From Candidatus Hodarchaeota archaeon (GTDB taxonomy: Archaea > Asgardarchaeota > Heimdallarchaeia > Hodarchaeales > Hodarchaeaceae), in NCBI GenBank assembly GCA_029856365.1, contig JAHQWW010000002.1:1-64000 (forward strand): a stretch of 64,000 nt of DNA, given 5' to 3'. The notes beneath the pieces were generated by a model. It worked only from the letters and a program-made list of their open reading frames with translations. It had not been told where the DNA came from and searched no databases. This document shows, piece by piece, positions 1-64,000 of this stretch (its first letter is position 1; every line of letters begins with the position of its first letter). The translations under genes and the position numbers were made by a program.

Positions 1-717
1 CTCAGTGAATTCAACATCTTCTCCGTTCAGAAATCGTGAAAAAAAGTCAAGATACTTGGGTACATCTTCTTCCATCAGGATATCTAACTCGATGTACGAT
101 TTACCAATCATTTCTTCAACAGGGATTAAGAAAATTTTTGAGGCTGCTTTATTGCAATCCTGAATGATACCATCCAACCCAATTATGGTAATAGCATCTG
201 GAGATTCATCGAATAATATTTTATATTTCTCCTCACTCTCCCGTAACGCCTGTTCTACCTGTTTTCGTTCACTAATATCACGTATGATCGCGAGATCAGC
301 TGGTTTTCCCTGGTAAGTGATAATAGCAGCATTAACTTCAACTTCTAATACCCTATTGTGTTTCAGCAATATTTTTGTTTCATATATTGATGGTACACTT
401 TGACCAGTCACACGTTGTTCATAACGATTCAGAACGTCCGAACGAAAATCAGTATGAATATAATCTATGATTGGAGTGTCATATAGTTCATCAGCAGTAT
501 AACCAGTCATTTTAGCTAAACTTGGATTAACATACTTTATTAATGAGTCCTGAACTAAAGCAATGCCATCGTTTGCTCTTTCAACTAGATTCCGATACTT
601 TTCCTCTGATTCTCTCAAATCTAATTCAATCTGTCTAATACTGCTAATTTTTCTCTGAATTGTTTCTTTCACATCTCTAGGAATATCCAGCTTATTGAGC
701 AGTTCCTCAAATTCCAT
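1..717 (-). CDS. Multi-PAS sensor protein (likely histidine-kinase type), runs off the window edge; absent from ORF track
   Basis: Manual translation from ATG at 717: MEFEELLNKLDIPRDVKETIQRKI...ESEEKYRNLVERANDGIALVQDSLIKYVNPSLAKMTGY...IIRDISERKQVEQALRESEEKYKILFDESPDAITIIGLDG. The frame is open to position 1 and shows two PAS repeats. Confidence 0.93.
   Translation of the reverse strand, partial: MEFEELLNKLDIPRDVKETIQRKISSIRQIELDLRESEEKYRNLVERANDGIALVQDSLIKYVNPSLAKMTGYTADELYDTPIIDYIHTDFRSDVLNRYEQRVTGQSVPSIYETKILLKHNRVLEVEVNAAIITYQGKPADLAIIRDISERKQVEQALRESEEKYKILFDESPDAITIIGLDGIIQDCNKAASKIFLIPVEEMIGKSYIELDILMEEDVPKYLDFFSRFLNGEDVEFTE
327..407. repeat. Near-identical block shared with 4385-4465 (PAS module copy)
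   Basis: Manual alignment gives 78/81 identical nt. A second block, 515-557 vs 4573-4615, is 42/43 identical. Confidence 0.9.
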
Positions 718-950
718 TAAAATCCACTGCCATCTGTAGTTTTTCTTACTGAATTGTATAAACCTGAATCAATTCAGAGATTTAAGTTTACTCAAATGAT
801 TCCTTATTTTTTTGCATGATCAGAGAAAAATCCAAGCTAGAATCCTTTCTTTTCCATTAACTAAAGAATTCCTGAAGTTCATGTTAAATGAAGACACATT
901 TGATTTTGAAATGAAAAAATCCTTGAATATTATTGCTGTTGTTATCGAAT

Positions 951-3900
951 TTATTCCTTGTCATTTGAACCTTCGATTAATTTAAGCGGGAAGAGAAGAT
1001 GAAACTCATTTCCTTTGGGATCTTGGGGGTGAATTTCAAGCGATCCGCCATAATATTGCATGATGACAGAAGCAAGAGCAATCCCAATATTATGTCCGAT
1101 AATTTCCCATTCATCCGTAATTGTCCCTGACAGTTTTGTAACTATTTCTTGAGGTAATGCTTCAGAACAACAATCACTAATGAGAACACAGAAGAAAGAA
1201 GAGAGAAGGGATCCCTTAATATCGATACTTGTTCTGATATTTTCAGAATCATGATAGAAACTCAAAATAAAGAATAATATCTCGTTAAAAACATCTTTAA
1301 GGTGTACATCAGTAAATAATGACACACTAAGGCTACTTTTGTAAATATTGATAAGTTTGGAAAAATTCGATAATTCAGAGACAAGCTCATTGATAATATC
1401 AAAAAGAGATTGACTTTCTTTTGGTTGAATAAATGGGGACTGAAGAACCTCATAAATCTTATTTACTGTGTCAATGGTTTTGGATGAACCAGATGCGATA
1501 TCAATAACATTATTTACTATGTGGCGATCAAGCTCTAGTTGAGATTCATACATTAAGGAAAGTAATTCTAAGTTATTGATGATCTTTTGCATATCATTAT
1601 TAATGAAATGAGACATCATGGCATGGTAGCGTTCTTCTTCAAGTTTTACTTGCCGAAGTGCCTGTTCCGCTTGTTTGCGTTCAGTAATATCACGGACGAT
1701 CCCTTGAATTACTTTTTTCCCTCTAATGTCGAAAAGACTTGATGACACCTCAGCAGGAAAGACCTCTCCATTTTTTTTCCTGAAATCGATCTCAAAGCTC
1801 ACAAATCCCTCTTTTGAGATTGTTTTAAAAGCCATTTTCGATGTTTCAATTGATTCAGGAGGGTGAAGGGCTGGAATTGAAATTAAAAGTAACTCTGATT
1901 TAGTGTACCCAAAAAGTTCCAATGTTTTCTCATTAACATCAATGATGTTACCTTCTAAGTCATGTAAGAAAATCGCATCATTTGAAAAGTGGAAAAGGTT
2001 GCTATACTTCTCCTCACTTTGCTGCAACTCCTCCTCTACCCGCTTGCGTTCTGTGATATCAGTAGATAGTACAAGAACTCCTTGGTAACCTCCAGTGCTT
2101 GAAAAAATTGGTGCTGCTGAAACAATAACTGGTATTAGTGTCCCATCTTTTGCTAGGACATTGCTTTCATAAGTACTACTCACCCCTTTACGCCGTTTTG
2201 CAGTCTCCTTATATGATTGATCCAGATCATTTTCAGGAACTATAAAACTCCAATGCTTACCCAATAGTTCGTCTTTAGTATAACCTAATGTTTCTAATGT
2301 TTTGGGATTAGCAAAGGTAATAAATCCATCCGGGTCTTCTACCGTAAGGCCCTCTTCTAGCTTTTCAACGAGGTTCTGAAATCTCTCTCTTTCCTCATTC
2401 AAAGCTTTCTCCATCTCAGCACGTTCTGTAACATCCCGAACAATGCCTCGGAACCCAGTAATTTCATCTTCAGAATTACGTATTGGAGAAATAGACGCTT
2501 CACTGACTCCCCTTGTCCCATCTTTTTTGATGAATCCAAAATCAAAAATCCTAGCAGGTTCTCCTGTTCGATAGACAGTATTATAGGTTTGAAACACCAT
2601 CTTAGCAGTCTCCTCATCCATATACTGACGGTAATTCATACCTAGCAATTCAAAGTTCGCATAACCTAAATTTTTACAGAGTGAATCATTGAAGAAAGTT
2701 AAATTCCCTGCAAGATCCACCTCATAATATCCTTCCTCGACTGTGTCTAAGATTGTACGATATTTCTCAGCGGTCTCATGTAATTGCTTCTCAACTAGCT
2801 TACGTTCAGTAATATCTGTAAACACAGTCAGGACCCCATCGAATTCTCCACTGGGAGAGATAACAGGAGCCGCTGTAACAATTACGGGGACATGACGTCC
2901 ATCTTTTGTTAGAGTACAAACTTCGTAAGTACTACTAACTCCTTTGGGGCGTTTTGCAGTCTCAACTTTCACTTGATCAATATATTCCTTTGGTACTATG
3001 TAACTCCAATGTTTTCCTATTAGTTCATCTTCAGTATAGCCCAATAATTCGGCTATTCTAGGATTTACAAAGGTAAACACTCCTCGAGCGTCCTCTAAGG
3101 CAACTCCTTCCTGCAACTTTTCCACAAGCATCTGATATTTATCTTTGGACTTCTTTAACTCCATCTCTGCTTGTTTACGTTCAGTAATGTCGATTAGAGT
3201 AATTAAAACTGCTGTTTTGCCTAAAAAAGATATGGCTTTTGAAAAATTATCAACCCATTTTAACTGCCCATTTTTTGTTATTAATTTATAAGAATAATTG
3301 GTTACAACATCTTTTTCTCCTAATTGTTTCTTTCGTCCCTGTTCCGTCACAAAAGGCCTATCATCAGGATGTACTACTTTTGCAGATTCTCCTGGTTCCC
3401 AGTTAAGTATTTCATCTATTGAATATTCAAAAATTTCTGCTAATGACTGATTTGCGTATTTTATTACATCATCTTGGAGAATACATACTCCCATCATAGT
3501 TCGCTCTGATATTACCCTAAACTTATATTCGCTTTCTTTTAGTGCTTCCTCTGTTTTCTTACGCTCAGAAATATCTCTTACTATAATAATGAAAGCAAAT
3601 GGATCTCCATTTATATCAGTGATTAATGCTGCACTCAATTCTGCAGGATAACTAATTCCATCTAACCTTATTAACTTATATTCGTAGTTTGAGATCACTC
3701 CATCTTGCAAGGTCTTTTGAATATTTTCAATTGCAAGGTTTCGATCTTCTGGTGCAATTAATTCAATTGCATTTTTCCCAATCAATTCTTCAGCGATAAC
3801 TGCACCACTCAATTTAATAGCTTGCTGATTAACTGCAATAATATTGAAATTTAGATCAATCAGAGTGATAGCATCAGGAGAAAGCTCAATTAACCTCCGA

Positions 3901-5150
3901 TATCGTGCTTCACTCTCTCGCAGTGCTTGTTCCACCTCTTGACGCTCGGTTATGTCTCTGATAATCCCCCGGAATCCAGTGGGTGCACCTTCAGAATCAG
4001 TTATTAAAGAAACTGACGCCTCATTAACCCTTCTAGATCCATCCTTTCTAATAATCTCATAAGCGAAGATTTTCGTGGGTTCCCCTGTTTGAAATACCTT
4101 GTTAAAGTTCTTATATACCATTTTGGCAGTTTCTTCATTTGTATACTCTCGGTTATTCATACCCATCAATTCTTCCCTAGGGTACCCATGAATTTTGCAC
4201 ATAGCATCATTAAAGAATGTTAAATTCCCAGCAAGATCAACTTCATAATAACCATCTTCAATATTCTCTAGAATTGTCCTGTATTTCTCTTCACTCTCTT
4301 GTAATGCCTGTTCCGCTTGTTTACGCTCAGTAATGTCACGTATGATCGCGAAGTCTGCGGGTTTGCCCTGATAAGAGATAACACCAGCATTAACTTCAAC
4401 TTCTAATACCTTATTGTGTTTCAGCAATATTTTTGTTTCATATATTGGTGGAACACTTTGACCAGCCATACGTTGCTCGTAGCGATTTATGACTTCAGAA
4501 AGAACCTTAGGGTGAATATAGTTCAAAATTGGAGTATCAATAAGTTCCTGCGCTGTGTAACCAGTTAATTTGGCTAAACTTGGATTAATATACTTTATTA
4601 ATGAGTCCTGAACTATACCAATACCGTCGTTCGCTCGTTCAACCAAGGATCGATATTTTTCCTCTGATTCTTGTAAAGCAGTCATTGTTTGTTTATAATC
4701 AGTGATATTTCTAATAACAGTAACCACACGGGTGACCTTTCCCTCATCGACGATTGGTATCTTTCGTGTTTCAGTAATATATTCTTCATCCCCGATTGTA
4801 GTACAATCCTCGGTGACGATAGATTCACCCGTACTGAAAACATGCTTATATTCGCCAATTACATTCTTTGACAGGAAAGGAAATGCGTCAATAATTCTCT
4901 GACCTATTATATCTTCCTGGAGGCCCAATTCTTTGTTCCATTGTTTGAAAGCTTTGTTGAAAAGAATAAAACGTAGGTCTGGTCCAACAACATGTATTGC
5001 ATCGCCCATAGAATCAAGTGTTTGACGTAATTGCAGTCCAATTTCACGTTTCTCTTCTTCAATATCCTTCTGTTTTGTTAAATAGCTCTTGACAGCTTCT
5101 TTCACATCTGTAGGAACATCTGGCCTACCAAGGATTGTTTCTAATTGCAT
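951..5150 (-). CDS. Nine-PAS sensor protein with degenerate HisKA/HATPase C-terminus
   Basis: Nine repeats of the form EEKYRxLVE...N...R/TDITERK. H-box-like SHFINND; degenerate N, G1 and G2 boxes. Confidence 0.92.
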   Translation of the reverse strand: MQLETILGRPDVPTDVKEAVKSYLTKQKDIEEEKREIGLQLRQTLDSMGDAIHVVGPDLRFILFNKAFKQWNKELGLQEDIIGQRIIDAFPFLSKNVIGEYKHVFSTGESIVTEDCTTIGDEEYITETRKIPIVDEGKVTRVVTVIRNITDYKQTMTALQESEEKYRSLVERANDGIGIVQDSLIKYINPSLAKLTGYTAQELIDTPILNYIHPKVLSEVINRYEQRMAGQSVPPIYETKILLKHNKVLEVEVNAGVISYQGKPADFAIIRDITERKQAEQALQESEEKYRTILENIEDGYYEVDLAGNLTFFNDAMCKIHGYPREELMGMNNREYTNEETAKMVYKNFNKVFQTGEPTKIFAYEIIRKDGSRRVNEASVSLITDSEGAPTGFRGIIRDITERQEVEQALRESEARYRRLIELSPDAITLIDLNFNIIAVNQQAIKLSGAVIAEELIGKNAIELIAPEDRNLAIENIQKTLQDGVISNYEYKLIRLDGISYPAELSAALITDINGDPFAFIIIVRDISERKKTEEALKESEYKFRVISERTMMGVCILQDDVIKYANQSLAEIFEYSIDEILNWEPGESAKVVHPDDRPFVTEQGRKKQLGEKDVVTNYSYKLITKNGQLKWVDNFSKAISFLGKTAVLITLIDITERKQAEMELKKSKDKYQMLVEKLQEGVALEDARGVFTFVNPRIAELLGYTEDELIGKHWSYIVPKEYIDQVKVETAKRPKGVSSTYEVCTLTKDGRHVPVIVTAAPVISPSGEFDGVLTVFTDITERKLVEKQLHETAEKYRTILDTVEEGYYEVDLAGNLTFFNDSLCKNLGYANFELLGMNYRQYMDEETAKMVFQTYNTVYRTGEPARIFDFGFIKKDGTRGVSEASISPIRNSEDEITGFRGIVRDVTERAEMEKALNEERERFQNLVEKLEEGLTVEDPDGFITFANPKTLETLGYTKDELLGKHWSFIVPENDLDQSYKETAKRRKGVSSTYESNVLAKDGTLIPVIVSAAPIFSSTGGYQGVLVLSTDITERKRVEEELQQSEEKYSNLFHFSNDAIFLHDLEGNIIDVNEKTLELFGYTKSELLLISIPALHPPESIETSKMAFKTISKEGFVSFEIDFRKKNGEVFPAEVSSSLFDIRGKKVIQGIVRDITERKQAEQALRQVKLEEERYHAMMSHFINNDMQKIINNLELLSLMYESQLELDRHIVNNVIDIASGSSKTIDTVNKIYEVLQSPFIQPKESQSLFDIINELVSELSNFSKLINIYKSSLSVSLFTDVHLKDVFNEILFFILSFYHDSENIRTSIDIKGSLLSSFFCVLISDCCSEALPQEIVTKLSGTITDEWEIIGHNIGIALASVIMQYYGGSLEIHPQDPKGNEFHLLFPLKLIEGSNDKE

Positions 5151-5417
5151 TTCTACTCACTGAAAGTTGAGCTTTTCCGCATTTAGTATTTATTATATCA
5201 TGATTATTATATGGTTTTTCTATTAGAATTTTCTTTATCTTCAGCCAAAATTTGCATATCAAAGTTCAATAGTTCCCTAATCTTCAATCATTACTTTGAT
5301 ATTTCTAAACAAATTATTCTAACAACAGATAATTGTTGTATTATACCATAAAACTGAAATATTAAACTAAAAAGTTACATGTCTAATATAAAACATTTCA
5401 TAGGACTGTGAAGGAAG

Positions 5418-6635
5418 ATGACAAAAATCATTGTGTTAGGAGGAGCAGGAGCTGTTGGCAGAATAGCGGTTAGGACTCTTACTACTTTTCCAGATTTCTC
5501 TAAAGTGATCATTGGTGATATTAATATAAAAAAAGCTCACGAAATTGCCGAGGAAATTTGTTCAGACAAAGTTATATTTAGAGAAATCAACGTAAACAAC
5601 TTTAAAAGTCTTAACAAGCTAATTAAGTCTGTTGATGTCGTGCTAAATTGTATTGGCCCATTCTATAAATATGGTTCATTAGTTTTGAAGTCAGCAATAG
5701 AGATGGGAAGAAACTATGTAGATATCAACGACGATGTTGATGCAACAAAAAAAGTGCTAGAGATGGACAATGAAGCACAAAAATCAAATATCACAGCTTT
5801 AATTGGAATGGGAAGCTCGCCTGGCATCACTAATTTATTGGCAAAGTTTGCTGCTGATCAATTACTCGATGAAGTGGATTCAATCGACCTCTACCATGCA
5901 CATGGAGGGGAAACATACGAAGGTCCAGGAGTGATTTATCATCGAATTCATTCTATGAAAATTGAAATCCCAGTGTTTATTGATGGAAATTTTATCACTG
6001 TCAATTTCTTTGACGATGATGGAAAAGCACTAGAAGAAGAGGTTAATTTCCCAAAACTTGGAAAATATCGAGTTCATCCATATCCACATCCAGAAACTAT
6101 CACGCTACCACAGTATATCAAGGGTGTTCAACGAGTCACAAATAAAGGAACAGTTTTACCTCCGGAGTACTTCTATCTTATCACTGACCTAGTAAAACTT
6201 GGTTTAACAGATGACAAGCCAATAAATGTGAAAGGAAATATGATTTCTCCACTAGAATTTACTATTTCTTATATCATTAATCAAAGAGAGAGAATATTGA
6301 AAGAAACAAATTTCGGATCCCAAAGGGGATGTGTGAAAATTGTTGTAAAAGGGAAAAAAGATGGAAAAACTCATCAGTATGTATTTTCATTAGCGTCTGA
6401 AAGCCTAGCTATGGGGGAAGGAACAGGTATTCCTGCTGCAATCGGCGCTGTTCTTATGAATAGGGGATTAATCACAAAAAAGGGTGTTCATCCGCCAGAA
6501 GCGTGTGTAAATCCTTTAGACTTTCTTAATATTATGCAAGAGCACCTTAGGCTTGAGACAACCACTGGAGAGGGGTCACCCTTAACAATTGAATCAATCA
6601 ATGATGAAGGAAATATTGAAACAATTACTTTATAA
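5418..6635 (+). CDS. Saccharopine dehydrogenase-like NAD(P)-dependent oxidoreductase
   Basis: GGAGAVG Rossmann motif, NCIGPFY, YVDIND, GMGSSPG, HPE, TGIPAAIGA, GVHPPE. Confidence 0.85.
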   Translation: MTKIIVLGGAGAVGRIAVRTLTTFPDFSKVIIGDINIKKAHEIAEEICSDKVIFREINVNNFKSLNKLIKSVDVVLNCIGPFYKYGSLVLKSAIEMGRNYVDINDDVDATKKVLEMDNEAQKSNITALIGMGSSPGITNLLAKFAADQLLDEVDSIDLYHAHGGETYEGPGVIYHRIHSMKIEIPVFIDGNFITVNFFDDDGKALEEEVNFPKLGKYRVHPYPHPETITLPQYIKGVQRVTNKGTVLPPEYFYLITDLVKLGLTDDKPINVKGNMISPLEFTISYIINQRERILKETNFGSQRGCVKIVVKGKKDGKTHQYVFSLASESLAMGEGTGIPAAIGAVLMNRGLITKKGVHPPEACVNPLDFLNIMQEHLRLETTTGEGSPLTIESINDEGNIETITL

Positions 6636-8233
6636 TGAGTAAAAACGTGTTAGTGATGTCAAACCAAAAACAAGAAAAGAAATATGTATTGGCTTTTGAC
6701 CATGGGACATCAGGTGTTAAAGCTGCACTTTGTTCTGTGTACGGAAAGGTTTTAGATTTTGTTTTTGAAAGAACACCTTTATATCTAAGAGGAGACGGGG
6801 GAGCTGAACAAGATCCTAATGAATGGTGGGAAGCTGTTTTAAAAACTTCAAAACGCTTAATCGATAAGTCTCTTGTTCCTATTAATGATATCGTTGCTAT
6901 TTCTTGCTCAAGTCAATGGTCTGGTACAGTTCCTGTAGACGCTAATGGAAACCATTTGATGAATGCGATTATCTGGATGGATTCGCGTGGAGCACCATAT
7001 CTCAGGAAAACTTTAGGCGGTTTCCCAAAAATTTCGGGTTATCCTTTGAAGGACATTATTCGGTTTATCTATAAAACAGGGGGAGCTCCAGGTTTATCAG
7101 GGAAAGATCCGATTTCACATATATTGTATTTAAAGTATGAATGTCCTGAGATTTATGAAAGAACCTTCAAATTTCTTGACTGCATTGATTTTTTAAACTT
7201 AAAATTCACAGGGAAATTCGCTGCTTCTACTGGTTCAATTACTCTTCATTGGGTGACCAATACTCGTGATATTAATAATATACATTATGATGAAACTCTG
7301 ATAAAGCGTCTCAAAATTGAGAAAGAAAAACTTCCTGACTTGAAAGGGCAAACTGATATTTTAGGAAATGTTACACCAAAAATTGCTGATGAATTAGGTA
7401 TTAATCGAGATGTAAAAGTATCAATGGGAGCTCCTGATCTTCTATCTGCAATAGTAGGTTCTGGAGCTGTTGAAGACTACCAAGGGCATATCTATATTGG
7501 AACCAGCTCCTGGGTAATTTGCCATGTTCCCTTCAAAAAAACAGATATCTCTCACAATATGGCTTCCATTCCCGCTGCTATTCCAGAGAAGTATTTTGTT
7601 GTTAATGAACAGGAAACTGCAGGGGCCTGTTTAAATTTCTTACGTGATAACATTTTCTTCATTGATGATGAAAAGTACTTTGGGAATGCTAAAGTATACA
7701 AAATGTTTGATGAAATTGTTGAGAATGTTCCAGTGGGTAGCGGTAAAGTTATTTTCACTCCCTGGCTATATGGAGAACGAACGCCAATTGAAGACCATAC
7801 TGTTCGAGGTGGCTTCTTTAACCTCTCCTTAAAAACCAAGAAGGAACATATGATTAGATCAGTGTTTGAAGGAGTAGCTTATAACAATCGTTGGGTATTG
7901 AAGTACGTTGAGGCTTTTATAAAAAGAAAAATGGATCCACTGAATATAATTGGAGGGGGGGCTCAATCTAATGTGTGGTGTCAGATTTATGCGGATGTAC
8001 TGAATAGAACAATTCGACGTGTTAAGGATCCAATTCAAGCAAATGCTAGAGGAGCAGCTTTTATTGCTTCAGTTGCTTTAGGATACATCACTTTTGATGA
8101 TATTCCGAACCTCATTCAGTACTCAAGGATATTTCAACCTAATCCAAAGAATGTTAAAACTTATGATCGACTCTTTAAAGAATTTTTAACAATCTATAAG
8201 AGTAATAGAAAGATGTACAAACGATTGAACTAA
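6635..8233 (+). CDS. FGGY-family carbohydrate kinase (xylulokinase-like)
   Basis: DHGTSGVK, EQDPNEWW, WMDSRG, GTSSW, PWLYGERTP, EGVA, GGGAQS, ARGAA; TAATG overlap with the upstream gene. Confidence 0.9.
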   Translation: MSKNVLVMSNQKQEKKYVLAFDHGTSGVKAALCSVYGKVLDFVFERTPLYLRGDGGAEQDPNEWWEAVLKTSKRLIDKSLVPINDIVAISCSSQWSGTVPVDANGNHLMNAIIWMDSRGAPYLRKTLGGFPKISGYPLKDIIRFIYKTGGAPGLSGKDPISHILYLKYECPEIYERTFKFLDCIDFLNLKFTGKFAASTGSITLHWVTNTRDINNIHYDETLIKRLKIEKEKLPDLKGQTDILGNVTPKIADELGINRDVKVSMGAPDLLSAIVGSGAVEDYQGHIYIGTSSWVICHVPFKKTDISHNMASIPAAIPEKYFVVNEQETAGACLNFLRDNIFFIDDEKYFGNAKVYKMFDEIVENVPVGSGKVIFTPWLYGERTPIEDHTVRGGFFNLSLKTKKEHMIRSVFEGVAYNNRWVLKYVEAFIKRKMDPLNIIGGGAQSNVWCQIYADVLNRTIRRVKDPIQANARGAAFIASVALGYITFDDIPNLIQYSRIFQPNPKNVKTYDRLFKEFLTIYKSNRKMYKRLN

Positions 8234-8244
8234 ATATATTCTGA

Positions 8245-8952
8245 TTAATCTGGATTAACTATAGCTAACAGGGATTGAATTGCTTCATTAACCATTAAAG
8301 CAGCAAAGGCAAATAAAATGATAGCTGTCCCTCTCTGTACCCAAACAAAGAGTTTTGGGTTTGGTAAACGCCCTATAGCACCAAGTAAGGTCGTAAAAAA
8401 CAGTTGCCAAATTAACACCCCTGATAAAAACATGATAACAATCCCTAAACGAAAAAGGGGGTCGGGTACATTAAGATCACTAAACAAAATTAATGTTCCC
8501 ATAGATACCCACCAAAGATAAGACCATGGAGAAGTGACGACTATTGAAAACCCAGTTATATATTGTCTAGCTAATCGCAAATGATTTGGATGTAATAATT
8601 CTTTTTGAGTAATTGGCCGATCTTCTATGGGATTTGGTTTAGAAAAAAGAGCAGAAATACCCAAAAACCCTAAAATTAATATATTCACAGAAAAAAGTAA
8701 AAATGTGATAACTGGATTTGAAAAAATATCTGTTAATATTTCTCCCCCTAAAGTCAATGCTGAGAATGCAACAACAAAATCCCCTGTCATCGCACCTATC
8801 CCTGTTAATATAGCTAAACTCCAAGCAAGCTTTTCACTAACGGTTTTATTTAATGCCTGTTTGATTACCTCAGCATTTATTGGGCCAAGAGGAGCTGCTA
8901 ATGTGAATCCTAAAAACGCAACGAAAATCCATATTTCTAAAACACTGGCCAC
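8245..8952 (-). CDS. LysE-family exporter
   Basis: GFTLAAPLGPINA, GAMTGD, TSPWSYLWW; about six hydrophobic segments. Confidence 0.85.
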   Translation of the reverse strand: MASVLEIWIFVAFLGFTLAAPLGPINAEVIKQALNKTVSEKLAWSLAILTGIGAMTGDFVVAFSALTLGGEILTDIFSNPVITFLLFSVNILILGFLGISALFSKPNPIEDRPITQKELLHPNHLRLARQYITGFSIVVTSPWSYLWWVSMGTLILFSDLNVPDPLFRLGIVIMFLSGVLIWQLFFTTLLGAIGRLPNPKLFVWVQRGTAIILFAFAALMVNEAIQSLLAIVNPD

Positions 8953-9149
8953 TTCAGAATATACTCCTATTCTGTCTTATAAGGATCTAAAAGCATTTAT
9001 ACTTTCACTATACTCGATTTAAACTTGGTTTTTTTTGTCTTAACGAGTCTTTTGATTTGAACATTACCCTAGAAAATAAGAATTGAATAATATATTTGCT
9101 ATCTTATTCTTTGTACTATATCAAGTAACGAATAGTAGGTGCTATATGA

Positions 9150-10520
9150 ATGGTGGATGGTCCAAAAATTGTTATTATAGGCGCAGGTAGTGCTAGTTTT
9201 GGTTTAGAGAACCTTGGAGGGATTATGCAACACGAAACCCTAAAAGGATCCACATTAGCCCTTGTTGATATTAATGAAGCTAATTTAAGACTAGTTACTG
9301 CATTAGCACGTCGTATGAATAAAGAATGGGATTCAAAAATGGTAATCCATTCAACCACTGATCGAGAGAAGGTTTTATCTAATGCTGATTTTGTGATTCT
9401 CTCTGTTGCAGTAGATAGAGAAGAAACATGGATTAAAGATTATGAAATTGGAATTAAACATGGGATTTGGCATTATGCGGAAAACGGTGGACCTGGTAGC
9501 TTTGGACACACAGCAAGAGGGTTAGCTTTTATCATGCCAATTCTTTATGACATTCATGATCTAGCATCAGACTCTTGGATAATTAATTTTACTAATCCTG
9601 TCCCACGCATTCAGTATGCTGCGAATTATGCAGAAGTTAAATGTGTGAGCTATTGTCATCAAATTTGGCATGGTTATTCTATTGTTGGGCGAATATTAGC
9701 TGAAGATCTTGAAATTACTGAACATTTAGATTGGGTTTTCGAATGGAATGATGAGAACCTAGAAAAACAAGGCCTATTCACTATTAAAGCAGTACAAGAG
9801 TATGATATTCTTGCAGCTGGATTAAATCATTTCACTTGGATGAAAGATATTAGACGTCAAGAAACAGGTGAAGATCTATATCCATTGGTCAGACGAGAGG
9901 TTCTAAAGCTTCCTCCCAACTTTGAACCTCTCACTCAAGATGTATTTAGAACATTTGGGCTTCTTCCAATACCTGGGGACTGTCATTTATGCGAATACCT
10001 CCCTTATACAATGACAAAAGAAAATTGGTCACGCTATAACATTGCACTTTATGATTTTCAAAGAGGGAAGAAAAAAAGAGATCAAATGTGGCAACAAATT
10101 CAAGAAATGGCTAGCGGTAAACGATCTCTTGCATACTTAATACCTAATCCTTTCGATCGGGGTGAACACATCATTGCAGGGATATATTCTAATGCAAACT
10201 CATATGAACTGGCCTTAAACATTACTAATAATGGTGCTATTAGCAACCTACCTGATGATTCAATTGTTGAAGTTCCTGTAACCCTCAACAGAACAAATCC
10301 ATCAGGATTACGAATGGGAGCTTTACCTGAAGGGATAGCTGCATTATGTCAACGAGAAATATCAATTGCTAAACTAATCACTAAAGCATCCATTGAAGGA
10401 GACCGTGAAGTAGCTCTTCAGGCTTTTTCGTTAATGGTTGATGACCTTACACTAGCGGAAACATTGCTTGAGGAATACCTAAAAACCAATAAAAAGTATT
10501 TACCCCAATTTTTTCCCTAG
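9150..10520 (+). CDS. Family 4 glycoside hydrolase (NAD+/Mn2+-dependent alpha-galactosidase/glucosidase-like)
   Basis: KIVIIGAGS, ENGGPGS, NFTNP, YCH, GLNH, HLCEY, NNGAISNLPDDSIVEVP. Confidence 0.92.
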   Translation: MVDGPKIVIIGAGSASFGLENLGGIMQHETLKGSTLALVDINEANLRLVTALARRMNKEWDSKMVIHSTTDREKVLSNADFVILSVAVDREETWIKDYEIGIKHGIWHYAENGGPGSFGHTARGLAFIMPILYDIHDLASDSWIINFTNPVPRIQYAANYAEVKCVSYCHQIWHGYSIVGRILAEDLEITEHLDWVFEWNDENLEKQGLFTIKAVQEYDILAAGLNHFTWMKDIRRQETGEDLYPLVRREVLKLPPNFEPLTQDVFRTFGLLPIPGDCHLCEYLPYTMTKENWSRYNIALYDFQRGKKKRDQMWQQIQEMASGKRSLAYLIPNPFDRGEHIIAGIYSNANSYELALNITNNGAISNLPDDSIVEVPVTLNRTNPSGLRMGALPEGIAALCQREISIAKLITKASIEGDREVALQAFSLMVDDLTLAETLLEEYLKTNKKYLPQFFP

Positions 10521-10604
10521 TATTATGTTTTTACTTAGAAATCAAGGGAAATTACTTTTAACCTACATCCATTGGCGCTTTTCGTGACAATTTGAGGCTA
10601 GTAC

Positions 10605-11252
10605 ATGAATAAAATGATAAGATTATTGATTTTCGATTTAGACGATACCCTCATTCATTCCAATATTAATTATTCAGACATCCGATACCAAATCGCTGAA
10701 CTTTTCGATCCACAGCTTTCAGTTGAAGTAATATCCAAAACACCTATTCTTGAGTTATTAGAGAAATTACAACAAGTACATCCCCATAAATTCTCTGAAG
10801 GTTATGAAAGAATAGATGAAGCCGAAAGAAAAGCTGCAAAAAATGCCACAATAATACCAGGAGCTAATAAAATACCCTTAATAATAAAGAAATATAATTT
10901 ACATTCAGTAATCTATACAAATAATTCAAAAATGACAATAAAACTCTATTTAGCCAACCAGACATTTGAATTTTTAAAGGAGTTTAAAATACTGACCAGA
11001 GAGGACTTTAAGAAACCAAAACCTAACCCTGAGGGTCTTATATCAATAATTGAAGGATTTCATGATAAACAGATCACAAAAGGAAACACAGTATATGTAG
11101 GAGATTCATATATTGACGCAATAGCCGCAAAAAGAGCAGATATTAGATTTATTTGGTTTAATTCTCGAGATATAGATCAAAGTCTTTTTCCAAGACCTCC
11201 GTATGCAACTTTAACGGATTGGTCAGATTTTGAGTCAATTCTCTTTAGATAG
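10605..11252 (+). CDS. HAD-superfamily hydrolase (phosphatase)
   Basis: FDLDDTL, TNN, KPKPNP, VGDSYID. Confidence 0.9.
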   Translation: MNKMIRLLIFDLDDTLIHSNINYSDIRYQIAELFDPQLSVEVISKTPILELLEKLQQVHPHKFSEGYERIDEAERKAAKNATIIPGANKIPLIIKKYNLHSVIYTNNSKMTIKLYLANQTFEFLKEFKILTREDFKKPKPNPEGLISIIEGFHDKQITKGNTVYVGDSYIDAIAAKRADIRFIWFNSRDIDQSLFPRPPYATLTDWSDFESILFR

Positions 11253-12679
11253 TGAAATATATGGTCATTCATTCATCGAAATCAGATAAGTTCAGTCCAT
11301 CAAATAATCTCATTGCCTTGTGTTTGGCTTCTTTTGTTGTAGTCACGGGATTTGGGGTTATTCTACCTTTTTTCCCTTTATATGCTAAAGAAATATTGTT
11401 TAATTTCAGCTTTCTGGGTTTACCAATCGGGATAGCTTTTCAAATTGGGATTATGACCTCTGCTTTTATGTTTACGAGATTCCTATTAGCCCCTTCATTT
11501 GGCGATTTATCCGATGTCTCTGGGCGGAAACCAATCATTCTGGTTGGTATGAGTATTTACACTTTTCTTTTATTTGGATTTGGACTTGCTTTTGATTTTT
11601 TGTCGTTATTAATGCTTCGAGCATTACAAGGGATAGCATCTGCGGCTGTATGGCCCATTGGTGAAGCATTAATTGTAGATACATCAACGAAGAGTACGAC
11701 TGGAAGGAATTTAGGTTATTATATTATGTCAATGCAAGCAGGGATGGCAGCTGGGCCATTAATTGGTTTTATCTTTTATGTGGGATTGAATGGAATAGTG
11801 GGGTTCCCTCCAATTCTATCTTATCGATTAACATTCATTTGTCAAGGAGTATTGGGCCTCTTAGCGACTATGATTGTAGCACTCTTAGTTAAAGATCCCA
11901 GTCAATCAGATTCTGAGAACTTAACGATAATAGGTAGTTTTATGATTGCAATAAAGCAAATGGGAAGAAAGATAATTCAGAGTCCCAGATATCTTGTGAC
12001 AACATTTTCTACTGCTGAAAAATACAGAAGTAGAAGCCTTTATACGATTTATCTCGTTGCCATAATCAATGGGTTTGGGAATGCCATGATCTTCCCAATT
12101 ATTGCATTATTTCTTGATGATTATTATTTCCTGGATCCAGAATTCATCGCTTTAATCATTGGAATTGTTGGTATTCTAGCACTTTCTGGAAACCCCCTGG
12201 GTGGAACATTAAGTGATAAGCTGGCGCGAAAACATGTTGTGTGGATATCGGGCTGTCTAAGAGGTGTTTTTTATCTTATATTAGGAATCCAATGGGGACT
12301 GTTTGCAGTGGTAATCGCCTTCGCAATCCAACGATTTCTGTGGGCAATCTATCAACCAGCATTTAGAGCGATACAGAGCGAGTTAATTCCAGAAACGGTT
12401 CGAGGAAAAGAATTCGGAATCGTACAAGCACTCTTTAATTTTGGGTCTGTAATGGGACCTATTATTGGTGGAGCACTTTACGATTATTTTTTAGATGTTA
12501 CATTCAATTTAAACGGCGTTGTGTACCTAGGGGCTGGTGTCACATTTGTACTTGCAGGTATTCTAGGAATTATTGGAAGCATAACCCTCTTACTGTTTGT
12601 AAACTCCTCTGATTATCAAACCAGCGTAAAAAAGCCTATTCAAGGAACAGAACTGGCTGCAAGCTTGATGGAAAAATGA
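11252..12679 (+). CDS. MFS transporter (DHA1-like)
   Basis: GDLSDVSGRK and GTLSDKLARK loop motifs, RALQG, about 12 TM segments. Confidence 0.92.
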   Translation: MKYMVIHSSKSDKFSPSNNLIALCLASFVVVTGFGVILPFFPLYAKEILFNFSFLGLPIGIAFQIGIMTSAFMFTRFLLAPSFGDLSDVSGRKPIILVGMSIYTFLLFGFGLAFDFLSLLMLRALQGIASAAVWPIGEALIVDTSTKSTTGRNLGYYIMSMQAGMAAGPLIGFIFYVGLNGIVGFPPILSYRLTFICQGVLGLLATMIVALLVKDPSQSDSENLTIIGSFMIAIKQMGRKIIQSPRYLVTTFSTAEKYRSRSLYTIYLVAIINGFGNAMIFPIIALFLDDYYFLDPEFIALIIGIVGILALSGNPLGGTLSDKLARKHVVWISGCLRGVFYLILGIQWGLFAVVIAFAIQRFLWAIYQPAFRAIQSELIPETVRGKEFGIVQALFNFGSVMGPIIGGALYDYFLDVTFNLNGVVYLGAGVTFVLAGILGIIGSITLLLFVNSSDYQTSVKKPIQGTELAASLMEK

Positions 12680-12723
12680 AATTGGGTTGATAATCCTCGG
12701 GTGCAGAACACCAGAGAATATGG

Positions 12724-13191
12724 TCATTCTAAAATCTTCTCCAACAGAATTGTTTCGAGAGTAATCCCATGTCTTATAATTTGGGTTTTAATAAGTGATT
12801 TAAAACCTTTTTTTTGATAAAATTCTTCAGAATAATCAACAGAATTCACAATAATAGAAAAAAATCCTTTATTAAACGCTTCCTTTTCAATGAAATCTAT
12901 AATCATGGATCCAATTCCTTCCCTTTGATACTCTGATTGGATATACATATGTCTGATTTCATTAGCTTTCAGTGCCCCCATACCCACAATTTTATCATCA
13001 GCGACCACGACAACAATAAGTCGATCCTTGGCTATTTTCTGGACGTACTCTGCTGTTCGACCCTTTGCAATCTGTGTCCTCATTTTGATAGGGAGGTTGA
13101 TAGCGTGATAAAGAAAATGATCCTGCATAAGAGAGCTACATTGTAGTGCATCGTCCAAATTAAAATAGCGTAAGACTAGATCAGAAACCAT
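12724..13191 (-). CDS. GNAT acetyltransferase
   Basis: IVGMG, YQREGIGS acetyl-CoA motif, FYQKKGF. Confidence 0.9.
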   Translation of the reverse strand: MVSDLVLRYFNLDDALQCSSLMQDHFLYHAINLPIKMRTQIAKGRTAEYVQKIAKDRLIVVVVADDKIVGMGALKANEIRHMYIQSEYQREGIGSMIIDFIEKEAFNKGFFSIIVNSVDYSEEFYQKKGFKSLIKTQIIRHGITLETILLEKILE

Positions 13192-13476
13192 AACGATACA
13201 GCCCTAGTAGTTTTTTAAAACTTTAATTAAAATTATTTCTAGCCATTATCATAAAATTATAACTTATTTTTCTGAAATTGTTTGGAGAGGAGCATATTTG
13301 GCTTATGAAAATAGTAAATGACGATTTCTTATTTTTATCTTGTAGTATACACCTTCTACATTCTAAAATAATCAGCTTTAAAAATCCTAGATCAACAATC
13401 CATGATAATCTTATTAAAGGTATAAAATAATTTTGAATAATGTAATACCAGCAGACTGCCGACAATAATGTAAGAG

Positions 13477-13752
13477 TTGGATGAGAAAGTGAGAAAATTT
13501 ACTTTTGGAGAACTTGCATATGCGATTGTCGTTGCTGCAGCATACGGGCTAATCATAGGGATTTATATAACTGGTGTTACCGCTCGTGACCCCGAAATTA
13601 TTGATCTTATTATTTTCAGCTTACCCCAATATATTATCCTATGGATGGTGATGATCTGTCTGCATCTTGTTGGAGTTTTATTATTAGTCCGTCTTGAAGA
13701 ACAACAAAAAGGAATCAAGAAAGTAGCTCCGCCTGAGAAAGAACCTGAATGA
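13477..13752 (+). CDS. Small two-TM membrane protein
   Basis: Two hydrophobic helices and a charged C-tail; convergent with the next gene. Confidence 0.7.
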   Translation: MDEKVRKFTFGELAYAIVVAAAYGLIIGIYITGVTARDPEIIDLIIFSLPQYIILWMVMICLHLVGVLLLVRLEEQQKGIKKVAPPEKEPE

Positions 13753-13783
13753 ATTAACTAGAAATTATAAAAAGGAAGAAATC

Positions 13784-16030
13784 CTAGATTCCTGAAAGAT
13801 CATCTTCAGACATTTCTAATACCATTTCCCATATTATTGCCAATTCAGGTAAGAATTCAGAAATGTTATTCTTGCAAGCATCAAGAAGTTGGGGAGTTAA
13901 ATCGTTAAAGATTTTCTTCATTTGTTCTGAAATTGTAGTATTTTCTTTTTGTTTCTCCTTAAAATCATTCAATCGCATTTTTATACTACGATGTTCCTGT
14001 TCTAACCCATAAACGTCTGAGAATCTCTCTCTTAAAAGCTTCAAGAAAATATTTTGGATTTTTAAGTTTATTTCTTCAAAGAATCTTTTTAAGATTTTTT
14101 CGTTGAAATAAAGGACTTTTTCAGCATGTAAACGGGCTCGTCTATCCTCCTCTAAGTTTTCGAGTCGTTTCTTTTCAGCTATTTTCATTGTTTCAATACG
14201 TGCTTGCTCTTTCTTTATCGCTAAGTCAATACGATCAGTTACTGATTCATCGGCCGGTATAATCCTAAATGACTCTTCTATTTTTCCTGATAGCCGTAGA
14301 TTACCAGGTTCACAGAAATCTTCGGCCCCGTGGTGAATAAATTGCTCTAGCTTCGTTGCTCGGGCATCTATCATTGTTTTTACCCTCAGATCAGTTAATA
14401 ATTGATTGATTTTACTGAAAACTTGTCGTTGTTTCAAAGACTTAGCCTGAAACTCCAATGACGCCTCATTTTGGCAAAGTAGACCCACAATTCGGACCTC
14501 ATCTGTGGAAAAAAATACTAAAGTATTCTTTCCTTCATGCTTTTGATGTTTATACAAAAATTCCACAGGATAGAAGCTAATTTCAATATCTGGATTAGTT
14601 TGAAGCAACATTAAGCGTAAAACATTCGAACAATGATCAGTGATGAGTTTTATATGATCTAATAACTGCTTTGTTTGATCCCTAGTAATCATAGATGATT
14701 TAATCCCTAAAGTATCCATTCTTTTTAAGGTAATCTCTTTTGGTGTATCTATTATCATTTCTACAATGTTAGCTTGACTTATATCTTGTTTAAGAACACC
14801 AATAGGGATTAACCCTTGTTCCCGAAGTTCATCTTTCATTTCCAGAAAATTATATTCTTCTTGTAAGTTGTGTATATACATCTCCATCCAAGCTGAGAGT
14901 AACATATCCATATGTTCGGTTGCAGGATTAACCTGATCCTTCAAACGGCTTGAAATCCCTCTGATATCGATACAACGCTGTTTAGAATATGAGATGATCG
15001 ATTGTAAATTCACATTTTGTTCTGAAAGTAACAGGTAATTCCAATTTCCTAGAGAGTTTGGAAACCCATTATTTGGAGAGCTTTCTTCGAAATTATGAAT
15101 ATAGAAAAATCTCTCTTCTGGTCTTTGGTCTAGTACCTTTATCTGAACATGAAACTTAGCAAAGAGGAATTGTTGAGGATTGTCAGTATCACTTAACGTT
15201 TGTACCATATGTAAAGAGTTTTTTAGTTCTTGCTTCAATACTTCGTTCGGAACTATTTTTTCATCATATGCAATAGAGGTAAATAACTCTCTCGAGTCAG
15301 TTTCATAAAAAACTGAAGTAGCAAATTCATGTGGCCGACGTCCAATATCACCAAAAGACTCCAATTCCTTTACATCATCTTCAAATTTTTGAATGAAGTA
15401 TTCCTCCACAAAAGGTTGAATTACAAAGAACCCTGCATCAAAATAGAATTGAGGATCCATCTCAGCAATAGGGAATTTGTTAATAATATCTTTGTAAAAT
15501 TCTGAGGCAAACTCTTTATTTAAAGCACCAGCTAACTCAGCCATTGCCCATCTCAGATCCAAATTGGGTAGTACTTGTTTTAAAAATGAAAATAACGGCA
15601 CTGCGTAAACATCCACTAGATTAGTTGCAATTATTTTTTGATCGACCAATAAACGAGCATGAGTAATCAGATCTTTTTCTATCTTGACCGCCCAATCATA
15701 AAGGAGAGAGTATAAATGAACCAGCGATTCAAAATCTAACGTTAAATGTTCTCTGGCAACAATAAGATTTTCGAGTACAACATCGACTCTCTCATCCTCA
15801 TCTCCTCTATCTCTTGCTTCTTTATCCCTTTTTAGCTTATCCATAACATAATTAGCCAGATAAAACGCTGAAACTGCTGTATCAACGTCTGTATTGTAAG
15901 TGTTTGCCAAGTCCTGTAACAATTCATCGTACATGACTTTATATGTTCCAAAAATCTCTAGAACATTTCTTCTTCTTGCAAGAATTTCCTTAAGCTCATC
16001 AATCAAAGACATACCGTATTCTACGGCCAT
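13784..16030 (-). CDS. Large hypothetical protein (748 aa), mostly helical, with C-terminal coiled coil
   Basis: Long ORF with GGTGA RBS upstream; no recognisable catalytic motif. Confidence 0.8.
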   Translation of the reverse strand: MAVEYGMSLIDELKEILARRRNVLEIFGTYKVMYDELLQDLANTYNTDVDTAVSAFYLANYVMDKLKRDKEARDRGDEDERVDVVLENLIVAREHLTLDFESLVHLYSLLYDWAVKIEKDLITHARLLVDQKIIATNLVDVYAVPLFSFLKQVLPNLDLRWAMAELAGALNKEFASEFYKDIINKFPIAEMDPQFYFDAGFFVIQPFVEEYFIQKFEDDVKELESFGDIGRRPHEFATSVFYETDSRELFTSIAYDEKIVPNEVLKQELKNSLHMVQTLSDTDNPQQFLFAKFHVQIKVLDQRPEERFFYIHNFEESSPNNGFPNSLGNWNYLLLSEQNVNLQSIISYSKQRCIDIRGISSRLKDQVNPATEHMDMLLSAWMEMYIHNLQEEYNFLEMKDELREQGLIPIGVLKQDISQANIVEMIIDTPKEITLKRMDTLGIKSSMITRDQTKQLLDHIKLITDHCSNVLRLMLLQTNPDIEISFYPVEFLYKHQKHEGKNTLVFFSTDEVRIVGLLCQNEASLEFQAKSLKQRQVFSKINQLLTDLRVKTMIDARATKLEQFIHHGAEDFCEPGNLRLSGKIEESFRIIPADESVTDRIDLAIKKEQARIETMKIAEKKRLENLEEDRRARLHAEKVLYFNEKILKRFFEEINLKIQNIFLKLLRERFSDVYGLEQEHRSIKMRLNDFKEKQKENTTISEQMKKIFNDLTPQLLDACKNNISEFLPELAIIWEMVLEMSEDDLSGI

Positions 16031-16213
16031 TAAATCACCAGATTTCTCTCTTATAATAGATTAGGATTTTTAAGAATGTGATAATTAATATGTATTTACC
16101 TACCAAAAAGAGAATTTATTTGGTTTAGATAATTCTTAGATATGAAAGTGGATCTTAAGAGATAAAAATCATTCAAATTTCCCCTAGATATTTATTTAGC
16201 AATAAATATCTAA

Positions 16214-16566
16214 ATTTACGAAGTTAAATGCCTCTCCATTGAAAACTTAGCTGGAGAGGTTTATATCACTGATTTCAGTATCCAAGAAATACATAACCAT
16301 CCTAATGGATTCCAAGAATTAGATGTCTTGGCTCCTGGTAGCGGATACGAGGCCTATATCCTAGAAATCCTGAATATCTTCATCTTCCTTGGTAATCGAC
16401 AGCACTTGAGATCCAACCAGGAAGTATGGCTATTGTTGATATGTTATATAACGAATTTGACAACTTCCCAGGATGGGGTTGGACGAATGTAGAATAGGAT
16501 TCGGATGCGACTGGATCGGGTCTAATACAAGCTGCTCTTGCGGTAACTGCCGCAGCTACAGTATAA
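16214..16566 (+). pseudogene. Possible degraded gene remnant
   Basis: Protein-like stretches in shifting frames (ENLAGEVYITDFSIQEIHNHPNGFQELDVLAPGSGYE; PGSMAIVDMLYNEFDNFPGWGWTNVE*), with no intact start or family. Confidence 0.3.
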
Positions 16567-16654
16567 TCTCATACATTTCCCTCCTTTTTATTTTTCACAG
16601 TTACCTAAACGCCTTCTACCTAAGTAAAGGTGTTAAAGGACTGTTTTATACCTT

Positions 16655-18766
16655 TCATTTTAGAAGCCTGAGAGAGTTCAATACTGTTAAAATTGTCACT
16701 CCCACATCACCAAATACTGCAGCCCACATAGTAGCAAGTCCCATTGCCCCCAAAAGTATGAATAATGTTTTAATTCCTAATGCCGCCACAATATTCTGTT
16801 TTGCTAATCTGCTGGTTCTTCTTGAAATATCAATTGCATCACTTAGTTTTAAAGGATTATCTTCCATGATAACTAAGTCTGCTGCTTCAATAGTCGCATC
16901 TGAACCAATTCCGCCCATTGCCACCCCAATATCTGCTCTTGCAATAACTGGTGCATCGTTAATACCATCTCCAACAAAAACCACGGCTCCTGCTTCGGAA
17001 TTCTTATGAATATAGCTTTCTAACACTTCTAATTTATTTAAAGGCATCAAATTGGCATATATTTCTGTTTGATCAATTCCTAACTCCCTTCCAACTCTTT
17101 CTGCAACATTTTTGGCGTCACCAGTTAATAAACCAATAGTTAAGATGTTTTGGGACTTTAATTTCTTAATTGCTGTAAACGAAGTGTCTTTAATCTGATC
17201 ATCAATGATTATATGGCCAATATACTCCCCATTTTTTATTACATAAACTGCAGTTTCATCTCGAATGCATTCTGAATGAGGACAATTCACTTTATGTGCT
17301 AATTTATCATTCCCTACAATGATGGAATCATTCGACGTAGTCTTCATAATAACTCCTAAAGCAGCTAATTCCTCATACTCCTCAATTTGGGTTAAATCGA
17401 TTTGTTTTCCATATGCTTCACGAATTGAAACGGCAATAGGATGTGTAGAATGCGCTTCAGCGAGAGCAGCATAGTTTAGGACATCATGAGGACTGTAATC
17501 TGGAGCTGGTACAATTGTAACTACTTGAAACATACCTACAGTTAATGTTCCTGTTTTATCCCATAGAACGGTTGTCACATTATTTAATGAATCAATAACA
17601 TTAGCCCCCTTAAGTAAAATCCCTTCCCGTGAGCTCTTGCCAATTCCAGAGAAATAAACCAAGGGTATAGAAACAACTAAAGCACATGGACAAGAAATGA
17701 CTAAAATAACAAATGCGCGGTAGACCCACACATTTAAAGCTTGGCCGAATAAAACAGGGGGAATAACTGCTATTACGAGAGCTACCACAAGAACTAGTGG
17801 GGTATAATAGCGAGCAAATCGTGTGATAAGAAGTTCAGTTTTTGATTTATTTTTGGCTGCATTTTCAACAGCATTTAAGATTCTTGAAACAGTGCTATCA
17901 AAACAGGGGGATGTGACTTGAATGTGAATACTTTTACTCGCTATTGAACCAGATAAAACATTATCACCTTCGTTCACAGTCACAGGACGAGATTCTCCAG
18001 TTAGAGCTGACATATCTAGATTTGTCTGGCCTTTAACGATTTTTCCATCTAATGGAACTCGTTCTCCTGGTTTTACTAGAATTGTATCACCTGGAGTAAT
18101 TTCAGTAATGGGGACTGTAATAATTTTGTCTGTTTTAACAAGATGAGCTTGATCTGGGCGGATATCCAACAAAGAGCTAATTGATTGACGTGAATGATTG
18201 ATAGCTTTTGTCTGAAGAAATTCCCCAATCGTATAAAAAACCATGACAGCTACAGCCTCAGGAATCTCCTGTATGAAAATTGCTCCAATCGTTGCTATAG
18301 ACATTAAAATATATTCATTTGTAAAATTGTAATTCTTTAACTGAAGAATAGCATTCCTGAGTACTTTCCATCCAGCGATAAAGTATGCAAAAAACAATGA
18401 TAAATTTCCTGTTAAAATAAGAATTTCTGCCATTGAGGGGTGTGTTAATACAATTCCCAAAATAAGAAATATTAATGAAATAAAGATCTGAACAATAGGA
18501 ACCCAATCTTCGGTTATTTGTCTTTGACCTAGGCCTCTAATCACGGGGATGGCAAGAACTCCTGGTTCGATTTTAGAAATGATTGCATTTATCTCATCTG
18601 CGTGGGAGTCACATCCTTTCTCTCCACAACTAAATGTTAGTACCCTTGTAACAAAATTTAACTGCACGTTAGAAAAATCCTGCCCTTTCAAAGTATCCTC
18701 AATCTTAAGTGCACAATTAGTACAGCTTAGCCCTTTGATAGAAAATTCATGGATATCCTGACCCAC
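16655..18766 (-). CDS. cadA: Cd/Zn/Pb-translocating P1B-type ATPase
   Basis: N-terminal CTNC metal-binding domain, TGES, CPC, DKTGT, HP, GDGINDAP, K in TM7 and DVG in TM8. Confidence 0.95.
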   Translation of the reverse strand: MGQDIHEFSIKGLSCTNCALKIEDTLKGQDFSNVQLNFVTRVLTFSCGEKGCDSHADEINAIISKIEPGVLAIPVIRGLGQRQITEDWVPIVQIFISLIFLILGIVLTHPSMAEILILTGNLSLFFAYFIAGWKVLRNAILQLKNYNFTNEYILMSIATIGAIFIQEIPEAVAVMVFYTIGEFLQTKAINHSRQSISSLLDIRPDQAHLVKTDKIITVPITEITPGDTILVKPGERVPLDGKIVKGQTNLDMSALTGESRPVTVNEGDNVLSGSIASKSIHIQVTSPCFDSTVSRILNAVENAAKNKSKTELLITRFARYYTPLVLVVALVIAVIPPVLFGQALNVWVYRAFVILVISCPCALVVSIPLVYFSGIGKSSREGILLKGANVIDSLNNVTTVLWDKTGTLTVGMFQVVTIVPAPDYSPHDVLNYAALAEAHSTHPIAVSIREAYGKQIDLTQIEEYEELAALGVIMKTTSNDSIIVGNDKLAHKVNCPHSECIRDETAVYVIKNGEYIGHIIIDDQIKDTSFTAIKKLKSQNILTIGLLTGDAKNVAERVGRELGIDQTEIYANLMPLNKLEVLESYIHKNSEAGAVVFVGDGINDAPVIARADIGVAMGGIGSDATIEAADLVIMEDNPLKLSDAIDISRRTSRLAKQNIVAALGIKTLFILLGAMGLATMWAAVFGDVGVTILTVLNSLRLLK

Positions 18767-18779
18767 TTCGGTAATCCTC

Positions 18780-19142
18780 CTAAGCTGTAGGATGTTCTTT
18801 AAGGTGTTCTAATGCATTAGTTATAATCGGTTCTAAGTGCTCAATTTCGAGTGAATAATAGTTTTCTTTCCCATTACGGCGATATTTGACGAAATTCCCC
18901 TCCCTGAGTTCCTTCAATTGATGAGAGACAGCTGAAGGAGATAAACCTAAGATATCACTAAGATCACATACGCAAAGTTCTGTCTCAAATAGAGCTAGGA
19001 GAATTTTAATCCTTGTTTCTCCAGAAATAATTTTGAAAAATTTCGTTAATTGGTTTGGATTTGATTCATCGATCCTTTTACGGGCAATTTTTATCTGTTG
19101 TGGATGGATTACGATCGTTTTACAAGGTTCTGCCATTTTCAA
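18780..19142 (-). CDS. cadC: ArsR/SmtB-family metal-sensing repressor (CadC-like)
   Basis: N-terminal Cys, ELCVCDL, SAVSHQL; directly upstream of cadA. Confidence 0.9.
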   Translation of the reverse strand: MKMAEPCKTIVIHPQQIKIARKRIDESNPNQLTKFFKIISGETRIKILLALFETELCVCDLSDILGLSPSAVSHQLKELREGNFVKYRRNGKENYYSLEIEHLEPIITNALEHLKEHPTA

Positions 19143-19150
19143 CCGAACTC

Positions 19151-19170
19151 TAAATGAAATGATTCATTTA
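19151..19170. promoter_or_regulatory. Inverted repeat, putative CadC operator 1
   Basis: TAAATGAA-atga-TTCATTTA, a perfect 8-4-8 palindrome just upstream of cadC. Confidence 0.7.
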
Positions 19171-19194
19171 AGAATTTGTTAACAATAGTTTATA

Positions 19195-19222
19195 AAACAT
19201 TTGAATAGATCCTCAAATGTTT
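19195..19222. promoter_or_regulatory. Inverted repeat, putative CadC operator 2, abutting TATA box
   Basis: AAACATTTGA-atagatcc-TCAAATGTTT, a perfect 10-8-10 repeat. The minus strand has TTTTATAAA at about 19189-19197. Confidence 0.7.
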
Positions 19223-19300
19223 CAATACTTCAATCTAATTTTGTTGGTTGGTCAAGATCCAATTTCAATAAAAATAGGAACATTATAGTTTAGTATATCT

Positions 19301-19906
19301 TTAAATGTTGTGTAGACCATTTTCTTTCAACATGTAAAGGATTCCAGTTTTAACTCCAGCAGTTATCTCTTCTTGCCAAGTTTTTAATAGTGAAAGAATA
19401 ATTCCATGATGTTCCATTCTTTTCAATCCAATCTCATGTTCGATTTCATTACGAGAAAAAGTCATATCTGTTAAAATAACGACTTTATATCCATTAGCTT
19501 GAAGATCAATCGCAGTTTGAGCGATACACACGTCAGTTTCAAACCCACAGAGTACAGCAACCAAGCGTTGGGTATTTTTCATTTGTATAATTCCCTTTTG
19601 GATATCCTTTTGGCCCCAACAGCTATAAATGAATTTATCATAGATTTGAACGTTTGGAGGCAATGTACTCTGAATTGATACAGGGATGGAGTCATTCTTT
19701 TGGATATCCTCCGCAGTGATGATGAGAGGGATTTTTAACACATGAGAAAGCCTGATTATGTGGTTATACTTCTTTAAGAAGATTAATCGCTCTTCATTAG
19801 TGAGACCTAGCATAAATTTCGATTGGACATCAATAATAATGATAAAACAATCACTAGCATTTATCAAATTTGATGAACGAGATACAGGTTCAATATTATC
19901 TTCCAT
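19301..19906 (-). CDS. Isochorismatase-family cysteine hydrolase
   Basis: IIDVQ, DK..YSCW, GFETDVCIAQTA. Confidence 0.9.
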   Translation of the reverse strand: MEDNIEPVSRSSNLINASDCFIIIIDVQSKFMLGLTNEERLIFLKKYNHIIRLSHVLKIPLIITAEDIQKNDSIPVSIQSTLPPNVQIYDKFIYSCWGQKDIQKGIIQMKNTQRLVAVLCGFETDVCIAQTAIDLQANGYKVVILTDMTFSRNEIEHEIGLKRMEHHGIILSLLKTWQEEITAGVKTGILYMLKENGLHNI

Positions 19907-20017
19907 TGTGATTCATCTTTTAGATCTAAGTAATATCATTTTAAAAACATTGAATCACTAAACCCAAGTGGAAAAGGAAAAACCATTGATAAACCTTAAA
20001 AGATGGAGTAAATAAAT

Positions 20018-20149
20018 GTGATTCTCATCCAAACCTATCAAGAGCTCTATTATGCCTTGAAAGTGCTTCAAATGCTAAAAGAAAGCGATCAACCGCTGTA
20101 TGAAAAGCTTCATAAACAAATTAAAGGTCAAATCGAAAAACTAGTCTGA
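20018..20149 (+). CDS. Small 43-aa helical protein (below ORF-track cutoff)
   Basis: GGAG RBS then GTG: MILIQTYQELYYALKVLQMLKESDQPLYEKLHKQIKGQIEKLV*; fills the gap between genes. Confidence 0.55.
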   Translation: MILIQTYQELYYALKVLQMLKESDQPLYEKLHKQIKGQIEKLV

Positions 20150-20201
20150 AAAATCGAATATTCCTTGAAACCTATAAGCTGAAGCTTTTTAGTTTTGATG
20201 T

Positions 20202-20696
20202 CTAACTGATATCATAGATGAATGGGGGTTTGATTCCCAACATACGAAGATAAACGCATAATTGACCCCGATGGTGGATCGTCTCTTCCAGAATTGTTGT
20301 TAATGATTCAAAACCGCCTATCTGGACACCTCCCCAACAAGTGTAAGTTATTTTTTTGTCCATATCCGCTTCTATCAGTTTTGAGAAATTTTCTCTTATA
20401 TAGGTTTTGACTTTTTCCCCGTATTCGATGATTTCGGATGTTGATTCGATATTTTTTGAATCAAATGGAATAATAGAGTAATCATTATCAGAGAATTCTC
20501 CTTTTAATGTACCAGCCATATATGCCAATGAAACCATATAAACATGAGTCCCAAGTTCTGCCGCACTCATCGCGTCATCAACGGGTTTCCAGTTAAGTTT
20601 ATCATCAGGAATAAGCATAATAGCTTTATCAAGGGTTTTCATGGCATGATTCAAAGTATAATCAAACTGTTGTTTAACAGATTCCAATTTTGACAT
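20202..20696 (-). CDS. DinB/YfiT-family protein
   Basis: KLNWKP...MSAAEL..H, IHHRGQLCVYLRMLGIKPP. Confidence 0.92.
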   Translation of the reverse strand: MSKLESVKQQFDYTLNHAMKTLDKAIMLIPDDKLNWKPVDDAMSAAELGTHVYMVSLAYMAGTLKGEFSDNDYSIIPFDSKNIESTSEIIEYGEKVKTYIRENFSKLIEADMDKKITYTCWGGVQIGGFESLTTILEETIHHRGQLCVYLRMLGIKPPFIYDIS

Positions 20697-20837
20697 TACA
20701 TATCATAACTCCTTGGCATTTTTTCAAAAAGCTAACTTTCTTCATTTTAATTACCCTTCTGCCTATTAATAAAGATTCGTCATCTAACCATAGTTTATTA
20801 TAATATCTCCATTTCAGGCGCAAAACCCTCTTAAGAA

Positions 20838-21311
20838 GTGCACATTATGGTTGAAATTGATCATGGATTTACAACAGAAATGAAATATGCTGTAGCGGGA
20901 ACTTTTACTGGAGGACTCTCTAGCAAAATTTATCCCTTACTTAAAAGTGAATGGTACAATGTTAAGAAAGTTTACCCTATTTGCCCTTATAAAAAGGAGA
21001 TTAATGGTGATCCTACTTATGGTTCGATTAAAGAACTTCCTGAACCAGTTGATGTAGTTGTTGTTGTTCATAAAAAAGAAATAACAACTGAAATTGTGAA
21101 GGAAGCATCGACATTAGACCCAAAACCAGCTATTTGGTTTATGCCAAGAACTGATTCAAAGGAAAGTATTGCGATTTGTGAAGAGAATGATATGAAATAT
21201 GGAATGTCCTGTCTCATGGGACACAGAGCAATTCCTGGATTCAAACGTTTCATCAATGGTCATTGGTGGCACTCTAAAGTTGGTGGAATGAATCGAATCC
21301 CTAAACAATAG
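20838..21311 (+). CDS. CoA-binding domain protein (YccU-like)
   Basis: VYPICP, YGSIKELPEPVDVVVV, IWF, CLM; true start may be ATG 20847. Confidence 0.8.
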   Translation: MHIMVEIDHGFTTEMKYAVAGTFTGGLSSKIYPLLKSEWYNVKKVYPICPYKKEINGDPTYGSIKELPEPVDVVVVVHKKEITTEIVKEASTLDPKPAIWFMPRTDSKESIAICEENDMKYGMSCLMGHRAIPGFKRFINGHWWHSKVGGMNRIPKQ

Positions 21312-21335
21312 GAACTTCTAAAGGAGGAATGTGCT

Positions 21336-21769
21336 TTGAGGATCCTTATTATTTATTATTCCTAGTCAGGAAATACAAAGAAAGTTGTAGAGTTAGTTGA
21401 AGAACATTTAAGATCTTTTGATCATGATGTATCCTGAGAAATGCTCTAACTGCAAGGAAAGAACAAGTTGTAGAAAGCGACTTGATTCTTATTGGTACTC
21501 CAGTTCACGGTTACATCTTATTTGGCCAGAGACCCACAAGGGAGATCAAAGAATTTCTTGAGCAATTACCACAAGATCTTAAAGGAAAACCAATTATTGG
21601 ATTTGCTACATATTTATTTTTTCCTGCTAGAGCCTTAAATCCCATTAGAAGAGCAGTTGAGGCACGAAATGGAAAAATATTAGGACTGATCGCACAAAGG
21701 AGGACAAAGAAGAAAACTTTAATGGAAGAAATTGTTGGTTGTATTCAACAACAAGATGTTAAGGTATAA
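21336..21769 (+). pseudogene. Flavodoxin pseudogene (in-frame TAG plus -1 frameshift)
   Basis: From TTG 21336: MRILIIYYS*SGNTKKV (TAG 21363-21365 inside the FMN loop). A frameshift at about 21434 joins to ...ESDLILIGTPVHG...GFATY. Confidence 0.85.
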
Positions 21770-21771
21770 CA

Positions 21772-22812
21772 TTGAAATCTTTGGATTCAAAATTACTGAA
21801 GAGATTTGATAAAGAATCAGATCTTTGTTTAATTACAGGCGCCTGTGGTTTTGTTGGATCACATCTAGTTGACACTCTTGTTTCCCAGGGAATTCCAGTC
21901 CGTGCTACTGATCTTCCAAATGCAACTCGGAAATATTTACCTTCTTCTAAGAAATTAGAATTCATACCTGTGGATCTTACGCATCCTCAAGAAGTTAAAG
22001 GCTTATTAAAAGGAGTTACTAAGATATTTCATCCTGCAGGAATCTTTCGTTTTAGTGCTCCAGCAAAATTGTTGTACAAAGTTAATGTTGAAGGCACAAC
22101 AAATCTTCTGTCTACAGCTCTCTCCGAGAACATTTCTCATTTTGTGAATTGGAGTACAGCAATGGTCTATGGTACTTTACAATATACCCCAGCAGATGAG
22201 AAACATCCAATTAAACCTGAAGATCCTTATTCTGAATCTAAATGGGTTCAAGAACAATTAGCACTTTCCTATTTCGAGGAAAATGGGTTACCAGTGAGCA
22301 TTTTAAGACCAACAGCGATTTATGGGCCAAGATCTATATATGGAACAGCAAATGCGATAATAGCTTTAGTCAATGGAAAAATCTTTGGAATCCCAGGGAG
22401 TGGGAAAACAGTTCAACATCATGTACATGTAAATGATGTTATTAGAGCGGCTATCTTCATGTCAGGAACGAAAAATACCAAAGGAGAAATTTTTAATATT
22501 GCTGATGACACCCCAATTACAATTGAAGAGTCATTTCGGATAGTCACAAAGTTAATAGATAAGAAATCTCCTAAATTCCACATCCCAAAATGGATAGTCA
22601 ATCTGTATGGTCATCTTGACCGAGTTTGGAGCAAACTTCTCGGAAAAACGAGTTTATTTGAAAAAACATCGTTGAAGTTGATTTTTTCAGATCATATTTT
22701 TGACAACACTAAATTGAAGAGTCTTGGATTCCAATATATAATACCGAGCTTTGAAGTAGGTATTGAAGCAACACTTCGATGGTATAAACAACAAGGATAT
22801 ATAGAATTCTAG
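21772..22812 (+). CDS. Extended SDR, NAD-dependent epimerase/dehydratase (3-beta-HSD-like)
   Basis: TGACGFVG, VNVEGT, YSESK, LRPTAIYGP, HVNDV. Confidence 0.9.
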   Translation: MKSLDSKLLKRFDKESDLCLITGACGFVGSHLVDTLVSQGIPVRATDLPNATRKYLPSSKKLEFIPVDLTHPQEVKGLLKGVTKIFHPAGIFRFSAPAKLLYKVNVEGTTNLLSTALSENISHFVNWSTAMVYGTLQYTPADEKHPIKPEDPYSESKWVQEQLALSYFEENGLPVSILRPTAIYGPRSIYGTANAIIALVNGKIFGIPGSGKTVQHHVHVNDVIRAAIFMSGTKNTKGEIFNIADDTPITIEESFRIVTKLIDKKSPKFHIPKWIVNLYGHLDRVWSKLLGKTSLFEKTSLKLIFSDHIFDNTKLKSLGFQYIIPSFEVGIEATLRWYKQQGYIEF

Positions 22813-23171
22813 TGTTCTTTTGTAGTTGCTTGCTTCAATCCTAAATATTCTCCTAAAATCATGAGGATAGGTTCAAGACCAAATAGAATTGCTGATACTA
22901 AAGGGTCAAAAGCATCTACAGTTATACCAAGAAAGTTGAAAGGAATTATCATGTAGTCTTTGCTTCCAGGGATAACATTAAACCATAGCATCATACCACC
23001 CACCTGAAAGATGAACAAAATACTAAGTCCAAGAAACCAGTTCGCTTTTTGAGTGATTTGTTGTTTCCCCATTAGATAACCTAGACTCATTCCACAAAAG
23101 AAAAGAAAAGGAAGATCAAAGGCAAACATCAAGTCATCCTCATGAAAGAATTTCTTTGTATATGTTTTCAA
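22809..23171 (-). CDS. Small three-TM membrane protein
   Basis: Three hydrophobic segments. Confidence 0.7.
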   Translation of the reverse strand: MKTYTKKFFHEDDLMFAFDLPFLFFCGMSLGYLMGKQQITQKANWFLGLSILFIFQVGGMMLWFNVIPGSKDYMIIPFNFLGITVDAFDPLVSAILFGLEPILMILGEYLGLKQATTKEH

Positions 23172-23178
23172 ATTTAAG

Positions 23179-23880
23179 TCATTCTTGAAATTTTCTTATA
23201 ATTTCAGGAAGCTCATTTAATTTTGATATTGTAATTATTTTAGAATCCACACGACCTTGATTAGTACGGTCTATCCACACTCCTTGTACACCTGCATTTA
23301 TAGCACCAAGGACATCTTTCTCCAGCTGATCACCGATATATAATATCTCATCAAGAGAAAGATTCAGCTCCTTGACACTTTTTTTAAAGATTTCTGGTGC
23401 TGGTTCTCGTAAACCAACTTCCCCAGATATTATTATAGAGCTAAAAAAGGAAATTATCTCTGTATATGCTAATCTTTCTCTTTGCTGTTCTCCATCACCA
23501 TCGGAGATAATTCCAAGAGGTTGATTTTTCAACATAGTAAGGCAGGGTACAACATCATCATATAATATCCAATTCTGTTCATAATTAAAGAGGTATTGTT
23601 TGAAAACATCCATTGGTTTTTCAATTGAAAAATGACAATCCCACTTCTCAAATACCTTTTGAACTCTTAAGATCCGTTGTTGCTCGAAAGAAATACGGCC
23701 ATCCAAATACTCATTAATATAGTGATCTGTTTTCATTTTCCACGTTGTAAAAAATTCATTAAAGCTCACATGAGGGATCCTGTTCTTCATAAGCGAATAA
23801 AGACTGAAAAACGATTTTGATAGTGCATGTTCATGATCAAGGAGAGTCCCATCGATGTCAAACACAATGGCATTAATCAT
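23179..23880 (-). CDS. HAD-family hydrolase (YjjG-like), catalytic Lys replaced
   Basis: FDIDGTL, IGDQLEKDV; GLREPAPEIF where KP is expected. Confidence 0.85.
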   Translation of the reverse strand: MINAIVFDIDGTLLDHEHALSKSFFSLYSLMKNRIPHVSFNEFFTTWKMKTDHYINEYLDGRISFEQQRILRVQKVFEKWDCHFSIEKPMDVFKQYLFNYEQNWILYDDVVPCLTMLKNQPLGIISDGDGEQQRERLAYTEIISFFSSIIISGEVGLREPAPEIFKKSVKELNLSLDEILYIGDQLEKDVLGAINAGVQGVWIDRTNQGRVDSKIITISKLNELPEIIRKFQE

Positions 23881-24006
23881 TTTTCATCCTATCTTCAAGT
23901 TGATACTTATATTTATAAAAATCATTGAAAATCATAATAATGCCCTTAAAAATCCATTTTAAAGAGAATTTTACCGAAGAAAATAGAAAAGACCAGGAAA
24001 TCACAT

Positions 24007-24657
24007 ATGAAAGCTTGGAATGAATCTTGGAAAACGGAAGAAGGGAGAGCTCATTGGTTAGAACCTGATCCATTTATTGTTTCCTTAATACCTAAATTTG
24101 AGAAAGAGGAGGTAGAAAAAGTTCTTGATCTTGGTTTCGGTATTGGTCGTCACACTATTCTTTTTGCTAAAAAGAGATTTGATGTTTATGGAATAGATCC
24201 AAGTAGTTCTGGTCTCGAATTTGCAATGAAGTGGGCTCAACGGGAAAGAATTATTCTGAAACTTATAACAGGGGATATGAGTCAACTACCATTTAAAAAC
24301 AATTTTTTTGATTTAATAATTGCATGGAACGTTATATATCATGGTACAGCTGAAATTATTCATAATACTATCAATGAGATAATGAAATGCCTAAAAATCG
24401 GTGGTTATTTACTTTGTACTTTAATCTCAACGAAACATAACAAATATGGGATTGGAAAAGAGATTGAAAAAGATACATTCGTGATTAGTGAAGAAACGGA
24501 AAAGAGTCATCCTCATCATTATTTTAACAAAGATGAGATTGCCCAATATTTAAAAGAATTCGCTCCCATAATATGTGATGACAAAGAGCAATTTTATCCT
24601 GGATTATTTCACTGGTATATTTTAACCAAACTTGTATCGAAATCTGAGGGAAGGTAG
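24007..24657 (+). CDS. Class I SAM-dependent methyltransferase
   Basis: VLDLGFGIGRH, GIDPS, GDMSQLPF, FDLII, LKIGG. Confidence 0.92.
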   Translation: MKAWNESWKTEEGRAHWLEPDPFIVSLIPKFEKEEVEKVLDLGFGIGRHTILFAKKRFDVYGIDPSSSGLEFAMKWAQRERIILKLITGDMSQLPFKNNFFDLIIAWNVIYHGTAEIIHNTINEIMKCLKIGGYLLCTLISTKHNKYGIGKEIEKDTFVISEETEKSHPHHYFNKDEIAQYLKEFAPIICDDKEQFYPGLFHWYILTKLVSKSEGR

Positions 24658-24659
24658 TA

Positions 24660-25448
24660 ATTAGAAACACCAAAAAAGATATTAAAAAAGTATTTCATCT
24701 AGGTGAGCCATTCAAAATTTATTAGAGCTGGGAACCAATAAATATAGTTCCTATCAAGATTTATCCATAAATAATAATGTTTTTCAAGTAGGAACTAGGA
24801 GTACAGCCATTTTCTGTGGATTTCATTATGATACATATGAAAATTGGAAATATGAAAAACAGAATAATTTGTTTAAGAAGAAAAGATATAGAAAGTGTCA
24901 GAACTGAATATTTAAAGCGTTTAACATTAATAAAATATATTGAAATAGTAAAAGCAAGTATTACTAACGAGGTGTTGAAAAGAAATCCACCATTATAACC
25001 AATCGAGAGAGGGTAAAACAGAACTGCAAGAAAACCTCACTGTGCAACCTCTTTACTATTTGAGTGTAATAAAATCCTATAAATTACATTTGGTAATGAG
25101 ATATCTGCTAGGAATAGTGGAATAAGACTAAATTCACATCCAATATGACTGGAATACTTATTACATATAGAAATAATGGAGGGTACGTATAAGAATTCAA
25201 AACTTGGTCAGAAGCTTCGGATACATAAGGTAACCAGTTTCCATCAATAAATTCTTCTGCAAACTTCCTATAGTAATATTTATAATCAAAATAAGGCTTT
25301 AACGATCCAACTATTAATTGATCCCACGGTTCTGTCGGCCAGGAAAAGAAAAAAAATGATATACAAATATAAATATTCTAATTACTACAAAGAATAAGAA
25401 TAATATAATGATCTTTTCTCTGTTTTGGAAAATACTTATCTGTGCCAT
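24660..25448 (-). pseudogene. GT-C fold (GT87/DUF2029-like) glycosyltransferase pseudogene; absent from ORF track
   Basis: From ATG 25448, across frames: MAQISIF..TM.. / KPYFDYKYYYRKFAEEFIDGNWLPY...YTYPPLFLY / PLFLADI...IYRIL..Q*GFLAVLFYPLSIGYNGG..FNTSL...SFLLKQ. At least two frameshifts; stops at 25037-39 and 24761-63. Confidence 0.8.
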
Positions 25449-25517
25449 TTACTGGAAATCCTTTAATTACCACAGTAAAAATAAAACATTGCCATTATAT
25501 GATTATTAGGGATTTAA

Positions 25518-26420
25518 ATGTTAACAGGGATTCATTTTCTTTTGACTATGAGCTGTAATTTCGAATGTGATCATTGCTTCTTATATTGTAGTCCAAATTT
25601 TGAAGGTACTTTTACTCTGAGGCAATTAAGAGCTGTCCACGAAGAAATGAGGAAAATTGAGACAATAAAAATGGTTTATTATGAAGGTGGAGAACCTTTT
25701 CTTTTTTACCCTCTCATGCTTGAGGGGATCCGAATTTCTCATGAGATGGGATTCAAAACTGGTGTAGTAACTAATTCTTATTGGGCAACATCTGAAGAAG
25801 ATGCGGAACTATGGTTGAAACCTCTCCTAGACCTAGGAATCTCGGATGTAAGTGTAAGTAATGATGTTTTTCACCACGGAGAAGTTAAGATAAATCCTGC
25901 TATAAGAGCCTTAGCAGCTATGAAAAAATTAGACATAGCAGGGGGCGATATATGCATTCAAGAACCTAAAATTGATATAGCTAAGACTCAAGAGAAAGGA
26001 GAACCAGTAATTGGAGGAGGCGCTATGTTTAGAGGAAGAGCAGTTGAAAAATTAATTACCAATGAATTACCAAGAAAACATTGGAAAGAATTCACAGAAT
26101 GTCCTTATGAGGAATTAGAAGCCCCAGGAAGAGTTCATCCTGATCCTTTTGGTAATGTCCATATCTGTCAAGGCCTTAGTATGGGGAATATGTGGAAAAC
26201 ACCCCTCTCAGAGCTGGTGAAGAACTATGATGCACACTTACATCCTATTTGTGGACCACTAGTAAAAGGAGGGCCAGCGGAACTAGCAAGAAAATACCAA
26301 GTTAAACATGAAGATAAATATGTAGACGCTTGCCACTTTTGTTATATGGTTCGTAAGGCTTTACTTGATAAATTCCCCGAATATCTAGCCCCTAAACAGG
26401 TTTACGGATTGATAGAATAA
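25518..26420 (+). CDS. Radical SAM protein
   Basis: CNFECDHC, GGEPFL, TNSYW; additional C-terminal Cys (CHFCY). Confidence 0.92.
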   Translation: MLTGIHFLLTMSCNFECDHCFLYCSPNFEGTFTLRQLRAVHEEMRKIETIKMVYYEGGEPFLFYPLMLEGIRISHEMGFKTGVVTNSYWATSEEDAELWLKPLLDLGISDVSVSNDVFHHGEVKINPAIRALAAMKKLDIAGGDICIQEPKIDIAKTQEKGEPVIGGGAMFRGRAVEKLITNELPRKHWKEFTECPYEELEAPGRVHPDPFGNVHICQGLSMGNMWKTPLSELVKNYDAHLHPICGPLVKGGPAELARKYQVKHEDKYVDACHFCYMVRKALLDKFPEYLAPKQVYGLIE

Positions 26421-26498
26421 GTATCATTTAATATATAAGCTTAACGGCCAAAAAGTTCATAACTCCTTCAACAAAACTTATCTTTTGAGGGAATTTTT

Positions 26499-27539
26499 TT
26501 GCTAAAAGATTTCAACAGTTATTTTCTGAATGATGAAATGAGAGCTTATTTTGAAGACTATAAATTATATACTCTACAAATAGAAGTAAATCAAGTCTGT
26601 CATCAGAACTGTATTTATTGTTATGCTCGTGAGTCACGCGGAGAAGAAATGAAAACAGATTTTGTTAAGAGTATTCTCGATGATGCTGCAGAAATAAAAG
26701 TACGGAAAATTGAGTGGTTGGGAGGTGATTGCCTCCTTCATACATCTTGGAAGGAACTAATGGCATACGCAAAATATGATCACAATCTCATCAACAATAT
26801 TTGGACTAGTGGAAATCAACTAAACAAAAACTCAGTCGCAGAGAAATGTGTTGAATTAACGAGTGATGGAGGTTTTATATCAGTCCATTTGGACTCGGTA
26901 AATCCTGATAGATATAAAGAACTTACTAAAGGCAATATTCGCTTCCTTGAAGATACATTAAGAGGGCTCCAAAAACTAATCGATTTTGGAAAACCTTCAT
27001 CAGAAATTCTAAATTGCATGGCATTAACAGGACTTGTCGTGGGGCAAGATTTTGAAAACACTATTCATTACTTCCATGAAAAATTCGATATTCCTGTTAC
27101 CTTTATAAGTTATAAACCTACTAGTGATGATCCTCGCTTATTAATATCACCTCAACAGATCAAAGAGGCAGAGAGAATAAAAACAGATACCTTTTTGGGG
27201 TCTGAAGTACCAATTATACCACAATGTGTTTCAAAATTTTATTGTGGAACTACCGCAGCGATTATACCTGAGGCAGGAGATCCAAACGTAGGTAATCTGA
27301 CAGTATGTTCACGAATTCGAGAATCATTTGCGAAAATTGAATCCAACCAGTCTTTCAAGAACCAATTCAACAAAAATAAACACATTTTACTCACTAGGAA
27401 ACTCAAAGAAATTTCTAATCTTCCAGATGATTGTCAACAGTGTACATACAACAATATTTGTTGGGGATGTCGAAGTAATGCCTGGTATTATGCTGGAGAC
27501 ATATTTGCTGGAGATCCTAGATGTTGGCGAAGGTGTTAA
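26499..27539 (+). CDS. Radical SAM/SPASM domain protein
   Basis: CHQNCIYC; C-terminal CQQC...CWGCRSNA...DPRC SPASM pattern. Confidence 0.92.
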   Translation: MLKDFNSYFLNDEMRAYFEDYKLYTLQIEVNQVCHQNCIYCYARESRGEEMKTDFVKSILDDAAEIKVRKIEWLGGDCLLHTSWKELMAYAKYDHNLINNIWTSGNQLNKNSVAEKCVELTSDGGFISVHLDSVNPDRYKELTKGNIRFLEDTLRGLQKLIDFGKPSSEILNCMALTGLVVGQDFENTIHYFHEKFDIPVTFISYKPTSDDPRLLISPQQIKEAERIKTDTFLGSEVPIIPQCVSKFYCGTTAAIIPEAGDPNVGNLTVCSRIRESFAKIESNQSFKNQFNKNKHILLTRKLKEISNLPDDCQQCTYNNICWGCRSNAWYYAGDIFAGDPRCWRRC

Positions 27540-27540
27540 T

Positions 27541-27911
27541 TTTACACAAAAAGATTACTTAATAGAATTACAAGAAATCAATAAAATTATGGTGAATGAT
27601 CCAAAAAAGCTCACATCGAAGGACAAGAAACGATTTTGGCAAATAATAGGAATAATTAAGCGTGAAATCTCACCAAATACTCAGTTTTTTTCTATGGAGG
27701 AATAGGAACGGTTGTGACTTCAGCAGTAGTGGTAAGAATACAATTATTTGTTTTCGGAGATATATTTTGGTATTTAATACCTATCCTACTATTTCATGGG
27801 GAACTACTTGATTTTTTGAATTTAGGGGGTACTCTTTCAGGAGGAGAATTTCATCATTTTAGGCGAGAGAGAAGAATCATAAAAGATTGGAAGGAACAAT
27901 TTGATATTTGA
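27541..27911 (+). pseudogene. Probable broken membrane-protein gene
   Basis: An N-terminal piece (...KRFWQIIGIIKRE) joins out of frame at the T7 run 27685-27691 to a hydrophobic C-terminal piece (GGIGTVV...GGEFHHFRRERR). No valid start follows the AGGTG RBS. Confidence 0.45.
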
Positions 27912-28171
27912 TTATATTGTTCAAGTCTAAGAAGCTGTCTTGGAACAAAGAAGAAAAAAGCTTTTCTAGATAGATGAAAGATTAATTCTTTAAATGTAAA
28001 AAGAAAAGAAGCTTATAATTGGCGTAAAATAAATTATTTCGATCATAGAACTTAGATATATCCTTGTATTTCAATAATGAACATTAAGTTCCTATAATCA
28101 TTTATTTAGAATTTTCAGATATAATAGTAATATCTAGCAGTTTAGATATAACACTTCCAGGGGTTCTATTT

Positions 28172-29827
28172 TTAAGTTAGGTGAGTAATTAGATGTTGAG
28201 CTTTTTTAAGATATTCTTCCATTTGTGCCTGTCGAAATCGATCCTGAAGGGAAGCATTATTGCGAATCAGTTCGTTCCATTTATCAAGGTCAGCTTCTAA
28301 TCTCTGTTCTTCTGCTTCCACTTTATCCTTTAGTAGAATAATGTCATTTTCGGTGGCAACCGTCTTGGCTTGGTCGAGGAAGGCCAGGGCTTGGTGAAGC
28401 TCTCCTTCAATCATTGCAATTTTGGCTTTCAACACTAAAACTTCTCCAATAAACATAAGCTTCTTTTTATGTTGAGCTTGGATATAGAATTGTTCAATAA
28501 ATGTCTTTAATTCCTCCCATACTTCTAATTCACCAGTTGCTTTCGCTTCAAAGACTAAAAGCTCACAGAGATGGAACAGGCCAAACATGGCATCATCCCA
28601 GCGCCATTTAAACGTTTCCTCGGTCACAATTTGTTTTAAGGTCGTTTGAGCTTGGGCTTTGTTCACCATTCGAGGACTCTGCTTTAAAATCAACGCCTCC
28701 GCTAAACGACAACGTAATTCGATGTGCTTACTGGGCGTCCTGGCATTGATCTTCTGAAATTGATCTAGGTATGATTTGGCTTGGAGGAGTTCCTTTCGGT
28801 CTAGCATCAGACGAATAAGATAATGTAATACTAATGCTGTTTGAATATCGTCTTCACGGGCCTCATGTAAGGTTAAACTTCGTTGAAGACAATTTAGTGA
28901 GTTATTTAACTCCCCTTTCATATGATAGATTATACCCTTACTCAATTCAATGCTAGCAATGAGTTTTTTACTACTTGTTGTTTCAGCTAGGGCTAAAGCT
29001 CGTTGGTAATATTCTAGAGCAGTGTCAAGCTTCCATCTAAGAAAATAAGTCCATCCGACACAACCTAAGGCCCAAGCAATTTTGATTGGATTACCACTCT
29101 CTTCAGCATAGGTTAAGCTCCGTTGGTAATGTTCCAACATTGCATCGTACTCACCTTTATGTAGGTAAATATGCCCAATACCAATTGAGACACTCCCCAT
29201 ACCTAACTTGTGATCTAACCTCTCATATAGAGTGAAAGCTCGCTGGTAGTACTCTAATGCCATGTTGTCTTTAGTTTTTTGGTAATAGAACCTTCCAAAA
29301 GAATAAATAGTCTCTGCAATGTAATTAGGGGTGCCAAATTTCTCAAAACCAGCCAAAGCCTGGCGTAAGTGGTCTAACGCAAGGTCTGGTTTATCTTTGT
29401 CTAAAAAAGAAATCGCCTTTGTAAGTTTGAATAAATAAATCCAGAAGCTCCCAGACTCTTGGTTTATAACAGGTAATTTCTTCAAGAGAGCATCTCCCTC
29501 TGTGATGAGGGTATAGACATCATCCATTTTCTCTAGTTCTAGTAAAGCACGGATCTCTGCGCTTAACAACGCCAAAAGAAGCTGAGTATTTTTTGTTTTC
29601 TGAATTTTTTTACGAGTGGTGGTGGCAACTTGGAGGCCCTGTTCAAATTGACCCAAAGCTTGCAAGGCAAAGCTGTGAAAAATTGTGTGTTCAATCTGTT
29701 CATTTCTCGTAAGAGAAGTACCATTTTTTTGTGTTTCCAACTTCACAAGTTGATCCAAGACTTCTTGATACTTACCTCGTTCAAACAAGTCTTTAATGAC
29801 CTTTGTTGTCATTATTAAGTAAAGCAC
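28172..29827 (-). CDS. Tetratricopeptide repeat protein
   Basis: Repeated G..Y..KG....ALEYYQRAL TPR helices. Confidence 0.9.
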   Translation of the reverse strand: MLYLIMTTKVIKDLFERGKYQEVLDQLVKLETQKNGTSLTRNEQIEHTIFHSFALQALGQFEQGLQVATTTRKKIQKTKNTQLLLALLSAEIRALLELEKMDDVYTLITEGDALLKKLPVINQESGSFWIYLFKLTKAISFLDKDKPDLALDHLRQALAGFEKFGTPNYIAETIYSFGRFYYQKTKDNMALEYYQRAFTLYERLDHKLGMGSVSIGIGHIYLHKGEYDAMLEHYQRSLTYAEESGNPIKIAWALGCVGWTYFLRWKLDTALEYYQRALALAETTSSKKLIASIELSKGIIYHMKGELNNSLNCLQRSLTLHEAREDDIQTALVLHYLIRLMLDRKELLQAKSYLDQFQKINARTPSKHIELRCRLAEALILKQSPRMVNKAQAQTTLKQIVTEETFKWRWDDAMFGLFHLCELLVFEAKATGELEVWEELKTFIEQFYIQAQHKKKLMFIGEVLVLKAKIAMIEGELHQALAFLDQAKTVATENDIILLKDKVEAEEQRLEADLDKWNELIRNNASLQDRFRQAQMEEYLKKAQHLITHLT

Positions 29828-30123
29828 TCCCAGTTCTAATAGCCTATAAAATGATGTTTCTTAAGTCACTACAAAATCCACTAATAAAAAAGTTTCTTAA
29901 AATCCTGAAAGTCATACAAAATCAAATATCTAGGCATTTCGTCCCTATACTTATGTTTCTTAGTGATTTATTTAATTTTTTAACTCTGGGAGACCTTTTT
30001 CCTTAGGGGAATTTTATCATCTCAAATGAAAAGAAAAGAATCATAAAAACATAGAGATAAATTCGATAATTAAGAAATTTAATCTGAAATAAACTGATTC
30101 ACATATATAACGATGAATTAAGA

Positions 30124-33100
30124 TTGGAGCCATTAATTTTGTCCCGTCAGCTATTAAGGGAATCAAGAACCAGTTATACTACTCCAATTCCACGTTATAT
30201 AGGCATTAATATAGGCTCATTAACAATAAAAAAGGTTGTTATTGAATCATCGAAAATTTTAGTAAATATTATTCCTCACCATGGCCTTCCACTGGAACTT
30301 ATTGATGAATATTCTAAAGAGACAGGATTTTTTGGCATATCTGGCAAAATGGGGCACATTTCGGAACCAGCAGCTATTGAACGTGCCCTAAAAGAGTTAC
30401 AAATTCCGTGTGATATGATTATTTCCTTAGGGGCGGAAGTCTTCGTTTTATATCTAGTAAATAAGAAAAAAGAGATTTTCAACGTTATTTCACATAATAA
30501 ATGTGCCGCTGGAAGTGGAGAGTTTTTATCTCAACAACTTACTAGAATGAAACTATCGTTAGAAGATGGGATTCCATTAGGATATAAAGGAAAAACTATT
30601 CCATTAGCTTCAAGATGTTCTGTACACTGTAAGACAGATATTACTCATAAATTAAATCGTAACGAGGCTACAAAAGCCGATATCATCTATTCTATCATTA
30701 ATAGCATGGCATGTAAAGTTATTGCTTTGATAGAAAAAAGCCAGCACCAAGCCTCACGAATTCTACTAATTGGTGGTGTAGTTAAAAATAAGTTGTTGAT
30801 AAAACTTATACAACAGCAGCTCTCAAGAAAAACATTGATTACTGTACCTGAAAGCATATATCTTGAAGCTTATGGCACAGCATTACTAGTACAAGACAAT
30901 CCTAAATTCAAATCTCCTCATGTGTCTATAACACGAACATTTGAAAACTTGCCCCCTTTATCTCAATTTCAGGGTTTAATAACTATTAAACAAACATCAA
31001 AAAATCCAAATGCTCCTGATCCATATATCCTCGGTATTGATGGTGGATCAACAACAACTAAAGCAGTTATTTTGTCTAAAACCACTAATGAGATTGTTGC
31101 TTCTCATTATTTGAGAACAAATGGTGATCCTATTCAAGCTACTAGGGATTGTCTAGCTACGATAATTCATAATCATTCTGACTTTCCAATAGTAGCTATT
31201 GGTACAACAGGCTCCGCTCGCAAGATCATTGGTGCTTTTACTAGAAGTTCTTGTGTTATTAATGAAATTTCTGCGCATTCACGAGGTGCAGTAGAATTTG
31301 ATCCCACAGTAGACACGATTTTCGAAATTGGTGGTCAGGATTCAAAATATATTTTCCTTAATCAATCTGTACCGATATCTTATGCCATGAATGAAGCATG
31401 TTCAGCTGGTACTGGAAGCTTTATTGAAGAAGCAGCTAAAGGAGACCTTAATCTAGAATTTCACAAGATAACTAATATTGCCTTATCTGCACAAGCTCCA
31501 GTAAAGTTTAAAGATAATTGTGCCGCATTTATAAATACAGATATTAGAACAGCTTTACAAGAGGGATATGACCAAGCGGATATCGTTGCTGGAGTAATTT
31601 ACTCAATTGTTAATAATTATTTAATAAAAGTAAAGGGAAAACGTCGTATTGGCAAGACTATTTTCTTCCAAGGGGGAGTTGCATTGAACTTAGCTATCTC
31701 GAACGCATTCGCTTATGCAACACGACGTCCGATTATTGTACCACCATTTCCAGAGCTGATGGGAGCGTTTGGTATCGCATTATTGACAAAAGAAAGACTA
31801 GAAGAAGGAAAAATTACTAAAATAAGCATTAAACTCTCCACTTTCATACAAAGGTCTTTTTGCAAAGTAGGTAGTTTTACTTGTCATACCTGTACAAATC
31901 ATTGCATTATTGATAGATTAGAAGTTGGTGGAAAAAAATATCCTTTTGGTGGGCGTTGTAGCCGTTGGGAGCGAGTATGGCAACAAAAAGAACGTAGTAG
32001 AGAGATACCAGACTATACCCAGCAAAGAAATGATATCTTACTAGAAAAAGAATCAGACACCCTTATAAAAAATATTCAAGGAACAATAGGAATTCCAAGA
32101 GCATTAATGACCCATTCACTTTTTCCATTGTTTAACACTTACTTCAGAGAATTAGGATTTAAAGTAGTCCTTTCTGACATTTCACCAAAGGGATTAGAAA
32201 TAACTGATTCTGCTTTTTGTTACCCCACTGAAATAGCTCACGGAGCAGTCTTTGATCTTATCTATAATAAGAAAATTAATTTAATTTTTATTCCGCATAT
32301 ACAAAAAATGCCTACTTACAGAAAAAACGATGATCATACACATCTTTGCTATTTTAACCAAGGATTTCCCTACATTGCTCAACAAAAATTTAAAGACTCG
32401 ACTGTTGAATTTCTTACTCCAATCTTAGATTTTAGTGGAGGATATACCTCTACTACAGGTTTAATTTCCCTTCATAAGGAGTTGAATGTCACTAAATCAG
32501 AAGCTCAAAGTGCTTATACTAAAGCTATTATTCGACAACAAGAAATTGAAAATGAATTGCAAAAAATGGGTATGCAAGCTCTACAGAAGGTCATTAATGA
32601 TTCAAATGACTTAGGAGTCATCCTTGTAGGACGTAGTTACAATGCATTCCCTCCTGAAACATCAATGAATATTTCAAGAAAACTGACTAGCCAAGGAATT
32701 ACAGTTATCCCATTTGATTGTTTAGAGCGATATGATAATGAGGAAAATTATTGGTATTTCAGTAATTTAATCATGAATGCTGCTACACTCTCAATCAGAT
32801 TTCCAAACATTTTTTTACTTTACATTTCGAATTTCAGCTGTGGAATAGACGCTTTCACTCAATTCTTTTTACAGAAGGAATTAGGAGAAAAACCATATCT
32901 ACTACTGGAAATTGATTCTCACACAGCAGACGCAGGTATTTTCACACGAATTGAAGCTTTCATTGAAATTATCCGTAATTATTCAAAACAACATGTATCA
33001 GTAAAGATAGTACGATTTAATCCCAGCAAAGTTGTTTTCAGAAGTGGCAAAGCATATATATCAACAAATAATGGCGAATTACTTCCTTTAACTGACCCTC

Positions 33101-34311
33101 GTGTTAAAATTTACTTTCCAGCCATAAGTAAATATCATACTCAAGCAATTGCTATGGTACTACGTTGGAAGGGAATCCACGGATATGAGGCTGAAACACC
33201 AAATGATGAAATCTTAAGTTTAGGGAAAAAATATGTGACTGGTAAAGAATGTGTTCCTCTACCAATTACCATTGGCCAAATGCTTTCAGCGCATAAACGA
33301 CGAAAATTAAATGAAGTGATAGGATTCTACATGCTTGAAGCAGGGGCACCATGTGTAATTATTGCTTATAAACGGTTTTTTAATCAAGTTATCACAGATA
33401 ATAACCTTGAAAATCTCTTTATATTTGATCCACAAGCATCAGATAATTATTATGGCTTTGGGAATTCATTATTGATGTCCATACCTTTAGGATTAGTGTT
33501 AGCTGATTTGGTTAATGAAATAAAATCAGCTTTATTGGTTGTAAGCCCAAAAAGCTTACCACTTTTTGAAGAACAGTGGGAAGAGTTGATAACAAACTCA
33601 AAAACCAAAAAGGAGTTTAATAAACAACTCAAAAGATTTATTCAACGAATATCAGAATATCCTTGTTCTAAAAGCCCAAGTCAGTGTCCAAAAGTTTTAG
33701 TAACTGGAGATTTCTTTTTTCGGTTTGATGAGTTCTTAAAACAATCAATCGATGAGATTTATGCACAAAATGGTATTGTCATAAAAAATGTTGATGTAAC
33801 TGAACTAGCATTGTTTACTCTTTATGATAATTTGCGAAGAATGGCACAAACCTGGAATAAAAACCCTGAAGGACTAAGAACTGTGATATCCGCACTGGTG
33901 AATTATAAAGATAAAGGTAAAAAATACCTCTCTTTCTTGACTGCTTTTAAAATTCTCCAACGAACTGAAAACAAACTCCGTAAAGAATTTGAAAGTACTG
34001 GTTTATTGTTTGCAGAGAAAAATCATGTTTATGATATCTTAAACTTTGGGAAGGATTATATTACTCCAAATATTGTTGGTGAAGCCATTATTACCATTGG
34101 TAAATCCATAGAAGCAAGTATCCAAAGATATGCTGGTGTAATTGTCATTGGCCCGTTTAACTGCATGGCGTTTCGTGTTTCTGAAGGGATTTTAAAACCT
34201 ATGACCAAAAAATTGGGAACCCCTTTTTTGTTCTATGAAGCTGACTGTTCTCCCATTCCAAGCACTTTATTACGTCAGATTCAAGTACATATTCATCAAG
34301 CCACGCGTTAA
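30124..34311 (+). CDS. CoA-substrate-specific enzyme activase (two BadF/BadG/BcrA/BcrD ATPase domains plus DUF2229-like region)
   Basis: KCAAGSG, RCSVHC, GIDGGSTTTK, EIGGQDSK, MNEACSAGTG, CHTCTNHC, FSCGID, EIDSH, GKECVP, GPFNCM. Confidence 0.9.
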   Translation: MEPLILSRQLLRESRTSYTTPIPRYIGINIGSLTIKKVVIESSKILVNIIPHHGLPLELIDEYSKETGFFGISGKMGHISEPAAIERALKELQIPCDMIISLGAEVFVLYLVNKKKEIFNVISHNKCAAGSGEFLSQQLTRMKLSLEDGIPLGYKGKTIPLASRCSVHCKTDITHKLNRNEATKADIIYSIINSMACKVIALIEKSQHQASRILLIGGVVKNKLLIKLIQQQLSRKTLITVPESIYLEAYGTALLVQDNPKFKSPHVSITRTFENLPPLSQFQGLITIKQTSKNPNAPDPYILGIDGGSTTTKAVILSKTTNEIVASHYLRTNGDPIQATRDCLATIIHNHSDFPIVAIGTTGSARKIIGAFTRSSCVINEISAHSRGAVEFDPTVDTIFEIGGQDSKYIFLNQSVPISYAMNEACSAGTGSFIEEAAKGDLNLEFHKITNIALSAQAPVKFKDNCAAFINTDIRTALQEGYDQADIVAGVIYSIVNNYLIKVKGKRRIGKTIFFQGGVALNLAISNAFAYATRRPIIVPPFPELMGAFGIALLTKERLEEGKITKISIKLSTFIQRSFCKVGSFTCHTCTNHCIIDRLEVGGKKYPFGGRCSRWERVWQQKERSREIPDYTQQRNDILLEKESDTLIKNIQGTIGIPRALMTHSLFPLFNTYFRELGFKVVLSDISPKGLEITDSAFCYPTEIAHGAVFDLIYNKKINLIFIPHIQKMPTYRKNDDHTHLCYFNQGFPYIAQQKFKDSTVEFLTPILDFSGGYTSTTGLISLHKELNVTKSEAQSAYTKAIIRQQEIENELQKMGMQALQKVINDSNDLGVILVGRSYNAFPPETSMNISRKLTSQGITVIPFDCLERYDNEENYWYFSNLIMNAATLSIRFPNIFLLYISNFSCGIDAFTQFFLQKELGEKPYLLLEIDSHTADAGIFTRIEAFIEIIRNYSKQHVSVKIVRFNPSKVVFRSGKAYISTNNGELLPLTDPRVKIYFPAISKYHTQAIAMVLRWKGIHGYEAETPNDEILSLGKKYVTGKECVPLPITIGQMLSAHKRRKLNEVIGFYMLEAGAPCVIIAYKRFFNQVITDNNLENLFIFDPQASDNYYGFGNSLLMSIPLGLVLADLVNEIKSALLVVSPKSLPLFEEQWEELITNSKTKKEFNKQLKRFIQRISEYPCSKSPSQCPKVLVTGDFFFRFDEFLKQSIDEIYAQNGIVIKNVDVTELALFTLYDNLRRMAQTWNKNPEGLRTVISALVNYKDKGKKYLSFLTAFKILQRTENKLRKEFESTGLLFAEKNHVYDILNFGKDYITPNIVGEAIITIGKSIEASIQRYAGVIVIGPFNCMAFRVSEGILKPMTKKLGTPFLFYEADCSPIPSTLLRQIQVHIHQATR

Positions 34312-34668
34312 AGGTGATAAACAAAAAAAGGATTAATTACAGAGAAATCAATGATTTGGTCATCATTTTCAGTTAGTTCCCTTTTCTTGATGAAAAAGAG
34401 AATATAACAGATTAAAGAATATTACAGATAGATTACCAAGGAAAACTAGCGTGGTACAGAACACAATCCATATAAGTATTCCTTCCCTATTTATCTCTGA
34501 TAACTCTTTTTTAGTAACATAAATGAAGAATAGAGGGGAGAAGGAATAATTAATGATCAATACTTGTTGAAATGTATATTAATTGGTTATATTACAGTAA
34601 GCTAAATATTAGAAATTTATAACCATTTCATAAAAGGATTCTTAAAACGATAAATCATTAATCCTTGA

Positions 34669-35177
34669 GATATAAAGATACGAAAAGAAGCTGATGAATG
34701 GATTCTGTATGAGAAAGCAGAGAAAACAGGGAAACGTCTTATGAGATTTTTAATAGGATTTGATGGATTAAGAGCACGTCTTGCTCCTCATAGATATCCC
34801 AATATTGAAATACCTGACGAGGGATGCTTATGGTTTAATATCAATACATTAATAGGAACGAGTGAAATTATCGCTATTCCATTTGAGTTAGGAGGACTCT
34901 TAGCACCTTCATTACTCATTTCTTTCCCACGAGAAGCTAAACTGGTAGACAAGGATTTCCTTAACAAACTTCAGCAAATTAAAAATAAGTTTAACGATGT
35001 AACTCTCTTCGCAGCAACCTTTACTGCTTCCGAAAGGTTGATGAAATTTTACAACTGAAAAAGAAAACAGTTTTCTTTAACTACTTAGGTCAATCTCTTA
35101 ATATTGCAGGAAAAAAGATTTTTGAGATTGGAAAATTTATTAGAGGTATCCTCTTTGAAATGAAGAATAATTTGTAG
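34669..35177 (+). pseudogene. Probable frameshifted remnant of a hypothetical protein
   Basis: The 34741-35058 frame is open upstream with no start. It continues in the -1 frame from about 35028 (FRKVDEILQLKKKTVFFNYLGQ...NNL*). Confidence 0.4.
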
Positions 35178-35385
35178 TTTAATAACATGTTATTTATAGA
35201 AAAAAATAGAAAATAGAGCTTAGTAAGTTTGCACAATTAAAATGAATCTTTTCAGAAGGTATATTTTAGAGGAGTTCTAAATGCTCTGAGTTGTATTTGA
35301 TATATTGACACTAGAGATCATAAATAATTTTTTCATACGGAAACAACCTAAAAGATCCTCCTATTAAAAAGGAGATAAAAACAGT

Positions 35386-35943
35386 ATGCGAGATAAAATT
35401 ATATTTATTTTAAATAAAGCAGCAACAGGTAGTAAGAAAGTACGAATTCTTCTGACGCCTATTGGAGGAGGAGCCTTTATTATCTTTACTTTGCTTTTAA
35501 TTTTAATTTCTCTTCTTATGGACGATGTGTTGAGTTTCCCTAGACTTCTTCTCAAGCCAACTAATCTACTTATATCTATACCTTTTCTCACACTAGGAAT
35601 TTTTCTAATAATATGGTCATCCTTGCTTTTTGCTAAAGCGAAAGGAACACCTGTACCTTTTTCTCCTCCTATAAAGCTAGTTAATTCTGGACCCTACGTC
35701 TATATTAGAAATCCAATTGTTTTGGGTTATATTTTGATATTTTTGGGGATTGGTTTTTTATTAAGATCAATTTCTCTTGTAATAATCATCACTCCACTAT
35801 TTTTTCTACTTCTCATTCTGGAGATAAAACTGATTGAAGAACCAGAGCTAGAGAAGCGTTTGGGGAAAGAATACTTAGACTATAAAAAAAGAGTTCCCAT
35901 GTTCATTCCACGGTTGAATGAGAGAACTGAGAAGTTAAAGTGA
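35386..35943 (+). CDS. Isoprenylcysteine carboxyl / phospholipid methyltransferase family membrane protein
   Basis: GTPVPF, LVNSGPYVYIRNP, EEPELEKRLGKEYLDYKKRVPMFIP. Confidence 0.9.
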   Translation: MRDKIIFILNKAATGSKKVRILLTPIGGGAFIIFTLLLILISLLMDDVLSFPRLLLKPTNLLISIPFLTLGIFLIIWSSLLFAKAKGTPVPFSPPIKLVNSGPYVYIRNPIVLGYILIFLGIGFLLRSISLVIIITPLFFLLLILEIKLIEEPELEKRLGKEYLDYKKRVPMFIPRLNERTEKLK

Positions 35944-35950
35944 AATCTCA

Positions 35951-36460
35951 ATGAAATATAATGACCTTGAGAATTGTAAATTATGTGCTTGGGAATGTGG
36001 AGTCGATCGCTTAGCTGGGGAACAAGGGGTCTGTATGATGGGGCTTCCAGAAGTGGCAAGCTGTCAACTTCACTCGGCTTCACCACAATCATATACTGTA
36101 TTCTGCTCTGGATGCTGTTTCAAGTGCCTCAATTGCCAAAACTGGGAAATCGCTCACTACCCACGCATCCAGAGTAAGATAAAAGGATTTGGAGCCTCAA
36201 GAAAATTAATGGAAGAAGCTGTGAATCTTGCTCGAAAAACTGGGTTGGAAAACATTCATTGGGCAGGTTTATCAGAAATCTTTGGGGTGTATCCCTCTAT
36301 TCCCCAACGATTTGTAGATAGATTTTCCCATCAACATGCAGTTGTTGCAGCTTTTTACGCGCAACAAGCTAGGTGTCAACGAATCCAACGAAATTGTGGA
36401 AAGTGTGACTCTAAACTTTCGTGCGATTTGAAGGGTTATATCCCATACCAAAGTACCTAA
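35951..36460 (+). pseudogene. PFL-activase-like radical SAM gene with in-frame internal deletion
   Basis: CKLCAWECGVDR...GCCFKCLNCQNW runs almost directly into the C-terminal GASRKLMEEAV..GLENI; the TIM-barrel core (GGEP etc.) is missing; only 169 aa. Confidence 0.7.
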
Positions 36461-36484
36461 GTCATTATTGGTTGGGCTAGTTAT

Positions 36485-37378
36485 TCATAAAAATTCTCTT
36501 AATTTAACGACAATTTCTTTTATAGGATCCAATTTATTTAATGTGTAAAAATGAAGCCCTGGGGCACCTCCCTCGAGGAGTTCAGTGGATTGTCTGATAG
36601 CAATCTCAATGCCCTTCTTCTCAGTGGCCTTTAGGTCATCCTCTAACGGCCCAAAGATGTTATGGAAATGCTGAGGGACAGTAGCTCCACAAAAGGCACA
36701 AAAATTCTTTAAATTCTTGAAGTTGAAAACAGGAAGAATACCTGGTATAATCCTGTTATTAACGTTGATATTACGAAGACGAGTCACATAATCAAAGTAG
36801 TCTCTATTGTCATAGAAGAGCTGGGTGATAATGAACTCACCTCCATGTTCTATCTTATTCTTTAGATGTTTAACATCAATCTCTTTGTTCGGTGCTTCAG
36901 GATGCCCTTCTGGAAACCCTGCAACTCCACAAGAAAAATAATCGCCATAAGATCTTGAAACAAGGTCACAAAGCTGATAAGCGTACTCTAAGCCATTGAG
37001 TGCGGGTGTCCATACTTTAACATTGCGGGGTGGGTCACCCCGTAATGCAAGAATATTTACTATCTCATTAGCTTTCATTTTATCCAGTATGTCAATTAAG
37101 TCCTGTTGAGAATGGCCAACACATGTTATGTGGTGAATTGTGGGTATATTAAATCGAGTCTGAAGTTCTGTGGTGATCTCCATTGTTTTTTCACGAGTAC
37201 TACCTCCAGCGCCATAGGTGACTGATATAAAATCCGCTCCAAGATTTACAAGTTCTCTTACTACATTAAAAAAATGGTTCAATTGAGATTCTTTCTTAGG
37301 AGGAAAGAACTCAAATGAGAGAGTCACTTCCTTTTCTTTAAAAATATCAGTTATCTTCTGTACTCGCATAAGTCTCAA
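36485..37378 (-). CDS. metF: 5,10-methylenetetrahydrofolate reductase
   Basis: SFEFFPPK, SVTYGAGGSTR, LALRGDPP, PEGHP, ITQLFYD, GLHFYTLN. Confidence 0.96.
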   Translation of the reverse strand: MRLMRVQKITDIFKEKEVTLSFEFFPPKKESQLNHFFNVVRELVNLGADFISVTYGAGGSTREKTMEITTELQTRFNIPTIHHITCVGHSQQDLIDILDKMKANEIVNILALRGDPPRNVKVWTPALNGLEYAYQLCDLVSRSYGDYFSCGVAGFPEGHPEAPNKEIDVKHLKNKIEHGGEFIITQLFYDNRDYFDYVTRLRNINVNNRIIPGILPVFNFKNLKNFCAFCGATVPQHFHNIFGPLEDDLKATEKKGIEIAIRQSTELLEGGAPGLHFYTLNKLDPIKEIVVKLREFL

Positions 37379-37492
37379 CTATGGTAACACGCATAATTCA
37401 AAAAACATACCGTAACTTAAATTTTGTTACTAGTACTAAAAATTCAAATAAATCAATAATCAAGTTAAGTTAAACATCAGGCATAAACAATT

Positions 37493-38650
37493 TTGGGTAT
37501 TAAAATGATAGTGAAAGAAGTTTTGAGCGATTTTCCAACTATAGAGAAAGTTAATTATCTGAGTACTGCCAGTATAGGGTTAGTTCCTAATCCTGTGATC
37601 GAAAGGACAAAGGATTTCTTTATAGAGATGGCCGAGGGAGGAACTTTGGCTTTAGATGAGGAAACAGAGATTAGTGTTTATGATAATCTGAGGAACGAGG
37701 GAGCTAAACTTTTTGGTTGTGAACCAAGAGATGTTGCTGTCTTCAACAGCGTTTCTGAAGCTCTTAATTCTATAGCTTGGAGTTTAGAGTTAAAAGAAGG
37801 AAAGATCATCTCAACAAACATTGAATTTCCAAGCGTCACATATCCTGGGATGAGATTAGCAGAAAAAGGAAACGTTCAAGTGGAGTTAATAACTGCGGAT
37901 AATTGGGTAATTTCAGTTGATGACTTACTAGAAGGAATTAATGAAAGTACTAAAGTTGTTTTTCTGTCTCATGTTGAATTTATCACAGGCCAACGATTCG
38001 ATTTAAAGAAGATTACAAATCGGGCCCATGAATATGGCGCACTAGTAGTTGTAGATGGTATTCAAGCAGCTGGCTATATTCCACTTAACATGAAAGAATT
38101 GAATGTCGATGTTTATATCACTGGGAGCTACAAATGGTTATTAGCTCCATTTGGAACAGCAATCGCTTATATCTCAAGGAACCTGTGTAATAAATTAACT
38201 CCAGCTTTTGTTGGATGGCGGACGCCTAAAAATATGTGGGATTTTAACCCAATGGAATTAAAATATGCAACCACAGCTAGGAAGTTTGAATACAGCACGA
38301 GTGCTTATGGGGTAAAGATTGGTTTTGCAGAATCAATCAAGTATTTACATAAAATAGGTATAAAAAATATCCAAAATCATGATATGAAGTTAATTGATAC
38401 ACTAATACAAGAACTAGATTCAATCGAAGGTATTAAAATTATTTCACCAGAGAAGCGGGGGTCAATCGTAACTTTCACAATTGAAGGAAAAGAAAGTAAA
38501 AAAATTAGTAAAAAATTGTGTTCCCTAAGGAGACCCGTCGAGCTGACTATTAGACAGAATATGGTTAGGGTATCACCACACGTTTATAATACTGAAGAAG
38601 ACATTTTAGAATTTGTAAGAAACTTAAAACAAATAATACAAGAACTTTGA
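37493..38650 (+). CDS. Class V PLP-dependent aminotransferase (cysteine desulfurase/lyase-like)
   Basis: EFPSV, VDGIQAAG, GSYKWLLAPFG, RVSPHVYNTEEDI. Confidence 0.9.
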   Translation: MGIKMIVKEVLSDFPTIEKVNYLSTASIGLVPNPVIERTKDFFIEMAEGGTLALDEETEISVYDNLRNEGAKLFGCEPRDVAVFNSVSEALNSIAWSLELKEGKIISTNIEFPSVTYPGMRLAEKGNVQVELITADNWVISVDDLLEGINESTKVVFLSHVEFITGQRFDLKKITNRAHEYGALVVVDGIQAAGYIPLNMKELNVDVYITGSYKWLLAPFGTAIAYISRNLCNKLTPAFVGWRTPKNMWDFNPMELKYATTARKFEYSTSAYGVKIGFAESIKYLHKIGIKNIQNHDMKLIDTLIQELDSIEGIKIISPEKRGSIVTFTIEGKESKKISKKLCSLRRPVELTIRQNMVRVSPHVYNTEEDILEFVRNLKQIIQEL

Positions 38651-38687
38651 TTTCTATAACAACTAAAGAATGTGGTCTGGATTAGGT

Positions 38688-39128
38688 TTAAAGAATGAAT
38701 TCTTTAGGAAGATGCTTTTTGAGTTTAATAATCCTCTGAAACTCTTCATGGAAATGCTCAAGTGTTGATTCCTCGAGAGCCTCGTCAAGAGTAACCCACT
38801 TGTATTCGGAATGTTCCCAACTTAACCTCACTTCTCCTCCAAGATAGTTCAGCCAGTAATATATAAAAACCATGGGAAACTTTTGTCCACCTCTATAGAA
38901 ACATGAAGTATCGACTGGCATAACAATTTGAGCTTTGATTCCTAATTCTTCTTTTATTTCACGTAAGACTCCATTTTCAGGGTTCTCATCCCTTTCTAGT
39001 CTTCCTGTGACTGGTTCCCAAGTGTTTGGTGCAAAATCTTTTTTAGAAGACCGTTTGAGTATTAAAAAGTGATTATCTTTCTCTATTATTGCAGCTAGTC
39101 CAACATAAAATGGTTTCACGAAATCCAC
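38688..39128 (-). CDS. NUDIX hydrolase
   Basis: GRLERDENPENGVLREIKEELG nudix box, EHSEYKW. Confidence 0.92.
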   Translation of the reverse strand: MDFVKPFYVGLAAIIEKDNHFLILKRSSKKDFAPNTWEPVTGRLERDENPENGVLREIKEELGIKAQIVMPVDTSCFYRGGQKFPMVFIYYWLNYLGGEVRLSWEHSEYKWVTLDEALEESTLEHFHEEFQRIIKLKKHLPKEFIL

Positions 39129-39248
39129 TTTCTCCTTTATATATTGACTTAGCTTGAGAATAATATTTTTATACTTTTATGAGAAGATGTTGAAGTTGAA
39201 AAGTCACCTCCTATCATTAATTTGAAAGGTATCTGACTAGGAGATAGA

Positions 39249-40667
39249 TTGAATATGGATCTCGGTGGTTTTCGTAATTATGCACATCGAATAGTTGACT
39301 GGATGGCAGATTATTTAGAAACAGTGGAGAAATTTCCCGTTAAATCACAAGTAGAGCCAGGAGACATAATCAACAGACTACCACTAGAAGCACCAGTTAC
39401 TGGTGAAGACTTCGAGCAAATTTTCTCCGATTTTGAAGAATTAATAATGCCTGGAATAACTCATTGGCAGAGTCCCAACTTCTTTGCTTATTTTCCAGCC
39501 AATAGCTCTCATATTTCAATACTAGCAGAAATGCTACTCACAACTCTAGGAGCTCAATGCATGAGCTGGGAAACTTCACCAGCAGCAACAGAATTGGAAG
39601 AACGGGTCATGGAATGGTTAAGAGACATGATTGGATTACCGAAAGAATTCAGTGGAGTAATCCAAGACACCGCTTCAACTTCAACAATTTGTTCTCTTCT
39701 TACAGCTCGAGAAAAACTGACTAATTATGAAATCAATTCAACAGGGATGAACGATAAGGGTATTTTAACAGTCTATTGTTCTACTGAAACTCATTCAAGT
39801 ATTGAAAAAGCAGTTAAGATAGTTGGAATAGGTAAGGAGAACTTACGGAAAATATCTGTTGATGAAAACTTTGCTCTACAATCAGAAGCCCTAAAAAAAG
39901 CTATTAAATCAGATATTAGTAATGGTCTGAAACCAATGGCAGTTGTCGCTACAATTGGTACAACAGGTTCCACAGCTATCGACCCCTTGAAACAAATCGG
40001 TGAAATCTGTTCAAAAAATAAAATCTGGTTACATGTTGACGCAGCATTAGCAGGAACGGCATTACTTTTACCAGAATATCGATGGATGATCGAAGGGATT
40101 GAATATGCAGACACTTTTGTGTTTAACCCGCACAAATGGATGTTTACTAATTTTGATTGTTCTGCATATTTTATTAAGGATCCTGAAGCCTTAGTGAGAA
40201 CTTTTGAGATTTTACCTGAATATCTCAAAACCAAAGCAGAAGGAGTGAAGAATTTTCGAGATTGGGGTTTGCAATTAGGCCGACGGTTTCGAGCTCTTAA
40301 ACTATGGTTTGTAATCAGACACTTTGGAGTAGAAGGATTGCAAAAAAAAGTCAGATTCCACATTGATCTTGCGAACTCTCTGAAGCAAAAAATTGAAGAA
40401 TCACCAAATTTTGAATTACTTGCACCCGTACCTTTGAATACAATCTGTTTTAGATATAATCCACCCTCTATCGATGCAAATGAAGAATTAAATCAGTTGA
40501 ATGAAGAGTTATTACATCGATTAAACAGTACAGGAAAACTCTACATGACTCATACAAAATTAGATGGAAAATATACTCTCAGATTAGTCACAGGGCAAAC
40601 TAACGTCCAAGAGAAGCATGTAAACCAAGCATGGAATTTGATACAGGAAGAAACACTGAAGCTATAA
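39249..40667 (+). CDS. Aromatic-L-amino-acid decarboxylase (group II PLP decarboxylase)
   Basis: PGITHWQSPNFFAYFP, SPAATELE, HSSIEKA, HVDAA, FNPHKW, LGRRFRALKLW. Confidence 0.92.
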   Translation: MNMDLGGFRNYAHRIVDWMADYLETVEKFPVKSQVEPGDIINRLPLEAPVTGEDFEQIFSDFEELIMPGITHWQSPNFFAYFPANSSHISILAEMLLTTLGAQCMSWETSPAATELEERVMEWLRDMIGLPKEFSGVIQDTASTSTICSLLTAREKLTNYEINSTGMNDKGILTVYCSTETHSSIEKAVKIVGIGKENLRKISVDENFALQSEALKKAIKSDISNGLKPMAVVATIGTTGSTAIDPLKQIGEICSKNKIWLHVDAALAGTALLLPEYRWMIEGIEYADTFVFNPHKWMFTNFDCSAYFIKDPEALVRTFEILPEYLKTKAEGVKNFRDWGLQLGRRFRALKLWFVIRHFGVEGLQKKVRFHIDLANSLKQKIEESPNFELLAPVPLNTICFRYNPPSIDANEELNQLNEELLHRLNSTGKLYMTHTKLDGKYTLRLVTGQTNVQEKHVNQAWNLIQEETLKL

Positions 40668-40669
40668 CT

Positions 40670-41725
40670 TCATTTATGAAATTTTGCACGTAATTGCCTT
40701 GCAAGAGCTTCGGGGGATTTAATGAGAATTTCATTTCCTAAAAGCTTCTGTAAAAAATAATCATCAGTACGATAATTCTCGTAAACATTCGATCGAGAGA
40801 TAATTCGTACATTAATCCAGAACCATTCTGCTTCCTTGCCAAGGGAGCCTGAAAAGATGGTAAAATTAAAAGTGGAACAACCATTTTCTTCATAGAAAGA
40901 AAGGACATTTGAGATTCCTTCACTGAGAGACAAGGTATCTGCTTGAGACAATTGGAGAAAATTATTTTTTGTTAAGACAATTCCTTGAACTTCATTGCTC
41001 CCTAATGGAGAGAAAGAAGTGATCCATTCAACATCTCCAGTTCTTCCAATGTATCGTTCATCAGAGTTTTTTTCCAACTCAATCAGATCTTTCCAATAAT
41101 TTGAGTGGTTTTCCTTGTAATATTGATGAGATCCCTTAAGTATTTTGGTCAGGAATGTATATGGAGTATCTCCACCTAACACTTGAATATGTGGATGAAC
41201 AGCACTAGCACCAGCGGGGAATAAATAGTTACAATTTATTGTCATAAAGCTATTTGACTGTTTAACGGAAAATACACGTTTAATGAATTCTAAACAAGCC
41301 TGAATCCCATTAGCAAGTATTTTTGGAGTAAAATCACTTAATTTTAAATAGTGAGCTTGAGTGAGAGCACACACCGCATGATATTCGGAAAGTGGAAAAA
41401 GATTAGGGAAAAGAGTAGCTTCGCCAACAATAATCCTTCCTTCGGGTATAATCTCTTGTGAATACTTAGGAGTAACCTCTCTTACTTTATTAGGACACAT
41501 AAAGCAGTTAGCTTGACTTTCTTGGGCTATTTTTTGGATCAGACTTTGATCTGTTTCACCAAAAAACATTTTCGCCTTATCTTCCAATTCTTTTCCAATA
41601 ATACTTTGAGTTCCAGTCAATGGATCTTGACGATGTTCAATAAGGTGAATATCCTCTTGAAAACCTTTTAGGGGATTGAGAAATTTGGATTCTCTTTTAA
41701 TACTTTTAAAACGAATTCTTGGCAA
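40670..41725 (-). CDS. GalT-like (HIT superfamily) nucleotidyltransferase
   Basis: RQDPLTG, CFMC, FPNLFP, AGASAVHPHIQ. Confidence 0.85.
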   Translation of the reverse strand: MPRIRFKSIKRESKFLNPLKGFQEDIHLIEHRQDPLTGTQSIIGKELEDKAKMFFGETDQSLIQKIAQESQANCFMCPNKVREVTPKYSQEIIPEGRIIVGEATLFPNLFPLSEYHAVCALTQAHYLKLSDFTPKILANGIQACLEFIKRVFSVKQSNSFMTINCNYLFPAGASAVHPHIQVLGGDTPYTFLTKILKGSHQYYKENHSNYWKDLIELEKNSDERYIGRTGDVEWITSFSPLGSNEVQGIVLTKNNFLQLSQADTLSLSEGISNVLSFYEENGCSTFNFTIFSGSLGKEAEWFWINVRIISRSNVYENYRTDDYFLQKLLGNEILIKSPEALARQLRAKFHK

Positions 41726-41871
41726 TTCTATCCTTCTTCTAAACTGATGATAATAATCTCGAAAATATTCTGAAATTATAAAGTAATATTTTGAAGCTTA
41801 ACTCTACCTGATTAATAATCGGATTTTTTTCAAATACTTCTAGGTATAATCTGTCTATCAGCCATAATCAG

Positions 41872-42276
41872 GTGATGCAGAAAATGGTCAATTTTGAATT
41901 ATCAATTTTCCAAATCATAAGTATAGGAATCTTTGGATTCATTTTCGGATTATTCGAAACAATTACAAATCTGTTTTATCTGCTAATCAAGAATTATAAT
42001 TTACCAAAAAAACAACATGCAAAAGAATTGCCCATCGACGTGACTGAGACGAAAATTATACAAAAAGTAGTCCAAATGCTAATTCTTGGAGTTACTCTAG
42101 TAATCACAGCAATCATCGCCACAATAATTGCTCCCCAGTTGTTTGTGGTGGGTGCAACCGCAATTCTGATGAATGGATTGATAGGTTATAGTAAATACAG
42201 AAAAAATGATATATTTATTGTGTGGATTGTCATAGCTATCATTTGCGGTGCATCATCATTGATAACGACCGTTTAG
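41872..42276 (+). CDS. Small membrane protein
   Basis: Four hydrophobic segments; GGTGA at the start. Confidence 0.75.
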   Translation: MMQKMVNFELSIFQIISIGIFGFIFGLFETITNLFYLLIKNYNLPKKQHAKELPIDVTETKIIQKVVQMLILGVTLVITAIIATIIAPQLFVVGATAILMNGLIGYSKYRKNDIFIVWIVIAIICGASSLITTV

Positions 42277-42473
42277 ACTAGTTATGATGATAATTCTATA
42301 TTTTTAGTTGTTTTTTTTTCTTTTAGTAGTCATATTAAAATCTCAATGGTGTCGAAATAGCTTTAAATCAATCAAATCAGACTAGATTGACATAATAAGA
42401 AGTAAAAAGATTCCAATATATTGAATCCCCAAATTAAATGTTTTTATATCAATTTTAGGGACGTTAAATTTTT

Positions 42474-42509
42474 TTGCACGTTTCGGAAAGTATAAATATT
42501 TTCGTGCGA
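42474..42509 (+). promoter_or_regulatory. Putative BRE/TATA flanked by an imperfect inverted repeat
   Basis: GGAAAG-TATAAAT (42485-42497) flanked by TTGCACG...CGTGCGA, upstream of a wHTH gene. Confidence 0.35.
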
Positions 42510-42589
42510 CAATTATCTCAAGCTTTGAGAAAATTAAACAAATTGTTCTCAGTACTGTAAAACTCACGATAACAGGATGTATCATCAAA

Positions 42590-42835
42590 ATGTCTAATGT
42601 CTTATCGACAAGTAAGAAGTCATTTGCGAATATGCCTCCTTCATCCCAAAAAGTGTACAATATCATTCAAACGGGAAAACAAATGCGTTTTAAAGATATT
42701 GCATCGCAAACTAAGTACTCTACTCGGACAGTTCGTTATGCCCTTCGTGATTTAAAAGATGCGGGGTTAATTGGACAAATTCCTGACATGATGGATTTAC
42801 GTCGTTGCTATTACATCACACTGAATGTCAGGTGA
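42590..42835 (+). CDS. Small archaeal winged-helix DNA-binding protein (MarR/Lrs14-like)
   Basis: PPSSQKVY...RTVRYALRDL..AGLI...DLRRCYY. Confidence 0.88.
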   Translation: MSNVLSTSKKSFANMPPSSQKVYNIIQTGKQMRFKDIASQTKYSTRTVRYALRDLKDAGLIGQIPDMMDLRRCYYITLNVR

Positions 42836-42905
42836 AGTTCAAATTTTCACAAAACTGTTATATCTTTCTTTTTGTAATCTTTAACAATGGAGAGCTTTAT
42901 TTTTT

Positions 42906-43595
42906 ATGACAAAGATAGAAATGGTTTCCCAGCAAAAAAAGTACCAAGACATTATCGATTACAAACCTACAGTTCTAAAAGTCATTAGCGATGAAGAAAC
43001 CCTTAAAATCCTTTCAGATAACAATTATGAAAAAGTGATGAGAATTTTAAGAAAAAAACCAATGACTGTCCAAGAAATTACGGAAGCTTTCAATGAACTA
43101 GCTAAAACATGTAGTTTCACTGACCAGAAGTCTGATAAATCAATTTACCGTTATTTGAAAGTTCTAGAAGAGCGGGGGATGGTTGCTACAGCTGGTCAGC
43201 GCGTAGTCATGGGGAAAACCGCTACTGAAAAATTATACATGCGTACTGCCCGTGTATTCGAATTAAGATACAAATATATCGATTGGATGGGAAAAGAAGG
43301 AAATGAATGGGCTGAACGGTTCGGAACACTAGTTAGCTACATGCTAGACATCGATCAGGTCCCTTCTGCAAAATGTATACAGGAATTTTTTGCGAAGTGG
43401 AATAAAGCAAGATTAATCGGAACCGAGAAATTGGCCTCAATCGTACCAGATGACGAAATGGAAACCATAACAACATGTGACATAAGAGAATTGACAGAAA
43501 CCTTTGCTCGAGTGTACATCTACAGTACACTTATGAATCATCCCGATTTATTGGAACAGCTCCATAATTGTTTTAAAGGGAAAAAGAAAGCTTAA
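42906..43595 (+). CDS. Winged-helix (ArsR-like) regulator with C-terminal extension
   Basis: LRKKPMTVQEI...SIYRYLKVLEERGMV...KLYMRTA. Confidence 0.8.
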   Translation: MTKIEMVSQQKKYQDIIDYKPTVLKVISDEETLKILSDNNYEKVMRILRKKPMTVQEITEAFNELAKTCSFTDQKSDKSIYRYLKVLEERGMVATAGQRVVMGKTATEKLYMRTARVFELRYKYIDWMGKEGNEWAERFGTLVSYMLDIDQVPSAKCIQEFFAKWNKARLIGTEKLASIVPDDEMETITTCDIRELTETFARVYIYSTLMNHPDLLEQLHNCFKGKKKA

Positions 43596-43647
43596 ATGAG
43601 TGGTAAATTTTAAAGGAAACTATTCATAATAGTCTTACTGACACTCA

Positions 43648-44307
43648 ATGACAACAATCTCATCAGATGGTAATATATGGAGAGAGCGGTCATTACGTTT
43701 TTATATCCACCGATTTCATCAATTTGAATTGAAAATTTTAGCACTGAAACCATTAATAGCAATATTAATGATAGGTAACTTGTGGGGTGCTTTTATTGGT
43801 TTGTTATACTATTATGAGGTGATTGGTCTTACTCAATATTCTCCTGTCTTATGGATATTAATTCCTGATTGCCCTTTAGCGGTATTATTGTTATTGGGCG
43901 TTTATTTTCAATTTGATGATCAACGTTTTTCTAATTTTAATTTTTTTTCATTTATTCAAGGTATTCGGGCAGCGATATTGACTTATTTGATTATTTTAAA
44001 CTTTGGGTCGCTAGATACTGAAATTGTTGTGATCGGTCATTTTTTATTACTTGTTCAAGCAATGGCTATCTTCCCCTTATTGTTAGATATGAAATTCACC
44101 AAAGGAACACTCGTTACCATTAGTATCACATTATTCAATGATATCTCTGATTTTTTCGGAATAATAGGGATAACAGAACCAACTTTAGCCCAGTTACCTA
44201 CCATTCAACCATTATTCTCCCTCTTTGTTATCATAATCTTTGGCTTAGACATCTTTCTTATTTTTGTAGGCTTAGGATTTGCTAGATTTATGAATCAAGA
44301 GTATTAG
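43648..44307 (+). CDS. DUF1405-family membrane protein
   Basis: N..G...G..YY, WILIPDCP, GH, NDISDF. Confidence 0.75.
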   Translation: MTTISSDGNIWRERSLRFYIHRFHQFELKILALKPLIAILMIGNLWGAFIGLLYYYEVIGLTQYSPVLWILIPDCPLAVLLLLGVYFQFDDQRFSNFNFFSFIQGIRAAILTYLIILNFGSLDTEIVVIGHFLLLVQAMAIFPLLLDMKFTKGTLVTISITLFNDISDFFGIIGITEPTLAQLPTIQPLFSLFVIIIFGLDIFLIFVGLGFARFMNQEY

Positions 44308-44390
44308 AAAATCTATCATTGCTATAATGATCAATCTTGAGACGATAGTTATTTAGAATAAGATTCATTGAATCCTTTCATGATTTTTTC

Positions 44391-45371
44391 ATGAGTGTAC
44401 AGCAAAACATCATTCAAGAATTTTTAGATGGCATTTTTAAGGCAGTAAACACCTTCCTCAAGGAAATAGTGGATCCTATCAGTTTTATTTATAAATATTT
44501 CATCTCAGAGGAAGGTTATAATTTCTACAACACAATTGTATATACTGCCATTGGGATTCTTGCTATTCTCATAATTGGTAAAATAATAGTCCGAATAAAT
44601 CAAAAGGGCGTTAAACGATGGGGAGAAGAACAATTCATTCCAATTCAAATGGATTCAGAGTTTTTTGTTTCTATACTCCCTTACATTTTCATTGGTTCAA
44701 CTCTACGTGCTTTACAAGACATCGCTGATCAAAATAAGATTATCTCCCCCTATGAAATCTTTGGACTCAGACTTTTTGTAACACCCTATGTTTATGTTAT
44801 TACTATTCTTTTAACGTTAACAGTGGGACTCATCTCGATCTTTATCTCTCAAGAATACCTGAAAGATGTGCAGCGATTTTCAAATTGGAGGAATACATTT
44901 TTAACGATTGGAATAATAATTGAAATCATTCTATTCTTTCCAATTATTTTTTTACTTACAGACCCTTATTACATTGGTGGTGGTGTGATTATATTAGTCT
45001 TATCAGGTATATTCGGGGTACTATTCCATTTTATAGCGACTCGGGTATCACAATGGTATCTTCCAGAGGTGATTGTTCAGAGAGAAGAAATTTTAGCAAT
45101 GATAACTCAAATGTTTGATGCTTTCAATACCGTCATCGCTATAGAATTCTTTAATTATCAAGAGAAACATTATTTACCTTCTATTTTGTTTAATACTCCA
45201 TGGGGAGCCTGGCCTTTCTTAGGTTTAAAATTTGGAATAGTATTATTATTTATTTATGTAGTTCGAGGAGTCGAACAAAAGGATATCCAAAAATGGCTTC
45301 TGTGGGTAGTATTTCTCCTGGGGCTTGCCACTGGCACAAGGGACTTTCTTCGGTTAATAACCAATACTTGA
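44391..45371 (+). CDS. DUF63-family archaeal membrane protein
   Basis: GYNFYNTIVY, GSTLRALQD, FVTP, QMFDA, YQEKH, LGLATGTRD. Confidence 0.88.
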   Translation: MSVQQNIIQEFLDGIFKAVNTFLKEIVDPISFIYKYFISEEGYNFYNTIVYTAIGILAILIIGKIIVRINQKGVKRWGEEQFIPIQMDSEFFVSILPYIFIGSTLRALQDIADQNKIISPYEIFGLRLFVTPYVYVITILLTLTVGLISIFISQEYLKDVQRFSNWRNTFLTIGIIIEIILFFPIIFLLTDPYYIGGGVIILVLSGIFGVLFHFIATRVSQWYLPEVIVQREEILAMITQMFDAFNTVIAIEFFNYQEKHYLPSILFNTPWGAWPFLGLKFGIVLLFIYVVRGVEQKDIQKWLLWVVFLLGLATGTRDFLRLITNT

Positions 45372-45548
45372 ACTACTGATTTTTAGCAATAGAATCCCTT
45401 TTCTAACCATCTGTTTCCTTCACACTACGTTTTAATTGTGATTTTTGAAGAAAATTAGGTGAATTTTTGATTTTATCTCTTTCTTTGCGCTATAAATCAA
45501 CCACGTGATAAGTATGGGAATGTTTTTACCTTATCAACTCTTAAGGCA

Positions 45549-46454
45549 TTACTCTGAAAACACACAGGGAAGAATGATATTAATAGAATTTTGAGTCATC
45601 CACAAACGACTATTGAAATAAGAGGTGAAAAATCGAAGATAATGTGCAACTAATGTAAATCCTTGGGTAGTAGCTAATAAAGAGTTGTTTGGAACGTTGA
45701 AACTTACCCCAACGGAAAATTTATTTATTATTTCCACTTCAATAGTGAGTGGAACTCCATGAAGCCATGTTAGAAGAGTAGAAAAGATATTCTCTGGAAA
45801 ATGAGAGCCACCCCAAATTTCAGGATTAGAAGTTGTAAAATTGTCTGTGGTTAAAGATGAAACCATATTAAGTTGTGAAGCAAAAGAGTTTCGAAGGTAT
45901 TGAAAACTCGTTCTAAGGACTTCCGATAACGCAATAGGATATAGGGCTGGAGGTTTAAGGAGTAGTTGTATTAGATCAGAGACAATAATTGTTAATATCT
46001 TTTGTCTATATGCTGCACGGCTAAACCTTTGTACTACTTTCTGATCCATAGATTCCATACTTTTCAGTAGATAATGACTTAAATCCATTAAAAGAGAGCT
46101 AGTACGCAGTTCGTAAGTGAGGTCATCAACCCAATTTTCAATAATCGAAGAGAGGGATGGTAGTACCGAGGAATAAAAGATCTTGAATGATCTAAGTGAG
46201 ATAGAATGAAGGTCTAGATGAAGTGAAAAAAGTGCTTTATTACTAATTAAACGAGTACTAGGATGAATACCACTCATTTGAGCAAATGTTTGTGTAAAAT
46301 AAAAAACATCTTCATGATCAGCAGAAAGAATGATAAAAGGATTAAAAGGTTGAGAGTAAATAGTTGAAATATTATTACGCCTATTAACTTCTGTCATCCA
46401 CAATGGAGTATTTATATGTTGATTATCAGTTACTTTTGGATTAAGGTTTTTCAT
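45549..46454 (-). CDS. Hypothetical protein resembling a highly degenerate HisKA-HATPase
   Basis: DLSHYL (H-box-like), IALSEVL, PENIFSTLL (N-box-like), GFTLVAHYLRFFTSYFNSRLW (G2-like), IILP end. Confidence 0.55.
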   Translation of the reverse strand: MKNLNPKVTDNQHINTPLWMTEVNRRNNISTIYSQPFNPFIILSADHEDVFYFTQTFAQMSGIHPSTRLISNKALFSLHLDLHSISLRSFKIFYSSVLPSLSSIIENWVDDLTYELRTSSLLMDLSHYLLKSMESMDQKVVQRFSRAAYRQKILTIIVSDLIQLLLKPPALYPIALSEVLRTSFQYLRNSFASQLNMVSSLTTDNFTTSNPEIWGGSHFPENIFSTLLTWLHGVPLTIEVEIINKFSVGVSFNVPNNSLLATTQGFTLVAHYLRFFTSYFNSRLWMTQNSINIILPCVFSE

Positions 46455-46635
46455 AGTATTTACTCTCAGTTATATCAAAAATTTTAATGTTCAATTGGAT
46501 TTCTAAACAATTTTTTCGCGAATTGAAATCCTGTGTCTTTTGAATCTTCAAGTAAATTTGTGTTTAGTATGAGGAAGATATTTGAAGAATGCTCGAACAA
46601 AATATCTAACAAGTATTTATGTCTTGGTAAAGATA

Positions 46636-48024
46636 ATGGATCCTGAGATACAAGACTTTATATTAGAGTTATCGAAGAAAATTATTCCTGAAATCGAAAG
46701 AATCGCGAAAACTTATACAAGGGATCCTGAGGAAGGTTTCTCTGTTTATCTTGACTTTATAAAGAGAATAAGACCTTCTCTAGAGAAAATAATCTTAGAA
46801 GGATTAAGAGATCCTCTGGAGGTAGGTCATATTTCCTCTAGGCTATTAAGAGACCCTCTCGACACGAAGTTCATGAAACAAAGAAGATCTGCTGAAGAAA
46901 AAGAAGCACATGTAGTGGGATATCTCAAAGCAATATTACAACTTGTTTATTGCGGAGTGAAAGGATTAGAGGGATGGCAATTCTCTGACACACCTTTACA
47001 TAAGGAGAGTCTAAGAACACAAAGCATTGGGAAGATCCATGTTATACCAACGATTGTACAAATTGTCAAACAGGAAATTGAAGAAAAAAATTCGCCTGAG
47101 CAATTCAAGGATAAAATAAAGGATGATCAGTTGAGAGAGGTTGATGTAACACAAACAAGATTTCAGAAGGAACAGAAGTTTGAGTATCTCTATCGGACAA
47201 CTGATAACGAGAATACCACAATCCCTTTCACGGCCCGTCTCATGGCCTACTACCGAGCGCAAGAATGTATTAGTGATTCCCCCCTTATTATTGATCCTTT
47301 CGCAAAACAACTCGCAGGTGACATGACTTCTTATGCCAACAAACACAAATTCGTTGTTAATAGGGGTGACTATCCACTCGTACGTTCATATTATATCGAA
47401 AAATACCTATTAACCCCCTGGTGTAACAGAAATGCGAAATCACAGATCGTTCTTCTTGGAGCAGGCTTGGATACCCGTGCATATCGATTCAAACCCCTTC
47501 AAACACATTCCCACACCATTTTCGAAATAGATTATAGTACATTAATCAATTACAAAGATGAAATCTTGCATGGTGAACAGCCGCTTTGTGATCTTGTACG
47601 TTTATCTGCGGATCTTTCTAGCCCCGAGTGGACATTTCTTCTAACAGAAAATGGTTTCTCGAAAGATATTCCTTCATTCTGGATATTAGAAGGGCTAATT
47701 TATTACATGGAACAAAATTTGGTTATATCTTTACTCAAGAAGATTGCTGAGATAAGTACTGAAACCAGTCAAATCTTTATGGACATTTGCATTCCTGCCC
47801 TTGCAGATCTTGTATTCGGTCCATTTACTAGGCACTTCAAATGGGGTCTTGACAAAAAAGCTGTACCCTCGTTCTTTGCAGCAGTAGGATGGGATGTTAC
47901 ATGTTCTTTTGCTGATGATCATGATCAAGGACGAGATGTCGGACAACGGGGGCTTATTTTTGTTCAGGGGACACGAGCAAGTTCTGTGTCGCTAGGCTTA
48001 CCATCTTCTCGTTTAACACGTTAA
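46636..48024 (+). CDS. LCM-family (leucine carboxyl methyltransferase-like) SAM methyltransferase with N-terminal extra domain
   Basis: TARLMAYYRA, DPFA, QIVLLGAGLDTRAYR, FEID, ADL, EGLIYY; ATG 46636 preferred over TTG 46582. Confidence 0.88.
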   Translation: MDPEIQDFILELSKKIIPEIERIAKTYTRDPEEGFSVYLDFIKRIRPSLEKIILEGLRDPLEVGHISSRLLRDPLDTKFMKQRRSAEEKEAHVVGYLKAILQLVYCGVKGLEGWQFSDTPLHKESLRTQSIGKIHVIPTIVQIVKQEIEEKNSPEQFKDKIKDDQLREVDVTQTRFQKEQKFEYLYRTTDNENTTIPFTARLMAYYRAQECISDSPLIIDPFAKQLAGDMTSYANKHKFVVNRGDYPLVRSYYIEKYLLTPWCNRNAKSQIVLLGAGLDTRAYRFKPLQTHSHTIFEIDYSTLINYKDEILHGEQPLCDLVRLSADLSSPEWTFLLTENGFSKDIPSFWILEGLIYYMEQNLVISLLKKIAEISTETSQIFMDICIPALADLVFGPFTRHFKWGLDKKAVPSFFAAVGWDVTCSFADDHDQGRDVGQRGLIFVQGTRASSVSLGLPSSRLTR

Positions 48025-48032
48025 TAACACTG

Positions 48033-49343
48033 TTAGATGTATTGAAGCACTGAATTTGGGTATCGTTTTTTCATCTGTTGAAATATCACACAGGCAGGGT
48101 ATAAAATGACAAGGCCTATTATCCAGACAATCAATGTTACTAGGAGGGAAAGAAATAGCATATCAGCGAATATTTTACCTATAAATGCATAATGTGTTGG
48201 TTCACCATACAACAAGACACTCATCAGAAATGGTACAGCACCATAAATGAGTAAATGAATGCTATAAAAGAAGAGTGGTGTAGATCCGAATAGAACGATT
48301 GGTAATGTCCACTTCTGGAACCAATCTTGATCCTGAAAATAGAATGAAAAAGAGAGAACGAGGCACATACCACCCAGAGTCCAAAGAAGGAAACCAATAC
48401 TCGGAGGGTACTTTGCTAAAAGGAAAAATGTCTCTATTGTGAAAGCATCGGGTCTTAAAACACCATTAGCTTCCCAAATTCCCAGATAGTTAATTGGCCA
48501 CCCTTGTAAGAGTCTCAAGATGAAGAACATGCCAATAGTGGTACCCCCAACTATTGCGAGTCGCTTTGCAATGAGATGATTGTCTTCTGGTATTTGTTGT
48601 TTGCGTAACCAATGGCCAAAAACAAAGCCCAAACCCATAACCCCAAGCCATGGATCAAGCGGGTACAAACCATTTGGCCAATTTGGCCAAAAGGAGACTG
48701 TTAAAAGATAATCCCGTATGCCCACTGGTAACTGGTTAAAAATGATCCCCCAATAAAATATTGATATATTTCTTCCTGAGAGTCCCATTATAAAACTATC
48801 AATGAGAGGTTCCAAGAATAAAAATAGGGATAAGCCTAATATGATTTTCCATGAAACCTGTCGAGCAAAAGCAAAAACAATGAATCCAACACCAATGAGG
48901 GCAAGGACACCAAAATAAAAGGGTGAAGCATGAAATGCCCAAGCAATAACAGTCCATTCGATCAGGAGTAGGATTAATCCCCGAATGACGAGATGTTTGG
49001 TTATTTCATTTTGAGAAACTTCTCTTTCTAGGCGTCTAGCTTCAAAAAGTACTATTGAAGTGCCAGCCAAGAAAACAAAGGTCGGAGCACACCAATGTGT
49101 CACAAAACGAACCAAAAAGTTCAGAAGATCAGGAAAATTAGGCCGATAGAAATTTGTAAACGCACCTGTTTCTTCACTCCAAGATGTTAACCCCTCACCT
49201 GCTGTTCTTCCAACATTCCAGTAAGTTGATGCATGATCAAGAGCCATTAATATGATAGCCAATCCACGAACAAAATCAATTGCGGGGATACGAGGTGTTG
49301 AAACAATTTTCGATATCTGTTCATTTTTAACCAAATTGGACAT
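48033..49343 (-). CDS. DUF1624 / HGSNAT-catalytic-domain-like membrane acyltransferase
   Basis: RIPAIDFVRGLAIILMALDH, THWCAPTFVFLAG, KYPPS, FFYSIH. Confidence 0.88.
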   Translation of the reverse strand: MSNLVKNEQISKIVSTPRIPAIDFVRGLAIILMALDHASTYWNVGRTAGEGLTSWSEETGAFTNFYRPNFPDLLNFLVRFVTHWCAPTFVFLAGTSIVLFEARRLEREVSQNEITKHLVIRGLILLLIEWTVIAWAFHASPFYFGVLALIGVGFIVFAFARQVSWKIILGLSLFLFLEPLIDSFIMGLSGRNISIFYWGIIFNQLPVGIRDYLLTVSFWPNWPNGLYPLDPWLGVMGLGFVFGHWLRKQQIPEDNHLIAKRLAIVGGTTIGMFFILRLLQGWPINYLGIWEANGVLRPDAFTIETFFLLAKYPPSIGFLLWTLGGMCLVLSFSFYFQDQDWFQKWTLPIVLFGSTPLFFYSIHLLIYGAVPFLMSVLLYGEPTHYAFIGKIFADMLFLSLLVTLIVWIIGLVILYPACVIFQQMKKRYPNSVLQYI

Positions 49344-49599
49344 AATTCCTCACGTTTGATATTTCAACTATCTAAATAAACCAGTTTTAAGGTGTTTGAT
49401 GTTATAAACATTGATTGTTAGGAAATGCTTTTTGAAAGTTTAGATAGGGGGAGCTGATGAAACAGGAACTTCAATTATAGCATTATACAGACATAAAGGG
49501 GGTTTGATTAAATTCAAACAAAAAAAATTCTAAGTATTAGAGTGAATAGACTTCAATGAAATAAGTTAAATATCATTTAAAGCTCAAAATAATCCACTT

Positions 49600-51255
49600 T
49601 TGAAGGTGAAATTCTTGGCTTTCAAGTGGTTTCAAAGAAATTCCTTTGTTGTATTTGTTCTGGTCATACTATTCTACCCTTGGATAATACAAAAATCATT
49701 AGAAATTCCACCTAAGGCTATTCAACAAAGTAAACTATCTAAATTCAATATTTCTAATAAAATAAATCAAGCAACAGATGATCTTGAAAATGTCCTCTCT
49801 ATTACCCATCATGATCCCGTAACAGCCCAAGCAGGGTTGACAATTTTCGGTCTATGGCGAGTATCGAATCCTACTGTTGAACATTTCATTGAATCAATGA
49901 TCGTCATTACTGATATGAAGGGGAATATTAAATCTATACAACAGTTCCCAATGGAAACTGGCGGTGGAGGCCTTGTGTGGGATCCAGAATTCATCAATTC
50001 CACCACTTTTGTCTATATTCTGTCACCTAATAACCTTCAACTTTATAACATTCATACAAAAAACACTGAAGTTCTTCCTATTTCTCCTGGTCATCATGAC
50101 GTGGAATATAATCCTATTACAGATACATTTCTCACTGTTTATTTCACTCATTATGGATACTATCTGGATAAACCCTTATTATTTGATGATATATATGAAC
50201 ATGATCGTAATGGGAATGTAGTTTGGTTCTGGAACAGCAGCATCCATATCCCATTCAATGAAACAGAATTTACTAATGAATCTGCTTTTGAACGATTCCA
50301 ATGGACTCATGCAAACACTATCTTTTGGGACATTGAAGAACAAGCCATCTACTATAATTGTAGACATCTAGATACCTTTTATAAAATTAATTATCCCAGT
50401 GGGGAGATTCTTTGGGCAGCAGGAAGATTAGGCAATTTAAAGATGTTTGATAAACAAGGTAATGAAAAAAAGAGTTTGTTTTATCATAGCCACGCCGTGG
50501 AAGTAATTGGTCCTAATCAGTATATTATATTCGATAACGATTATTTTAATATCACTCGAGAAAATCCTAGGGAATCAGCAGGAATTTCTCGCATGATCGA
50601 AGTCGTCGTTAATGAAGAAACTATGACGATGAATGAAACATGGTCGTGGTTAGCACCAACAGATTATTTTGGTGAGGTTTGGGGGGATGCTGACCGCTTG
50701 CCTAATGGAAATCGATTAGGAACGTTCGGTGTCCCTAACCATCCTGCTTATATTACTGAAGTAGACTCCCAAGACAATATCGTCTGGGAACTAGCACTTG
50801 AACAAGGTAAATGGGATTATTTGGGAATCTATAATGCTGATCGGTTTTTTGAAGCTCCTTTAGTAAAAGTTGATCAAACAGATTTCACTCTGGCTTCAGA
50901 TGAGGATTTAATATTACAAGTGAGGATATGGGATACATTTAACACTAGAATTACTAGAAAGGGATCTTTAACTATAGAAGAGAAGAATGAAGTCTTAGAA
51001 TCAGTTGACTTCGAATTTCTACCCCATTGGCAAGAAACTCGCATTAATGTAAGTATCCCTTCACTTAGAAATATTAGCCGAATACTGAATCTTATCATAA
51101 CGAATGAAGATGGCCTCAGTACAAACATCCCCATTATAATTAATGGAGGAAAATCAGAAGTAACACCATTTGAAATCACCCCCATCGTAATTGGGTTTCT
51201 TTGCATTGCTTCAATACGTGTAATTAGAACAAAGAGAAAATCGAAAAAAAGATAA
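49600..51255 (+). CDS. Aryl-sulfate sulfotransferase (ASST)-family surface protein with C-terminal membrane anchor
   Basis: N-terminal hydrophobic segment; HHD, WTHAN, HSH, FDN, GDADRLPNGN; tail TPFE + TM + RTKRKSKKR. Confidence 0.88.
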   Translation: MKVKFLAFKWFQRNSFVVFVLVILFYPWIIQKSLEIPPKAIQQSKLSKFNISNKINQATDDLENVLSITHHDPVTAQAGLTIFGLWRVSNPTVEHFIESMIVITDMKGNIKSIQQFPMETGGGGLVWDPEFINSTTFVYILSPNNLQLYNIHTKNTEVLPISPGHHDVEYNPITDTFLTVYFTHYGYYLDKPLLFDDIYEHDRNGNVVWFWNSSIHIPFNETEFTNESAFERFQWTHANTIFWDIEEQAIYYNCRHLDTFYKINYPSGEILWAAGRLGNLKMFDKQGNEKKSLFYHSHAVEVIGPNQYIIFDNDYFNITRENPRESAGISRMIEVVVNEETMTMNETWSWLAPTDYFGEVWGDADRLPNGNRLGTFGVPNHPAYITEVDSQDNIVWELALEQGKWDYLGIYNADRFFEAPLVKVDQTDFTLASDEDLILQVRIWDTFNTRITRKGSLTIEEKNEVLESVDFEFLPHWQETRINVSIPSLRNISRILNLIITNEDGLSTNIPIIINGGKSEVTPFEITPIVIGFLCIASIRVIRTKRKSKKR

Positions 51256-51308
51256 CTTACTGAATTTTAAACTAAAAAGTTTTTCTTTAAACTATTAATA
51301 GTTTTATA

Positions 51309-52007
51309 TCATAAAAAAGCAGGAATAATCATACTTAATCCAATTAATACACCTTCCAAGAAAATTATCACCCAAGCTCCCACAACGCATATACCTCCTG
51401 TAGATGAAACCCCTAGAGGTTGAGATCTGATGGATTGAGCGTCTTTACCGACTTTTCTTCTTTCATTTTCATTAGAATTTTGCAAAAAATAACAAAGAAT
51501 TTGTATGGCGATTTTACACATCTGGTATTGATTCTTATCCTTCTTCTCATCCAAGCTAAAGGGTACAGCAGGAGTATGGGACGCTATTTTAAGAAAATCT
51601 GAATAAAGATCAAAAATATGTCGTTCTCCTTTATCTTTCTTTGCTTTGGCTATCTTCTGGAGAGATGGGTTGAGAAGAATCTCTTCCATATTCAAAGAAC
51701 TTTTTTTATATCTTTCTTGTCTACTTCTGGTGAGGATTCTTACAGCCATTTGCCAAAATGGACGAGAAACTACAAAGTAAAACTGGTTAGGTTCTAAGAT
51801 GTTTTGAGGTTCGACTCTTGAAACCTTCATGTTTTCACGTGTTAAAATGACAAATTCCGTTTTTGTTGATTTTATTGGGAAATAGGTTGCAAAAAATTCC
51901 TTTGCTTTTATTTTATGAGGTACCATAATCTCATTAACACAGGTTTCAAGGTTAAAACCAATCAACTCCATATGTTTGATATTTAATATTTGTAAGATAT
52001 AAATCAT
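51309..52007 (-). CDS. Hypothetical tail-anchored membrane protein
   Basis: Soluble body with a single TM at the extreme C-terminus. Confidence 0.75.
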   Translation of the reverse strand: MIYILQILNIKHMELIGFNLETCVNEIMVPHKIKAKEFFATYFPIKSTKTEFVILTRENMKVSRVEPQNILEPNQFYFVVSRPFWQMAVRILTRSRQERYKKSSLNMEEILLNPSLQKIAKAKKDKGERHIFDLYSDFLKIASHTPAVPFSLDEKKDKNQYQMCKIAIQILCYFLQNSNENERRKVGKDAQSIRSQPLGVSSTGGICVVGAWVIIFLEGVLIGLSMIIPAFL

Positions 52008-52013
52008 CTGGTT

Positions 52014-52829
52014 CTACGTACTTCTAATCTTCTTCTTCCAGAATTTATACCATTTTATTATTGTATCATCATGAATGAAGACCTCAAATTCACCCCGAGG
52101 TTTAATTTCTTTGCCTTTTAGGATGATTTCTTTCTCGTTCTTATTTTTTTCTAAAAAGTCTATTATCATCTTTTTTACTTCAAGGACATATTCTAAGATT
52201 AAATTTACTTCTTCTTTCTTCATAATCTCTCCGTGTCCTATTATAATGTAATTTATATCAAAAGAGACATATTCTTTTAAAGCAAAAATCCACTTATCAG
52301 GATCACTGTGACGTCCTCCCCATAGAAAATCAGATCGTATATTATCACCTGTTGCTAATAGCTTATGCTTAGGAGAATAAACATAACTTGAATCAGGTGT
52401 ATGACCTCCTGTTTGCTTGATGATTATTTCGGAATCAGATTCTTTGATTACGTATTTTTCTTCAAAAACAACATTAGGAAAAACAAGGGGGAAATTTCTT
52501 TCTGGTTTACGCTTAGCTGCTTTTAAGAATTTCACTAATTGATTAGAAGCGATAATTTGACAATCAGAAAATAGGGGTAAGCTATGAGTATGATCACCAT
52601 GAAAATGGGTTAAAGCCACATATTCAATTTTATTCTTAAATAACGATTCAGCTTCGCTTCGAATCTTGGTTGCTTCGGTGATATTCCTTCCACAATCAAT
52701 CATAAGGCTTTTTGAACCTAGATTCAACACAACAATGTTTGCATGCCCTGGAAAATACAGTATATCCTGCGAGAGCTGAATTGGTTGTTGAGTCTTTTTG
52801 TTTTTCAAATTTTTCACCACATGAAACAA
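52014..52829 (-). CDS. Metallo-beta-lactamase-fold hydrolase
   Basis: IDCG, THFHGDH, GGHT, TGD, GHG; start uncertain. Confidence 0.9.
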   Translation of the reverse strand: MFHVVKNLKNKKTQQPIQLSQDILYFPGHANIVVLNLGSKSLMIDCGRNITEATKIRSEAESLFKNKIEYVALTHFHGDHTHSLPLFSDCQIIASNQLVKFLKAAKRKPERNFPLVFPNVVFEEKYVIKESDSEIIIKQTGGHTPDSSYVYSPKHKLLATGDNIRSDFLWGGRHSDPDKWIFALKEYVSFDINYIIIGHGEIMKKEEVNLILEYVLEVKKMIIDFLEKNKNEKEIILKGKEIKPRGEFEVFIHDDTIIKWYKFWKKKIRST

Positions 52830-53123
52830 AAAGAAAGAAATGACAATATTTTAACACGGAAGGATAGATGATCTTTTGAGTTATTTGTTAGTGGTAATAT
52901 GAGTATTGACAAAAAAATCATCAAGAAAGAATTATAAACAGAGAAGAGATGAATAAGAAGGAAATTAACAAACTGATTAAACTACTTGAGCAAAATTCAC
53001 CACAATTGGAAAAACTTGCCACTTGCAACAAAATGACTATATAATTACCGCTCTAAATTTGAAAGGAAAGGATCCAGTCAACAAGAAAAGAATATAACTC
53101 TAATTGAAAAAGAAGGTAGGTTT

Positions 53124-53969
53124 ATGTATCATAATCAGATATTAAAAGAATTAATTGGCGTTATTGGCACAGGAAAAATGGGAAGTGCGCTTATTAGGGG
53201 ATTACTGAAAAAAAACCTAGTAAATTCTAATCAAATCTATGCATATGATATTATATATGAAGATCTTATGGAACTGGTGAATGAAACTGGTATAAATGCT
53301 ACATTGAATAATTTACAAATAGTTGAACGATGCAGCATCATTTTTATCTGTGTTAAACCTCAAGTATTCGAAACCACTCTTCAAAAACTCCAAACCCATT
53401 TTACAAACGATCATTTAGTGATATCGATTGTTGCAGGAGTTCCTCTAACAACAATTGAGCGATTAACTGGGAAGGCACGATGTGTTCGTATAATGCCAAA
53501 TATGCCATTCCAAGTAGGAGAAGGTGCAGCTGGTTACAGTTTAGGAACCAGAAATGACAATCGAGATTCAGAAATTGTAGAACTCGTATTTGGTTCATTA
53601 GGTAAGGTCTTTCAATTTCCTGAACATCTATTAGATGCAGTTACAGGACTCTCAGGCACGGGTCCTGCTTATGTATTCGTTTTTATTGAAGCTTTGGCAG
53701 ATGGGGGAGTTTTAGCAGGATTATCTAGGCGTGAAGCCCTTATTTTGAGTGCACAAACCGTAATGGGTGCAGCTAAACTCCTTCTGGAACAAAATGTGCA
53801 TCCAGGAGTATTGAAGGATGCTATTATGTCCCCAGGTGGCACCACGGCTTCAGCATTACAGTTAATGGAAGCGCGAGGTTTTCGTTCTATTCTAATAGAT
53901 GCTGTGGAAGCTGCAACAAAAAAATCACAATTTCTGGGTCAAAATAATCTATCGTTATCTGATCGTTGA
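53124..53969 (+). CDS. proC: Pyrroline-5-carboxylate reductase
   Basis: GTGKMG, VKPQ, RIMPN, TGLSGTGPAY, SPGGTT. Confidence 0.96.
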   Translation: MYHNQILKELIGVIGTGKMGSALIRGLLKKNLVNSNQIYAYDIIYEDLMELVNETGINATLNNLQIVERCSIIFICVKPQVFETTLQKLQTHFTNDHLVISIVAGVPLTTIERLTGKARCVRIMPNMPFQVGEGAAGYSLGTRNDNRDSEIVELVFGSLGKVFQFPEHLLDAVTGLSGTGPAYVFVFIEALADGGVLAGLSRREALILSAQTVMGAAKLLLEQNVHPGVLKDAIMSPGGTTASALQLMEARGFRSILIDAVEAATKKSQFLGQNNLSLSDR

Positions 53970-54106
53970 TCGATGAATGCAACTGGATCTTTATTTGGTT
54001 CGTATTTGATTTATTTTAAGCTATCACTCACCATTGAAGGAAAAAAATTCGTGGTTACAGGTGAACGAGATGTACCTATGTATCTTTTATCTCATCCGAA
54101 TCAGTG

Positions 54107-55237
54107 TCAAATACTTCTTACTTCAATTCGTTCCAATTTTTCAATCCAAAAGGAGCCATGATAGTTGTGTGCTACAATACGGAGGCCAATCTCAGTTGAT
54201 GTCACAATTATTGATCTATCACGATAAATTTCTTCTCCACTGAAATCTACTTGGTAACCATCAGAAGCGCTTAATTGAACTATAAAATTTTCAGTTTTAG
54301 GTTGAGCACGTTCTACAATATGAAATAAGGGAACTCCAGTATAATTCTTTGGAGGAACATATGTAACATCACCAATTAATTCCGCTTCAACGGTTATTTG
54401 TAAATCATAGAAATCTGAAGGGAAGTACGTGTATGGATTAAATACATCTCCAGATACTTCCGCGGAATAGCGATTTTGAACAGCAAGGAGATAAAATACC
54501 CCGATCTCACTCACTATAATAACTATAAGTATTATTATTCTTAGAATTTGGATTTGTTTAAGCTGGCTAGGATCGCTCGGAGTCTTCCTCCAATTCAAAA
54601 CGACAGATCTATCGAAAAGTTGCCATGTGGAGATAGCAAAGAGCCCTCCAAGAAAAAAACCTGAAATAAAGCTTAAAAGTCCAATAAATCCAATAAATAG
54701 TATTGGAATTTGGGAATTGAAGAATAAAATCTGTTGAGTAATGACATTTGATAGACTAGAAAAGCCTGCGGCCACAGATAAAATAGATTTATTTTGTGTT
54801 GATAAAAACACAATGATAAAAATCTCGATAATAAGTCCTTGGGTTCCAGATAAGACCACTACTAATATTCCATGAGCACTACCACTAAAGAATTCAACAA
54901 AACCTTTTAAAATGCCCGCCATTAATGCAGTACCGACTTTTCGTTTTGCTAGGAGATAAATGAAGACTATCCAAAAAACATGTAATCCAGCCAGGATCTG
55001 CCCCCCACCAAATGGAATGCCAATTATATGGTTAATTAAATTCCCTAAGTACCCGATAAAGGTACTAAAGATCCCTCCCAACGCACTGAATAAAGCAATG
55101 ATTACCAAATCACTCGTTTCATAATAACGAATGGTTTTCTTTTTCTTCCTTACGCGATTTCCATTAATCCAAGGGATTTTTGTAGTATGAGAGGTTTCAG
55201 ACTGTTGAATTTCAGAATCTTTAACTTCATTTTCCAT
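54107..55237 (-). CDS. ECF-type transporter S-component (YkoE-like) fused to a C-terminal sulfite-oxidase-fold domain
   Basis: DLVIIALFSALGG...GLHVFW...KVGTA...GFVEF..G..HG...QGLIIE with about six TMs; then an extra TM and YTGVPL...ASDGY...LRIVA..GSFWIEKLERIEV. Confidence 0.82.
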   Translation of the reverse strand: MENEVKDSEIQQSETSHTTKIPWINGNRVRKKKKTIRYYETSDLVIIALFSALGGIFSTFIGYLGNLINHIIGIPFGGGQILAGLHVFWIVFIYLLAKRKVGTALMAGILKGFVEFFSGSAHGILVVVLSGTQGLIIEIFIIVFLSTQNKSILSVAAGFSSLSNVITQQILFFNSQIPILFIGFIGLLSFISGFFLGGLFAISTWQLFDRSVVLNWRKTPSDPSQLKQIQILRIIILIVIIVSEIGVFYLLAVQNRYSAEVSGDVFNPYTYFPSDFYDLQITVEAELIGDVTYVPPKNYTGVPLFHIVERAQPKTENFIVQLSASDGYQVDFSGEEIYRDRSIIVTSTEIGLRIVAHNYHGSFWIEKLERIEVRSI

Positions 55238-55239
55238 TT

Positions 55240-56823
55240 TTATCTTTCCAAGATTCGTAAGAATTTAACATATTTCATCCATCGATACCCCGCTGAAGGC
55301 CAAATATGAAACCCTTCGCCCAATGGAGAAGTAATTTGACAGTCATCATTACTGTACGCGCCATCAGGGGCCAGAAAAACTATTCGATAGCCATCAATCC
55401 ATTCAGGCACAAAGGTCTCATTGTAAGCATATGCAAGTATCACATCACCTTGAATTATTTTCCAAGAATTATTAGGAAAGATTACTGGGTAACTAAAATT
55501 TTGGATTAATCCATCCCATGTTTCGATCTCTAAGACATGATTAGGGGTCATTCCACCCACAGTTTCCAGGAGATCACTTATTAAAACACCTCTATATTCG
55601 CCATAGGATCGCCAATTGTCATATTGATTTTGAAAACTACTTTGACCATAGATTATATCAAATTCTAATTGTAGATCAGATACAGAAATAATGTTGACAG
55701 ATTGATCTTTAATAACCTCAATATCTAAAGGGGAGGCCCTCCTTTCAAATTCTATTGGTTTAACTGACCAATTCAAATGATTATTGTTAAAGGTTATCTC
55801 AAGGTAATGATGGAACCCTCCCAATTCTTTAGATTCATGTAAAGCTGCCCCACCTCCACCAGATGTTATAAAATGTATATTTTCACGAATAGTATAATTG
55901 TAGATATGAATATGACCAGAAAGTACAATTCTGACATTATTTTGGGCAAAAATCTTTAATAGTAAATCACTTTGAGAATCATTTAAGAAATCGTGGTCTT
56001 TTGAAGCACGAGGGTCAAACAAGGGAATATGAGTAAAGATTACTTTCGGTTGTGTATAGTAAGTACTAAAAGTTTTAAAGAGAAAATCCATAGTAGACGA
56101 TGTTAAAGACCCTGTTGATGAATCAAGAGAAATAAAGAGGAAATTTCCAAATTTAAAGCAATAATTTGACTCACCAAAAAATGTTTGATATTGCATACAA
56201 GAATTTTCTGATTTTATATCATGATTTCCTGGCGTAAAGAATACAGGTGCTGTTGAATTTCTCGTTATCCGTTGAACCTCATTAAATTGGGGAACTGTGC
56301 CAAATGAAGTTATGTCACCCAAATGAACGAGAAAAGAGTATGAATAACAGTTTAATTGACGAGTTAAGCTTTTAAATTGATAGTAGAAACCTTGAGTGTC
56401 ACCTATAGCAGCTATCTTAAAAATTTCGCCCTGAATTTCATTCTTTAATACAATTTCTCTTTTTTGCTGAGGTATGGAAATAATTTTCAATGAAAGAAAT
56501 GTAGAATTATGAATAGAGTATTTTTCTTGATCTAACAGCCCATAAATTGAAAGATTTTCTGTTTGAATATTAAAAATTGAGATGTTAAGCGTTTGATTTC
56601 TTTCTATTGTTATAGAACTGAATGTCAAATTAAATCCTTGGTTCCAAATAAAAGCCTCTCCTGAGACATGATTATATTCTAATAATGTACCACCATTGAT
56701 TTTGAATGGAAAATCAGTGGAATATTCTGAATCTTCCCAGAGAAGAAATAAAAAGAAAAATGAAAGACTAAGAGAAACCCCAAGTATTATCGTAGAAATT
56801 AATCCTATTACCCTTCTATTCAC
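55240..56823 (-). CDS. Membrane-anchored calcineurin-like metallophosphoesterase fused to a sulfite-oxidase-fold domain
   Basis: N-terminal TM; GDTQG, LGD, GNHD, THIP, GHIH; C-terminal YRGV...ILAYAYN...RIVF...RWMKYV; many N-x-S/T sequons. Confidence 0.85.
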   Translation of the reverse strand: MNRRVIGLISTIILGVSLSLSFFFLFLLWEDSEYSTDFPFKINGGTLLEYNHVSGEAFIWNQGFNLTFSSITIERNQTLNISIFNIQTENLSIYGLLDQEKYSIHNSTFLSLKIISIPQQKREIVLKNEIQGEIFKIAAIGDTQGFYYQFKSLTRQLNCYSYSFLVHLGDITSFGTVPQFNEVQRITRNSTAPVFFTPGNHDIKSENSCMQYQTFFGESNYCFKFGNFLFISLDSSTGSLTSSTMDFLFKTFSTYYTQPKVIFTHIPLFDPRASKDHDFLNDSQSDLLLKIFAQNNVRIVLSGHIHIYNYTIRENIHFITSGGGGAALHESKELGGFHHYLEITFNNNHLNWSVKPIEFERRASPLDIEVIKDQSVNIISVSDLQLEFDIIYGQSSFQNQYDNWRSYGEYRGVLISDLLETVGGMTPNHVLEIETWDGLIQNFSYPVIFPNNSWKIIQGDVILAYAYNETFVPEWIDGYRIVFLAPDGAYSNDDCQITSPLGEGFHIWPSAGYRWMKYVKFLRILER

Positions 56824-56866
56824 TTGCTATACTCCTAAATTCTTAATTTTTCTATAATTACACCAC

Positions 56867-58807
56867 CTAATTAGGAATGATAAGTATCTCTGCTATCGCG
56901 TAGACCATCCTACTTGATATAAATCCTAATCCAATCAAATGAAGGGGAGCGTGTTTCTCATCTAATAAAATACCGTTTCGTTGATAAGCAAGGATGATAG
57001 ATGTATTATATGCAATCATTTGACTGTCAAAATCTTTTGAATAACCATCTTGAGCTTTAACCTGAACTATATATCCTGTTGAAACTAAAGTGTTATTAAA
57101 ATCGTAATTAAACCCGGAGTAGTGCGTTCCACTGTCACCTCCATCAAAAATGGCAATTATAACATATAATGGAAGCCCAACAAAAGTTACATTTTTAGTA
57201 TCTTCAATAATTGTCACTGAAATTCTATGATAACGACAACCAGCTATGGACAGATATTCTTCAGCAGTTAATACGGTTGAATAGCTTGGATCTATCTGAT
57301 TTGTTAAACTAACGGTCCAATTAAGGATTGTTTCAGAGATATCAGTGATGATAATTGATTCTATTTTACTGATCCATTGATCCATTGAAAGATCTGGTGA
57401 TACTAATCTTACTGGAAATTCATCCTCGGGTAAGGGGAGATTATTTTTAACATGGGCTAAAATTAATGAATCATTTCGTGTTGTAACTGATGACGGAAGA
57501 GTCAAATTTTTTCCATCTGTTGAAAAAATTGTAACATTGTACCCTTGAGCTGCCAAAGAGTCATTGAATGTATAATGGACACTACCATCATTTCCATCAA
57601 TCATTGAGAGAACAATCCACAAAGGCATCCCTTCATAGGTATTTATTTGACCACCTTCAGAATATTGATAGCTTACATTATGAACACGATCTCCACAATA
57701 AACAGCGGAATCGAAATCATCAAGACCGATGGTTGTTTGAGAAACACCAGATAACATTATTGACCAATCTGGAATACCAGAACCAATTTTTATCGCTTCA
57801 ACATATTTTACCCAGAAATGTCCCTCTGAAATAGGCCCTCCTGAACCTAGATAACCCATTCTAAAAGGTCCACCATAATCTTTTTTCAGTGGTTCTCCAT
57901 TTTCTTCATAAATTAATGTTAATGTGAGATTTTTAGGCCCCCCATGGCCAATTTCAACTCCATTTTCATTGAAAAGGGGAACATTTCCAAAGATTTGTTT
58001 TTTAGTAAAAGTAAAGTTATAAAAATCAATAGGTACAATCTCTATGGAAAAATCAGATGTGAGATTAATAAGTAGATCTAAAGTAGCAGTCATGTTCACT
58101 CCTTTGTAATTGTACGGTCCAATGATAGCCCCTGTTGTCTTTAAATGAGATCCCGAACCCTCAACAGAAGGAAGAACTTTCAATTGAGAACGAGATAATG
58201 AAAATTTTGTATCGGGAATTTCAAATGTGATTTTTTCACTTTCTCTGATGAATTCCAGTTTATTAACCCATCTTGACCAGCGGCTACTAGAAGCTGCATT
58301 CTTATATTCTAATGATGCTGTTTTCTGTTGATCTTCCGTAGAATATTCCTCATCTGAGGGAAGAAAGACTATTCGTAATCCATCTTCCCATTTAGGAACT
58401 TTAGTACCATTGAATTCATATGCTAGAATCATTGTTCCTTGAATTTCTTCCCATTCTGACAAGGGGTAAATGTTTTCATAAGTAAAGATCTGGCTATAAT
58501 TATCTTCAGAAGTGACAATCAAAATATCACCTTCTTGAATTCCACCGACTTCTTCTGCAAAAACAGAGATAGGAACACCTCTATAAGCCCCATTATCACG
58601 CCAATTCCCAAATGAATTCTGACATTTACTTGTTCCATCAATACCTGTTAACTCGGTTATGTCTGTGAGAGTGAATTCCTCAGATTCCCCTGAGACTCCC
58701 AATACTACTAGTTCAATTTCTTGGGTTTCTTCTAGTTCGGTACAACCAGAAAGCAGTCCAATAAATAGAAGTAGAAAATAAACTATTAGAATAGACTTAA
58801 ACCTCAA
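56867..58807 (-). CDS. Lipoprotein with four tandem sulfite-oxidase-fold (molybdopterin-binding-like) domains
   Basis: Lipobox LLSGC; four repeats of Y/FxG(V/M/L)...DG/DNY...ILAY..NG..L...P.RL...W(V/I)..(I/V)..I; many sequons. Confidence 0.82.
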   Translation of the reverse strand: MRFKSILIVYFLLLFIGLLSGCTELEETQEIELVVLGVSGESEEFTLTDITELTGIDGTSKCQNSFGNWRDNGAYRGVPISVFAEEVGGIQEGDILIVTSEDNYSQIFTYENIYPLSEWEEIQGTMILAYEFNGTKVPKWEDGLRIVFLPSDEEYSTEDQQKTASLEYKNAASSSRWSRWVNKLEFIRESEKITFEIPDTKFSLSRSQLKVLPSVEGSGSHLKTTGAIIGPYNYKGVNMTATLDLLINLTSDFSIEIVPIDFYNFTFTKKQIFGNVPLFNENGVEIGHGGPKNLTLTLIYEENGEPLKKDYGGPFRMGYLGSGGPISEGHFWVKYVEAIKIGSGIPDWSIMLSGVSQTTIGLDDFDSAVYCGDRVHNVSYQYSEGGQINTYEGMPLWIVLSMIDGNDGSVHYTFNDSLAAQGYNVTIFSTDGKNLTLPSSVTTRNDSLILAHVKNNLPLPEDEFPVRLVSPDLSMDQWISKIESIIITDISETILNWTVSLTNQIDPSYSTVLTAEEYLSIAGCRYHRISVTIIEDTKNVTFVGLPLYVIIAIFDGGDSGTHYSGFNYDFNNTLVSTGYIVQVKAQDGYSKDFDSQMIAYNTSIILAYQRNGILLDEKHAPLHLIGLGFISSRMVYAIAEILIIPN

Positions 58808-59056
58808 ACTAGGTTCACCTATTATTTTCCTATAAAAAATAATTACCTGAAAGTAGAAATTTTAATAAGATCAGGTCGAATGGATGCTATATAACAGAAA
58901 TTTAATAACTTATTTGGTAGTTGTCAGTAATTTTCAAACTTTCAAATTTCCTTTAAATATTTAGTATGCACATTAAGTGAAAAACTCCCATTAGAAGAAT
59001 CCATTGTTATAGCTGATTGGCTTAAACTTCATTGATTGATTTGAGGATGAAGTATA

Positions 59057-59560
59057 TTGATTGATCCAAGTGAATTTATAACGTTCTTAGAGAAGAAATT
59101 TCAATATATCTGTGGTGTGCCATGCTCTTATTTTAAAGAATTTCTGGCCCATCTAGCTTCTCATGGAACAGAAACACAATTAAAACATGTTTACGCTACT
59201 AGGGAAGACGAAGCAATAGGGATAGCCTCGGGTGTAGCCTTTTCAGGAAAAAAAGCTCTTGTTTATATGCAAAATAGTGGGATTGGAAATATAGGAGACG
59301 CCTTGACCTCACTAGCCCAGTTATACAAACTACCTATGCTAATATTAATCAGCTACAGAGGTTTAGAACCTGATAACGATTTCCCTGAACATTCAATTAT
59401 GGGGGAAGTTAATGAACCTGTTTTGAAGGCATTTAAAGTTCCTTATTGGAATTTATCAGAAGACAGATGGACAATAGAGATGAAAGCAGCTATCCAAAAA
59501 ATGACAGAAACCTCATCTCCAGTGGTTTTACTTGTAAAAAAGGGAGTGTTGTGTCAATGA
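59057..59560 (+). CDS. comD: Sulfopyruvate (or phosphonopyruvate) decarboxylase alpha subunit, ComD-like
   Basis: GVPCS, TREDEAIGIASG, MQNSGIGN, SYRG, PEH. Confidence 0.75.
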   Translation: MIDPSEFITFLEKKFQYICGVPCSYFKEFLAHLASHGTETQLKHVYATREDEAIGIASGVAFSGKKALVYMQNSGIGNIGDALTSLAQLYKLPMLILISYRGLEPDNDFPEHSIMGEVNEPVLKAFKVPYWNLSEDRWTIEMKAAIQKMTETSSPVVLLVKKGVLCQ

Positions 59561-60126
59561 TGAAAGGATATGAGATAATTTCCGCTTTGAGTAACCATCT
59601 TAGTGAGAATGACATAATCGTGAGTTCAAATGGGAACATCAGTAGAGAAGCTTATAATCTACTTCCTAAACCCCAAGTGTATCTCAGGGGTTCGATGGGC
59701 TTACCAATTCCTGTTGGATTGGGATTGGCATTAGCTAATCCAAACAAAAGGATCACAGTAATAACTGGAGATGGAAACTTTTTAATGGGCTTAGGTTCAG
59801 CTACGACTGCTGCGTTTTACAAACCTAAAAACTTGAAAATACTTATTCTTGACAATTTAAAATATTATACAACAGGAGGTCAGAAAACAGTTTCTTCAGT
59901 TATTGACTATGTTAAATTTCTCGAATCACTATGTATCGAATATAAATGTTCCAAAAGAGCTTCTCAAGATGAAATAGAACAAGATTTGTCTGAATTTATC
60001 AACTCAGAAGTTTTTAGTGTTCTTCACTTAACCATCAAAGAAGGTAAAAAGGATTTAATGAATATACCTGATCAACCAGAAGAAATTACTGAAAAGATGA
60101 TTCTTAGATTAACTAAATTAGCATAA
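59557..60126 (+). CDS. comE: Sulfopyruvate (or phosphonopyruvate) decarboxylase beta subunit, ComE-like
   Basis: ATGA overlap with comD; GNISRE, GSMG, GDGNFLM...DN ThDP motif, TGGQ. Confidence 0.75.
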   Translation: MMKGYEIISALSNHLSENDIIVSSNGNISREAYNLLPKPQVYLRGSMGLPIPVGLGLALANPNKRITVITGDGNFLMGLGSATTAAFYKPKNLKILILDNLKYYTTGGQKTVSSVIDYVKFLESLCIEYKCSKRASQDEIEQDLSEFINSEVFSVLHLTIKEGKKDLMNIPDQPEEITEKMILRLTKLA

Positions 60127-60210
60127 TGATTCCAGATGAGAGAAATATCTTTAAACAGGAAAATTGCAGCTATAAAAGGAAAGATGAAACAGTTAAGAGG
60201 AATGTAAGAA

Positions 60211-60483
60211 ATGACACATGATGTAAAATTAAAAGTAATAAAACAAGAAGGGCATTGCACTGCAGGACATGAAATAGGGGATGAAATATTCATTTCTTTC
60301 GAGAAAAACGAGATAAAAGGAAAAATATGTTTACATGCTTTATATTCAGTGTTACCAAAGGTGTATGCAATGGCTTATGGTGCTGAATTTCCATGGTTAG
60401 AAGATCCTGATGTGAGTACACACGCGTGTCCTGACGCCACGAATCCCTTAGTATATGAAGTGAGAAGAATCAGAAAAGATTAG
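60211..60483 (+). CDS. TIGR04076-family small Cys protein
   Basis: GHCTAGHEIGD, ICLHA, FPW, ACPDATNP. Confidence 0.8.
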   Translation: MTHDVKLKVIKQEGHCTAGHEIGDEIFISFEKNEIKGKICLHALYSVLPKVYAMAYGAEFPWLEDPDVSTHACPDATNPLVYEVRRIRKD

Positions 60484-60498
60484 TAGTGGTGTTACTCG

Positions 60499-61734
60499 TT
60501 ATAGAACAGGTCCAGCTTTGGATTCAATAATAATTCCACGCTTTTTCAATTCATGTTCAAAAATTTCATAGGGGATATCATTCACAGGTGAAAGGATCCC
60601 TTTTTTGGTTATTTTTCCATTTCCAATTAATTGTGCACCAATACTTGCTGTATAACCTACAGTACGACTCATTGCAGTGAAACCTGTCGTTAAATCGCGT
60701 TTATCGATTAATTGATAGATAACACGAGTTTTTTCTTCATTTCTTTTTCCAACAACCTCAAGGAATAATATGGCTAGATCTCTTTCATCCGCTTTCAATT
60801 GGATATGGGGCCCAATTATCTTAGCGAGAAAACTTCTACGATCTATTTTTTTACCGTCAATGTCAATTGCTTCATTATCCAAAAGATGAAGATCCACAAG
60901 TTTTTTCCAAAATGCGCAATGACCAGGCCACCGCATAGTATATCTCCCCATTTGTTTAATTGATTTATATTGTTCAGAATGTTCTTCAATGCCGATTGAT
61001 TGGAGGTATTGGAGAGCATCACCATTTGGAAATGCCTCCAAGTTTCCAATCCCCTCAATAATAATCTCATGAATATTTTCTGGGTTAAATATCTCTCTTT
61101 CTTTTATTTCAACAACTTCTCCATTATTAATTATTTTGGCTTTACGAAAGTAAGTATACAAGACCCCTTCAAGATTCCAAGTGACTTTATAATTTAATGG
61201 ATTATTAGCAGCTTCCAGTATTGGAATCCCTGCCCCATAACTGTTTATAACTTCGATATCTCTCAATCCTTTAATTGCTTGCCCCAATAGTACAAGATCT
61301 ATTCCTGGATCTAACCCAAATTCAGGCAAAACTGTAATTCCTTTATGCTTTGCTTCTCCTGCTAACGCCCTTATTTGGGGAGTAACAGAAAGAGTATTGA
61401 TTAAATTTAGCCCAAATTTGACAGCAGATATTGCGATTCTCTCTACAAAGGAAATAGGGAGTAAATCAATAACAATATCAGGCTTTAAAGACATTAGTTG
61501 GTTGATATGATTTTGATTATGTGCATCTAAGAATTCACACTGTACTTTGGAATATTGGTTATGTTCTACTAATTGTTTTAGTACATTGATATCCTTATCT
61601 GCAGCAATAATCTCACTTACAGTATCACTATTTACAAGGTCGTGGAGTGCAACTTTGCCTTGTAAACCAACACCAAGAAGGAGAACTTTCATAGGGGAGA
61701 TTTCTGAGAATTCTTTTAAAAATGATTTTTCCAA
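60499..61734 (-). CDS. Saccharopine/lysine dehydrogenase-like oxidoreductase
   Basis: GVGLQG, GLDPGID, NPLNYK, TMRWPGH, TAMSRTVG. Confidence 0.88.
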   Translation of the reverse strand: MEKSFLKEFSEISPMKVLLLGVGLQGKVALHDLVNSDTVSEIIAADKDINVLKQLVEHNQYSKVQCEFLDAHNQNHINQLMSLKPDIVIDLLPISFVERIAISAVKFGLNLINTLSVTPQIRALAGEAKHKGITVLPEFGLDPGIDLVLLGQAIKGLRDIEVINSYGAGIPILEAANNPLNYKVTWNLEGVLYTYFRKAKIINNGEVVEIKEREIFNPENIHEIIIEGIGNLEAFPNGDALQYLQSIGIEEHSEQYKSIKQMGRYTMRWPGHCAFWKKLVDLHLLDNEAIDIDGKKIDRRSFLAKIIGPHIQLKADERDLAILFLEVVGKRNEEKTRVIYQLIDKRDLTTGFTAMSRTVGYTASIGAQLIGNGKITKKGILSPVNDIPYEIFEHELKKRGIIIESKAGPVL

Positions 61735-61788
61735 GTACTCTTAACATTTCTTCAAAGGAAAGCTTCTGTAAAAAAAATCTTAAACAGA

Positions 61789-62478
61789 ATGATCAGGGAT
61801 GAACCCATGAGAGAATCCATCAGGAAAATGATTCATTTTCTAATATTTTACCCAATATATTATTACATTTGGTTTAGTTTGCTAGGAAAAGATCTCTTAA
61901 AAAATTTACTTCTAATACTTATTATAATAATCTTTTTTGGAATAAACTTTCTAGATATTGTTATAAGACCAATGAGTGACCCCGAAGAGCTTAAAGACAG
62001 ATATACTATAATTTTATTACTCTTTTTCCTCGGTGGTCCATTAATTTTGATACTGGCGTTTTATGAAAATCTGGTAATCATTTCTCAATATCTACCACTC
62101 TATGATAATCTTCTAGTAAGCTATTTGGGAATAATATTAATGATAATAGGTGGGGTAATTATGCTGAGTAGTCGATACTATCTGAATAAGCATAGTTACG
62201 GTGGGGGATCACTATCGGAGGGCAAAGAACAAACATTACTCCCGAAGGGAATGTTTAAAATCATTAGACATCCAATCTATGCAGGAGGATTAATAGTTAC
62301 AATTGGATTGGAATTGGCTTTTCGTAGTCTGATAATATTATCTCTCCATACAGTATTTTTTTTTATAATATTTCGTGATCGAATGAAACGCGAAGAAACA
62401 GTATTACTCAACAAATTTGGAGACGAATATAGAAAGTATATCAGTAAAACGAAGAGATTAATTCCATACATCTATTAA
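61789..62478 (+). CDS. Isoprenylcysteine carboxyl methyltransferase family membrane protein
   Basis: GMFKIIRHPIYAG, REETVL..FGDEY..Y...KRLIP. Confidence 0.9.
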   Translation: MIRDEPMRESIRKMIHFLIFYPIYYYIWFSLLGKDLLKNLLLILIIIIFFGINFLDIVIRPMSDPEELKDRYTIILLLFFLGGPLILILAFYENLVIISQYLPLYDNLLVSYLGIILMIIGGVIMLSSRYYLNKHSYGGGSLSEGKEQTLLPKGMFKIIRHPIYAGGLIVTIGLELAFRSLIILSLHTVFFFIIFRDRMKREETVLLNKFGDEYRKYISKTKRLIPYIY

Positions 62479-62724
62479 ATCTATGTCTGGAGTATATCAG
62501 AAACAATTTGATTATATTTCTTCAAGTTTATTAAATTTTAAGAGTTCTTCATGGAAGTGATCGATCTCAGATAATCGATTGTCAAGCTGGGAAGAAACTG
62601 ATAGATTAAGTTTCCTAGAGTTGCTTTAAAGGTCTTTGATAATTACCATGAAATCAACTGTTAAATAGCTCAAAATACCACCGTCTACCCTGAATTCACT
62701 ATACTAATTCAAGGTGAAACTAGG

Positions 62725-63378
62725 ATGGAATTCTTTGAAGTCATTAATAAGCGAAGAACGGTTCGAGAATTTGAAGATAAACCTGTAGATTTATTGAGTA
62801 TAAAGAAGATCATATCTTGTGGATTAAAAGCACCTACAAACGATCATTTGAGAAGATGGGAGTTCATCGTTATTGATGATATTGAAATGCGTAAGAAACT
62901 TATTGGAAAAGAAGGGGATAACATTATTAAGAGGGATGAAAAGGAATCCATAACCATTATTGACAATTGGGGATTAACTGATGAAAAACAACGTGAGATG
63001 TTCCTATATGCTATTCCAAGACAAGCTAAAATGATTCTAACAGCAGGAACAGTAATTATTCCTTGTTTTTATACATCAAAACCACTATTACAACCAATTA
63101 GTCTTTCATCATTAAATGCATTTGCGTCGATTTGGCTTTGTATAGAAAATATGCTGCTTGCTGCTGTGACGGAAGGCGTGTACGGGGTAACACGCATCCC
63201 AAAATCACCAGGATCAGTAAAAAAATTATTAAATATCCCTGATGAATATGAAATACCATGTATTCTTGCACTGGGGTATCCTAAAAAAGGAAGAAAAGTG
63301 TTAAAGCAATATAAAATTGATCCAGAGAATAAAATTAGATTTAATAAATGGGATAACACCATCAGAAACAGAAAATGA
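62725..63378 (+). CDS. Nitroreductase-family flavoprotein
   Basis: RRTVREF, APT, WEF, IENMLLAA..EG, LGYP. Confidence 0.92.
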   Translation: MEFFEVINKRRTVREFEDKPVDLLSIKKIISCGLKAPTNDHLRRWEFIVIDDIEMRKKLIGKEGDNIIKRDEKESITIIDNWGLTDEKQREMFLYAIPRQAKMILTAGTVIIPCFYTSKPLLQPISLSSLNAFASIWLCIENMLLAAVTEGVYGVTRIPKSPGSVKKLLNIPDEYEIPCILALGYPKKGRKVLKQYKIDPENKIRFNKWDNTIRNRK

Positions 63379-63431
63379 TCCTTAATCCAGATGGGCTTCT
63401 ACTAACTGGAATATATCCTTTTCATGAATAA

Positions 63432-64000
63432 ATGAATGTCAAACAACCTGTGAAAGAAATATTTAGTCGAATCCCCGTGAGGTACTTGCGAAGTTGCTCA
63501 TATAAATCGCTGGAAAACGTAGAAATGATGAGGATCCAAAACGCGATAAAATCTAAAATACAGCATTTAGTGAGATATCCAAACATTGGGAAAGCCTTTG
63601 CTAATTTCTTTGGATATTTAGAAGTACCCATTTTGGAATTCAGACGAGTAATTGACAAATATATTCGGCCAGGGTTTTATCATCGAACGAGTCAAATATA
63701 TGGACGTTTTTATGGTAGTAGGATTATCCCAATCAAGACATCATTAGAAGGAACTTATACTATTTCACCAACAGAAGAAATACTTGATATCATTCAAAGG
63801 ATCCCAATTTTAGCTATAGGTTATTGTTATTGCAGGACGACTTACCAAAATTGTAATAATCCAAAATGGACTTGTATTCACGTTGGAAAAGCCAAAAGAA
63901 TATCTGAAATTGGTAAAAGAACACCTATAAGATCAAGTACCTATGATGAAGTTGAGAAAATCCTTCGAAAAGCTGATGAAATAGGTTTAGTTCATCAGTT
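63432..64000 (+). CDS. Fe-S (ferredoxin-type) protein, runs off the window edge; absent from ORF track
   Basis: Manual translation is open to the end: ...RIIPI...PTEEI...CYCR...CNNP..TC...ILRKADEIGLVHQ. Confidence 0.8.
   Translation, partial: MNVKQPVKEIFSRIPVRYLRSCSYKSLENVEMMRIQNAIKSKIQHLVRYPNIGKAFANFFGYLEVPILEFRRVIDKYIRPGFYHRTSQIYGRFYGSRIIPIKTSLEGTYTISPTEEILDIIQRIPILAIGYCYCRTTYQNCNNPKWTCIHVGKAKRISEIGKRTPIRSSTYDEVEKILRKADEIGLVHQ

Follow-up and report, generated by a model that had tools for sequence, protein, structure and literature searches.

Moco and Tuco are usually described as being made by each cell itself, and our literature search found no published prokaryotic Moco importer. The closest described transporter to the system presented here is YkoEDC(F) of Bacillus subtilis, a group I ECF system for thiamine/HMP, and the closest described binding proteins are PruR and the enzymes of the SUOX family (SorA, SoxC, YedY/MsrP, chicken SO; PF00174). 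PruR has been shown by experiment to be a periplasmic pterin binder with a truncated SUOX fold, and its pocket, according to its authors, lacks the deep cleft that holds the full Moco (PMC11194511). For uptake of the finished cofactor the nearest parallel is Caenorhabditis elegans, a eukaryote that also gets Moco from other organisms; in the relevant part of that account (PMC7849362) the transporter is not named.

The window analysed here is a 64,000-nucleotide stretch of DNA from a Candidatus Hodarchaeota archaeon, the source genome being a MAG that is 83.6% complete. Towards one end of the window lie three minus-strand open reading frames and the intergenic region behind which they start:

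58808..59056, no strand: AT-rich intergenic region of 249 bp between the operon and a divergent TPP-enzyme gene, the presumed promoter region
56867..58807, minus strand: surface lipoprotein, 646 aa, with a lipobox and four tandem SUOX/PruR-fold domains
55240..56823, minus strand: membrane-anchored ecto-phosphoesterase, 527 aa, PF00149 plus a C-terminal SUOX/PruR-like domain
54107..55237, minus strand: fused ECF S-component of the YkoE/PF09819 type, 376 aa, PF09819 plus a SUOX/PruR-like domain

The coordinates agree with an earlier sequence-only reading, which had described three co-oriented genes 43 and 2 bp apart. Judging from sequence, we propose that the operon would encode the surface-exposed half of an ECF importer (dedicated, group I, YkoEDC-like) for salvage of a molybdopterin-type cofactor present in the surroundings, either a W-/Mo-pyranopterin ('Tuco/Moco') or one of its very late derivatives; we give this proposal a probability of roughly 0.7. 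Four independent lines—fold, phyletic pattern, operon content, and regulation—tie the system to a Mo/W pterin cofactor.

The S-component matches PF09819 (E 3.9e-14; 53.3 bits against a curated cut-off of 25.2). Its core consists of six helices (aa 41–210), followed by a seventh TM helix (aa 223–253) and a SUOX/PruR-like domain (aa 255–376); the N-terminus is rich in K/R, which together with the extra helix places the C-terminal domain in an extracytoplasmic position. The AF2 model has a pLDDT of 86.9, rising above 93 in the C-terminal domain, and in Foldseek it aligns with YkoE (5edl) at a TMt of 0.78 and an rmsd of 2.2, with SorA at E 1e-6, and with PruR (7rkb/7kos) at a TMt of about 0.6. The protein family and the six-helix S fold are shared with YkoEDC(F), as is the dedicated fused double ATPase with a CbiQ-type T component found beside the S gene in relatives; in contrast, the seventh helix and the tethered domain set the protein apart from YkoE, as do the ecto-phosphoesterase and multi-domain surface proteins that accompany it.

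This likeness raises the prospect of a thiamine/HMP importer like YkoEDC, with the phosphoesterase dephosphorylating extracellular TPP or TMP and the additional domains acting as generic capture modules. YkoE, the closest solved structure, binds thiamine, some homologues of the S-component are labelled thiamin/HMP permease by JGI, and ThiC is missing in all genomes that carry the fusion (hereafter carriers). However, identity to YkoE is just 22%, and an unfused PF09819 paralogue is present in the same genomes. ThiC is equally missing in sister genomes without the fusion: families f1, f12, and f31 lack it throughout, whether or not a genome has the fusion, and the pooled tally for f31–33 is 2/89, both in f33. 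ThiC does not track the gene and hence cannot account for the distribution of the fusion. Bacterial homologues, unlike YkoEDC(F), stand under Moco/Tuco (RF01055) rather than TPP riboswitches. Of the explanations considered, a thiamine importer seems to us the least probable.

The lipoprotein gene has a TTG start with AGGTGA 8 nt upstream, and the lipobox, LLSGC, occupies residues 18–22; the export signal is of the lipobox/Sec type without a twin arginine. PF00174 covers the protein in four stretches (Pfam, E 1.9e-16), beginning at profile position 13 and with no further domain type, and the domains span approximately aa 30–190, 191–345, 346–492, and 493–646. The AF2 model (pLDDT 85) matches both SUOX enzymes and PruR in Foldseek (TMt 0.67–0.75). 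Cys371 in domain 3 and Cys524 in domain 4 are conserved some 20 residues ahead of the GxPL motif; as to their equivalence with the Mo-ligand Cys, the profile alignments stop short of that region. In domain 1, the Mo-ligand Cys position holds Y/F in 11 of 14 orthologues.

From its N-terminus, the phosphoesterase comprises a TM segment, a spacer rich in sequons, a catalytic domain of the Metallophos/purple-acid-phosphatase-like type (aa 135–331; PF00149, E 3.7e-17), and a SUOX/PruR-like domain at about aa 368–527. All five metal-ligand motifs are present (GDxxG, GD, GNH[D/E], H, GHxH), and among 29 homologues D142, D170, N200, H201, H304, and H306 never vary and H265 almost never does. PF00174 matches the C-terminus weakly (E 0.12); the same region shares 43% identity with the first lipoprotein domain (E 3e-31).

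The sequence-only reading had also held that the three proteins carry six copies of one domain, all facing outside the cell. The first claim is borne out by Pfam, by the identity between phosphoesterase and lipoprotein, by the AF2 fold, by profile matches, and by a motif common to the six-domain alignment: Y.GV(P)L ... D(G)Y ... ILAY..NG ... LR(I/L)V ... W(V/I).K...I. In the S-component, Pfam gives no match to the last 120 aa; a family profile built on this domain reaches SoxC/SorA in the PDB (E 2e-4) and also matches all four lipoprotein domains. Within it Y299, G301, D326, and W364 are invariant and G327 and Y328 nearly so, and the S-component as a whole has zero Cys. The outward orientation is consistent with the lipobox, the N-terminal TM segment of the phosphoesterase, and the seventh helix of the S-component. 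Dense N-glycosylation sequons, likewise reported earlier, are found in the lipoprotein (15 observed against 5.5 expected) and the phosphoesterase (12 against 5.2); the S-component domain shows no such excess (1 against 0.7). In related systems, the domain often stands in tandem arrays, which reach up to 10 copies.

As for the sulfite oxidase/MsrP fold to which the domains had been assigned, AF2 and Foldseek uphold the fold itself, but most domains are Cys-less and PruR-like rather than full SUOX Moco sites; the conserved Cys is absent from four of the six. With the SUOX family they have the GVPL / DG / LRLV / W.K motifs in common, and Foldseek links them at E 1e-6 to 1e-8. Single-domain sequence searches of the PDB gave no matches, and SUOX enzymes were reached by family profiles only. 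Unlike SUOX enzymes, the domains have no FxRNH N-terminal segment and no dimerisation or heme domains, and they are exported by Sec/lipobox rather than Tat; no enzymatic activity is predicted for them. With PruR (from Agrobacterium, Vibrio, and Klebsiella) they share a minimal SUOX fold of about 120–160 aa that is exported, has no catalytic function, and bears another residue in place of the Mo-ligand Cys. The TMt against 7kom, 7kp2, 7rkb, 7kos, and 7kou is 0.59–0.75, with no detectable sequence similarity. PruR stacks its pterin between Y104 and W160 (N102 makes a hydrogen bond); here a conserved aromatic (D-G-Y) and a conserved C-terminal W lie at similar sequence spacing. The partners differ—PruR signals to the c-di-GMP enzyme DcpA (a GGDEF/EAL partner), whereas these domains are partnered with a transporter and a phosphoesterase—and genomic linkage in the present case favours Moco/Tuco over monapterin.

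The two conserved cysteines in lipoprotein domains 3 and 4 could instead point to a role of the SUOX-like proteins outside the cytoplasm, in redox catalysis or electron transfer, with the ECF module only genomically linked, for example by supplying cofactor or importing a product. The genome does contain other Sec-type, membrane-anchored SUOX-family proteins with an RCVEG/LTC cysteine. Against this, the missing FxRNH segment and missing accessory domains speak together with the absence of any electron-donor gene from the three-gene cluster; Sec/lipobox export without a twin arginine means no cytoplasmic cofactor loading, and carriers are unable to make the cofactor at all. We regard a redox role as highly improbable.

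The salvage proposal calls for energy-coupling partners, and the synteny of the S gene with EcfAA'T, phosphoesterase, and extra SUOX-like genes recurs in numerous archaeal and bacterial genomes; the gene is carried at 309 or more loci across GTDB lineages, Thermoplasmata and Bacillota among them. Among 80 loci compared at species level, genes for fused EcfAA' and EcfT come after the S gene in every case where the contig extends far enough, apart from the closest relative (L018); there, as in the window, EcfAA'T is missing beside the S gene. A phosphoesterase gene adjoins the S gene in 52 of these 80 loci, and extra SUOX-like proteins are encoded nearby in 71. The ECF partners of the S-component are present in the genome, but outside the window: the AA'T pair lies on contig C131, at the position where a closed relative (G058) carries S-AA'-T. 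Conserved ORFs beside the AA'T genes (171, 274, and 245 aa) have no Pfam match and by eye appear to be cytoplasmic, NTase-like and ParB/Srx-like. Cultured bacteria with homologues include Anoxynatronum, Desulfuribacillus, and Dehalobacter.

Demand for the cofactor and the genes to make it are out of step. This genome, at 83.6% completeness, holds 13 AOR-family and 2 SUOX-family genes, and no MoaC, MoaE, MoaA C-terminal domain, or MoeA was found in it; the sequence-only reading had proposed testing whether carriers lack moaA, moaC, and moaE, and of these moaC and moaE are missing from carriers. The same picture emerges in five carriers of 91–99% completeness, including one closed genome: AOR genes are kept (5–13 across carriers) and MoaC, MoaE, and MoeA are missing. 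Across 399 Asgard genomes, most of them MAGs, 81 have the fused S-component and 176 have MoaC; no genome has both, against about 36 expected (Fisher p 2e-24, a value that ignores kinship among genomes). Both states are mixed inside six genera, and in family f12 the sole two genomes without the fusion are the sole two with MoaC; the distribution of MoeA follows that of MoaC. Neither MoaC nor the fusion is present in 142 Asgard genomes. Outside the Lokiarchaeial genomes, family f7 is accounted for by a split form of the operon, and f4, tentatively, by another ABC type. PF00994 (MogA/MoaB) matches ORFs of about 270 aa in four of five carriers tested, which we take to be CinA-type; the family is not informative, since it also matches in control Bacteroides and Thermotoga. 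Desulfuribacillus has both the operon and MoaC, which rules out strict exclusivity in bacteria and indicates that the system is not confined to auxotrophs.

Regulation and gene linkage supply connections that the sequence-only reading had not foreseen. In the sister family f7, which has AOR genes without MoaC or MoeA, the split operon runs EcfT, MobB/FeS, a TM-anchored PF00174 domain, and a PF09819 S-component. In Bacillota, 11 of 16 loci have RF01055 close to the homologous operon and on its coding strand (55–79 bits), nine of the 11 at the operon start; the five loci without it have no upstream sequence. The Desulfuribacillus locus has no riboswitch at the gathering threshold. An Rfam scan of positions 52000–61000 in the archaeal window gave zero matches at E <= 1, RF01055 included, and we know of no member of this riboswitch class in archaea. 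As read from the genomes, the riboswitch and MobB linkage tie the system to a Mo/W pterin cofactor. Two of the Bacillota riboswitches have no P3, the form described as the tungsten-cofactor type (PMC2408646).

The same class of riboswitch often governs molybdate or tungstate transporters (PMC2408646), and the operon may accordingly be read as a tungstate/molybdate uptake system in which SUOX-like domains bind the oxyanion and the cofactor represses transcription, as for modABC and tupABC. MoaC retained beside the operon in Desulfuribacillus would fit such a system, as would the failure to find WtpA in carriers, although WtpA was found in genus g8 only and so says little on metal uptake. In carriers without MoaC, MoaE, and MoeA, however, an oxyanion alone yields no cofactor for 5–13 AORs; the fold is that of a pterin/Moco binder and not a known oxyanion binder, and the phosphoesterase would be left without a role. 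We know of no ECF S-component that carries oxyanions, and consider oxyanion uptake very unlikely.

A further candidate ligand is another pterin or an early Moco intermediate: cPMP, a neopterin/monapterin-type compound, or a folate/methanopterin precursor. The phosphoesterase would in that case strip phosphates off compounds such as dihydroneopterin triphosphate. PruR binds small, non-Moco pterins without a deep Moco cleft, and with a PruR-type pocket and most domains here lacking both the Mo-ligand Cys and FxRNH a smaller pterin is conceivable; the phosphoesterase also fits phosphorylated pterins. Nevertheless, the riboswitch class is Moco/Tuco and not THF, MobB sits within the split operon, and gene presence tracks the loss of MoaC and MoeA; moreover, cPMP would be of no use to carriers without MoaE and MoeA. 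On balance, import of such a pterin is unlikely.

Salvage of a finished or nearly finished Mo/W pterin cofactor could proceed in four steps, the first three of which follow the relay proposed in the sequence-only reading; the fold, the synteny, and the missing moa genes support that reading. The lipoprotein (four domains), the phosphoesterase (one), and the S-component (one) would display mostly Cys-free, PruR-like domains outside the cell and capture the pterin moiety. The purple-acid-phosphatase-like enzyme would then probably trim MGD/MCD to the nucleotide-free MPT form, which is the form that AOR and SUOX enzymes use. The S-component would carry the ligand across, driven by the fused EcfAA' ATPase and EcfT, and once imported the cofactor would be used by the AOR- and SUOX-family enzymes, perhaps aided by retained MobB. 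We infer the transported species and its metal state, the direction of hand-over between domains, the phosphoesterase substrate and role, and the order of capture, trimming, and import. Several considerations count against salvage: Moco is unstable, the PruR pocket has no deep cleft for it, and the cofactor would be lost if a phosphatase took off the MPT phosphate. A review also states that most organisms are unable to take up Moco (PMC9026282).

Should our proposal hold, this would be the first prokaryotic uptake route for a finished W/Mo pyranopterin cofactor, with large Asgard clades—Hodarchaeales/Heimdall-, Thor-, and Hermod/Odin-like families—as auxotrophs or scavengers, which we think somewhat more probable than its opposite; Thermoplasmata, Methanofastidiosia, and some Bacillota would then probably be so too. 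The hypothesis is directly testable, given the homologues in cultured bacteria. To our knowledge, ECF transporters have otherwise been described as lacking solute-binding proteins, and an ECF transporter with tethered extracytoplasmic capture domains would in effect possess them. Dedicated salvage would account for the upkeep of 5–13 AOR enzymes in many Asgard archaea and other anaerobes that lack the biosynthetic pathway. The pterin cofactor would join the vitamins traded within communities, and dependence on neighbours for Moco/Tuco would bear on models of syntrophy and eukaryogenesis.

The three co-oriented genes are separated by gaps of 43 and 2 bp, and they form a self-contained unit, since both flanks are unrelated genes on the opposite strand:

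53124-53969, +, proC, unrelated neighbour
55237..54107, -, protein 3 ORF (ECF S-component), 376 aa
56823..55240, -, protein 2 ORF (phosphoesterase), 527 aa
58807..56867, -, protein 1 ORF (lipoprotein), 646 aa
59057-60126, +, split TPP-dependent enzyme, unrelated neighbour

The last of these comprises two ORFs, overlapping at 59446-59560, one with the N-terminal and the other with the C-terminal TPP-binding domain of a single enzyme type—a split TPP-dependent decarboxylase, or possibly a frameshift. The host genome assembly (G000) spans 4.24 Mb in 204 contigs and is 83.6% complete; homologues carry the taxon names Hodarchaeota, Heimdallarchaeota, or Promethearchaeota, which places the host among the Asgard archaea.

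Protein 1 opens with a lipobox (LLSGC) and matches Oxidored_molyb (PF00174) over four stretches (Pfam, E 1.9e-16). Protein 2 combines an N-terminal TM anchor with a Metallophos domain (Pfam, E 3.7e-17), and its C-terminal 160 aa share 43% identity with domain 1 of the lipoprotein (E 3e-31); all five metallophosphoesterase motifs are invariant across 29 homologues (H265 nearly so), and purple acid phosphatases are among its distant relatives. Protein 3 is a YkoE-type ECF S-component (Pfam, PF09819) whose AF2 model (pLDDT 86.9) shows the six helices of an S-component, one further TM helix, and a beta-rich domain of 120 aa that is modelled with confidence. With Foldseek, the membrane part matches YkoE (5edl, TMt 0.78), while the C-terminal domain matches SorA, SoxC, YedY, and chicken sulfite oxidase, and also the PruR pterin-binding proteins; the model of protein 1 (pLDDT 85) hits these structures too, covering PruR at TMt 0.67-0.75. 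At the sequence level, a profile built from the S-component domain picks up SoxC and SorA (E 2e-4) and matches all four lipoprotein domains, and one motif is common to all six domains in their alignment. These results bear out the sequence-only reading of three genes with six outward-facing domains of the sulfite oxidase (SUOX) fold; the dense N-glycosylation sequons that it described are enriched in proteins 1 and 2, but not in protein 3. The domain family comprises about 1040 representative clusters, and a single protein can have as many as 10 tandem copies. One member, P0248, has 10 matched stretches in 1556 aa, and cultured Anoxynatronum species encode giant surface proteins of about 1500 aa built from this domain (L078/L081:72-4586).

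PruR is a truncated SUOX fold in which the Mo-ligand Cys is replaced, and its pterin ring is held between Y104 and W160 with a hydrogen bond from N102 (PMC11194511). The window domains are similarly truncated and lack this Cys in the S-component and, mostly, in domain 1. The PF00174 matches do not start until profile position 13, and the FxRNH segment is accordingly absent; Pfam finds no dimerisation domain in the PF00174-type proteins, and the N-terminus of protein 1 has no twin-arginine signal. The S-component protein contains zero cysteines, and most orthologues of lipoprotein domain 1 have Y/F at the cysteine position; a conserved Cys, possibly a metal ligand, lies ~20 residues ahead of the GxPL motif in domains 3 (12/14 orthologues) and 4 (11/12). 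Compared by sequence position, D-G-Y and a C-terminal W are conserved in the window family at a spacing comparable to that of PruR. Two canonical SUOX-family proteins elsewhere in the host, G000:C2:2206-3042 (-) and G000:C23:18782-19825 (+), retain the cysteine (LTC / RCVEG). The N-terminal signals of both are Sec-like and have no twin arginine; a C-terminal TM anchor is present in one, and a multi-helix membrane domain, MsrPQ-like by eye, is fused to the other.

Downstream of the S gene, Desulfuribacillus, a Firmicute MAG, and Thor- and Hermod-archaea encode a fused double ATPase and a CbiQ-type T component (AA'T); upstream of it lie the phosphoesterase and/or SUOX-like proteins. Across 80 species-representative loci, the order S-AA'-T is kept wherever the contig allows, except in the closest relative (L018), which has lipoprotein, phosphoesterase, and S without AA'T, as in the window; the phosphoesterase adjoins the S gene in 52/80, and additional SUOX-like proteins, free or fused, occur in 71/80. 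The anticipated synteny with ecfAA'T is therefore present across archaea and bacteria. The AA'T pair of the host lies on contig C131, collinear with a locus of a closed relative (G058) in which a fused S gene stands directly upstream. Three conserved ORFs flank EcfAA'T there (L008:4607-6099 and 8610-9347; the same in L002) and have no match in Pfam; by eye, one of 274 aa is nucleotidyltransferase-like (GS...DxD), and a ParB/Srx-like DGHHR motif is visible in one of 245 aa. A second, unfused PF09819 S-component paralogue (228 aa; G000:C54, L010:10502-11188, -), found in many relatives, shares its contig with an AOR fragment, a RuBisCO large-subunit homologue (445 aa), and a 142-aa protein with two histone-fold matches. 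The Desulfuribacillus alkaliarsenatis operon (L001) contains four SUOX-like genes; its flanks (L001:388-3404 and 13808-20456) hold a FecCD/Peripla_BP_2 ABC system on one side and FdhE-like, 4Fe-4S, and cytochrome b genes on the other.

The host encodes 13 AOR-family (tungsten/molybdenum enzyme) and 2 SUOX-family genes, and its 83.6% complete assembly has no match for MoaC, MoaE, the MoaA C-terminal domain, MoeA, or bis-MGD enzymes (PF00384). Five other carriers of the fused domain (91-99% complete, one closed) have 5-10 AORs each and also lack MoaC, MoaE, and MoeA, in line with the prediction that carriers would be without moa genes. Among 399 Asgard genomes, mostly MAGs, the fused domain (hits >100 bits) is present in 81 and MoaC in 176, with 0 genomes having both against ~36 expected (p = 2e-24, ignoring relatedness). 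The real argument for complementarity is not this p-value but the repeated within-genus switches: six genera hold both states; within family f12, MoaC is confined to two genomes, which are also the only ones that lack the fusion; and f31 has the fusion in 49 genomes, MoaC in 30, and neither in about seven. MoeA tracks MoaC at class level. ThiC, taken as a control, cannot explain the distribution of the fusion, since it is absent with or without the fusion—throughout f1 and f12, and from f31 by the pooled f31-33 tally (2/89, both f33).

Neither MoaC nor the fusion is found in 142/399 genomes, among which families f7 and f4 were examined for an explanation. The sister family f7, with AORs and without MoaC and MoeA, is explained by a split operon seen in four genomes:

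L011:6128-8936 (G077:C73); also L012, L013, L014: EcfT - MobB - PF00174 domain - S-component

Here a 261-aa protein joins MobB to a putative Fe-S domain, the PF00174 domain is TM-anchored (175 aa), the PF09819 S-component is unfused (206 aa), and no ATPase gene was seen within the operon; MobB is also retained in the host. For f4, a TM-anchored two-domain SUOX-like protein adjoining two half-ABC transporters is tentatively the explanation. Weakly SUOX-like proteins of this kind beside two ABC_membrane+ABC_tran half-transporters (L016:2961-7835, G027:C14; L015:7742-9441, G032:C6) occur in a family with AORs and without MoaC and MoeA, and may represent a third transporter architecture with the same capture domain. 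In 11/16 Bacillota loci, the Moco/Tuco riboswitch (RF01055) occurs close to the homologous operon and on its coding strand (55-79 bits), at the operon start in 9 of them; two Anoxynatronum genomes have it downstream of the ECF genes (12260-12378 in L078/L081), and at each of the five loci without it the sequence available upstream is <2.4 kb. Stem P3 is missing from two of the riboswitches, a variant associated with tungsten-cofactor genes by Regulski et al. (PMC2408646).

Fold, synteny, AOR genes without biosynthesis, MobB, and riboswitches together support in silico the cofactor salvage first proposed, and we put at roughly two in three the probability that the three genes and an ECF module form a salvage importer for a molybdopterin-type Mo/W-pterin cofactor. 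As MPT synthase and MoeA are missing, cPMP or bare metal would be insufficient for carriers; judging from this gene content, the transported species is therefore probably MPT already carrying its metal, or a closely similar compound. We infer that protein 2, as an ecto-phosphodiesterase, would trim MGD/MCD to MPT outside the cell, which fits a host whose cofactor users are only of the nucleotide-free type (AOR, SUOX), with no PF00384 enzymes. Some points weigh against this reading. The Mo/W pterin cofactor is labile, the pocket of PruR has been described as not deep enough for full Moco (PMC11194511), and, against a strict link between operon and auxotrophy, Desulfuribacillus has both the operon and MoaC in one genome.

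We found no prokaryotic Moco importer described in the literature on Moco salvage, uptake, auxotrophy, and ECF transport, and a 2013 riboswitch-regulon survey reports coenzyme transporters for B12, thiamin, riboflavin, queuosine, and folate, with none for Moco (PMC3766115). The system appears undescribed in the searchable literature: its parts, an ECF transporter and a PruR-like domain, are of known kinds, its proposed function is not described for prokaryotes, and it is most simply interpreted as importing a molybdopterin-type cofactor for salvage.
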